Assembly (NCBI GenBank): GCA_040389005.1
Contig: JAZKAS010000032.1
Coordinates: forward strand, 17,738-49,737
Length of the DNA: 32,000 nucleotides
Source: Pseudomonadota bacterium
GTDB lineage: Bacteria; Pseudomonadota; Gammaproteobacteria; JAGOUN01
Direction: 5' to 3'
In this document: piece by piece, positions 1 through 32,000 of the stretch
How positions within the stretch are numbered: position 1 is the stretch's first letter
Layout: each line of letters starts with the position of its first letter
Translations under genes and position numbers: made by a program
Notes under the pieces: generated by a model
The model's input: only the letters and a program-made list of their open reading frames with translations
Told to the model about the DNA's origin: nothing
Database searches by the model: none

Positions 1-1027
1 ATGCTTCTTTAGAAATTAAATATTCCAAAAAAGAAACTCTCTTATTTTTACCAGGATATTCAACCATGGCGCCTAAATTAGAGTAAAAAAATAATTTGTA
101 CGCCAATTGATAGCAGCTATGCCGAAATAAAAACGCCAAAGCAGGAACCATTTGGCCCGCATTATCAGGATCTTTAATTAGACTATCTTCTTGCAAACCA
201 ACCGCTTGAATCTGCTCATCTGATAGCATATTCATGGCGGCGAATGCTTTTTTATAAAGCATTACGCTAAAAACAGAAACTGAATCAGCTTTTTTATTTG
301 GATTTCTAACCATCATATTCAGATCAAAACCGGGCGCTATTTTTATTGCAAATTTAAATCCTTGTTCATCTAGTGAAAATTTCAGAGCGGAGACCGTTCC
401 ATTTCCATCAAGAGATCGAATCATCGTATTTTGATTGAAACCAGCAGCACTCAATTGTTCAGGCAATAATCTCTCGAGAAAATCGAATTGTTTTTTTCTA
501 AGTAATAATTCTGGCGCAGATGGTGCGTACTGTTTTGTTTCTGTTGGCCCTATTAGTGCTTCATTTAAATTAAGCACTTGAACTATTCTATCAGGAACTT
601 TTTTTAAATACACAATGCCACCATGAATAAAAAAAAGTCCTAGTATCGTGAGTTGAATATAAGGATCCACCGTACTCTTGGCTATCGCATTAAAATTTAT
701 ACTTGCAAACTGTGCTGTACTAAATTTATTGAGAAAATTTATTTGATTTTTAACAATGAAGCACTCAATAACAGATACACCCTCTCTGTTTATAGAGGAA
801 TTGACGTCTATACGTTTAATTTGTTCTTTGGATAGACATTCAACGGCCATCACTGGCATTTTCTCCATTAATTGCCCAAAAATAGTAAGCCCATGAACAT
901 GATACCCAGGCTCATCAATCACTAAATTTAAATCAATATCCCGATACTTTGCGAACAAAGCTTTGACCAAATCAACTTGAGCATGCTCCAGCTTGTCTAA
1001 CTCTTTTGAAAATTGAATGATGCTCAC
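1..1027 (-). CDS. hypothetical protein; N-terminal part only, ORF runs off the left window edge
   Basis: Hand translation of the minus strand from GTG at 1027..1025 (AAGGAAAG a few nt upstream) down to position 1 gives more than 340 codons with no stop. It is absent from the supplied track because no stop lies inside the window. No family recognised. Confidence 0.5.
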   Translation of the reverse strand, partial: MSIIQFSKELDKLEHAQVDLVKALFAKYRDIDLNLVIDEPGYHVHGLTIFGQLMEKMPVMAVECLSKEQIKRIDVNSSINREGVSVIECFIVKNQINFLNKFSTAQFASINFNAIAKSTVDPYIQLTILGLFFIHGGIVYLKKVPDRIVQVLNLNEALIGPTETKQYAPSAPELLLRKKQFDFLERLLPEQLSAAGFNQNTMIRSLDGNGTVSALKFSLDEQGFKFAIKIAPGFDLNMMVRNPNKKADSVSVFSVMLYKKAFAAMNMLSDEQIQAVGLQEDSLIKDPDNAGQMVPALAFLFRHSCYQLAYKLFFYSNLGAMVEYPGKNKRVSFLEYLISKEA

Positions 1028-1349
1028 TACGCTTTCCTTTTTTATATACCGGTTTTACTGGTTACAAACATATGATCAATAATAGCACAATAACAAGGTA
1101 AATTCTACAAATTAAGCTTATTTATCTAATTTAATCAATAATTTGCGATTAATTTTTAAACAATTGCAAACTTAGTCATGACGTAATTATTCATTGAAAC
1201 AGTCAACACAAGGCTCTGGCGATAAAAATAACAAAGCAACTCGAAAAAAAAATATAAAATCGCAAATGGATGGCACTTGAAACTTTATTGACACTTTACC
1301 AATATCAACAAAATAGTTGATTGCTAATTGACTAGATTACTCGGACCCA

Positions 1350-1565
1350 TTGATTTATGATGAAAATATGTTTGGGCTGCGAGAAGGGTTTTTAAACAAA
1401 AAAAACAAGCTAAAATCAACACACGACACCACTCTTGCTGCTAATGCTTCAAAAGTTGAACTTCCTATAAACGAATCACTGCCCCCTGCTATAACAGCAA
1501 CGGCTCAAACAACAAACCTTATTAAACCACCACTTGTATTTGACGATCATAGATGGGTGTGTTGA
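1350..1565 (+). CDS. short ORF, possibly the displaced N-terminus of the 1534..3312 gene
   Basis: This 71-aa ORF ends inside the next ORF. Both frames are open across 1495-1565. The downstream ORF has only a TTG start with no visible RBS, and its first ATG is about 79 codons in. Confidence 0.25.
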   Translation: MIYDENMFGLREGFLNKKNKLKSTHDTTLAANASKVELPINESLPPAITATAQTTNLIKPPLVFDDHRWVC

Positions 1566-3312
1566 GAGAAAAATTGAATCACCTATTTATGTTGCAATTG
1601 ACGAGCTAATCAATATACGCACAGAAGAAAGTATCGTCGTCATTGAGCGCCATGAATTTCCAATTCATTTTACTCCATATAGCATAAAGCAAGAACTGAC
1701 AAAACGCGGCAGCTCATTAGCCGTACTTGACGCCGAGCCACTCGGATGCTTAGTGGCATATGAAAAAATTATCATGCAGCGATTACAGTTGTTAGCTGAA
1801 CGCATGACATCAAATAATCAAGAAGTCACAAAAAATACATGCGCCCATCCAACTATTTTAATAGATATTTCTCAAAATATTGAAGAACAGATGGAAAATC
1901 AATTAATGCATTTTGATTTTTCAAAGGAAAAAAATATTATAGTTAAACCTACTTATTCTACTCTGGGCGCTAACATTTTTTGTTGCAGCAAAGACATTTT
2001 ACTTGAAAAACTAATGGAACTAAAAAGTACTTACCACTCTGCGAAGCCATATCATAGAACTGCGGAAGATGTTCTAAGAATGGTTAGTGTAGGCACATCA
2101 GGCACCTTTTCTGGCACAAAAAGTGACTTTAAAGAAAACTGCAGAAAAATGGGCGCCGATTCATTGTTAGCGGAATTTGATACGCGTGATAAACAGGATC
2201 CATTTTTTATCATTCAACCTATTAAAAGTGATGTTGTTTTGGCAACACATTCACTTGTATTAACAAGAGAATATTTGCCAACTTATAGAACCTTCATCCT
2301 AGTAGCTCAAGATAGCAATACCCCTGATAATGTTTCAGTACAACTATTGAGTAAAGTGCAGGTTATATTACCTCAGCAACATTATAGCGCTAATGAGAAT
2401 ATAAGAAAAAGCAGCGTTGTTGCAGGCAATAGCCACAAAAGTCGAAGCTATATCGAAAAAGATAATGAAATTTATGAGTGTGTCATAGAAGCATTGAACA
2501 CCCCTCAAACCAAAAAATTCTTTAGCTTCATTTTTGGTGGTCATCAGAATATATTGCGCCAGCTACAAACTAATTTTCCCGAACAAGAAAATTATTGGCG
2601 CTCAATTAGCACTTATCCTCCTTATCAACGTATGTTCAATCTTCCTATACCCCAAACAGAGACGATAAGATATCAAAATATTATGATGCTTTATAGATTG
2701 ATGCGATTCTCCAATTACAAAAGCGCAGATCAGCTTGCAACTTCGTTGACATTACTCGAACTTTACACTGAAATTAAAAGAAAAAACCATGCAGCACCAT
2801 CGTATATTAAATATTTTTTAATTAGTTTTAATTATGCAAATAATATGATTAATTTTCTCTTGGTCATGTATGAAAACAAAAATAATCCATTTTTAGTAGC
2901 GTTAAATATTAAACGGTTACTAGGATCAATAGAAGTCTATACAGACGCACTGAAGCTTCTAAAAGACAGTAACTATATTGATCTAATTTATGATTGCACA
3001 AAAAAAGTATTAAAATTATTTGAATTGCTATTTCCAGACGCAAAAAAATTACGTAAACCACCCTCTCAACCAAAACTCGACCAAAACTGGGTTGAGTTTT
3101 TTAAGCAAAAATCTGCCAGAGACACTGCCATTGATTTGACTATAGGACTTTTTAGAGCTGAACCCTGTTTAATTGATGCAAGATCGTCAGAAAAAAGCAA
3201 AGCAGAAGAAATTGTTGAGCACAGATTAGCGCTTTCACAATGGTCAACGTTGTATTTTCATAGCATTCAAATTACAAAAGAAATTATTGAGCCAGCATAT
3301 CCGAGCGTGTAA
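1534..3312 (+). CDS. hypothetical protein (orphan, 592 aa)
   Basis: Long uninterrupted ORF with no recognisable catalytic motifs. The start is uncertain (see 1350..1565). Confidence 0.6.
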   Translation: MYLTIIDGCVERKIESPIYVAIDELINIRTEESIVVIERHEFPIHFTPYSIKQELTKRGSSLAVLDAEPLGCLVAYEKIIMQRLQLLAERMTSNNQEVTKNTCAHPTILIDISQNIEEQMENQLMHFDFSKEKNIIVKPTYSTLGANIFCCSKDILLEKLMELKSTYHSAKPYHRTAEDVLRMVSVGTSGTFSGTKSDFKENCRKMGADSLLAEFDTRDKQDPFFIIQPIKSDVVLATHSLVLTREYLPTYRTFILVAQDSNTPDNVSVQLLSKVQVILPQQHYSANENIRKSSVVAGNSHKSRSYIEKDNEIYECVIEALNTPQTKKFFSFIFGGHQNILRQLQTNFPEQENYWRSISTYPPYQRMFNLPIPQTETIRYQNIMMLYRLMRFSNYKSADQLATSLTLLELYTEIKRKNHAAPSYIKYFLISFNYANNMINFLLVMYENKNNPFLVALNIKRLLGSIEVYTDALKLLKDSNYIDLIYDCTKKVLKLFELLFPDAKKLRKPPSQPKLDQNWVEFFKQKSARDTAIDLTIGLFRAEPCLIDARSSEKSKAEEIVEHRLALSQWSTLYFHSIQITKEIIEPAYPSV

Positions 3313-3414
3313 ACCACCAAATCAATGAGCAACTCTAGGTAGTTACATCAAATTTAAAAACCTAAAAGAGGCGCTAAATCAGCGTTATAATATCGATTGT
3401 CAACACACCCTAAT

Positions 3415-3459
3415 GATATTAATTTTTATCTTTTCTAGGATGCCCCCAAAGTTGCCTCC
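3415..3459 (+). repeat. copy A of bipartite element GATATTAATTTT-N13-ATGCCCCCAAAGTTGCCTCC
   Basis: Same 12-mer, same 13-nt spacing and 18/20 identity in the C-rich core as 9153..9197. The core recurs at 19931..19950. Confidence 0.7.
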
Positions 3460-3518
3460 TTTGATTTCTACAAAGGGTACATTTTAAATAATTAAATTTT
3501 TTAAGATTTGTTTAATAT

Positions 3519-4454
3519 ATGATCTGTGATAATACGCCAAGTTATAAAACTCGAGGACACGCCATGGACCTTAGTCAAAGCAAAAAAAAATCAACTGGCG
3601 CCGAGCCAACAAAAGTTTATTTATATAAAATAAAACCAAACGATATTTGTAATGAAATGGATGCCCTCCCTGAATCTAGTCCAACATTTCAGGGAATAGG
3701 TAAATCCAAAACTCTCCGCTTATTACGATTGGACATCAATCAAAAATTAAACCTGTATATTAAATATCATAACCGCACATTAACGCAAATCACTGAAACA
3801 ATATTTCATCGAGAAAATCAAAAAAAAGACAAATGCCCAGCGTCATTAAAGGCGAAAGTAGCTAGCAAATTTCTAGATTATATTTGTAAAAGCGGCGGTA
3901 TATCAGGAGCAGATATTTATCTGGAAGTTTATAACGGATTTATTTACTGTTTTTATAAAAATGACAGTGCATCAATTTTAGAAATTCAAAATAAATTTGC
4001 ATCACTTCTTGATGAACATAATTTATCCGCTGAAGCGTTTTTCGATGTTTCAAATGAGACAATAAAGTTACCCGAAATAATTCAAAAATTTTTATCTCCA
4101 ACAACACCTTTTGAAACCGAAATCGCTCAACTCAGAAAATTCATCGATCATTACAATAGCTTTATTGTTCAAGCAACACAAAAAACCATAAACATAACAA
4201 CCCTCTTCGGCGAGAGAAAAATAAGCCTCACAGGATTAGTAGAATCAGCAGCAAAAACTAATGTCGCAAATGCGTTGATTGCTGAATATGAAACTGAAAA
4301 TCCAAATATTAAAGACCGTTATCTTCAATCACTTACCGAAAATGGATTAACTTCAGATAAATTTTTATCTGGACAAACTAAATATTTTTTATCTGCAGCA
4401 CTGATAGAAAAATTAGAAGACTTTGCCATCAATGTAGATAATTGTGCTAATTAA
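3519..4454 (+). CDS. hypothetical protein (orphan)
   Basis: 311-aa ORF. The internal ATG at 3564 is preceded by GAGGA about 7 nt upstream and may be the true start. No family recognised. Confidence 0.6.
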   Translation: MICDNTPSYKTRGHAMDLSQSKKKSTGAEPTKVYLYKIKPNDICNEMDALPESSPTFQGIGKSKTLRLLRLDINQKLNLYIKYHNRTLTQITETIFHRENQKKDKCPASLKAKVASKFLDYICKSGGISGADIYLEVYNGFIYCFYKNDSASILEIQNKFASLLDEHNLSAEAFFDVSNETIKLPEIIQKFLSPTTPFETEIAQLRKFIDHYNSFIVQATQKTINITTLFGERKISLTGLVESAAKTNVANALIAEYETENPNIKDRYLQSLTENGLTSDKFLSGQTKYFLSAALIEKLEDFAINVDNCAN

Positions 4455-4492
4455 GTAGGTAATATCTGCCGTAAATTACCTACTTCTTTGAT
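4453..4492 (+). terminator. putative rho-independent terminator
   Basis: AAGTAGGTAAT (4453-4463) pairs perfectly with ATTACCTACTT (4475-4485) around an 11-nt loop, followed by CTTTGATTT. It lies immediately after the 3519..4454 stop. Confidence 0.55.
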
Positions 4493-4616
4493 TTGGTACC
4501 TACTTAATTATGAGCTCACTGAAGATTATCCCGGATTGTGTTAAATATTGTAATCTCGTTTGCAAAACCCTTGGCTTTAATTGTAATGGCAGGCAAAAAA
4601 TCCGCGCTTGTGTGAT

Positions 4617-5504
4617 TTAAGGCCCTCGTAATTCAGCGGCAACAATGCCATTGTTATTTTGAGCTCCGCCGCCAAAATGCCCGGCTCTCAAAATATGTGG
4701 GCTTACATGGCTTGCAGGCTGTGCTCTTACTGAAGGTTGTAATGCAAGGATTTCATTTACAAAAAGCAATGAATCGCTGGAAATTAAACGTATCAACACC
4801 TCGGCGCTTTTCATGTTATTTTTAAAGCCATTAGAAACTATGCAAGCTAACGAAAAAACAATACTTACGGTGCTCATGCACACAGCGCATAACGTTTTAT
4901 TGTTAATATTAAAATATAAAAAACCAAGAACTGCGACCAAGACAAGAAATCTTAGTAAATTCTCAGTTCGCATACCGTTATTGAATGCATCGATGTCGAA
5001 AGTGCATGATTCTAAAAACCTCTTTCTTGATGCATCTATCTCCACAAGTTCATGATTGAAATCTTGCTTAAGAGATATTATTGTATCTGCTTTATCTTGC
5101 GATATAGCTTCGCATGCCGCTTTAAAGGTAGATAAATCTTGTGCTGCAAGCATAATAAGAGAGATAACAAATGCATGTAAGTTCATTGCTATTGCTTTGA
5201 TTTCTGGGTCTGTTTTTCCTGCTATAGCCAGAGTCGATTCAAGAAAGTATATTTTAGCTGGTTTTGTTTTTGTAAGCTCTTCTCTCTGATAGAACCCAAT
5301 AAGCATGCATTTATGTTGCACCTCGCCCTGTTGGCCAGGTTGTTGACTACATTCTTTGTGGAGTTTTATCAGCCTGCGGAGAAGGTCGGATTCAAACGCC
5401 TGTAATAACCTACTCACTTTTTCAAACTCGTCGTGTTTATATTGGTATTGCCCGCCCAATTCATTGACAAGAAAATTTTTATCATCTCTTAAGAACGCGA
5501 GCAT
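4617..5504 (-). CDS. hypothetical membrane protein with bilobed hydrophobic hairpin
   Basis: 295-aa ORF with AAGGAA about 7 nt upstream of the ATG. Two adjacent hydrophobic segments (LLRFLVLVAVLGFLYF and LCAVCMSTVSIVFSLACIV) are separated by a short loop. Three plus-strand track ORFs inside it look like shadow ORFs. Confidence 0.6.
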   Translation of the reverse strand: MLAFLRDDKNFLVNELGGQYQYKHDEFEKVSRLLQAFESDLLRRLIKLHKECSQQPGQQGEVQHKCMLIGFYQREELTKTKPAKIYFLESTLAIAGKTDPEIKAIAMNLHAFVISLIMLAAQDLSTFKAACEAISQDKADTIISLKQDFNHELVEIDASRKRFLESCTFDIDAFNNGMRTENLLRFLVLVAVLGFLYFNINNKTLCAVCMSTVSIVFSLACIVSNGFKNNMKSAEVLIRLISSDSLLFVNEILALQPSVRAQPASHVSPHILRAGHFGGGAQNNNGIVAAELRGP

Positions 5505-5569
5505 AGCGTATTCCTTTTTTCAAGCATTAGCGAGCAATTGTATATTCTTTAGCTTAAAGCTTTGTTAAA

Positions 5570-5746
5570 TCAGCGTGGATCAATAGCATCATGCGCGTAA
5601 AGGGATTATTTGAAAAAACGTTGCCCGCCAGTAGTTATTGTCATTACTACATTAGTTCGCTCTCTATCGACAAGATGGATCGCATCAGTGAAGCGGTACG
5701 TGCACACTGGGGGATAGAGAACTTGATAGATCAGTCAATCACTTGA
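5570..5746 (+). pseudogene. C-terminal remnant of an ISAs1-family (IS4-like, H-repeat-associated) transposase
   Basis: The frame ending in TGA at 5744-5746 reads ...KTLPASSYCHYYISSLSIDKMDRISEAVRAHWGIENLIDQSIT*. (R)YYISSL and (I/V)RxHWGIEN are the conserved C-terminal signatures of this transposase family. There is no upstream catalytic region and the normal LHW..LDV tail is cut short. Confidence 0.7.
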
Positions 5747-5778
5747 CAAATGAGTATGGCTTTAGCAATTAGGCCACT

Positions 5779-6573
5779 TTAAAAACGATAAATTAACCCT
5801 ACTAACAAGCTTTGAATAGTCAGATCTGCGCTGCTATTCATTGAGCTAGAGAACTCCGATAAGGTCGGCGTTGGGGTAATCGCATAATCGGTACTTATTG
5901 TCCCAAAATCGGAATATAGGTATTGTATTTGAAGAAACCAATTGTCGTTAAAAGCATACTCACCGCCCGCCCCTAGAGCCCAACCGTATTTCATTTCTGA
6001 AGTAGTTCCTGATCCATATGCGCCCGGTAGATTAAGGCCCAGCTGAGAATTATCATCACTATATGAAGAAGTATATTCAAGATTAGTCATTGCAGGGCCG
6101 CCAGTTAAATAAACTAACCAACGATTTTCTGCATAGCCTATCTTTAAACGTAATGTCCCTTCCCAATTGGCCTTAAGGGTCTCATTAGTCGCAAATTGTA
6201 TGCTGGGATCTGAGGTAAAAGTGTTATATCCAGAATGAGAACTATTTAGAGACAGCGTGTTAAAGCTCGCTTCACCTCCTATAACAATATGATTAAATTG
6301 GCGCTCATAGCCTCCAAATATACCGCCAGAAAAACTTCGCTCTGATAAATCATCATCAGCGGCAGCGGCAATCTCAGGAGCGTCTTGCGTATAATTAAAG
6401 TAAGTACCCCCTGGCGCCACAGAAGTTTGCATTTTTGTCTTGCTGAGCACACTTCCCATATCAGCACCGACATAAAATCCATTCCATTTTTCTTCATTTT
6501 GAAGAGAAAAAGCTTGTGTTGCCAAAAACAACAAAAGACATCCCTGCAAAAAAGTACAAACTTTAAAACTCAT
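5779..6573 (-). CDS. outer-membrane beta-barrel protein (OMP_b-brl / porin-like family)
   Basis: Signal peptide MSFKVCTFLQGCLLLFLATQAFS. It has GFYVGADMG near the N-terminus, alternating aromatic/Gly-rich strands and the terminal VGLIYRF (C-terminal Phe) beta-barrel signature. Confidence 0.8.
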   Translation of the reverse strand: MSFKVCTFLQGCLLLFLATQAFSLQNEEKWNGFYVGADMGSVLSKTKMQTSVAPGGTYFNYTQDAPEIAAAADDDLSERSFSGGIFGGYERQFNHIVIGGEASFNTLSLNSSHSGYNTFTSDPSIQFATNETLKANWEGTLRLKIGYAENRWLVYLTGGPAMTNLEYTSSYSDDNSQLGLNLPGAYGSGTTSEMKYGWALGAGGEYAFNDNWFLQIQYLYSDFGTISTDYAITPTPTLSEFSSSMNSSADLTIQSLLVGLIYRF

Positions 6574-7156
6574 AATAAATCCCTATATTAATTTTCTGAA
6601 TAGTATCAACATATAAATGAAAAAATCAATTGGCTTTTGTTAGCCATAAAAAGAGGGAAATCGTGAGGTTGTGCAAAAAAGATCTTATCACAACGTTGTG
6701 TTTCTAATAAGCCAATGCTCTTCAAGAGGGCGACCAATCGGTAGCCCCTACGCGCCCACCATCAACGCAAAACCTAACGAGTGCGTACGTTCACTACTTT
6801 TAAAATAATAAATTATTTTTCCACGTGCGGGGATTATTTTTTATGTACTTGCGAATATGCAACAACGATTTTTCATTGCACAACATGTCCAAAATCATTT
6901 AAGAGCATCACCTCGTTTTCAATTTCTCCAAACAAGCATTAAAATAAATAGCAATTAAAAAATATGACCGTGAACATATCGTAAAGCATTAAACGAATTA
7001 GGGGTGCTTTAAATAAAGGCTTTTTTCGAGATCCACGCCCTAGAGAAAAAGTCTTAGGGGGCAGAATTAAGCTTAGCGCCCTCTTAGGTAGAAAAATATG
7101 GCCATATCCACTATAATCGTCGCCATTCTTTATATTGATGAAGCGACACAACAAAA

Positions 7157-9022
7157 ATGCCAGAGCTTGGTTTATTAGGACAACTGACAACCCAAAAATA
7201 CGTGATGGCATCGTTTTTAAAGGAGTGGTTGCCAGTTCAATCCATCGTCAATCTTTGGACAAGCGCTGGCACTTCAAGCATACTGATACGCTCCTCTCTG
7301 TTTATGAGTCCACAACACAGCCTCACTCAGCTGACCTTAGAAAAAGCAACCGTTTCGGATTTAAAAAAATTCTTGCGCGTGCTTGTGAATACTAAATTTT
7401 CTAGCCCAATCTACTCAGCCGAAGAAATTAAGAAAAAGATTTTGAGTTCACTAAATCAGCCAGACGCAGATCTCGAGTATCGACTGCTGGCATTGAATTT
7501 TTTGAATGAAAATCCATTTACATTTGAGCGACCACGTAATTACGATCGATTAACTTTATTGCTTTATTGCGCAAACCCTTCGATAGACCCAGGCTTCATC
7601 GCTAAAGAAATTCAACGGCTCTTATACAAAGCTCGAGAAAATTTTCAAAGAATAAGGCAGCGCAGCAAGTTGAATAACGAACTCCATGATCCAACAAAAG
7701 CAATTATTATAGATATTGTGCTCATGCTAAACTCAACCGCACATAAGCTCGAAAGAAATCAAGCAGGAGCACTCATTGCACAAGCATATAATTTTTGCAA
7801 GAAGGCTCGAAGCTATTTTAATTGGCGTAATATGCAGGAAACGATCTATTTATTGGCCATGCTTACCGTTAAGTATCAAGTCAAAGAGCTTCACGAGCTG
7901 GTAGAATTTCTAGCTGATTTGGATGAAAGCTCGCAAGGCAGTATATATCCAAACTCCTCTCTTTGCCGCACTATAAGCGAAGTTGCTTCTCAGCATCCAT
8001 CTACTTTTACGACCGCAATTTCCCAAGGCTTACTGAATAATATCAGCAATAATGTTGCTCACGCATACGCTGTACTAGAAGCTGAGAAAAATAATTTTCT
8101 TGGGGACAGTCAGAGCGACCTGGTGAAAAATGCGTTCTGGACACTGCTAAACCCTCCCGATATACGCCTTCAACAGAAAATGATAGAACATGTTATACAT
8201 TTATGGAGCCACCTTGGAGACAGCACGCGTGGTACGATCAGTGATAAGTTATTGGCACTGCTAAGCGATAGCGATGACAAGTATAGCCGCCCCGTTCGTG
8301 GCGAGGCAATAAGGGCTGTCACACATTTATGGAATCACTTTGGTGACAATCTGCGTGAGGCAATGAGCAATAAGTTATTTGCGCTGCTAAGCGATACCAG
8401 ATCTGACGTTTGTGGCGAAGCAATAGAAGCTGTCGCATGTTTATGGCATCACCTTAAAGACAATCAGCGTGACATTATAAAAAATACGTTATTGACGCTG
8501 CTAAGTCATGCCGATATTAATATTCGTAGCTCGGCGATAGCCGCTGCTACAGGTTTATGGGATCACTTTGAAGACAGCCAGCGTGACATCGTGAAAAACA
8601 CGCTATTAGAGTTGCTAAGCAGCCATGTCAACTTTGATTTTCGTGACGCTGCCGCAAGTTTATGGGATCAGTTTAATGACAGTCAGCGTGACAATATATT
8701 ATCTAGACTACTACGTACTAATAAAAAGGCTTTGCTCAATGATGATAAGACATTTATTATCTCTATCATCAGCGCGTTAAGCGAGAGACAAGTATCGACC
8801 ATCCTTGAAAGGATAGTCGAATTTTTAGACGATGCTGATGTCGATGTTCGTACAAAAGCGTTTGATATTTTTACGTGTATCATTTGCCATCATCCAGACC
8901 ATGACTATCATGCTCATCTCAATGCCTTGAAAGATCCATTACTAAAAGCTTATCTTGTTCATGCCGCTGATACGATAAGAGCCGCATTGCAATTGCCAGC
9001 ACCAATCAACAGCCATCCCTGA
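7157..9022 (+). CDS. HEAT/ARM-type repeat protein
   Basis: 621-aa ORF. The C-terminal half holds repeated units of the form A(I/V)xAxxxLWxHFxDSQRDxxxNxLLxLLS, typical of short HEAT (PBS-lyase type) repeats. The start is uncertain (alternative ATG at about 7205; overlapping ORF 7135..7395). Confidence 0.7.
   Translation: MPELGLLGQLTTQKYVMASFLKEWLPVQSIVNLWTSAGTSSILIRSSLFMSPQHSLTQLTLEKATVSDLKKFLRVLVNTKFSSPIYSAEEIKKKILSSLNQPDADLEYRLLALNFLNENPFTFERPRNYDRLTLLLYCANPSIDPGFIAKEIQRLLYKARENFQRIRQRSKLNNELHDPTKAIIIDIVLMLNSTAHKLERNQAGALIAQAYNFCKKARSYFNWRNMQETIYLLAMLTVKYQVKELHELVEFLADLDESSQGSIYPNSSLCRTISEVASQHPSTFTTAISQGLLNNISNNVAHAYAVLEAEKNNFLGDSQSDLVKNAFWTLLNPPDIRLQQKMIEHVIHLWSHLGDSTRGTISDKLLALLSDSDDKYSRPVRGEAIRAVTHLWNHFGDNLREAMSNKLFALLSDTRSDVCGEAIEAVACLWHHLKDNQRDIIKNTLLTLLSHADINIRSSAIAAATGLWDHFEDSQRDIVKNTLLELLSSHVNFDFRDAAASLWDQFNDSQRDNILSRLLRTNKKALLNDDKTFIISIISALSERQVSTILERIVEFLDDADVDVRTKAFDIFTCIICHHPDHDYHAHLNALKDPLLKAYLVHAADTIRAALQLPAPINSHP
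8093..8722 (+). repeat. in-frame tandem coding repeats (5 full units plus 1 partial, 105-126 bp) of the HEAT protein
   Basis: The TTATGG (LW) landmark recurs at 8201, 8327, 8441, 8555 and 8660, giving periods of 126, 114, 114 and 105 bp, all multiples of 3. Confidence 0.8.
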
Positions 9023-9152
9023 AGCGAAGCATAATGCTAAAAAACAAAATCAATCTTTAAAAAAAATGTATCTGTTTTTACAATAATAGCGCCCTTTCAT
9101 TTTGAAGTGGCGGCGGCAATCAAATCAGTGTATTAACTTATTGATAAATAAG

Positions 9153-9197
9153 GATATTAATTTTCTTATATTCACAGATGCCCCCAATGTTGCCCCC
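9153..9197 (+). repeat. copy B of bipartite element GATATTAATTTT-N13-ATGCCCCCAATGTTGCCCCC; candidate distal att junction of the tmRNA island
   Basis: About 36/45 identity to 3415..3459. The core is 18/20 identical to 19931..19950, in the same orientation. Confidence 0.6.
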
Positions 9198-9395
9198 ATG
9201 CATACCACTTGAGCCCTATCACTAATCTTTTATGAATCACAGTTTTTCATTCGCGATTCGCGAATTACGAATGAAAAATATTCAAGATTCAAGAATCCTG
9301 AATATTCATGCGATCAATAGAGCAAAAAATGAATGGCTTTTAGCCTGAGCTCTCACCCCGCAAGCTACTTGCTACTCTGCTGAGTAGTAATCAAA

Positions 9396-10109
9396 TCAAA
9401 CTTGAGTTGACCGCTCTGGAACTCTCTTGATCCTTTTTTGAGAGTGAAGGCTTATTTTTAACTCAGGGAAATTTTCAGGTAAAGTATCGATGCCATCCAA
9501 TAAGTTTGCCATAAATTCATTGGCTTTACTCTCTTGCAAAGAGTATCCCTCCCCCACTGAATGTCCATATGAATTTCCATCGACAATAGACGTTCTAAAT
9601 TTTTTGATAAAAGCAGATGTTTCTCTGCCAAAAAGAAAATAGCTTTTTCTCCAAATAAAATCAATTTCTTTTATGAGATCATCTTTCCACGTCTTATATG
9701 ATGCCACAGAATTTACTTGATCATTGCTAGGATGATAGTAATCCCATAGCACTTTATCTATTACAGAAAACACTTCATATCTTTTTTCAAACAGGTCCTT
9801 ATTGTAATTTGCTTCATCAAGCTTGTACTTAAGCGCAACAAATATTGAACCATAGGATGAAGCCAATAAGGTAAAAGCCCAAACCTCACGATAGCAACAT
9901 GATAAAATAATTGTTATTATAAAAAAAGAAACTGTGACAAGCATTGGGTCTGTTTTAAAAGGATTCCTACAAACCCAGTTTTTTACAGTAAAAAATATTT
10001 CTTTAGCTTTACTATCGAAACGACATTGCCAAGATAGACATAGCTCACTCACCCCTCCTATACCAGCAATTTTTCCAGTATTATTGCATTTTCTACATTC
10101 CCAACACAT
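9396..10109 (-). CDS. Cys-cluster (zinc-ribbon-like) protein with two transmembrane helices and a soluble C-terminal domain
   Basis: The ORF in the track starts at TTG 10133. The ATG at 10109 has GAGGAAAGG just upstream and is preferred. The N-terminus reads MCWECRKCNNTGKI...C...C. TM segments are MLVTVSFFIITIILSCCY and VWAFTLLASSYGSIFVALKY. It begins 38 bp after the upstream gene stop, which suggests an operon. Confidence 0.6.
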   Translation of the reverse strand: MCWECRKCNNTGKIAGIGGVSELCLSWQCRFDSKAKEIFFTVKNWVCRNPFKTDPMLVTVSFFIITIILSCCYREVWAFTLLASSYGSIFVALKYKLDEANYNKDLFEKRYEVFSVIDKVLWDYYHPSNDQVNSVASYKTWKDDLIKEIDFIWRKSYFLFGRETSAFIKKFRTSIVDGNSYGHSVGEGYSLQESKANEFMANLLDGIDTLPENFPELKISLHSQKRIKRVPERSTQV

Positions 10110-10146
10110 ATTCCTTTCCTCTTTAACGAGCAAGCTACTTAAGATC

Positions 10147-10959
10147 TCATTTTTTTATTACATTAGCATGCTCAGGTAAGAGTACTGCCGCAGTTTTGAA
10201 CTGGATACACTCCAATTGTGCAATAGAAAAATCAGTTTTACTATTTAAACTAAGCGCATGACTACAAATATAAGAAGCAACATCCGCAATTTGTAGCATT
10301 GATGAACCATCTGCTTTTACAATATGAGGAGAAAATGGTTTCACTGCACTTCCAGTATCATAGAAACCCGAACACCAATTATGAGCTTGCCTACGTTTCT
10401 TACCAATAAATTTTGCTTTTGTTGCGTTGTGAGAGACAGTTACTTCGCATTCTTCAAATAAAGGCCCGTGCGAACGATCAATAAAACATGCTTGTGCTAA
10501 CAAGCCGTGAAGCCCTTGTGGTGTAGGAGTAATCAAAAGCTCACAATCCAGGTTAGTATCAGAGCTTGGAAAAGTATAAACATTTTTGCATTTTTCATGA
10601 TCACAGTAAGCATATTTAATAAAGATAGGGATTCTGTTGATTATAGCAACAACTCCTTTTACTAGATCAAAAACATCTTTCTCGCCCAGATGAGCTAATC
10701 CAACCTTTTTTCTATTGTCACCACTGAATATATCCTTACAATGCAAAATGGTTGAAGCTGGAATTCTATAAAATTTTTTCAGTTCCGCAAGCCTGAACTC
10801 TAAATTAGACAAATAGTTTTTACCAATAATAGCAAAAGCATATATTAAAAGGTTATTAACCTGACTTTCATCTCCATATGCCAAATATACTGCTTGATTT
10901 TCTGTGTTAATTGCGTGAACTCCAAAAGTAGCGATAGATAAAGTAGCCTTAAAAAACAA
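10147..10959 (-). CDS. DUF3800-like protein
   Basis: Three motifs I associate with DUF3800 appear in order: N-terminal YLAYGDES, mid ILHCKDIF and C-terminal MLQIADVASYI. The start codon (TTG) is uncertain. Confidence 0.55.
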   Translation of the reverse strand: MFFKATLSIATFGVHAINTENQAVYLAYGDESQVNNLLIYAFAIIGKNYLSNLEFRLAELKKFYRIPASTILHCKDIFSGDNRKKVGLAHLGEKDVFDLVKGVVAIINRIPIFIKYAYCDHEKCKNVYTFPSSDTNLDCELLITPTPQGLHGLLAQACFIDRSHGPLFEECEVTVSHNATKAKFIGKKRRQAHNWCSGFYDTGSAVKPFSPHIVKADGSSMLQIADVASYICSHALSLNSKTDFSIAQLECIQFKTAAVLLPEHANVIKK

Positions 10960-11074
10960 TAAAAATTTTGAAAATATGTGGGGATAACTTATAAAGTTTC
11001 AATAGGCAAAGGTTCGAGCCAAAGCTAGCGAAAAAGAAGGAGGGATACTTCTAGAAGGTTACGCGACAAAAAAA

Positions 11075-11368
11075 TTAAAGCTGTTTTAAAATAGTCAATT
11101 GCTCGACTTTTTTAAGGCGGCTAAATTTCAAGATTAACAATGCTAACTCTTCCGACTCCGCATAAAAATAAGCAGCTGGCACCTTTAACGCTGTCGCAAT
11201 TCGTTTAAGCGTATGATAATCAGGCGTGTGCCTGCCCTTCTCATAATGATTCATCCGAGCGCTAGCTGAAAACTCATCCATACCTGCAGCAATACCCAGC
11301 TGCTTTTGAGACAGCTCAGCAGCTTTACGAGCTTCTTTAAGTCTTTTGCAGAGAGGAGAATCGGCCAT
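11075..11368 (-). CDS. XRE-family helix-turn-helix transcriptional regulator
   Basis: RLKEARKAAELSQKQLGIAAGMD...MNHYEKGRHTPDYHTLKRIATALKVPAAYFY is a canonical HTH_3 (Cro/C1) pattern. The gene is divergent from the helicase gene. Confidence 0.85.
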   Translation of the reverse strand: MADSPLCKRLKEARKAAELSQKQLGIAAGMDEFSASARMNHYEKGRHTPDYHTLKRIATALKVPAAYFYAESEELALLILKFSRLKKVEQLTILKQL

Positions 11369-11547
11369 TTATTGTACAAAAATAGTTCTTTAATATACTT
11401 AGAGAATCTATGTTTTTTGCACCCTCAGATACTTAGGATTCCTATACTTTTTTGTCAGCTCAATATATAGTTGCAACCAATTAATTTCCGGAAATAACTT
11501 CTGGCGGCAAATAAGAATATCAGTGGCAAAATCAAGGAGATAAAGAA

Positions 11548-14505
11548 GTGAAAATTCAACTACACGATGTGATAAAAAATGCACAGTGTTGGGATGACGT
11601 TTATCAGGAACTTTCAAAGTACAACGCAAAAGCTAGCCCTCATTCAAAGAAAAAAAGTGTGGCAGGAAAGCTATTTGAAGAGTTTTGCGAATACTATTAT
11701 AAAGCTGAGCCTTCCGAAATACATAGTTACAAAAGCGTTAATCTCTTTAAAGATACTCATAGCAAAATTATAGAAAGGCTTAAGTTAGGAAAAGTAGAAC
11801 ACGGCATAGATTTAATTTTAGAAAGTCATGAGGGTGAACTATCTGCTGTTCAATGTAAATTTACAAACGACCAAAACTCAAATGTGAGTTGGAGCAGAAA
11901 CAAGATTGCCAATTTATTTGCCGAGGGTGATTTGGGTGATTATTTTGTAGTTTTTACTAATGCAGCAAACATTGATCGACACAGCTTGACCAAGAAGCCA
12001 GGCAAACTCAAAGTCATTACTTTTAATACATTATCTCAACTATCCTCTGAAACACTTGAAAATATCAAGCGCTTAGCTGAAAAGAAGAAGCCCATTCCGC
12101 ATAAACCCTATGAGCCTAGAGACCATCAAAAACAAGCAATACAAGCCGTAATCAATGGATTCGAGAAATCAGACAGAGGGCAATTAATTTTACCCTGTGG
12201 CGCAGGTAAAACACTTACTGCCCTATGGATTAAAGACGCATTGGATGCAAAACGCACGATTGTATTACTCCCTTCGCTAGCTCTATTACGTCAGATCAAA
12301 AAGGAATGGCAAGAAAATCAAACCCATCATATTGCAAGTATTTGTGTCTGTTCTGAATCTGATATTAGCAATGAGGAAGATTGCATACAAGATAACCTAT
12401 ACGAAATAAGCGGTAAAGTTTCTACCAACCCCGATGAAATAAGAACTTGGCTGAGCCATCATGAAGAGTGTATTGTTTTTTCTACGTACCAAAGTTTAGA
12501 GGCTGTCTGTGACGCCGTTAGATCAACTTCAGTAGTTTTTGATTTAGCGATTTGTGACGAAGCACATAAAACAACAGGAGGAAAAAACAATCAATTCACT
12601 TTGATTCATTCTAACGATAATTTGCCTGTCAAAACACGTCTTTACATGACAGCGACCCCTCGTGTCGTTACTGGCGGTCTTAAAAATGTAAAAAATGATG
12701 ACATCCGTTATCTTTATGATATGAGCAATCCTAAATATTTTGGCCCCGAATTTTATTACATGAGTTTTAAGCAAGCTATAGATAGTAATATTCTTGTTGA
12801 TTATCAAATTATTGCTATCGGAATTGGTGACCAAGAATTGGCTGAAGCCATAAAGCAACGAAAATATGTAACTAACTACAGTACACTTGATGAAGTTGCC
12901 AATAATTTTGCGCTTGAAAAAATGATGCAAATGCATGGCCCTACTCATGCTTTAACATTTCATTCATCAGTATCAAAAGCCGGGGCATTTAAAAAGCGGC
13001 ATTGTGAAATATTTCCCCTAATAAAAACGGATCATGTCAATGGAAATATGACTACTAATGAAAGAGAAAAGCGCCTTCGTGAATTTAAAGCAGAAGAAAA
13101 AGCCGTCATGACTAATGCGCGTTGTTTAACCGAGGGGGTAGATGTGCCAGCAATTGATGTTGTTTACTTTTGCGACCCTAAGAATTCGAAAATTGACATT
13201 GTGCAAGCAGCAGGAAGAGCACTTAGAAAAGCAGATAATAAAAAAATAGGCTATATAGTAGTTCCAATTTTTCACACAGAGAGAGGCAGCCTAGATGAGG
13301 TTATTCAGTCAGGCCCGTTCAAAAATCTTATTAATGTAATTAGATCGCTCTCGGCTCACGATGATCGACTAGTCGCTGAAATTAATAATATTAAAAGCCA
13401 ACTAGGTAAACAAAAAACAAATACTCAACATTTTTTTATTGAATCTACAGAGAAAGTAATAACCATTATTGGGTTTGAACAGGCTCTTCAAGAAGCCTTA
13501 TTTGATCAAATTGTGAATAAAATTAAAGTGCCTTGGAGAAATTTTGTTGAAGCGAATGAATTTGCACGTAGCTTACGCTTGAAAAATGTAGATGCTTGGA
13601 AAGCTTATTGCAACACTGGAGAAAAGCCAATAGATATTCCTGAGTATCCTCAAGATATTTATAAAACTTGCGGGTGGTCAACTTGGGGCGATTGGTTGGG
13701 CACAGGGGTTGTTGCCAATCAAAATAGAAACTATAGAACCTTTTATGACGCCAGAGATTTTGCTCGTAGTTTAAATTTAGAAGGACTACAAGCCTGGCAA
13801 TCCTATTCCAAAGGAGGAAGTAGGCCAGCTGACATCCATTCACTACCATCTCGATATTATAAAGACAAAGGTTGGATCTCCTGGGGAGATTGGTTGGGCA
13901 ATGGAAACGTCGCTAATTGCAATAAAAAATTTAAACCATTTGAGGAAGCGCGTGAATTTGCTCGTAGTTTACACTTGGAGAATGGAAAAGCATGGAAAAT
14001 TTACTATACAACTCACTCTATACCAATAGATATTCCTGAATACCCTGATGATATTTACAAAAATAAAGGTTGGATATCATGGGGAGACTGGCTGGGCAAT
14101 GGGAACGTCGCTAATTTCAATAAAAAATTTAGGCCATTTGAGGAAGCACGTGAATTTGCCCGCAGTTTACGTTTAGAAAATCGCAATGCTTGGGAAGCTT
14201 ACTCTAAGAGCGGCAACTTACCCGCAGACATTCCTGCCAGCCCTCGAGGATTTTATATAGATCAGGGTTGGATATCATGGGGAGATTGGTTGGGCAATAG
14301 TAACGTTGCTAATTCCAATAAAAAATTTAGGCCATTTGAGAAAGCGCGTGAATTTGCCCGCAGTTTATATTTAGAAAATCGTAATGCTTGGGAAGCCTAC
14401 TCTAAGAGCGGCAACCTACCCGCAGACATTCCTGCCAGCCCTCGAGGATTTTATATAGATCAAGGCTGGATATCCTGGGGAGATTGGTTGGGAAAATTTA
14501 GTTAA
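11548..14505 (+). CDS. Mrr-like PD-(D/E)xK nuclease + SF2 DEAH helicase + five C-terminal 66-aa repeats
   Basis: GTG start with AAGGAG about 8 nt upstream. The Mrr_cat-like motif is HGIDLILESHEGELSAVQCKF. Helicase motifs are RDHQKQAI, LILPCGAGKTLTAL, ICDEAHKTTG, YMTATP, TEGVDVP and QAAGRALR. The repeats follow the pattern F.PFEEAREFARSL.L......W..Y.......P.DIP..P...Y...GWISWGDWLG. Confidence 0.85.
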   Translation: MKIQLHDVIKNAQCWDDVYQELSKYNAKASPHSKKKSVAGKLFEEFCEYYYKAEPSEIHSYKSVNLFKDTHSKIIERLKLGKVEHGIDLILESHEGELSAVQCKFTNDQNSNVSWSRNKIANLFAEGDLGDYFVVFTNAANIDRHSLTKKPGKLKVITFNTLSQLSSETLENIKRLAEKKKPIPHKPYEPRDHQKQAIQAVINGFEKSDRGQLILPCGAGKTLTALWIKDALDAKRTIVLLPSLALLRQIKKEWQENQTHHIASICVCSESDISNEEDCIQDNLYEISGKVSTNPDEIRTWLSHHEECIVFSTYQSLEAVCDAVRSTSVVFDLAICDEAHKTTGGKNNQFTLIHSNDNLPVKTRLYMTATPRVVTGGLKNVKNDDIRYLYDMSNPKYFGPEFYYMSFKQAIDSNILVDYQIIAIGIGDQELAEAIKQRKYVTNYSTLDEVANNFALEKMMQMHGPTHALTFHSSVSKAGAFKKRHCEIFPLIKTDHVNGNMTTNEREKRLREFKAEEKAVMTNARCLTEGVDVPAIDVVYFCDPKNSKIDIVQAAGRALRKADNKKIGYIVVPIFHTERGSLDEVIQSGPFKNLINVIRSLSAHDDRLVAEINNIKSQLGKQKTNTQHFFIESTEKVITIIGFEQALQEALFDQIVNKIKVPWRNFVEANEFARSLRLKNVDAWKAYCNTGEKPIDIPEYPQDIYKTCGWSTWGDWLGTGVVANQNRNYRTFYDARDFARSLNLEGLQAWQSYSKGGSRPADIHSLPSRYYKDKGWISWGDWLGNGNVANCNKKFKPFEEAREFARSLHLENGKAWKIYYTTHSIPIDIPEYPDDIYKNKGWISWGDWLGNGNVANFNKKFRPFEEAREFARSLRLENRNAWEAYSKSGNLPADIPASPRGFYIDQGWISWGDWLGNSNVANSNKKFRPFEKAREFARSLYLENRNAWEAYSKSGNLPADIPASPRGFYIDQGWISWGDWLGKFS
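13534..14505 (+). repeat. five in-phase tandem 198-bp repeats (last unit shortened by the stop codon)
   Basis: Unit starts fall at 13534, 13732, 13930, 14128 and 14326, an exact 198-bp period. By eye units 4 and 5 differ at only about a dozen positions; units 1-3 are progressively more diverged. Confidence 0.9.
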
Positions 14506-14528
14506 AATTGCCTGCCCTCTGCGGCGGG

Positions 14529-14948
14529 TTAAGCTTTCATAATTCGCTCATAAGCCCTCATTGCTTCGATCGGATCAGTAACCGTAAGTTTTAGCGGAGC
14601 AGCTATATTGGGCTGCTCTGTAATGAATTTTTTAAGTCGATCCGCCTCGTCTATATTTAAACGACCATCCAACACTGCCTGCATTATCTCATCATTTAAT
14701 TTGGCAATGCCTTTGTTGTCTAATTTTGCCGGTAATTCAATATCCAAAGGCTCATACTTCGTCTTAGGAATTAATCGCTCGATGCAAAGGCGAAGAGCTG
14801 TGCTATCACCTTCTAGCGCAAGCTCAATTGTTTTGCTAATTAACTCTTCCGCATGCGGTTCTAATAAATTTGCCAATCGCACTCGTCTACTGACTGCGCC
14901 TTTTGGTCGGCCATTAGGATTGCCTGATTTTCCAACTTTAAATGTCAT
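14529..14948 (-). CDS. DUF5681-like phage/island protein
   Basis: The N-terminal KSGNPNGRPKG motif is characteristic of DUF5681-type phage-associated proteins (from memory). The gene converges on the helicase gene. Confidence 0.5.
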   Translation of the reverse strand: MTFKVGKSGNPNGRPKGAVSRRVRLANLLEPHAEELISKTIELALEGDSTALRLCIERLIPKTKYEPLDIELPAKLDNKGIAKLNDEIMQAVLDGRLNIDEADRLKKFITEQPNIAAPLKLTVTDPIEAMRAYERIMKA

Positions 14949-15012
14949 TCTTGTTTTCCTATTGTTTTTTACAAGTAAATTTATTTTCTATAATGAAATA
15001 TTATGGTTAAAA

Positions 15013-15084
15013 CCATGTCTTAATGTCTTGCAAGTCTTTAAAAAAGACTATTTTAAAAGACATGAAGACATGTAAGACATTGGT
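15013..15084. promoter_or_regulatory. heptamer array forming a 70-bp dyad (operator, structured RNA or terminator)
   Basis: ATGTCTT occurs at 15015 and 15023 and AGTCTT at 15033. These face AAGAC at 15044 and AAGACAT at 15057, 15065 and 15074. The array is flanked by AACCATG / CATTGGTT, with the dyad centre near 15047. It lies in the gap between the primase stop and the DUF5681 start. Confidence 0.55.
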
Positions 15085-15088
15085 TCGT

Positions 15089-17473
15089 TTAATAACTACA
15101 AGATTTTATCTCCCACCATATATAACTTCCTCTTTTCCCAAGGCTTTTACATCCGATGCCCAGCTGGCGTAACGCTGGAGCCACTCTCCGCAAGGCATCC
15201 GCGAAGCCTTTTGCTGTGCGCGGCCAACTATCAACACCTAGTGGTCTTTTCTGTTCTACTTTTACAAATAAATCTTTTATAGGCATGGTTATTGTTCGCT
15301 TATTTTCTGTTTCAAATAATTCAATTAATGCCGATGCAACTGGACTGGCGTCAATAGTTCTCACAATAGATTCTTCTCTGCTCTTATTGAACTCCTTTAG
15401 AAATTCTTCTGTGGATTTACCCATAACATTAGCTACCGCCATGCCAAAACGAGCAAACTCAGCTAAGCGAGTACGATTATTTTCAGGTAATTTCATTTCA
15501 GGTAAACACGCAAGTGATTGAGAAAAAATAGTTAACAAAGCTCCAAATAAATTGGAATACTCTGTTTCAAAAATACGCCAAAGCTCAGTCATTTCAACTC
15601 GATGTTGAATTTCTGGAGTTTCAACAGATATCGTCCGATCAATTAAATCTTGCGCTGTTATTGCAGCGCTAATTCCATTTAATACGATAGGACGTTTTAC
15701 TACTAATACAGATTCTTCAGCATCGCTATATAATTTTCTTTTAGCGTGTCCGCCACCTGTAGATAAAATACATAAAGCATCTTGTACTGGCGCAGCAAGA
15801 TGGCTGATATTTTCATAGCTCACAAGCCAATTAATACCCGCGCTAACAAAAATGTCATCTGTCGTTTTAGGAGCGCCTCTCAAATTACAACCGTTAGGAT
15901 CAATTAATTGTCTTAACATGCTTTGTGTTGTGCTTTTTGCGCTACCTTGCTCACCGATCAACTCTAATATGGGAAAAGGAGTATCTGGTCTCAGACAATC
16001 AATTAACCATGTAATCACTAATAGCCTGCTGTTTTCGGGGATATTTATAATTGACCAAAGCTTAGAGATGTCTGGGCCGCGAGTAGGTTCTGGCAAAGGT
16101 CTCAATGTTTCTGGGCGTATAAACCTAACAGGAGGATTATTTATTATTTGCCAGTTTCCAGCAGTAATACTGATCGCCCTGCTCTGATCATTTTCTCCTA
16201 AATCAATGTAATAAACATCTTCATATTGTGCAACACGAATATAAACATCATGACATTCACCTTTATGTCTGGCAATTCCGTTAAGAGTAGTCATCGCTTC
16301 ACGTAGCGATTGATCACGAACTGATTTTCCAGTGGATTCATAAAACTTAGCAACTAACCAATTTTTAAATGACTTTCCATCCAGCCTTCGCGCTTCTTGC
16401 GTTGCTATGTCTCGAGCGTAGGTGTCAGAATTTTTGTCATGAAAAAGCTCTACTCTTTGCTCTACAAATTTGACTAATGTAGATGACTGGCTTTGTTTGT
16501 TATCATGGCTTTCTTCCTGAATTTTATTTTCAGGTTCTTTGGTGTTTTCTAGCAAATTTTTTAATAAACTGGCGCCAAATTCTTGTAAATAGTCATTCAC
16601 GTCATAATTGGATGGCTTATCAAGAGGAAGTTCGACCCATCGACTTGAAGTAATAGAAGCGATTTCAACTGCATCATCTTCCTTGCCGCGATCTGGAACA
16701 ATAATTAATTGAGCAATAGGATATTTTTTACGTAATACCTGAGTTACTTTTCTAATGCGATGAGCGCCAAAACATACAATAGCCGCCTCTCCTATTGCTT
16801 CATTAACAGCCCAAGCTTGGCCAATACCTTCACAAATATAAATACGATTTTTTATTTCTCCTACTGCAAAAAAACCATCATTAAATTTTGCGCCGGGTAA
16901 ATTAAGTTTTTGGCTACCATCACGAGGAATAAATTGGAGGGTTTGTATTTTATCCTCGCTATAACATGGAACCACTAAAAAACCTTCAACGCTTTTTCCA
17001 CAAACTTCATAATAAGGTGCGTCAGCAGGATACACTCTTAATCCATCGCTTTTACCTTGTTTACATTGGATGTAAGGTTCGCTCAATGTCGCAGGTACGC
17101 AAAGCTGCCAAATTTTAGCAGCAGTTTCATTTTCATATTGAACGGCTGTTGAAGGCATTTTATTTTGCTGCTCTATATCAACGCGTGATGATATATGCTC
17201 AGCCAGATAATCGTTCGGCCGTTGCCAACCTTCATCAGTTGCAAGTTTATAAAGCGTTCCTACAGTAATAGGACCATCGGCTTTAAATGAATCCCAAGTA
17301 TTTTTGCAATCATCTTCACTAACATAGTTATGCCCTCCTTCACTCCAAGAGTGAAAAGCTTCAAATGTTAGTTCGGCAGATTTCGCAGCCATTCCGATGC
17401 GAACCCACTTTTCACGTGGGCAGGCAGGGTCTAAGAAATTTAGCGCGGAGTGCGCACATTCTATTTTATGCAT
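15089..17473 (-). CDS. island replication protein: PriCT-2 + Toprim + P-loop (primase-helicase, P4 alpha-like role)
   Basis: The N-terminus is PriCT-2-like (REKWVRIGMAAKSA...FHSWS...TVGTLYKLATDEGW). The Toprim-like segment is ICEGIGQAWAVNEA...IIVPDRGKEDDA. The Walker A-like motif is LIGEQGSAKSTT. Confidence 0.75.
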   Translation of the reverse strand: MHKIECAHSALNFLDPACPREKWVRIGMAAKSAELTFEAFHSWSEGGHNYVSEDDCKNTWDSFKADGPITVGTLYKLATDEGWQRPNDYLAEHISSRVDIEQQNKMPSTAVQYENETAAKIWQLCVPATLSEPYIQCKQGKSDGLRVYPADAPYYEVCGKSVEGFLVVPCYSEDKIQTLQFIPRDGSQKLNLPGAKFNDGFFAVGEIKNRIYICEGIGQAWAVNEAIGEAAIVCFGAHRIRKVTQVLRKKYPIAQLIIVPDRGKEDDAVEIASITSSRWVELPLDKPSNYDVNDYLQEFGASLLKNLLENTKEPENKIQEESHDNKQSQSSTLVKFVEQRVELFHDKNSDTYARDIATQEARRLDGKSFKNWLVAKFYESTGKSVRDQSLREAMTTLNGIARHKGECHDVYIRVAQYEDVYYIDLGENDQSRAISITAGNWQIINNPPVRFIRPETLRPLPEPTRGPDISKLWSIINIPENSRLLVITWLIDCLRPDTPFPILELIGEQGSAKSTTQSMLRQLIDPNGCNLRGAPKTTDDIFVSAGINWLVSYENISHLAAPVQDALCILSTGGGHAKRKLYSDAEESVLVVKRPIVLNGISAAITAQDLIDRTISVETPEIQHRVEMTELWRIFETEYSNLFGALLTIFSQSLACLPEMKLPENNRTRLAEFARFGMAVANVMGKSTEEFLKEFNKSREESIVRTIDASPVASALIELFETENKRTITMPIKDLFVKVEQKRPLGVDSWPRTAKGFADALRRVAPALRQLGIGCKSLGKRGSYIWWEIKSCSY

Positions 17474-17540
17474 AATATTTATCCTTAAATATTTATGATT
17501 AGTTGTTGTTGTGTTGTCTCAGAGAAGTGGTGTAAGAAGC

Positions 17541-17903
17541 TTAATGATGATTTATCAAGAAATTTGCCATTTCAGAAATATCACAACTGCCATTTTGCAA
17601 AGGTGCGTCATCTATCCATGGCGCTAAGCAAAGTCCCTGAATTTCCAATTGACTATCTATAAATGTAGGAAAAAAATTCCCAATACCTGTAAGCACTAAT
17701 ATTCCATTAATGGTGGGTATGAGCTGACATTCTTCATACGAATTATATTTAATACCTTTATTTCCCGCTTTAAGAAACAGATCTTTAGGCAGATATATCA
17801 TTTGAGTATATGTTTTCTTAGGCGTTGACTCTTCTTTTTTTCCAATCAAGCGGTAATGTTTATCATTAATTGGCGCAAGTTTACTTGTTATGTTATTTTT
17901 CAA
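17541..17903 (-). CDS. hypothetical protein (120 aa)
   Basis: The ORF overlaps the alpA stop by 4 bp (17900-17903), suggesting translational coupling. No family recognised. Confidence 0.5.
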   Translation of the reverse strand: MKNNITSKLAPINDKHYRLIGKKEESTPKKTYTQMIYLPKDLFLKAGNKGIKYNSYEECQLIPTINGILVLTGIGNFFPTFIDSQLEIQGLCLAPWIDDAPLQNGSCDISEMANFLINHH

Positions 17904-18157
17904 TGGGTATACCCCATTTTGCTTGAGTCCGTTTTATGACTCGCAATTAAGGCATGGATATCTTCAGCGTGCCAGGCAGTACAGCGAGGAGATAACTTTA
18001 TTGGCTTAGGGTATTTTCCAGATTTTACTCCAGCCCAAAAACTTGACCTCGAGATCGGGTAGACTGCAAGCACTTGTGGTAAGCGTACAAATCCTTTTTC
18101 AGGGATAATAGATTGAGAAATGATCGTTTGACCATTGTGATTATTAAATTGAACCAT
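17900..18157 (-). CDS. alpA: AlpA-family phage regulatory protein / excisionase-type HTH
   Basis: FVRLPQVLAVYPISRSSFWAGVKSGKYPKPIKLSPRCTAWHAEDIHALI matches the AlpA/CP4-57 regulatory protein pattern. Confidence 0.8.
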   Translation of the reverse strand: MVQFNNHNGQTIISQSIIPEKGFVRLPQVLAVYPISRSSFWAGVKSGKYPKPIKLSPRCTAWHAEDIHALIASHKTDSSKMGYTH

Positions 18158-18186
18158 AATATATCCTTATATTTATAGTTAGCGAC

Positions 18187-18633
18187 ATCCGATAAGATAA
18201 GATGCAGCTTTGCTGATTAGGGCATGATTTTTTTAAAGCGCCCGTGGGTTTATTGGCGAAATCCTTTCACCAGTTTTCTTATAGGCATTCAGAATTGATT
18301 GCTTGATTATATTTACAGTTAAGTTACCTCATAATACCTCCTTGTATTTATGCCTATGGTTAATTGGCCATGCCCGATAAGATGCAATTTTTCTGATTAG
18401 ATCAGAATTTTGTAAAAAAATATTGTGGGTTTGCTGGTGAAAGTCTTTCACCAATTTTTCTATAGACACGGTTTCTTGAATAGAAAGAGTTGATTACCTG
18501 CACTTATATTGGCGCTTTACTGCGTCCAATAAAATCCAAGCACATCAACTATATCACAATTTTACAAAAAGTCAAGCAATTTACACTCAGCAGTTTATTG
18601 GCGCGAGACTTTTACCAATTTCACTATAGGCAT
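18187..18633. repeat. iteron-like direct repeats (two ~105-bp units plus a third core copy)
   Basis: Cores are GTGGGTTTATTGGCGAAATCCTTTCACCAGTTTTCTTATAGGCAT (18244-18288), GTGGGTTTGCTGGTGAAAGTCTTTCACCAATTTTTCTATAGACAC (18425-18469) and CAGTTTATTGGCGCGAGACTTTTACCAATTTCACTATAGGCAT (18591-18633). Units 1 and 2 also share CGATAAGAT...CTGATTAG upstream. Confidence 0.75.
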
Positions 18634-18706
18634 GATGGCATTGAAAAGTAAGTAACTTATTCAAATAATCTTTTAATTGCTACTGCTTAGTTTTGTATTT
18701 ATTTAG

Positions 18707-19900
18707 TTATTTATGGCTAGATTTTAATTGATCCAAATAATCCGCCCACTGCTGCATCATCTTGCGTCTCTCCGCTAAATGTGCCGTGCGGTTATAGGCT
18801 CTACCGTTCGGATCACGCACTGCATGACCTAATTGATGCTCGATAAAATCAGGCCGTACACCCAGCACTTCATCTAATACAGTGCGTGCCATCGCTCGAA
18901 ATCCATGACCACTCATTTCTTCTTTTGCAAATCCCATACGTCGCAACGCGGCGAGCACGGCGTTATTACTCATTGGGCGTAATGTAGAGCGTGCGCTAGG
19001 AAAAACATATCTGCCTGTTCCTGTCAAAGCGTAAATCTCTTTGAGTATGTTTATTGATTGTGTAGAGAGCGGCACTAGAAGCGGTTGTCGCATCTTCATT
19101 CGTTCTGCGGGTATATTCCACTCAGCTTTTTCTAAATCGATCTCTGCCCATTCAGCGGCGCGTAATTCTCCAGGACGTACAAAAACAAGCGGTGCAAGTT
19201 TTAATGCGCATTTAGTCACGAGCATTCCTTGATAATCATCTATCGCTCTTAATAATGGCGCAATTTCTTCAGGTTGTGTGAATGCGGCAAGATGTTTTGC
19301 TTTAGTTGCTGGTAATGCGCCTTTTAAATCGGGTACAGGGTCACGTTCGCATCGACTAGTGGCAATGCCGTACCTAAAAACTTGGCTACAATTTTGTTGC
19401 ACTCGGTGCGCTGTTTCTAATGCGCCTCGCTCCTCTATACGTTGCACTACTTTAAGTAATGTTGACGCGGTGATGTCGGCTATTGACATTTCGCCAAGCC
19501 ACGGGAAGATATCTTTTTCTAAGCGCTTTAAAAGTCTGTCGCCGTGAGAGGCTGACCAATTAGCAGAATATTTAGAATGCCACTCTCTTGCGACCACCTC
19601 GAAGCTATTCTCACTTTTTGCTAAGCGGCTTGCTTTCACGGCTTTACGGTTCTCGCTGGGGTCGATCTGTTGTGCCAATAGCTTTCGAGCTTCATCGCGG
19701 CGTTCGCGAGCGTCTTTAAGGCTGACTTCTGGATAGGTGCCTAATGAGATACGTTTCTCTTTACCGTCAACGCGATACTTAAGGCGCCACCATTTACCGC
19801 CTGCGGGTGAAATCTCCAAGTACATGCCTTTCTCATCAGAGAGCTTGTAGGTTTTATCTTTAGGCTTGCTCGTGCGTATGGTTATGTCAGTCAGGCTCAT
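18707..19900 (-). CDS. int: tyrosine recombinase, P4/CP4-57 integrase family
   Basis: The N-terminal arm-binding domain reads LTDITIRTSKPKDKTYKLSDEKGMYLEISPAGGKWWRLKYRVDGKEKRISLGTYPEVSLKDAR. The catalytic region contains HGFRAMARTVL, HQLGHAV and RAYNRTAHLAERRKMMQQWADYL. Confidence 0.92.
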   Translation of the reverse strand: MSLTDITIRTSKPKDKTYKLSDEKGMYLEISPAGGKWWRLKYRVDGKEKRISLGTYPEVSLKDARERRDEARKLLAQQIDPSENRKAVKASRLAKSENSFEVVAREWHSKYSANWSASHGDRLLKRLEKDIFPWLGEMSIADITASTLLKVVQRIEERGALETAHRVQQNCSQVFRYGIATSRCERDPVPDLKGALPATKAKHLAAFTQPEEIAPLLRAIDDYQGMLVTKCALKLAPLVFVRPGELRAAEWAEIDLEKAEWNIPAERMKMRQPLLVPLSTQSINILKEIYALTGTGRYVFPSARSTLRPMSNNAVLAALRRMGFAKEEMSGHGFRAMARTVLDEVLGVRPDFIEHQLGHAVRDPNGRAYNRTAHLAERRKMMQQWADYLDQLKSSHK

Positions 19901-19930
19901 TTGGGGGCAGCAACTTTGTTGTTAATCAAG

Positions 19931-19950
19931 ATGCCCCCGATATTGCCCCC
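19931..19950 (+). repeat. copy C of the C-rich core ATGCCCCCGATATTGCCCCC; candidate int-proximal att core
   Basis: It lies 30 bp from the int start codon and 115 bp from the tmRNA 3' end. An inverted partial copy, TTGGGGGCAGCAACTTT, lies at 19901-19917. Confidence 0.6.
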
Positions 19951-20064
19951 ACTTAATGGTGGATGTCAATAGACGGTCTAAGACCAGAATGGACTTGAAA
20001 ACGGCGTAAGTACTTGATATTTTGTGCTAAGTTGGACTTTGTTGGACGTCGTGAGATGGACAAT

Positions 20065-20437
20065 TGGTGGAGGCGGCGGGAGTTGAACCCGCGTCCGCAA
20101 ACTCTACGCCTTCGCTTCTACATGCTTAGTCTTGTCTTTATTTGATTCTGCGTCGCCGACAAGAAGGCGTTCACAGAACGAAGCTTTAATTGATTTTCGG
20201 GATTTAAGTCAAAGCACCTTAAATCATTATCTTATGAATATTACCGTTCCCCAATCCCATAAGCAGAATCAGTTCGCGGCAACGACATTAAGCGGCTTTA
20301 GCTATTTCTAGATCAGCAGCGTCGTTGTAAATTGCATTATTTGCGATTATATTTACTTGTAATACGTTTAACGAGATTACTACGTGCTCGGCATGCGGCT
20401 CGGGTTTCGCTATTCACGTCGAAGCCAGAACGCCCCC
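20065..20437 (-). ncRNA. ssrA: tmRNA (transfer-messenger RNA)
   Basis: The minus strand reads GGGGGCGTTCTGGCTTCGACG at the 5' end and GGACGCGGGTTCAACTCCCGCCGCCTCCACCA at the 3' end. The internal tag ORF starts AATC|GCA AAT AAT... and ends GCC GCT TAA. Confidence 0.95.
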
Positions 20438-20449
20438 ATTGAATTGACG

Positions 20450-20458
20450 ATTATATCA
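20450..20458 (-). promoter_or_regulatory. putative extended -10 (TGATATAAT) for ssrA
   Basis: The minus strand reads TGATATAAT, followed by 12 nt and then the mature tmRNA 5' end. The -35 is weak. Confidence 0.4.
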
Positions 20459-20472
20459 CAAATTGTGAAAGA

Positions 20473-21294
20473 TTAAAGCATATCTGAAATTAATCGCCCT
20501 TCTATCGGCACAAGAAAATTGGCTTTGCCCAATTCGTTATAGGCGCAAGGCTCATGAAAATCAGACCCTATCGACATAGCTAAATCAAGTTGTTTGGCTA
20601 AATTTGCCATTAGCATTTGATCAGATTTATTTTGATTGGTAGTAGCAACTTCAATACCTTCGCCACCCGCAGCTTTGAATTCTTCAAACATCGTGGTTGT
20701 TTTTTTGATGGTGAGATCATAACGTCGTGGATGAGCAATAACCGGAAGCCCGCCGGCATCGCGAATCATTTGCGCCGCATCGGCTAATGACATCCATTCG
20801 GATTTAACATACCCCGGTTTGCCGCGCGCCATAAATTGTTTGAACGCTTTGCCAGGCGCTAAAGCATAACCTCGGCTTACCAAATAACGCGCGAAATGCA
20901 GCCTTCCGGGCACGCCTTTAACGTATCGAGCAATACCTTCTTCAACACCTGGAATACCAAACTTAATGAGTTTTTTAGTGATTTGTTCAGCACGATTCTG
21001 TCGAGCATGCATGACACCATTGAGCTTATCGCGCAAGGGTTGGTGCAATATATTAACGTTCAAGCCGATCATATGAATGGTTTGTTCACGCCATAAACAA
21101 GAAACCTCTATACCAGGGATTATTCGGATGGCATGTGATTGGGCGGCAAGTATAGCTTCGTCGATCCCCATGACGGTATCGTGATCGGTTAAAGCCAGAA
21201 TATCGACCTGCTTTTCTATCGCACGTTGCACAAGTTCGGTGGGTGATAAAACACCGTCTGAATAGTAAGTATGGGCGTGAAGATCAATTTTCAT
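20473..21294 (-). CDS. yciV: PHP-domain phosphoesterase (TrpH/YciV, RNase AM-like)
   Basis: MKIDLHAHTYYSDGVLSP...ALTDHDT... is the PHP family N-terminal signature, and the length is about 273 aa. The gene neighbours yciB. Confidence 0.8.
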   Translation of the reverse strand: MKIDLHAHTYYSDGVLSPTELVQRAIEKQVDILALTDHDTVMGIDEAILAAQSHAIRIIPGIEVSCLWREQTIHMIGLNVNILHQPLRDKLNGVMHARQNRAEQITKKLIKFGIPGVEEGIARYVKGVPGRLHFARYLVSRGYALAPGKAFKQFMARGKPGYVKSEWMSLADAAQMIRDAGGLPVIAHPRRYDLTIKKTTTMFEEFKAAGGEGIEVATTNQNKSDQMLMANLAKQLDLAMSIGSDFHEPCAYNELGKANFLVPIEGRLISDML

Positions 21295-21365
21295 AAAAAG
21301 GCATTGTATTTTGAGATTAAATTTTGCCTATGATAGACTGGTTACATCAAAAGTGTGAGGATTTT

Positions 21366-21929
21366 ATGCAGATTTTTTACGATTTATTCCCTTTGTTCTT
21401 CTTTTTCATTGCTTATAAATTTATGGGGATTTATGTGGCGACGGGTGTGGCAATTGCCGCGAGCGTCATTCAAGTGGTATATACGCGAATCCGGCATAAA
21501 AATTATCAAACCATCCAAGTGGTGACGTGCGTGATGATTGTGGTGTTTGGCGGTATGACGCTCGCTTTTCATAATCCTGTTTTCATTAAATGGAAACCCA
21601 CGATGATCAACTGGATTTTAGCGATCATCTTTATCGGCAGCCAACATATCGGCAAACAATCGGTATTACAACGTATGTTGCATGACAAAATCTCAGCACC
21701 CGCTTATGTTTGGCGTACGCTTAATACGATGTGGGTGAGTTTTTTTATTTTTACGGGCACTTTGAATTTGATCGTCGCTTATAATGTTGATACCGATACT
21801 TGGGTCAACTTTAAAGTCTTTGGCATGTTAGGATTAACGTTTATTTTTGGTGTTATTCAAGCGTTTTATTTAGCAAAACATATTAAAACATCGGGGCCAG
21901 CAGTAGAAAATAATCATGCTAACAATTGA
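21366..21929 (+). CDS. yciB: intracellular septation protein A (YciB/IspZ)
   Basis: From the in-frame ATG at 21366 the protein begins MQIFYDLFPLFFFFIAYKF, the typical YciB N-terminus, and is polytopic. The track start at 21324 (TTG) is probably too far upstream. Confidence 0.8.
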   Translation: MQIFYDLFPLFFFFIAYKFMGIYVATGVAIAASVIQVVYTRIRHKNYQTIQVVTCVMIVVFGGMTLAFHNPVFIKWKPTMINWILAIIFIGSQHIGKQSVLQRMLHDKISAPAYVWRTLNTMWVSFFIFTGTLNLIVAYNVDTDTWVNFKVFGMLGLTFIFGVIQAFYLAKHIKTSGPAVENNHANN

Positions 21930-22167
21930 ACTGATGCGATCACGTATTTCGGCGCTAATTTCACCGACGCATCTTGAAATTATCGATGACAGTCATAAAC
22001 ATATTGGCCACACGGGCAATACGGGCGGCGGGCATTTTACGCTGATTATTTCGGCAGAAAAATTAAATGGGCTTTCAAAATTAGCGAGTCATCGTTTAAT
22101 TTATTCTGCCGTAAACGATTTAATACCAGAAAAAATTCATGCTTTAGCCATCAAAATTAAAGCATAA
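21916..22167 (+). CDS. BolA-family protein
   Basis: An 83-aa protein with [11 protein letters not shown]...[26 protein letters not shown]...IHALAIK, the BolA pattern. Confidence 0.8.
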
Positions 22168-23144
22168 TCGATCAAAACTAGCGCCAACATTGCTTCAACA
22201 ACAGGTACGCCACGAATGCCGACACACGGATCATGTCGCCCGGTGGTAATAATTTCAGTTTCTTCGCCCATTGTTGTAATCGTTTTTGCAGGTTGTGTAA
22301 TGCTCGATGTGGGTTTAAATGCTACCGAAGCTTTAATTATTTGTCCGGAACTAATACCGCCCAAAACCCCACCGGCATGATTCGATAAAAATCTCGTTGA
22401 ATCCATTTCATCACGATGTTCACTGCCCTTTTGCTCGATACACGCAAAACCATCACCGATTTCAACGCCTTTTACTGCAGGAATACTCATAAGCGCTTTT
22501 GCAATTTCTGCATCTAAACGATCAAACACCGGTTCGCCCAATCCTGCAGGAACATTTTTTGCAATGACATCAACGCGCGCGCCGATGGAATTTCCTTCAC
22601 GACGTAACTGCGTAATCAAACTTTCCAATTCATCTGCATTATTTTCAGTAATTCGCAATGAACCCACTTGCGTTAAAAATCCATTGATTTCAATTTGATA
22701 TTTTTCACGTAAATATTTTTTCGCGATCGCACCTGCGGCAACGCGTAAAACCGTTTCACGCGCAGAAGCGCGTCCACCACCGTAATAATCTCGAATACCG
22801 TATTTTTGAAAATACGTATAATCTGCGTGACCAGGTCGAAATTTATGTTTGATGTCTTCGTAATCACTTGCACGCTGATTCGTATTTTCGATTAACAATC
22901 CAATGGGAGTACCTGTAGTAACACCTTCAAATACACCCGAAATAATTTTCACCTGATCAGGCTCACGACGTTGTGATGTCAGTGAAGATTGACCGGGTTT
23001 ACGTCGATCTAATTCTTGCTGAATATCGTCTTCAGATAACAATAATCCTGCGGGGCAGCCATCGATAATTCCCATATATGCTGGGCCGTGACTTTCACCA
23101 CAAGACGTTAAGCGAAATAAAGTTCCAAAAGAATTACCAGACAT
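22137..23144 (-). CDS. aroC: chorismate synthase
   Basis: [33 protein letters not shown] and [10 protein letters not shown], followed by the HDPCV region. The gene is co-oriented with prmB, as in enterobacterial synteny. Confidence 0.92.
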
Positions 23145-24012
23145 TCAATAAATCCTCTTTATTTAACATAAACACGCCCTCGCCACCCATCTCAAACTCT
23201 AACCAAACAAAAGGCAAATTGGGATAATGCTCTTCCATTATCTGCCAAGTATTTCCGACTTCGACGATTAATATTCCATTATCTTTTAAATGACGCGCCG
23301 CTTGTTTTAAAATTTGATCGACAATATCTAAACCCAAATCGCCCGATACCAAGGCCATTGTCGGTTCATGCTCAAATTCTTCTGGCAATGATTGCATTTC
23401 TTCTTGGCCGACATACGGCGGATTACTGACAATAATATCGTATTGTTTATGCTTCACCGGATGAAATAAATCACCCTGTAGTAAATGCACTTGATTCGTT
23501 AAATTATGTTGCTCTACATTTATTCTTGCGACATCTAACGCATCTTGTGATAAATCCACCGCGTCGATATTGGCATTTTCAAACGCATACGCACACGCGA
23601 TTGCAATACAACCGCTGCCGGTGCAAAGATCTAAAACGTCGGTCACCGTTTCTGGATCGATCCAGGGCTCGAAATAATTACAAATCACTTCAGCCAATGG
23701 CGAACGTGGAATCAACACGCGCTCATCAACATAAAACGGCAAACCACAAAACCAAGCTTTATGCGTTAAGTACGGCACAGGCACATGCGCATTAACGCGC
23801 TGATGAATGAGAGTTATTAATTCTTCTGGATTTTCAAGCGGAATAGCAGCGAGCGCCTCATCGCTCATATCATGCGATAAATTAAGCACATCAATCACTA
23901 ATGCATATGCTTCATCCAAAGCATTATCGGTTCCGTGGCCATAAAAAATATCGGATTGCTCGAAAAATTTATTCGCGTATTGAATTGCTTGTAATGGATT
24001 ATTCACTCGCAT
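23134..24012 (-). CDS. prmB: 50S ribosomal protein L3 glutamine N5-methyltransferase
   Basis: [17 protein letters not shown] is the PrmB-type N-terminus. [10 protein letters not shown] is the SAM-binding motif and VSNPPYV the NPPY motif. The gene lies upstream of aroC. Confidence 0.85.
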
Positions 24013-24102
24013 AGCTAACTAAAATGAGAAAAAGATGTGTAAGAGTCTACCATCCATCACGAAAATTCGATACTATCCTAAAAACAATTTATCAGGATCA
24101 GT

Positions 24103-24510
24103 ATGAGCAAGACTGTCGTATCCCCCTACGCAAACTGCTCAAAAATCTCCCCTGAAAGCTATCTTTTTCAAGCAAATTCCAGTTTAGGCCCCAAAATTAT
24201 TCGTAAATTGAAACAAGGTAACTATGTTCTAGAAGCCACCTTAGATTTACATGGTTATATTTTGAGCCAAGCGGAAGATACCCTAGAAGAATTTATTCAA
24301 GAATGTTTAGAGGATAGTTTGCGCTGTGTTCTGATAATACACGGCAAAGGATCACAAGCTATTTTAAAAAATCACGTCAATGATTACCTTCAATATCACT
24401 CGCAAGTGCTCGCTTTTTGTTCAGCCAAATCAAAAGATGGCGGCACGGGTGCAATTTATGCTTTATTAAAAAAACAACACTCAACAGGAGACAACTGTGA
24501 AGAAAAATAA
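24103..24510 (+). CDS. smrB: Smr-domain endonuclease (SmrB-like)
   Basis: LDLHGYILSQAEDTLEEFI...VLIIHGKG...LKNHVNDYL...GGTGAIYALL is the Smr domain pattern. The gene is divergent from prmB, as in E. coli (from memory). Confidence 0.7.
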   Translation: MSKTVVSPYANCSKISPESYLFQANSSLGPKIIRKLKQGNYVLEATLDLHGYILSQAEDTLEEFIQECLEDSLRCVLIIHGKGSQAILKNHVNDYLQYHSQVLAFCSAKSKDGGTGAIYALLKKQHSTGDNCEEK

Positions 24511-25129
24511 AATAATCGTTATTGGCATTGCAGGTGCCTCAGGCTCAGGCAAAAGCCTCCTCGCAAACAATATTGTCAGCGAGCTCGGAACCGACCAAGT
24601 TGTAGTGATTTCCGAAGATTCTTATTACAAAGATCAAAGCCAACTTTCCTTTGAAGATCGAGCCAAAGTCAATTATGACCACCCCAACTCGTTTGATCAT
24701 GATTTGCTGAGCGAGCATTTGACTCAACTACAAAACTGGAAGACCGTCGACGTGCCTATGTACGACCACTCTCAACACGTACGCAAAAATCAAACTCGTA
24801 AAGTGGGTAACCACCGCATTATTGTCTTAGAAGGCATTTTATTATTTGTTGATCCTGAGCTTAGAAAGAAAATGGACATCAAAATCTATATGGATACCGC
24901 GCTTGATACCTGCTTAATTCGCCGCTTAAGACGCGATATTGTTGAGCGCGCGCGTACGTTTGATTCCGTGATTGAGCAATACGAATCCACCGTTCGCCCC
25001 ATGTATTTGCGCTTTATTGAGCCATCTCGCTTGCATGCTGATCTTATCGTTCCCCGTGGCGGTGAAAATCGCATTGCGATCGATATGATTAAAGCAAAAA
25101 TGCGTGAATTATTAGGTAACGAGGCTTGA
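24497..25129 (+). CDS. udk: uridine kinase
   Basis: GTG start. IGIAGASGSGKS is the P-loop, with NYDHPNSFDHDLL and VLEGILLF also present. Confidence 0.9.
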   Translation: MKKNKIIVIGIAGASGSGKSLLANNIVSELGTDQVVVISEDSYYKDQSQLSFEDRAKVNYDHPNSFDHDLLSEHLTQLQNWKTVDVPMYDHSQHVRKNQTRKVGNHRIIVLEGILLFVDPELRKKMDIKIYMDTALDTCLIRRLRRDIVERARTFDSVIEQYESTVRPMYLRFIEPSRLHADLIVPRGGENRIAIDMIKAKMRELLGNEA

Positions 25130-25140
25130 CCGAAGGCCAC

Positions 25141-25166
25141 GAGGCGTTTACTATAGCGCCTCTTTG
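25141..25166 (+). terminator. putative rho-independent terminator after udk
   Basis: GAGGCG (25141-25146) pairs with CGCCTC (25157-25162) around a 10-nt loop (25147-25156), followed by TTTGG. Confidence 0.4.
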
Positions 25167-25170
25167 GTAT

Positions 25171-25246
<76 letters not shown>

Positions 25247-25433
25247 TTCTAATTCTGTAACTAGCTGAAAACACTAGAGTTTCAGTTCTTACCTAAAGAA
25301 AAGGTCACCCTTTGGTTACCCTAATGTGAAATCGTAAAAAATCCCTTGTCTTGTGTTAATAGCTAAAATAGGCAAGGCCAAAGTTTTCATGAATTAACAA
25401 AAATAAAATCATATGAAGTAACAAGCCTAAATC

Positions 25434-26513
25434 TTAAATAGGCGGCGCTATGGCAGCTTCGGTGTTACCGCCAATATTTGCTGAAATTCCTCCCACTGGT
25501 CCAAAAACAGAAAGACCAGGGGAAGACAGTGAGGCTGAAGCACTGAGTACATCCTGGGCGGCAATAGGAGGTACGACAGGCATATTACTAATGAATCTTG
25601 TGCCTGCCATAATTAAGGCTGGATCCTTTGGGTAATACTCAATTGTTAGATCAAGATTTCGGGTGTTTGCAGCTGTATTGTCAAAAATATCCTTTAGTCC
25701 TACAAGATGCGCATCTCCAACATTAAAGCGTATTTCATTCACATGTGTTGCCGAAAGAATTGATAGAATGTTTTTAACAAAAACCTTGTTCCTCGCTGTC
25801 ATGACTACTTCATTGTAAAAATCGTCGCCAGTAAGAGCGGCAAGCTGCGGAACTGAGTCAAAAAATAATACAAGCCTCTCTTCAGTTAATAATGGATTAT
25901 TGGAAAGCTCATGGTAAACAGTTTTAATTGAGAATAGAAGAAAAGAAGAAACTCTCTTTAATACACTATCAAGCTCACTTCTGATTTCTAAAACAGCCCT
26001 TAAAAACTGAATATTATATGTTTTTGTAGCTATAGCTGAGTCAAAACCTGCATCTGTAAATAATAAAGCATGCGCTTGAAGTGCTATTTTTACCTTGTTT
26101 TCAATTTTATATTTTATTAGTAGCTCCTGCATTTTGTCATGCGTAAAAGCCAATCTACATAAACTGATAACATCATTGATATAGCTTCTTACAATATAAA
26201 AAAGTTTTGCTTGAGAAGCCCCAGGTAAACGAGGAAACACATTCAAAATAGCAGCATCACCCCTAATATTAGCATCATGTAATTTTTGAATAGCTTGCAA
26301 TAAATTTGCATAATTTTTTAAAATAGACCCCAGACTTAATAAAAGAGAACACTCAACACCATATACATTATCAACGGGCGGCAAGGAAAAGCCCCCTCCT
26401 TCCATAAGCAAAATTATAGAACCATTTCTTGCTTGAAGAGTAAATTGATCCTGCCTGGCTTTATCACCCTCATCATCAAAATGATTTTCACCATAAATTT
26501 TTAAAGTTTTCAT
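25434..26513 (-). CDS. hypothetical protein (orphan, 359 aa)
   Basis: Long ORF with a Gly/Pro/Ala-rich C-terminal tail. No family recognised. It lies directly after tRNA-Asn. Confidence 0.55.
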   Translation of the reverse strand: MKTLKIYGENHFDDEGDKARQDQFTLQARNGSIILLMEGGGFSLPPVDNVYGVECSLLLSLGSILKNYANLLQAIQKLHDANIRGDAAILNVFPRLPGASQAKLFYIVRSYINDVISLCRLAFTHDKMQELLIKYKIENKVKIALQAHALLFTDAGFDSAIATKTYNIQFLRAVLEIRSELDSVLKRVSSFLLFSIKTVYHELSNNPLLTEERLVLFFDSVPQLAALTGDDFYNEVVMTARNKVFVKNILSILSATHVNEIRFNVGDAHLVGLKDIFDNTAANTRNLDLTIEYYPKDPALIMAGTRFISNMPVVPPIAAQDVLSASASLSSPGLSVFGPVGGISANIGGNTEAAIAPPI

Positions 26514-26749
26514 CAGGACTCCTGGCTATAAGAAATTTGTACCTAAATGGTTTCGAGGTCAATATGTATTTGGCTTGCCCATCAGCTGGCACATTTTCTC
26601 AACGAAATACCTTGCACAAAAAAAGCCTGGCGCATGTAAATATTTAGACTAGAAGCAAGCCTAAAAATGAACTACCATTTGCAGTAACTATATCATAATT
26701 TTAATAAAACTAAGACTTCTAGTAACATATGTATAAAGCGCATATCGGT

Positions 26750-27031
26750 CTAGTAATTTATTGCGCAATATCTAACCGGCATAGCACTAGGCCCTCCCGC
26801 TTCACTTTTAAAGGTGTAGAATTCGACACCTTTAAAATTTGGGTTATGTATTTGCTCCCAAATCCCGAGAAACTCAACTGTATTACGATTACGCATCCAA
26901 TTATAGACAAGATCGTCACCGCCAAATTTATTAGCCATATCTGTTAAGCTAATAAAATCACTGTCATTAACAGAAAGAATGTTGATGACAGCGCCTTGCA
27001 CGCTCATTGTTACGCTTTTATTCTTTGTCAT
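26750..27031 (-). pseudogene. truncated KilA-N domain gene (N-terminal ~90 aa only)
   Basis: INILSVNDSDFISLTDMANKFGGDDLVYNWMRNRNTVEFLGIWEQIHNPNFKGVEFYTFKSEAG matches the KilA-N domain protein family. Full-length members are roughly three times longer (from memory), and this ORF stops shortly after the domain core. Confidence 0.6.
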
Positions 27032-27041
27032 AAAATCCTCG

Positions 27042-27575
27042 CTAGTTTAACTGGCCGGCCATTCTATCTGTATCACCCTCAATAATCGTATAAAGCAATT
27101 GATACGCCACACGCCAGCGTCCGCCCTGTGCCGTAATGAGCGACACTGTTTTTTGGTTTAAACCTTGAACCCGCCCCACCACCGTTTCGCCATTGCGACT
27201 ATTAGTAAAGCCGACCCATTGCCCAACGCTGAGTTCGTTTTTATGCAAACCTTTTTTTTCTGGATTTCTAAAATCAAATTCACGGCTATCTAATTTTAAT
27301 AAATGATAGGGAATTTGCCACTGCTTCATATCGCACGCATTTTGTACCAGGACATTTTTTTGATTTTTCTTTAGTAAACGCGCACGAATAAATTGTTGCG
27401 TTTTCGCTTCAAAATATTCAACGTAGCTGCCTTCTTTTAATTTTTCTTTGACTGCAAAAATACGTTGTGGATTTTCAAGTTCATTTTGAATCGCATGCGA
27501 GACGCGAAAAATTTCAAATAAACTGGCATGTTTCAAAAAGGCAACTAATTGATCATACTCAACCACTTCACTCAT
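27042..27575 (-). CDS. hypothetical protein (177 aa)
   Basis: Clean ORF with no recognised family. Confidence 0.55.
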   Translation of the reverse strand: MSEVVEYDQLVAFLKHASLFEIFRVSHAIQNELENPQRIFAVKEKLKEGSYVEYFEAKTQQFIRARLLKKNQKNVLVQNACDMKQWQIPYHLLKLDSREFDFRNPEKKGLHKNELSVGQWVGFTNSRNGETVVGRVQGLNQKTVSLITAQGGRWRVAYQLLYTIIEGDTDRMAGQLN

Positions 27576-27657
27576 TAAACACCCCTTTCGCCAGCCAAAA
27601 ACGGCATTGTATTGACTTTAAGAGCTTTAGTGAAGAAACTTAAGCAAGTGAATTTGA

Positions 27658-29568
27658 ATGGAATCTCTCATGAATCGTTATCCTGCTAGCCAATATCACC
27701 GCAAAACTGCCCCAGAAAATAAAACTGAGTTTGATCTACTTTATGCACAATCAATTGAAGATCCGAAAGGGTTTTGGTCAGAACAAGCAGAAAAACTTGC
27801 TTGGTTTCGACCTTGGGATAGCGTGTTTGCAGGATCGTTTGAAACGGGTGATGTCACGTGGTTTCAAGGCGGCAAGCTCAATGTTTGTTTTAATTGTGTT
27901 GATCGACATTTAGAAAAACATGGCGATGAGATTGCATTTATGTGTGAAGACAATGAACCCACAGAATCGACGCAACTGACTTATCACGAACTCTATTTAG
28001 CGGTTTGCCAATTAGCGAATGCGTTAAAATCACGTGGCGTGAATAAAGGCGATCGCGTTTGTATTTATATGCCAATGATTGCAGAAAGCGTGATTGCGAT
28101 GTTGGCCTGCGCGCGAATTGGCGCGGTACATTCGGTAGTATTTGGTGGATTTTCTGCAGAAGCTTTAGCCAATCGAATTAATGATGCTGATTGTCGTTGC
28201 ATTATAACGGCAGAAGAAGCCATGCGCGGTGAAAAAAAGATTTTATTAAAAGCCAATGTTGATGAAGCGTTAAAACAGTGCCCAAAAGTTCACACGGTTT
28301 TAATTGTCAGACAAACAGAAAAAGGATTTCAATCGTGGAATGAAGACCGTGATTTTGATTATCATGCGTTTATTGCAGAACAATCAACACTTTGTCCATG
28401 CGAAGAAATGGACGCTGAAGATCCACTTTTTATTTTATATACTTCAGGCTCAACCGGAAAACCCAAAGGTATTTTACATACCACCGCGGGCTATTTGCTT
28501 TATTCAATGGTAACGTTTCAAACGGTATTTGATTATGTGCCGGGAGAAGTTTATTGGTGCACGGCGGATATCGGCTGGATCACCGGCCATTCCTATGTGG
28601 TTTATGGGCCATTAGCAAATCGCGCGACGAGTATTATTTTTGCAGGCGTTCCCAATTACCCTGATGCTTCACGCTATTGGCAAATAATCGATAAATATCA
28701 AGTTAATATTTTTTATACCGCGCCAACTGCTTTACGCTCGTTAATGGCCGCAGGCGATGAATTTTTACAAACGACGTGGCGAACAAGTTTGAGATGCTTG
28801 GGCAGCGTCGGCGAACCTATCAACCCTGAAGTGTGGGAATGGTACTTTCACAAAGTTGGAAAAGCAAAATGCCCGATCATGGATACCTGGTGGCAAACTG
28901 AAACCGGTGGATTTTTAATTACCCCGATTGCCGGCATTACTGATTTAAAACCCGGATCTGCGTCTCTGCCCTTTTATGGCATTCAACCCAAAATTATTGA
29001 AGGCGAACTTTATATTCAAGCCTCTTGGCCAGGACAAATGCGTGATATTTATAATGATCACGCGCGATTTATTTCAAATTATTTTTCTCAAGCAAAAAAT
29101 AATTATTGCACCGGCGATGGCGCGCATCTCGATGAAGATGGCTATTACTGGATTACGGGTCGCACGGATGATGTGATTAAAGTCTCGGGACATCGCATTG
29201 GTTCTGCGGAAGTGGAAAGCGCGCTCGTTGATGATCATCGTGTCGCTGAAGCCGCGGTTGTTGCCATTCCTCACGCTATTAAAGGCGAAAGTATTTATGC
29301 GTTTATCACATTAAAACAAAATCAAACAGAATCTGAAAATTTAAGCCACGAACTTAAAGAACACGTCAAACAAACCATTGGTTCATTCGCAGTTCCTGAA
29401 TTTATTCAATTCGCCAAAGATTTACCAAAGACACGCTCAGGAAAAATCATGCGGCGCTTGTTGCGAAAAATCGCGCAAGGCGACCTTAATAACCTGGGCG
29501 ATATTTCGACGTTGGCAGATTCAGAAGTGGTAAAAAATATTATTTCTAACTTTGCCAAGCGGACATAA
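27658..29568 (+). CDS. acs: acetyl-CoA synthetase (acetate--CoA ligase)
   Basis: Contains FWSEQAEKLAWFRPWD, the AMP-binding motif YTSGSTGKPKG and WWQTETGG, with RSGKIMRRLLRKIA at the C-terminus. Confidence 0.93.
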   Translation: MESLMNRYPASQYHRKTAPENKTEFDLLYAQSIEDPKGFWSEQAEKLAWFRPWDSVFAGSFETGDVTWFQGGKLNVCFNCVDRHLEKHGDEIAFMCEDNEPTESTQLTYHELYLAVCQLANALKSRGVNKGDRVCIYMPMIAESVIAMLACARIGAVHSVVFGGFSAEALANRINDADCRCIITAEEAMRGEKKILLKANVDEALKQCPKVHTVLIVRQTEKGFQSWNEDRDFDYHAFIAEQSTLCPCEEMDAEDPLFILYTSGSTGKPKGILHTTAGYLLYSMVTFQTVFDYVPGEVYWCTADIGWITGHSYVVYGPLANRATSIIFAGVPNYPDASRYWQIIDKYQVNIFYTAPTALRSLMAAGDEFLQTTWRTSLRCLGSVGEPINPEVWEWYFHKVGKAKCPIMDTWWQTETGGFLITPIAGITDLKPGSASLPFYGIQPKIIEGELYIQASWPGQMRDIYNDHARFISNYFSQAKNNYCTGDGAHLDEDGYYWITGRTDDVIKVSGHRIGSAEVESALVDDHRVAEAAVVAIPHAIKGESIYAFITLKQNQTESENLSHELKEHVKQTIGSFAVPEFIQFAKDLPKTRSGKIMRRLLRKIAQGDLNNLGDISTLADSEVVKNIISNFAKRT

Positions 29569-29977
29569 AAGTATTGGACGCACGCTGCTTATCAATGCTT
29601 TGAATGCTTTTATACGCTTCCTGAGCTTTAAAAAAATAGGATAAACTAGAAAAAAGGGGGTCCTCATTAGAAAAATATGCCTGCGGTTCATTATCACTTC
29701 TTAACAATCTCTGGCCGGTAGTATCTAAGCCAGACTCTAGATTATTAGAGCCCTCAAACACATCATCGAAATCAAGCAATAGCTCTGCTTTTCCTTCCAA
29801 AGAGGCATTGACCTGGCGAAGTTCTTCATTCAAAGTTCTTAAATCTGCACAACTAGACCGCGAACTCTTATATAAATACTCCTCCTCTAACGGAGAAAGA
29901 TCTATATTATCCAGGCTTTCTATATCAAAAAGCCCTTCATAAGATATTCTTTCATTATTACCTGACATACATAACAC
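29546..29977 (-). CDS. hypothetical acidic protein (143 aa)
   Basis: ORF converging on acs and overlapping its 3' end by 23 bp. No family recognised. Confidence 0.4.
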   Translation of the reverse strand: MLCMSGNNERISYEGLFDIESLDNIDLSPLEEEYLYKSSRSSCADLRTLNEELRQVNASLEGKAELLLDFDDVFEGSNNLESGLDTTGQRLLRSDNEPQAYFSNEDPLFSSLSYFFKAQEAYKSIQSIDKQRASNTFMSAWQS

Positions 29978-30029
29978 CTATTCTATTTTTATTTAATAGG
30001 AAATATAGTAAAAAATATCAGTTTTGCAA

Positions 30030-31403
30030 TTATTTATTTGTGGTTATTTTACGAAATCGATATAGCAACCAACCCAAACCAATAAATAATACTGGCCCTA
30101 AAACAAGCTCGGATTCATAAAACACAATATCGTGCATTGTTTTTAAGTCGCTGCTAGGTACAAAACTAACGATAATCCCTAACGCAATGGAAATGAGAAC
30201 ACCACTCGCCATGAAAACACCTAACGTTTTATTCATCTTCAAATGATGTAAAGAAAAAATGTAGGCTATGGCTAAATAAAAATACGGAATGAAGAATAAA
30301 ATCGTCGACATCAAAACCAACACTTGATACATCGCATTAATATTGGGCAACAAGCTTGTCACCATAATTACTATTGAAACCAGCACTCCTTGAAACAAGA
30401 TCGCATTAATAGGAGTTCCATCAGCATTTGATTTATGCATCCAATTTGGCAAAACGCCGCGTGGCGTACATTCAAAAAACATAATAATCGGTGCGAGCAA
30501 CCATACAATAATAGCAGCCAATTCAGCAACAGCTAATGCTGACGCAATGAGTCGACTCAACCAAGCCACATGAAACTTCACATCAACAATTTGAAATGCT
30601 TGAATAATTCCTGAAGTTTTGGAAAGCGTTTCCGGCGTTGCAAACACATTCATCATTAAAGTGCCGACGACGTATAAAACAAAAATTCCGGCTGAACCTC
30701 CAAGTAACCCTAAATATAAATCACGACGTGGATTTTTTACCCGATTCGAAAAGGTTGCAATGACTTCAACACCCGCCATGGCAAACATGATCATGGTCAG
30801 GGATGGCAAATTACTCGTCACGCCACCACCTGGAATAAATTGACTTGGACTAAAATCAGTTGCACTGCCCCATTTAAAATAGGCAATCACCCCAAATATT
30901 ATTAACAAAAGCATCGGGAAAAATAACCCTAATATTCCGCCAATGCCGACAAAATATTTACTGGCTTTTAAACCAAATGAACTAATCGCAACGATCAACC
31001 AAAAGCCAATTAACGCTGTCGTCATGATATATTTCGGATCCGTCGCAAGCTCAGGCCGCCCGATGGCAAACGCAAGATTACTCGCTAAAAAAATTAATAT
31101 CGCAGGATAATAAAAAATATTTGTCACCCAATATAACCACGCCACGGTAAACCCATGTTTATCACCTAAGGCATTACGCACCCAGGCATACATTCCGCCT
31201 GCATCGGGATACGCACGCGATAATTGCGCTGTAATAATGGATAGCGGTAAAAAGAATATCAACGCACCAAATAACCAAAGAAAAATCGATGAGGGTCCAA
31301 TGCCAGCAGCAACTGCAATCCAACGAATTCCAAAATTCGCTGTCATGGTCATAATAATTACATCGAAAACATTCAGTACTTTATTCGTTTTTGGCGTTAT
31401 CAT
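30030..31403 (-). CDS. APC-superfamily amino acid permease
   Basis: 457 aa with about 12 hydrophobic helices. The N-terminal region FGIRWIAVAAGIGPSS...AQLSRAYPDAGGMYAWV is typical of APC transporters. Confidence 0.8.
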   Translation of the reverse strand: MITPKTNKVLNVFDVIIMTMTANFGIRWIAVAAGIGPSSIFLWLFGALIFFLPLSIITAQLSRAYPDAGGMYAWVRNALGDKHGFTVAWLYWVTNIFYYPAILIFLASNLAFAIGRPELATDPKYIMTTALIGFWLIVAISSFGLKASKYFVGIGGILGLFFPMLLLIIFGVIAYFKWGSATDFSPSQFIPGGGVTSNLPSLTMIMFAMAGVEVIATFSNRVKNPRRDLYLGLLGGSAGIFVLYVVGTLMMNVFATPETLSKTSGIIQAFQIVDVKFHVAWLSRLIASALAVAELAAIIVWLLAPIIMFFECTPRGVLPNWMHKSNADGTPINAILFQGVLVSIVIMVTSLLPNINAMYQVLVLMSTILFFIPYFYLAIAYIFSLHHLKMNKTLGVFMASGVLISIALGIIVSFVPSSDLKTMHDIVFYESELVLGPVLFIGLGWLLYRFRKITTNK

Positions 31404-32000
31404 CTTTTTCCATTCCTAAATCAACGGGGGTTTTGCTCTTACGATGCGGTGCTTCATAAACCAGCTTTGGCACCAAATAACCTGGCAAAGTCGCGATCAT
31501 ATCACGCATCAATTGAACAGCGATAGGTTTGTCAATATCAAAATGCGCAGCGCCAGAGACTTTATCCAATAAATGCAAATAATAAGGCAGAATACCGATA
31601 TCATATAAACGATAACTCAACTCCACTTGGGCGGATAAACTATCATTCACGTCTTTTAATAAAACGGCTTGGTTAAGTAATGTCACACCCGCTTCCTTGA
31701 GTTGCTGCATTGGTAATTCAAGTGAAGCATCCCATTCATTGGCATGATTACTGTGCAATACCATTGTTATACGAAAACGACTTGTTTTTAAAATTTTTAA
31801 TAAATTTTCTGTCACACGCGCAGGAATCACCACGGGCAATCGCGTATGAATTCGCAAATATTTTATTGACGAAATATTTTCTAAGCGTTGCATAAAATTT
31901 TCTAGTAGCGAATCATCCACCGAAAGAGGATCACCGCCACTTAAAATCACCTCTTTGACTTCAGGATGATTCATTAAATATTCGAAAACAGGCTCCCAAC
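31381..32000 (-). CDS. epmB: EF-P beta-lysylation protein EpmB (lysine 2,3-aminomutase family); C-terminal part, gene continues past the window
   Basis: VILSGGDPL...LRIHTRLPVVIPARV...GVTLLNQAVLLKDVND...LPYYLHLLDKVSGAAHF...GYLVPKLV aligns closely, from memory, with the E. coli EpmB C-terminal two-thirds. The frame stays open to position 32000. Confidence 0.85.
   Translation of the reverse strand, partial: WEPVFEYLMNHPEVKEVILSGGDPLSVDDSLLENFMQRLENISSIKYLRIHTRLPVVIPARVTENLLKILKTSRFRITMVLHSNHANEWDASLELPMQQLKEAGVTLLNQAVLLKDVNDSLSAQVELSYRLYDIGILPYYLHLLDKVSGAAHFDIDKPIAVQLMRDMIATLPGYLVPKLVYEAPHRKSKTPVDLGMEKDDNAKNE

Follow-up and report, generated by a model that had tools for sequence, protein, structure and literature searches.

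A genomic island of about 10.9 kb, integrated at a tmRNA gene, carries at its integrase-distal (cargo) end three neighboring genes that raise the question of whether they work as one system or merely share an address. The island lies in the window analyzed here, a stretch of 32,000 nucleotides from a member of the Gammaproteobacteria, and an identical copy of the locus (L035) has been assembled from an independent sequencing run. A sequence-only reading of the window had proposed that a regulator, an enzyme-like sensor and a membrane effector together form an unrecognized defence or exclusion module. This tempting picture of a new three-gene defence system gives way to a better-supported one and to three leads, none of which would surprise a specialist and all of which are testable. 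We consider it probable that the segment from 9.4 to 11.4 kb combines, as a mosaic, three accessory genes whose distributions are independent of one another, on the cargo end of a tmRNA-integrated island. The features of the locus and of its surroundings are:

11075-11368, minus strand: XRE controller gene, 97 aa
10147-10959, minus strand: DUF3800-like gene, 270 aa from the TTG at 10959, with an alternative TTG at 10884
9396-10109, minus strand: membrane-protein gene, 237 aa, in a frame open from 9396 to 10133
11548-14505, plus strand: Mrr-type nuclease and SF2 helicase gene (Pfam Mrr_cat_2, ResIII, Helicase_C)
9176-9198, plus strand: 23-bp direct repeat at the integrase-distal island end, 21/23 identical to its partner at 19929-19951
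9109-9116, plus strand: GGCGGCGG, the same as the tmRNA 3' end at 20072-20079
18707-20437, minus strand: island anchor, consisting of the tmRNA gene (20065-20437) and a P4-type tyrosine integrase gene (18707-19900)

The tmRNA gene was found by both ARAGORN and Rfam, and the integrase contains the Pfam domains Arm-DNA-bind_3, Phage_int_M and Phage_integrase. The partner repeat lies in the interval that separates the integrase and tmRNA genes, and the earlier placement of the three genes at the island end agrees with the repeat at 9176-9198. The motif GGCGGCGG occurs four times in the window compared with 0.33 expected occurrences, and the copy at 9109-9116 is possibly, though only suggestively, an attachment-core remnant. 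Other genes on the island code for a PriCT/Toprim primase and a DUF5681 protein, and a gene for a HEAT-repeat protein adjoins in the window. The island resembles P4-like and PICI-type satellites in its tyrosine integrase next to a tRNA-like gene (tmRNA), its PriCT/Toprim primase, its small regulators, and its restriction-like and unknown distal cargo, with a direct repeat as boundary, although no capsid-redirecting or packaging genes were identified in it. By analogy, the cargo site may be a variable hotspot; a search of viral contigs with the island primase gave no match and thereby no related island with alternative cargo.

An ORF check found the XRE, DUF3800-like and membrane-protein genes all intact and on the minus strand in that order (11368-11075, 10959-10147 and 10109-9396), which bears out the co-oriented array described previously. 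The first two are separated by 115 bp (10960-11074) and the second and third by 37 bp (10110-10146), while a divergent intergenic region of 179 bp (11369-11547) lies between the XRE and helicase genes. For the membrane gene the ribosome-binding site is strong, and the ATG at 10109, preceded by AGAGGAAAGG, is likely the start of its 237-aa product. The DUF3800-like gene offers only TTG start candidates without a clear ribosome-binding site, and the NCBI annotation begins it at TTG 10884, yielding 245 aa. Two noncoding stretches bear on how the genes might be transcribed:

10960-11074, minus strand: XRE/DUF3800-like gap, with no operator, terminator, significant structure or Rfam match
9246-9359, minus strand: structured region past the membrane gene, with near-perfect hairpins at 9276-9307 and 9246-9275, plus a small stem that leads into a U-run at about 9323-9345

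The gap holds one weak promoter-like site (11002-10973) and folds no better than shuffled versions of itself (z-score = +0.17). No terminators were found between the three genes; strong hairpins occur 3' of the last gene only, where the segment 9230-9400 has a folding energy of -46.6 kcal/mol (z-score = -2.71), and the structured region at 9246-9359 is the probable end of the transcription unit. That the three genes are decaying remnants without current function is highly improbable. The start of the DUF3800-like gene would fit such decay, as would the frameshifted (L017) and truncated (L007) relatives of the membrane gene, but none of the three reading frames is interrupted or shortened compared with its family, the membrane-family core and the catalytic-type residues are conserved, the membrane gene has kept its ribosome-binding site, and the independently sequenced copy is identical.

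The classification of the first gene product as an XRE/HTH regulator has held up well. The protein matches Pfam HTH_31, HTH_19 and HTH_3, the PADLOC model Control_protein PDLC03667 over its full length (4.9e-28), and PDB entry 3lfp, the Csp231I C protein, over residues 6-90 (E=8.5e-24). Given its identity of about 50% to C.Csp231I over 85 residues, we identify it by homology as a controller (C) protein of the C.Csp231I class; it is also 54% identical to the characterized Xre of the A. salmonicida S44 I-F3b CRISPR-associated transposon. As in the C.Csp231I / C.EcoO109I class ('motif 8') and in S44 Xre, the gene for a protein of about 100 aa is preceded by two 15-bp sites, each formed by 5-bp inverted repeats that flank a 5-bp spacer:

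11431-11445, minus strand: predicted distal operator (OL-like), TATAG-GAATC-CTAAG, an exact pattern match
11397-11411, minus strand: predicted proximal operator (OR-like), CATAG-ATTCT-CTAAG, 19 bp from the distal site

Sites of the C.Csp231I class follow CTWAG-N5-CTWAG, with a published sequence of CTAAG-N5-CTTAG and an operator spacing of 18 bp in Csp231I (PMC4321490). The predicted operators lie directly upstream of the XRE start, the distal one at about -80, and each has one degenerate half-site; unlike the CTTAG of the class, the left half-sites in the window read TATAG and CATAG. Both the layout and the sequence of the paired operators are kept in all five of the homologous XRE loci examined (L016, L030-L033). 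A pattern search found no further XRE operator before the DUF3800-like or membrane gene. Because the genes adjoining XRE homologues vary, and include an adenosine deaminase-NTPase-SIR2 operon, a DEAD-box helicase, TniQ-Cas and a 262-aa unknown, the controller and its operators are best described as a portable cassette for gene control. Controllers of the C.Csp231I type and their operators accompany varied defence-type cargo (the SIR2 operon, helicases, CRISPR-associated transposons and here DUF3800), and the cassette should be useful for predicting cargo genes that are toxic or need delayed expression.

Experiments with the A. salmonicida S44 Xre showed two-site binding, with activation from the distal site and repression from the proximal site (bioRxiv 10.1101/2020.07.02.184150). 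By analogy with such tested relatives, the XRE protein of the island would bind both 15-bp operators upstream of its own start, activating its promoter through the distal site at low concentration and repressing it through the proximal site at high concentration. Entry of the island into a new cell would then bring a burst of expression followed by a clamp, because activation and repression depend on concentration. Since the DUF3800-like gene begins 115 bp downstream with no terminator between, it is probably expressed at least in part by read-through from the controller promoter. The controller may throttle this downstream gene after the fashion of a C-R operon; the layout resembles the C-then-nuclease order and, as in the C.Csp231I class, a nuclease-type gene follows in the same orientation. 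Unlike that class, the downstream gene is a DUF3800 gene 115 bp away, and the island ORFs include no methyltransferase and no classical pair of methyltransferase and restriction enzyme.

The same order might instead reflect a toxin-antitoxin-like or addiction pair, in which the XRE protein is a DNA-binding antitoxin or controller, the DUF3800-like protein a toxic nuclease, and the membrane gene unrelated to either. XRE-family antitoxins are common, the XRE protein weakly matches NCBIfam antitoxin families, relatives of both cargo genes adjoin toxin-antitoxin modules, and a Tn-seq screen in Legionella pneumophila scored a DUF3800 gene as essential along with antitoxins. We nevertheless think such a pair unlikely: the 115-bp gap differs from the usual tight coupling of type II modules, an XRE partner is present in none of the 14 other DUF3800-like loci, XRE homologues adjoin many different genes, and the XRE protein's complete architecture and its operators are those of an autoregulating C protein rather than of a protein-binding antitoxin.

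Control by the XRE protein possibly extends to the divergent nuclease-helicase as well, because the predicted operators sit in the common intergenic region. The nuclease-helicase gene starts at GTG 11548 behind AAGGAG, and its product matches PADLOC REase_MTase_IIG at 1.6e-100 and PDB entry 4xqk, LlaBIII, at E=6e-61. Its Mrr-type nuclease and SF2 helicase modules align with those of the type ISP enzymes LlaBIII and LlaGI (E=6e-61 and E=1e-54), and it corresponds to the N-terminal half of a LlaBIII/LlaGI-like enzyme. In contrast to those enzymes it has neither a methyltransferase nor target-recognition domains, and its C-terminal end consists of about five tandem 66-aa repeats ('GWISWGDWLG'). 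A candidate relationship in which it would be a fused form of the genes divergent from plasmid XRE homologues was rejected, as there is no sequence similarity.

The middle protein had been linked to DUF3800 by the motifs DES, HxKD(I/L)F and LQxAD. These are present as GDES (29-32), HCKDIF (73-78) and LQIAD (222-226), and in a 94-member alignment the residues G29, D30, S32, H73, A225 and D226 fall on invariant or nearly invariant columns (D30 nearly invariant, D226 invariant). The HMM comparison supports the link for the family but not for the protein by itself, which matches Pfam DUF3800 (PF12686) over profile positions 2-147 of 149 with E=0.0048 and 18.0 bits and so falls below the Pfam gathering cut-off of 21 bits. 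A profile built from the protein and the relative nearest to it recovered 253 family members at E<=1e-3 in 1.84 billion representatives; PF12686 is matched by 43 of the 94 aligned members (best 1.9e-8), and no other family recurs. On the strength of these family-level matches, the protein's own match being sub-threshold, we assign it by homology to a divergent, solitary subfamily of DUF3800.

DUF3800 proteins have a D-E motif in the N-terminal part and a QxxD motif in the C-terminal part (PMC7736814). They have an RNase H(2)-like fold and act in type VII retrons and alongside Cas12a2/a3 (PMC7736814; PMC10910872; PMC12669027), and by analogy the island protein is predicted to be an RNase H-like nuclease. 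Like the accessory protein of retron type VII-A2 and the TPR-DUF3800 proteins of Cas12a2/a3 loci, it covers the whole Pfam profile, has both the D-E and the QxxD motif in the expected halves, and is carried by a mobile element. It keeps the Q of QxxD, in contrast to the retron clade, which is without that residue (PMC7736814). Unlike either group, it has no reverse transcriptase, retron ncRNA, CRISPR-Cas or TPR domain nearby: the island ORFs contain no reverse-transcriptase domain, and no DUF3800-associated RNA was found by Rfam, DUF3800-I to XI included, in 8800-11800 or in 13 related loci. The subfamily also differs from known DUF3800 systems in being solitary and mostly missed by the Pfam cut-off.

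Searches with the protein itself gave no match in PADLOC, NCBIfam or PHROGs and no tblastn match in plasmid and phage collections, and a profile scan of genome contigs gave no match to the family. Weak matches to PADLOC PDC-M04A were seen in 6 of the 94 family members. A sequence-profile search of the PDB with the family alignment returned nothing meaningful, and an AlphaFold2 model built from a three-sequence alignment had a pLDDT of 34.5. Relatives of the gene are found beside tRNA genes (L021, L027, L029), beside AbiE (L001), and beside a prophage integrase-excisionase pair (L023 and L034, the latter a viral locus), and no sequence in the flanks is conserved across lineages. With about 250 representative clusters at tRNA-adjacent or integrase-proximal spots, the solitary subfamily offers a simple single-gene setting for finding out what DUF3800 nucleases do. 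We infer that the protein acts as a stand-alone enzyme, and invader nucleic acid is our best guess for its target.

The architecture described for the third protein, a cysteine cluster followed by two transmembrane segments and a soluble tail, is borne out by cysteines at positions 2, 5, 8, 24 and 29, a strong hydrophobic segment at about 55-73, a second and only moderately hydrophobic one at about 76-95, and a tail of 142 residues. An AlphaFold2 model (pLDDT 88.4) arranges these, in order, as a zinc ribbon (2-29), an amphipathic helix, a transmembrane hairpin (~55-73, 76-95) and a four-helix bundle (~96-225). A fold search gave no significant match, including none to a pore-forming or effector structure. 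With no match in PADLOC either, the view that this architecture is typical of abortive-infection effectors found no backing. The protein was likewise unmatched in NCBIfam and PHROGs, by tblastn in plasmid and phage collections, and meaningfully in a PDB profile search with the family alignment. Its family comprises 56 clusters, none with a Pfam domain, and shares the conserved core ALKYKLDxANYxKDLFEKRY...RKSYFLF...FPELKI; the N-terminal zinc ribbon is optional and present in 20 of 51 members. A profile scan of genome contigs found the family at three loci only, and viral contigs gave no match.

The closest comparison is with two-TM (SLATT-like) conflict effectors, which share a membrane hairpin followed by a cytoplasmic helical region, as predicted for the window protein, and whose setting among mobile-element, toxin-antitoxin and defence genes is also that of the membrane family. 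Unlike them, the window protein is not accompanied by a nucleotide cyclase, a reverse transcriptase or another partner enzyme of this kind. Three of 51 family members weakly match the PADLOC model RTasSLATT (best E=0.0029) and the window protein itself does not; the Pfam SLATT family is absent among the 25 families listed of 73 matched. Neighbors of family members include AbiEii (L011), MazE/PIN (L012), HEPN (L005), KfrA/Tn3 (L002) and TraU (L008), and two members (L007, L017) adjoin integrase fragments. The closest homologue, with 85% identity, is the one in L007 next to a truncated integrase gene. The mobile and defence-type context proposed for the locus is seen among relatives of both genes of unknown function. 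All family loci are of low GC and Legionellales-like, and one belongs to an uncultured Legionella MAG.

The membrane protein would work alone, anchored by its hairpin, with the zinc ribbon and the four-helix bundle most likely in the cytoplasm, and as a best guess it has an accessory role in exclusion or of the abortive-infection type. It could instead have no part in defence, being either an accessory protein specific to a lineage of intracellular Legionellales (a secreted effector, for example) or a mobile-element protein for entry exclusion or maintenance, with the DUF3800-like gene as a separate moron. The restriction of the family to low-GC loci such as the Legionella MAG fits this alternative, as do neighbors that include TraU, KfrA, Ank, WD40 and giant TPR proteins and the HEAT-repeat protein in the window. 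It is distinctly doubtful, however, since neither a secretion signal nor an effector family was recognized, several members lie instead beside toxin-antitoxin or defence genes, and the zinc ribbon and hairpin suggest a cytoplasm-facing protein of the inner membrane. Under either account this small Pfam-less family, restricted to Legionellales-like bacteria, comes with a confident predicted structure.

Whether the genes belong together was judged mainly by their distribution. When both HMMs were run over all loci fetched, the DUF3800-like and membrane families were found together only in the window and in its identical copy L035. The membrane family is absent from 14 of 14 other DUF3800-like loci, and of the roughly 12 other distinct loci with a membrane-family gene none carries a DUF3800-like gene. 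The 31 neighbors of DUF3800-like genes show no recurring Pfam family, in a comparison set that is small and rich in short contigs, with about nine DUF3800-like loci having at least 300 bp downstream. The loci of the membrane family have a GC content of 31-41% and those of the DUF3800-like family 35-60%; within the window, GC3 is 0.23 and 0.27 in the two cargo genes compared with 0.39 in the XRE gene. Because each gene occurs alone in other genomes, they appear to be separately acquired accessory genes rather than a three-part system.

The less likely alternative is a single operon for abortive infection or exclusion, in which the XRE protein regulates, the DUF3800-like protein senses or processes a signal of the invader, and the zinc-ribbon/two-TM protein kills or depolarizes the cell. 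It draws on the common orientation, the 37-bp gap, the lack of an internal terminator with hairpins past the last gene only, the cargo position beside a restriction-like nuclease-helicase, the accessory or effector role of DUF3800 in retron VII and Cas12a systems, and the weak SLATT-type matches of three membrane-family members. It is improbable all the same: among some 26 further loci that hold one family or the other none preserves the pair, the two families differ in GC and phyletic range, the closest membrane homologue is not beside a DUF3800 gene, the window membrane protein matches neither PADLOC nor, significantly, any pore-forming or effector fold, and either family clearly persists as a lone gene. 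That reading had itself named a pair absent from other genomes as grounds for refutation, and the regulator, sensor and membrane-effector module of the sequence-only reading accordingly did not survive the comparison.

As a counterpoint to the mosaic, the tight spacing, shared orientation and missing internal terminator are operon-like, and a functional link confined to this lineage could have arisen. In its boldest form, the controller, the solitary DUF3800 enzyme and the zinc-ribbon/TM-hairpin/four-helix-bundle protein would have been newly joined here as a nuclease-triggered membrane abortive-infection operon; more modestly, the membrane family could be a new family of exclusion or defence genes, each acting singly, on Legionellales mobile elements. 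We offer this as a long shot. In one other locus (L016) an XRE homologue of 69% identity lies near a membrane-family gene, but the two are convergent and a different gene stands between them.

The best explanation of the three minus-strand genes downstream of the divergent promoter region is that they are accessory genes, mobile independently of one another, that make up a mosaic with a C-type controller at its head; this mosaic occupies the cargo end of an island integrated at the tmRNA gene. The island spans ~10.9 kb between copies of a 23-bp direct repeat (21/23 identical; 9176-9198 and 19929-19951), and positions 9109-9116 carry an 8-mer that matches the tmRNA 3' end exactly. The window, from a metagenome-assembled 'Pseudomonadota bacterium' (NCBI tags V4496_06090/06095), has a low GC content of ~38%, and its relatives point to the Legionellales.

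Features of the island and the three-gene array
20065-20437, minus strand: tmRNA gene; the island genes lie past its 3' end
18707-19900: P4-type tyrosine integrase
between the integrase-side ~180-bp repeats and the primase: 120-aa ORF
15089-17473: PriCT-2/Toprim primase
14529-14948: DUF5681 gene
11548-14505, plus strand: Mrr-nuclease/SF2-helicase, 985 aa
11431-11445: distal predicted operator, TATAG-GAATC-CTAAG
11397-11411: proximal predicted operator, CATAG-ATTCT-CTAAG, 19 bp from the distal one
11368-11075, minus strand: gene 1, XRE controller
10959-10147, minus strand: gene 2, DUF3800-like
10109-9396, minus strand: gene 3, membrane protein

The sequence-only reading had placed the genes correctly; the gaps between them measure 115 and 37 bp. 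Only TTG start candidates are available for gene 2, and family alignments favor its longer, 270-aa form; a strong ribosome-binding site precedes the start of gene 3, ATG 10109. The trio genes have no terminator-like site between them, the 115-bp gap between genes 1 and 2 contains one weak promoter-like site, and the region 3' of gene 3 is strongly structured, with two near-perfect hairpins (fold z-score = -2.71). Third-position GC is alike in cargo genes 2 and 3 (0.23 and 0.27) and differs in the XRE gene (0.39). A second, independent sequencing run yielded an identical assembled copy of the trio, and decay of these genes is a less well supported explanation than a mosaic. An exact 11-bp direct repeat (AAGTAGCTTGC, minus strand) flanks gene 3 in its gaps, at 10130-10140 and 9360-9370, and may reflect cassette insertion of the gene or chance.

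The same reading had identified the parts rightly as an XRE regulator, a DUF3800 protein and a membrane protein; its union of them into one defense or exclusion system did not hold. HMMs of the DUF3800-like and membrane families were compared with six-frame ORFs of all fetched loci, including the viral locus L034, and both families occurred together only in the window and its identical copy, as against 14 other loci with DUF3800-like genes (L001, L018-L029 and L034; GC 35-60%) and ~12 distinct others with membrane-family genes (GC 31-41%). Few loci were available for this comparison, several of them on short contigs, and ~9 DUF3800-like loci have at least 300 bp downstream; the outcome was nonetheless uniform. 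Most DUF3800-like loci are solitary, the gene often lying between convergent or divergent unrelated genes; neighbors include tRNA genes (L021, L027, L029), a prophage integrase-excisionase pair (L023, L034) and AbiEi/AbiEii (L001). No Pfam family is shared among 31 neighbors of these genes, and no flanks are conserved across lineages. Membrane-family genes adjoin AbiEii (L011), MazE/PIN (L012), HEPN (L005), CopG-type antitoxin and primase genes (L003), KfrA/Tn3 (L002), TraU (L008), integrase genes or fragments (L007, L017) and housekeeping genes (L009). In L016, from an uncultured Legionella MAG, an XRE homolog and a membrane-family gene are neighbors but point toward each other, and the gene after the XRE homolog is a different one, of 262 aa. 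As an explanation, a genuine three-part abortive-infection system, in which all three products would act together, scores lower than a mosaic. A possible defense or exclusion role for each of genes 2 and 3 is suggested by genomic context only, and a non-defense role for the membrane protein scores lower.

The gene 1 product matches Pfam HTH families and is classed by sequence comparisons as a C.Csp231I-class controller: the PADLOC restriction-modification 'Control_protein' model matches it over its full length (4.9e-28), and the crystallized Csp231I C protein matches it at E=8.5e-24. Relatives were found by tblastn on 370 plasmids. When the 200 bp upstream of the controller gene were compared among the window, L016 (69% identity) and four plasmids, two inverted-repeat boxes appeared at ~-80 and ~-44 from the controller start in all six regions. 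The window pair agrees with the published C.Csp231I site, CTAAG-N5-CTTAG, in pattern and in spacing (19 versus 18 bp between the two sites; PMC4321490). One plasmid relative is the Xre of a type I-F3b CRISPR-associated transposon, that of A. salmonicida S44; this Xre was established experimentally to bind two sites upstream of xre, the distal site activating and the proximal site repressing (bioRxiv 10.1101/2020.07.02.184150). Surrounding genes change from locus to locus (an adenosine deaminase/NTP pyrophosphatase/SIR2 operon, a DEAD-box helicase, TniQ-Cas, or the 262-aa unknown), so controller and operators form a portable cassette. At L016 5082-6171 the 262-aa protein, which has no family match, overlaps the controller gene by 17 bp, and the membrane-family gene lies 70 bp away; the same controller cassette there accompanies a different cargo gene.

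A pattern search of the window revealed no additional operator either within the 115-bp gap or ahead of gene 3; if genes 2 and 3 are controlled at all, this would be via read-through from the controller's own promoter. Since no terminator intervenes, the controller probably influences how the DUF3800-like gene is expressed, and possibly the membrane gene likewise. The order of controller, then predicted nuclease, mirrors that of C-R operons, and expression would come as a burst when the island enters a naive cell, followed by repression. Because the predicted operators sit 100-150 bp from the divergent LlaBIII-like nuclease-helicase gene, shared XRE control of that gene is possible. [quoted passage not shown] With one mismatch allowed, the pattern occurs 13 times in the window against 14.4 expected, which is not above chance.

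Family comparisons identify the gene 2 product as a divergent, solitary DUF3800 protein. Taken alone it scores 18 bits against Pfam DUF3800 (cut-off 21), with the alignment spanning the whole model, and an indexed search returned a single non-self relative, P0002, at 44% identity. A profile search of 1.84 billion representatives recovered 253 relatives at E<=1e-3, 49 of them at <=1e-30; most are 255-285 aa long. DUF3800 is matched by 43 of 94 aligned family members (best 1.9e-8), no other family recurs, and the three motifs singled out earlier proved to lie on invariant or nearly invariant columns of the family (G29, D30, S32, H73, A225, D226). DUF3800 has been described with an RNase H/H2-like fold and as a retron type VII accessory protein (PMC7736814), as an accessory in Cas12a2/a3 loci (PMC10910872; PMC12669027), and next to eleven different structured RNA motifs (PMC5737381). 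Neither a reverse transcriptase nor CRISPR is among the partners of gene 2 here, no Rfam motif was detected either in the window or among 13 related loci, and the 115-bp upstream gap has no significant fold. The RNase H-type fold is predicted from this literature (the model of the protein itself, from a shallow alignment, has pLDDT 34.5), and the protein most likely acts alone as a predicted metal-dependent RNase H-type nuclease. A strain-specific DUF3800 gene of L. pneumophila HL77S, located in a variable region, scored as essential by Tn-seq, as did antitoxin genes (bioRxiv 10.1101/2020.10.01.323287), which is surprising for a simple nuclease effector. An XRE-DUF3800 addiction pair scores lower than a mosaic. 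In two other loci, L025 and L026, the DUF3800-like gene lies between copies of an exact 18-bp direct repeat, ~300 bp upstream and ~350 bp downstream of it, as would fit a small insertion.

The array holds new members of two known kinds, the controller and the DUF3800 protein, and one of an uncharacterized small membrane family. Relatives of gene 3 numbered 8 in a first search and 56 clusters by profile search, none of the 56 with a Pfam domain. The family core starts within the second hydrophobic helix (FGxIFxALKYKLDQANYHKDLFEKRY ... RKSYFLF ... FIxxFR ... FPELKI), and an optional N-terminal zinc ribbon of the form CxxC...CxxC (DnaJ-like CxxCxxxG) is present in 20 of 51 members. The confident AlphaFold2 model (pLDDT 88.4, pTM 0.71) has a beta-hairpin zinc ribbon, a helix at 27-47, and a helical hairpin at 55-72 and from 76 onward, whose long helix runs into a four-helix bundle; hydropathy supports two transmembrane segments, one strong and the other moderate, with a loop of 2-3 residues between them. 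Fold searches of PDB and BFVD, the family profile against PDB, and PADLOC with the window protein gave no significant match. Weak SLATT-type matches in 3 of 51 relatives offer a lead only. The protein most likely acts alone, predicted at the inner membrane. The closest homolog (85% identity; L007 1-980) lacks the zinc ribbon, and the 5' end of its gene has given way to the N-terminal portion of a P4-type integrase gene with a premature stop; this junction is a recombination scar. At L017 5983-6590 a frameshift splits the gene into 127-aa and 75-aa ORFs, making it a likely pseudogene; it adjoins an integrase and a Fic/Doc-like gene, and the same MAG holds an intact copy (L015).

The 985-aa protein combines an Mrr-type nuclease and an SF2 helicase, with homology to the N-terminal half of the type ISP enzymes LlaBIII/LlaGI, and has no methyltransferase. 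Its C-terminus carries ~5 tandem repeats of 198 nt (66 aa; motif 'KGWISWGDWLG'; ~13625-14495) that matched no Pfam or NCBIfam model. Three direct repeats of ~180 bp each (families D4, D5 and D14; 18176-18633) separate the 120-aa ORF from the integrase gene; they could be iterons, serve as an origin or form an array of integrase arm sites. Directly outside the island, the chromosomal gene at 7157-9022 encodes a 621-aa protein with HEAT repeats, a eukaryote-like type found among effectors of intracellular bacteria, and a perfect operator-like palindrome (TTAGAGTTGCTAAG) within this gene, at 8606-8619, is probably due to chance.

Follow-up and report, generated by a model that had tools for sequence, protein, structure and literature searches.

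Type ISP restriction enzymes such as LlaBIII and LlaGI are recognised by an N-terminal Mrr-like nuclease with D...QxK motifs (PMC3874165, PMC2790908), which is followed directly, in a polypeptide of ~1,570 aa, by an SF2 dsDNA translocase and which is combined with a coupler, a gamma-N6-adenine methyltransferase and a target-recognition domain. They cleave after convergent translocation from two head-to-head sites. A related order of parts occurs in the Type IV enzyme SauUSI, which is ATP-dependent and modification-dependent (PDB 7clg; PMC12707154), where a nuclease, an SF2 ATPase and a DNA reader share one polypeptide that has no methyltransferase partner. In addition, TtrA of Streptomyces is, according to 10.1101/2024.11.13.623437, a helicase of conjugation and telomeres that bears a tandem array of HA domains. 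Here we compare with these systems a 985-aa open reading frame (ORF) in a stretch of 32,000 nucleotides from a Pseudomonadota bacterium (the window).

The reading that we favour, and to which we give a little better than an even chance, is that the ORF encodes a single-gene, ATP-driven, DNA-translocating restriction nuclease of Type ISP lineage that is controlled by a C protein, engages DNA through its repeats and acts against invaders. A sequence-only reading of this DNA had described a protein in three parts, namely an Mrr_cat-type PD-(D/E)xK signature, a full set of SF2/ResIII helicase motifs and five tandem 66-aa repeats ending in WGDWLG, encoded behind a strong ribosome-binding site and next to an XRE gene on the divergent strand. 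All of these elements were borne out (Table 1), with no nuclease or helicase motif disrupted. The start codon is a GTG whose Shine-Dalgarno sequence, AAGGAG, lies 8 nt upstream, and the N-terminus that it defines is in line with those of the homologues in an alignment.

Table 1. Features of the locus, in window coordinates.
Feature	Position	Strand	Basis or remark
21-nt motif GATGCCCCCRAWRTTGCCYCC, second copy, candidate distal border	9177..9197	+	
97-aa XRE/HTH regulator, R-M controller (C) protein type	11075..11368	-	Pfam HTH_31, HTH_3; PADLOC
Two 24-nt direct-repeat boxes, candidate operators	11395-11418, 11429-11452	.	Divergent promoter region
Shine-Dalgarno AAGGAG	11534..11539	+	Direct sequence reading
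Mrr nuclease + Type ISP-like SF2 translocase + 5 INT_rpt-type repeats	11548..14505	+	985 aa
Mrr-family PD-(D/E)xK nuclease domain, aa 1-170	11548..12057	+	Pfam Mrr_cat_2, LlaBIII alignment
SF2 helicase-like dsDNA translocase, aa 183-620, both RecA lobes	12094..13407	+	ResIII, Helicase_C, phmmer, Foldseek
Linker, aa 620-652: disordered 620-634, then short strand and helix into array	13405..13503	+	AlphaFold
Repeat 1, aa 653-718	13504..13701	+	
Repeat 2, aa 719-784	13702..13899	+	
Repeat 3, aa 785-850	13900..14097	+	
Repeat 4, aa 851-916	14098..14295	+	
Repeat 5, aa 917-982	14296..14493	+	92% nucleotide identity to repeat 4
DUF5681 island backbone gene	14529..14948	-	70% aa identity to L089
Island primase, 794 aa, PriCT_2 + Toprim_3	15089..17473	-	60% aa identity to L089
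AlpA-like excisionase/regulator, 85 aa	17900..18157	-	tblastn 68% identity to L089 gene with Pfam Phage_AlpA
Tyrosine integrase, Arm-DNA-bind_3 + Phage_int_M + Phage_integrase	18707..19900	-	89% aa identity to L089
21-nt motif GATGCCCCCRAWRTTGCCYCC, int-proximal copy, candidate att/island border	19930..19950	+	
tmRNA (ssrA), adjoins integrase end of island	20065..20437	-	

The N-terminal domain matches Pfam Mrr_cat_2 with an E-value of 2.6e-6 for the whole protein and of 2.2e-7 for the isolated N-terminus, the latter from a search of separate segments that the sequence-only reading had proposed. The nuclease motif HGIDLILESHEGELSAVQCKF, at aa 85-105, aligns position by position with those of LlaBIII and LlaGI. 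In particular, motif I is FE at 43-44, motif II is E84-x-G-x-D88 and motif III is Q102-x-K104, and the ORF has equivalents of LlaGI residues E38, D78, Q92 and K94 in E44, D88, Q102 and K104; the roles of these residues come from mutagenesis of LlaGI (PMC2790908). At the position equivalent to D74, which is essential in LlaGI, the ORF has a glutamate (E84), and among relatives this position is D in 91 and E in 9; nuclease activity could be reduced by this substitution. In the family the catalytic residues of the nuclease are nearly always retained. Walker A, the DEAH box and motif VI of the motor, which are intact in the ORF, are conserved across 120 relatives. The motor motifs are RDHQKQAI (191-198), GAGKT (218-222), DEAH (337-340), TATP (368-371), TEGVDVP (528-534) and QAAGRALR (553-560), and Pfam places ResIII (E 5e-23) and Helicase_C (E 3.5e-15) on this part of the protein.

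Comparison with the Type ISP enzymes went beyond shared motifs. With phmmer, LlaBIII (4xqk) was matched at E 6e-61 over query residues 38-437 and 514-620, and LlaGI at E 1e-54. An AlphaFold model of the full-length protein (pLDDT 84.8), used as the Foldseek query, retrieved LlaBIII as its top match at E 1.7e-36, with the next, non-ISP helicases at ~1e-14. Query residues 19-658 share 28-30% identity with plasmid genes whose annotation reads 'type ISP restriction/modification enzyme', and it is only at this level of identity (~28-30%) that the ORF resembles Type ISP enzymes. The sequence-only reading had held that the protein does not look like a classical R-M res subunit. That statement was misleading: judging from sequence and model alike, residues up to ~620 are specifically homologous to the nuclease-translocase module of Type ISP enzymes, with the Mrr-family nuclease and its D...QxK motifs followed directly by the translocase in one polypeptide, and the motor-coupled nuclease would probably cut away from its loading site.

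The likeness does not extend to the rest of the protein. The alignment stops at query residue ~620 (LlaBIII ~660), and all three of the further Type ISP domains are missing: in place of the coupler, residues 620-634 are disordered (pLDDT below 50 in the model) and the repeats follow after only ~20 structured residues; Pfam and NCBIfam searches of the protein found no methyltransferase family; and the C-terminus consists of the five repeats instead of a target-recognition domain, so that the C-terminal half of LlaBIII is unmatched. Similarly, a match to the PADLOC profile REase_MTase_IIG (E 1.6e-100) is limited to profile positions 17-434 of 1646. Unlike the far longer Type ISP enzymes, the ORF thus has neither host-protective methylation nor a known sequence specificity, and the most fitting view of it is as a Type ISP enzyme, truncated and re-tooled. 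The sequence-only reading could match the domain order to no named system, and this was borne out: among the named anti-phage systems of PADLOC-DB v2 (Hachiman, Nhi, Hna, Zorya, DISARM, Druantia, Pbe and others), no signature protein was matched over its full length and no complete named defence system was found, the partial matches being at the level of the helicase (PbeA, E 2e-32 over query residues 99-426; Cas3, DinG and mREase_IV, weak).

The repeat array (aa 653-982, nt 13504-14493) has a 198-nt period in the DNA, with five copies in register (TRF score 744). At the protein level repeats 4 and 5 share 94% identity, and near-identical units within one protein also occur in two relatives (P0049 and P0011). 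The sequence-only reading had taken the tail for a putative nucleic-acid or protein recognition module. The tail is no orphan. Searched with phmmer, it retrieved proteins at E-values down to 1.6e-249, most of them precomputed as PF14882, and the repeat family comprises 5,892 cluster representatives. Pfam found no PF14882 match in the query tail even at E 10, whereas 19 of the 47 long relatives surveyed have one, at E up to 5e-29; two homologues that exceed the cutoff of 26.5 bits are P0034 (31.3 bits) and P0156 (57.1 bits), and of the 55 positions of the INT_rpt model only ~1-32 were matched in relatives. By sequence comparison, then, the ORF repeat belongs to a very large INT_rpt/PF14882-like family, with which it shares the ~66-aa period and the GW..WGDWLG ending. 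INT_rpt ('Integrase repeat unit') owes its name to an association with integrases, but an integrase is present in just one of the 47 relatives surveyed. Instead, the repeats are joined in these proteins mainly to helicases and Mrr domains, and occasionally to integrase, REase-like and GIY-YIG nuclease domains, a GntR HTH or Methyltransf_8.

Relatives with other tails indicate what the array may do. P0084 carries five HA (PF03457) repeats and P0105 five DUF4379 treble-clef repeats, and both are 50-56% identical to the ORF over the first ~650 aa; these proteins and P0076 have the same nuclease, motor and linker, and some five small repeats at the same position, and their annotation goes no further than 'DEAD/DEAH box helicase' or 'Helicase associated domain protein'. 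(In the literature searched, we found no experimental study of Mrr-SF2 proteins with HA or DUF4379 repeats.) The motif F-x-x-L-x-x-x-L-F-x-Q-x-I-x-K, directly before the array, is common to the INT_rpt, HA and DUF4379 variants. The repeats themselves belong to different fold families: HA and INT_rpt units had no profile similarity (hhalign probability below 1%), and Pfam found no PF03457 in the ORF, either in the whole protein or in segments. Among relatives the copy number varies from 2 to 12, and the tail of P0086 mixes HA and INT_rpt repeats. Because the same motor is found with HA or treble-clef arrays, the tail is, on this comparison, a swappable module on a shared motor. HA domains are reported to bind DNA, as cited in PMC12191111, and the repeat units of the family are basic, with a mean net charge of +4.8 and a positive charge in 92% of 987 units; those of this ORF are nearly neutral (0 to +3). 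We infer that the tail engages DNA.

These comparisons suggest how the enzyme could work. A Type ISP lineage protein would have kept its Mrr nuclease and SF2 translocase and lost the coupler, the gamma-methyltransferase and the target-recognition domain, which five small helical INT_rpt-type repeats, past a flexible linker, would have replaced. The array would tether or load the enzyme on target DNA by multivalent contacts of low specificity or, alternatively, would read some feature of foreign DNA; the motor, as its homology and intact motifs predict, would then hydrolyse ATP and track along dsDNA; and the Mrr domain would nick or cut where translocation stalls or two enzymes collide, by analogy with LlaGI and LlaBIII. 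None of about 33 neighbourhoods inspected (8 homologue contexts and 25 further species) has a DNA methyltransferase adjoining the homologue. With no methyltransferase partner in these contexts, discrimination of self must rest on something other than host methylation; candidate cues are modified bases (the logic of Type IV enzymes), DNA ends or replication intermediates, and tight control of expression. It tells against our reading that a translocating nuclease that lacks a methyltransferase and binds DNA unspecifically should be toxic to its host, and we identified no mechanism of protection.

A possible, though rather unlikely, version of our favoured reading is that the array reads modified or hypermodified bases, so that the enzyme would load on and cleave modified foreign DNA alone, as SauUSI does. 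The lack of a methyltransferase in every context inspected speaks for it, and so do the modification dependence of the founding member of the Mrr family (PMC3874165), the END nucleases with swappable C-terminal sensors, HA among them (PMC12191111), and the order of nuclease, SF2 ATPase and C-terminal module shared with SauUSI, which Foldseek matched at E 5e-13. That match, however, is via the ATPase; SauUSI has a PLD-family nuclease rather than an Mrr domain and an SRA reader rather than a repeat array, and is no specific relative of the ORF motor. Moreover, Pfam and a PDB search of the repeat model found no known modified-base reader fold (SRA, EVE/PUA, YTH or iEndoIII) in the tail, and near-identical units of the kind seen in repeats 4 and 5 are more in keeping with avidity than with a precise base-flipping pocket. 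Compared with solved structures, the model of the repeat unit gave no significant match (best E 2.5).

Control of expression was approached through the divergent gene. Its product matches the PADLOC profile Control_protein (PDLC03667) over its full length (E 4.9e-28, residues 7-97 against profile positions 3-93 of 101), and a homologue with 52% identity occupies the same divergent position at another locus (L010). The two boxes, 34 nt apart, are 78% and 61% identical to those of L010, as compared with 12-34% for the flanking intergenic DNA, and their dyad symmetry is strong only in box 2 of L010 (18/23). The boxes may be the operators of this C-like regulator, which probably governs expression through them. 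Classical C proteins, in contrast, time nuclease expression relative to that of a methyltransferase, which is lacking here, and the XRE gene is divergent from the nuclease gene, not co-transcribed with it.

As the sequence-only reading had proposed, the ORF is accessory cargo of an island; the island adjoins ssrA and has an integrase, AlpA, a primase and DUF5681, and two other genomes (L007 and L089) have the same backbone with a homologue as cargo. Also as proposed, annotation of the island ORFs showed no methyltransferase, and no specificity subunit is adjacent. The suggested alternative role in island replication is unlikely, given a primase of the island's own and the occurrence of the gene in unrelated contexts. 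It is likewise unlikely that the ORF is a protein of DNA transfer or element maintenance, which, like TtrA, would move or process element DNA in excision, transfer or establishment. Published work associates TtrA with conjugal transfer and with telomeres rather than with defence, which tells against the defence reading. Streptomyces genes for 'Helicase associated domain protein', within ~2 kb of the ends of linear plasmids, match the motor (query 191-609) at ~30% identity, and they too join a motor of this lineage to small tandem repeats on mobile replicons. Further, the Rickettsiella homologue lies directly upstream of, and on the same strand as, genes for a T4SS coupling protein and VirB proteins, and the ORF is co-inherited with the island backbone. 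However, TtrA-type proteins lack the Mrr domain (their matches begin at query ~191), have HA rather than INT_rpt repeats and are reported to act in DNA-end transfer, not restriction, whereas the ORF family almost always retains the nuclease catalytic residues; no transfer genes lie near most homologues in the 25 other species, the island has its own integrase and AlpA as well as its primase, and the regulator encoded next to the ORF resembles R-M controllers.

The neighbourhoods of the homologues bear on the two remaining alternatives. Many homologues in Verrucomicrobiota and Bacteroidota lie among ordinary metabolic or housekeeping genes, with RmuC and DNA ligase, and the L. sainthelensi copy is near UmuDC-type polymerases and a DinG-like helicase; together with weak NCBIfam similarity, via the helicase core, to RadD, XPB and UvrB, this could point to a housekeeping or SOS-type repair or recombination enzyme acting on stalled forks or damaged DNA and carried by the island incidentally. 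We consider this quite improbable: the distribution is patchy and the closest relatives are island- or ICE-borne, variable repeat number and swapped tails are typical of conflict genes, the affinity to Type ISP enzymes is about 20 orders of magnitude better than that to repair helicases, and the regulator is of the controller type. An effector against a eukaryotic host, or against giant viruses inside amoebae, is hardly credible, since, although intracellular bacteria (Legionella, Rickettsiella and Parachlamydiales) are the source of many close relatives and a BFVD search matched the repeat fold to 'Superfamily II helicase' proteins of Klosneuvirus, Bodo saltans virus and Marseillevirus, the full architecture is equally found in free-living Verrucomicrobiota, Bacteroidota, SAR86, Pelagibacteraceae and Nitrospirota, an unsystematic look identified no secretion signal, and the bacterial-type C-protein regulator points to a DNA target inside the bacterium.

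Turning back to restriction of invading DNA, the homologues form a large, widespread family that probably serves in anti-invader defence, and this ORF would most likely protect its host or island against phages, plasmids or rival mobile elements. (To our knowledge, no phages are known for this host lineage.) The defence role that the sequence-only reading had put forward is most likely in view of the C-type regulator and of the positions of the homologues: that of L. pneumophila is on an integrase island, another is on an ICE next to its T4SS, others are beside STAND ATPases, toxin-antitoxin genes, or AAA_21 or AAA_13 ATPases, and among the six nearest genes in the 25 species BrxC/D, McrBC, Shango SngB/C, SoFic, DUF559 and integrases occur, counted here as presence, not enrichment. 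No partner gene is conserved across the inspected neighbourhoods, and the prospect, also raised earlier, of homologues with a partnered methylase was not borne out, with no methyltransferase recurring among 150 neighbours in the 25 species. As for the island itself, the description 'satellite-like' stands insofar as the integrase, AlpA-type regulator and primase of the phage-satellite core (P4-like or PICI-like) are all present, but no link between the island and a helper phage emerged: no island ORF had a Pfam or PADLOC match to capsid-remodelling, packaging or helper-response genes, several small ORFs being unannotated. The motif GATGCCCCCRAWRTTGCCYCC occurs in three direct copies, as compared with 0.01 expected by chance, and its candidate borders would delimit an island of ~10.8 kb.

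The protein of interest is the product of a single open reading frame that begins with GTG, has an AAGGAG motif 8 nt 5' of that codon, and has an N terminus that agrees in alignment with those of its homologues. The reading frame that a sequence-only reading had described is real; a motif check likewise found all of the nuclease and helicase motifs cited there, and the five 66-aa repeats with WGDWLG endings are present at residues 653-982. The features of the locus are collected in the table.

Features of the gene, its product and the surrounding island (window coordinates)
Feature	Position (nt)	Residues (aa)	Strand	Remarks
Target ORF	11548..14505		+	GTG start, 985 aa
Mrr_cat_2		53-109		Pfam
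ResIII		188-372		Pfam
Helicase_C		456-561		Pfam
LlaGI D74-equivalent residue	11797-11799	84		glutamate
Distal cargo ORF	9396-10133		-	245 aa
Distal cargo ORF	10147-10959		-	270 aa
XRE gene	11075-11368			divergent from target
DUF5681 gene	14529-14948			convergent with target ORF
PriCT_2/Toprim primase	15089-17473			
AlpA-like gene	17900-18157			
Tyrosine integrase	18707-19900			
tmRNA (ssrA)	20065-20437		-	

When the protein was searched by sequence against solved structures, the Type ISP enzymes LlaBIII (4xqk, E 6e-61) and LlaGI (5ffj, E 1e-54) ranked first and second, with XPB, UvrB and RadD being the next families (~1e-8). Foldseek searches with an AlphaFold model of the full-length protein (pLDDT 84.8, pTM 0.68) returned the same order, with LlaBIII at E 1.7e-36 and LlaGI at 8e-21, XPB and RadD at ~1e-14, and the Type IV enzyme SauUSI at 5e-13. 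Plasmid genes annotated as 'type ISP restriction/modification enzyme' are 28-30% identical over query residues 19-658, and the best PADLOC match was to the 'Type IIG REase-MTase' profile (E 1.6e-100, covering only positions 17-434 of 1646). The alignment with LlaBIII runs out at residue ~620, the model is disordered from 620 to 634, and the repeats begin shortly thereafter; Pfam, PADLOC and structure-sequence searches detected neither a methyltransferase nor a TRD. Type ISP enzymes combine a Mrr-like nuclease (PD-QxK), a translocase, a gamma-methyltransferase and a TRD in a single chain (PMC3874165), with a coupler domain placed between the motor and the methyltransferase (PMC4666363). The protein studied here, in contrast, keeps only the nuclease and the translocase. 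Because the three defining domains tested are absent, it is not a restriction-modification enzyme of Type ISP; it is a derivative of the Type ISP lineage that, judging from its sequence, probably works like the restriction half of such an enzyme.

The proposed nuclease motif does align with the PD-(D/E)xK family: in addition to the Mrr_cat_2 match, E44, D88, Q102 and K104 line up with LlaGI and are kept. In LlaGI, mutagenesis has established that D74, D78 and K94 are essential and that E38 and Q92 contribute (PMC2790908). D74 has been described as 100% conserved in enzymes of the Mrr family, yet its position is occupied here by E84; the residue is D in 91/100 and E in 9/100 of the relatives scored, and is D in the closest relative. 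Since the catalytic residues are otherwise kept, the nuclease is probably active, the glutamate being one caveat.

TtrA, described as a Streptomyces conjugation/telomere protein (10.1101/2024.11.13.623437), shares the motor lineage of our protein and carries helicase-associated HA repeats (PF03457), but has no Mrr domain. It is encoded at the ends of linear replicons. On linear plasmids of Streptomyces and Kitasatospora, TtrA-type 'Helicase associated domain' genes lie within ~0.6-2 kb of a replicon end, and their products (H32-H52) match the motor only (query 191-609). Telomere and conjugation biology has therefore also drawn on the motor lineage of Type ISP enzymes. The protein belongs to no system modelled in PADLOC-DB v2, and our literature searches for its architecture as a defence system found no description, in keeping with the earlier failure to match it to any named system; in databases, proteins of this type are called only 'DEAD/DEAH box helicase family protein'.

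At the DNA level the repeat array has a period of 198 nt (TRF score 744) with five in-register copies, of which the fourth and fifth are 92% identical in nucleotide sequence and thus reflect a recent duplication. Pfam searches with the query tail, one repeat and the linker gave sub-threshold noise only (Imm25, GIDA_C_1st and Phage_g100). A search with the tail nevertheless retrieved thousands of proteins with a matching unit (E down to 1e-249), most of which carry a precomputed PF14882 annotation (INT_rpt, 'Integrase repeat unit'), and some JGI matches bear the name 'Phage-integrase repeat unit'. When 1.84 billion representatives were searched exhaustively with HMMER, the search yielded 5,892 matches at E ≤ 1e-3, including 1,384 at E ≤ 1e-30. 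In a two-unit AlphaFold model (m3d0d525678f2, residues 791-920), each unit forms a pair of ten-residue helices and then a pair of short ones, the latter packed about the invariant Y, GW and WLG. The single units are well predicted (pLDDT 89.6) but the pTM is only 0.55, which we read as units that may fold independently and be joined flexibly. Compared with the PDB in Foldseek, the model matched nothing below E 2.5, RecX, FtsK-gamma and Ltp being weak lookalikes only, and a profile search of PDB chains gave no real match to the unit, a synthetic affimer (E 0.4) being a chance hit.

To what is the repeat usually attached? In a set of 47 long proteins with the repeat, chosen without regard to family membership, the partner domains were Helicase_C in 23, ResIII in 16, Mrr_cat_2 in 9 and Methyltransf_8 in 3 (the last in three proteins among P0241-P0375, E down to 6e-45), with Integrase_2, GntR, the REase-like MTES_1575, GIY-YIG and SNF2 each seen once. 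These counts indicate that the repeat is above all a helicase appendage, and the Pfam name 'integrase repeat' mirrors a minority association. With the exception of Methyltransf_8, the identified non-helicase partners also act on or bind DNA. Net charge averages +4.8 over 987 units and is positive in 92% of them, whereas the units of the query are near neutral (0 to +3). From these sequence features, the repeat is best taken as a putative DNA-engaging module.

Proteins whose first ~650 residues are 50-56% identical to the query, including a short conserved helix before the array, nonetheless differ in their tails. In P0084 and P0076 the tail consists of five HA domains, in P0105 of five DUF4379 treble-clef zinc modules, and in P0086 of HA units mixed with INT_rpt units; the array of the inspected variants with five repeats begins directly after the shared helix. 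Within the INT_rpt branch the number of repeats ranges from 2 to 12, and there are three in P0015, the closest relative (67% identity). On these alignments, the tail is a swappable module. INT_rpt has no profile similarity to HA (hhalign probability below 1%). HA domains are reported to bind DNA (Mills et al. 2013, as cited in PMC12191111) and are among the C-terminal domains fused to PLD nucleases, for which PMC12191111 argues that the C-terminal domain determines target choice. It is possible, though we think it unlikely, that the Mrr-motor of Type ISP enzymes has been re-targeted repeatedly by unrelated DNA-reader arrays (INT_rpt, HA, treble-clef zinc) whose copy number and sequence tune which DNA is attacked, yielding a widespread but unrecognised class of restriction enzymes that are independent of methylation and guided by repeat arrays. 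If so, the class would span Legionellales island cargo to SAR11 and Verrucomicrobiota, and would have giant-virus relatives among repeat-bearing helicases. (Note that in the island of the closest relative, L089:201-4556, the three-repeat target gene precedes an unannotated ORF of 427 aa, behind which comes a 111-aa INT_rpt ORF whose repeats are ~51% identical to those studied here; a once-longer array seems to have been split by an insertion.)

Moving away from the tmRNA gene, the order is integrase, AlpA, primase, DUF5681, the target, XRE and two distal cargo ORFs. The 245-aa cargo product has no family match and no PADLOC match, and the 270-aa product has only a sub-threshold DUF3800 match (E 0.005) and none in PADLOC. 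A 21-nt motif, GATGCCCCCRAWRTTGCCYCC, occurs in three direct copies (3439-3459, 9177-9197 and 19930-19950; 0.01 expected by chance), the first two of which fall within a 49-nt repeat of 80% identity. This arrangement suggests tandem islands beside ssrA, namely a 10.8-kb island that has an integrase (9177-19950) and a remnant that has none (3439-9177); core genes lie on the other side of ssrA. No duplicate of the tmRNA 3' end that might serve as att was found within 3 mismatches, the far border included, and none of the other loci compared contains the 21-nt motif. The strongest terminator-like hairpin of the region (14594-14621, +; 11 pairs and a T-run) lies ~90 nt 3' of the target stop codon, inside the 3' end of DUF5681, which converges on the target, and may terminate the target transcript. 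The remnant encodes a 621-aa HEAT-repeat protein (7157-9022, +) that has five tandem repeats of 105-126 nt (8188-8693; motif LW.H(F/L).D..R) and a weak PADLOC match to OloA (E 4.6e-5), and that is similar in character to the effector-like, repeat-rich proteins found in intracellular bacteria.

The divergent XRE protein matches the PADLOC 'Control_protein' model for R-M controllers over its full length (E 4.9e-28). A homologue that is 52% identical occupies the same divergent position at a second locus (L010), and the promoter region shared by the divergent genes contains two 24-nt boxes with 78% and 61% conservation from one locus to the other, as against 12-34% identity in the intergenic DNA around them. 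By this comparison, the boxes are candidate operators.

The gene is accessory. At L089 the island backbone is shared, with amino acid identities of 89% for the integrase, 68% for AlpA, 60% for the primase, 70% for DUF5681 and 67% for the target, and the same backbone carries the homologue at a further locus (L007). Elsewhere, homologues lie in an integrase island with a Gp49/HTH pair (L. pneumophila), immediately 5' of an ICE T4SS (Rickettsiella), beside an integrase, RNase_T and DinG/GIY-YIG genes (L. sainthelensi), and beside a serine recombinase, an XRE gene and an AAA_21 ATPase (Parachlamydiales); two other close homologues adjoin, respectively, STAND, HD-CE/HATPase and AAA_13 proteins, and PemK/HicA toxins with a STAND ATPase. 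A scan of one genome per species returned at least 581 relatives; among those listed, the entire architecture is represented in Verrucomicrobiota, Bacteroidota, Pirellulaceae, Nitrospirota, Lentisphaerota, Desulfuromonadaceae, Sulfuricurvum, SAR86, Pelagibacteraceae, Rickettsiales and others. In a census that took, for each of 25 species, the three closest genes to either side (150 ORFs, from a simple caller with a 90-aa floor that misses small regulators), no Pfam family appeared more than three times, and BrxC/D, McrBC, Shango SngB/C, SoFic, PDC candidates, DUF559, YhcG and integrases were scattered amid housekeeping genes. Taken as plain counts rather than as a statistical enrichment, these neighborhoods point to a moderate association of the family with defence and mobile elements. 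The lack of a conserved partner gene indicates that the protein works alone or with a small regulator only. In agreement with the claim that no methyltransferase partner is nearby, there is none in the island, and no DNA methyltransferase is among the recurrent census families; a PrmC/HemK-like methyltransferase (23134-24012) was weighed as a partner and rejected, since it is encoded beyond the island, in a core-gene region adjoining chorismate synthase.

The nuclease and motor are thus homologous to those of Type ISP enzymes, with catalytic motifs intact; methyltransferase and TRD are absent, the array is modular and variable, and the gene is carried on a mobile island with a controller-type regulator. 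We hold this molecular description with good confidence. In the mechanism we propose, the array would engage DNA, the motor would translocate on dsDNA, cleavage would follow stalling or collision, and the biological role would be the restriction of incoming DNA; we put a defence role at slightly better than even. Island replication, by comparison, is disfavored as the main role, as a primase is already encoded on the island and the gene is also found in unrelated contexts. Three ways of sparing host DNA are plausible by analogy or from the locus itself: the enzyme may depend on modification, following the Type IV logic of SauUSI and END nucleases; it may sense DNA ends or replication intermediates, as PMC12278908 proposes for other nuclease-helicase systems such as Hachiman; or it may be kept under tight transcriptional control through the C-like protein.

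Type ISP enzymes are a textbook example of a single polypeptide that couples site recognition to methylation, translocation and cleavage. The family described here shows that the nuclease-motor half is separable from methylation and sequence reading, and that hundreds of species in many phyla have it joined to interchangeable arrays of repeats. The family is widespread and poses a clear, testable mechanistic puzzle: if foreign DNA is restricted, how does a translocating nuclease that lacks a methyltransferase spare its own chromosome? In that case, a common, currently unannotated single-gene system would join the catalogues of defence. The protein would also supply the first functional context for a repeat with thousands of representatives, and its swappable tails would suit engineered targeting of motor-nucleases. 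If the family instead acts in DNA transfer, like TtrA, it would link restriction-type motors to the propagation of mobile elements.

Phage genomes contained no full-length relative; two 'Listeria phage' records gave Type ISP-like matches, and cyanophage matches span the helicase only. In IMG/VR, ~8 viral-classified contigs (L090-L097), mostly short (4-22 kb), encode the full Mrr-motor-repeat architecture at 32-35% identity. Comparison of the repeat model with BFVD revealed partial fold matches to giant-virus 'Superfamily II helicase' proteins, including that of Klosneuvirus (E 2e-3, 24% identity), with further matches in Bodo saltans virus, Marseillevirus LCMAC102, Terrestrivirus and Catovirus, and a match to an unnamed 309-aa viral protein (A0A292GIR6, E 3e-8). 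On these BFVD matches, amoeba-associated bacteria and protist viruses have helicase-plus-repeat architectures in common.
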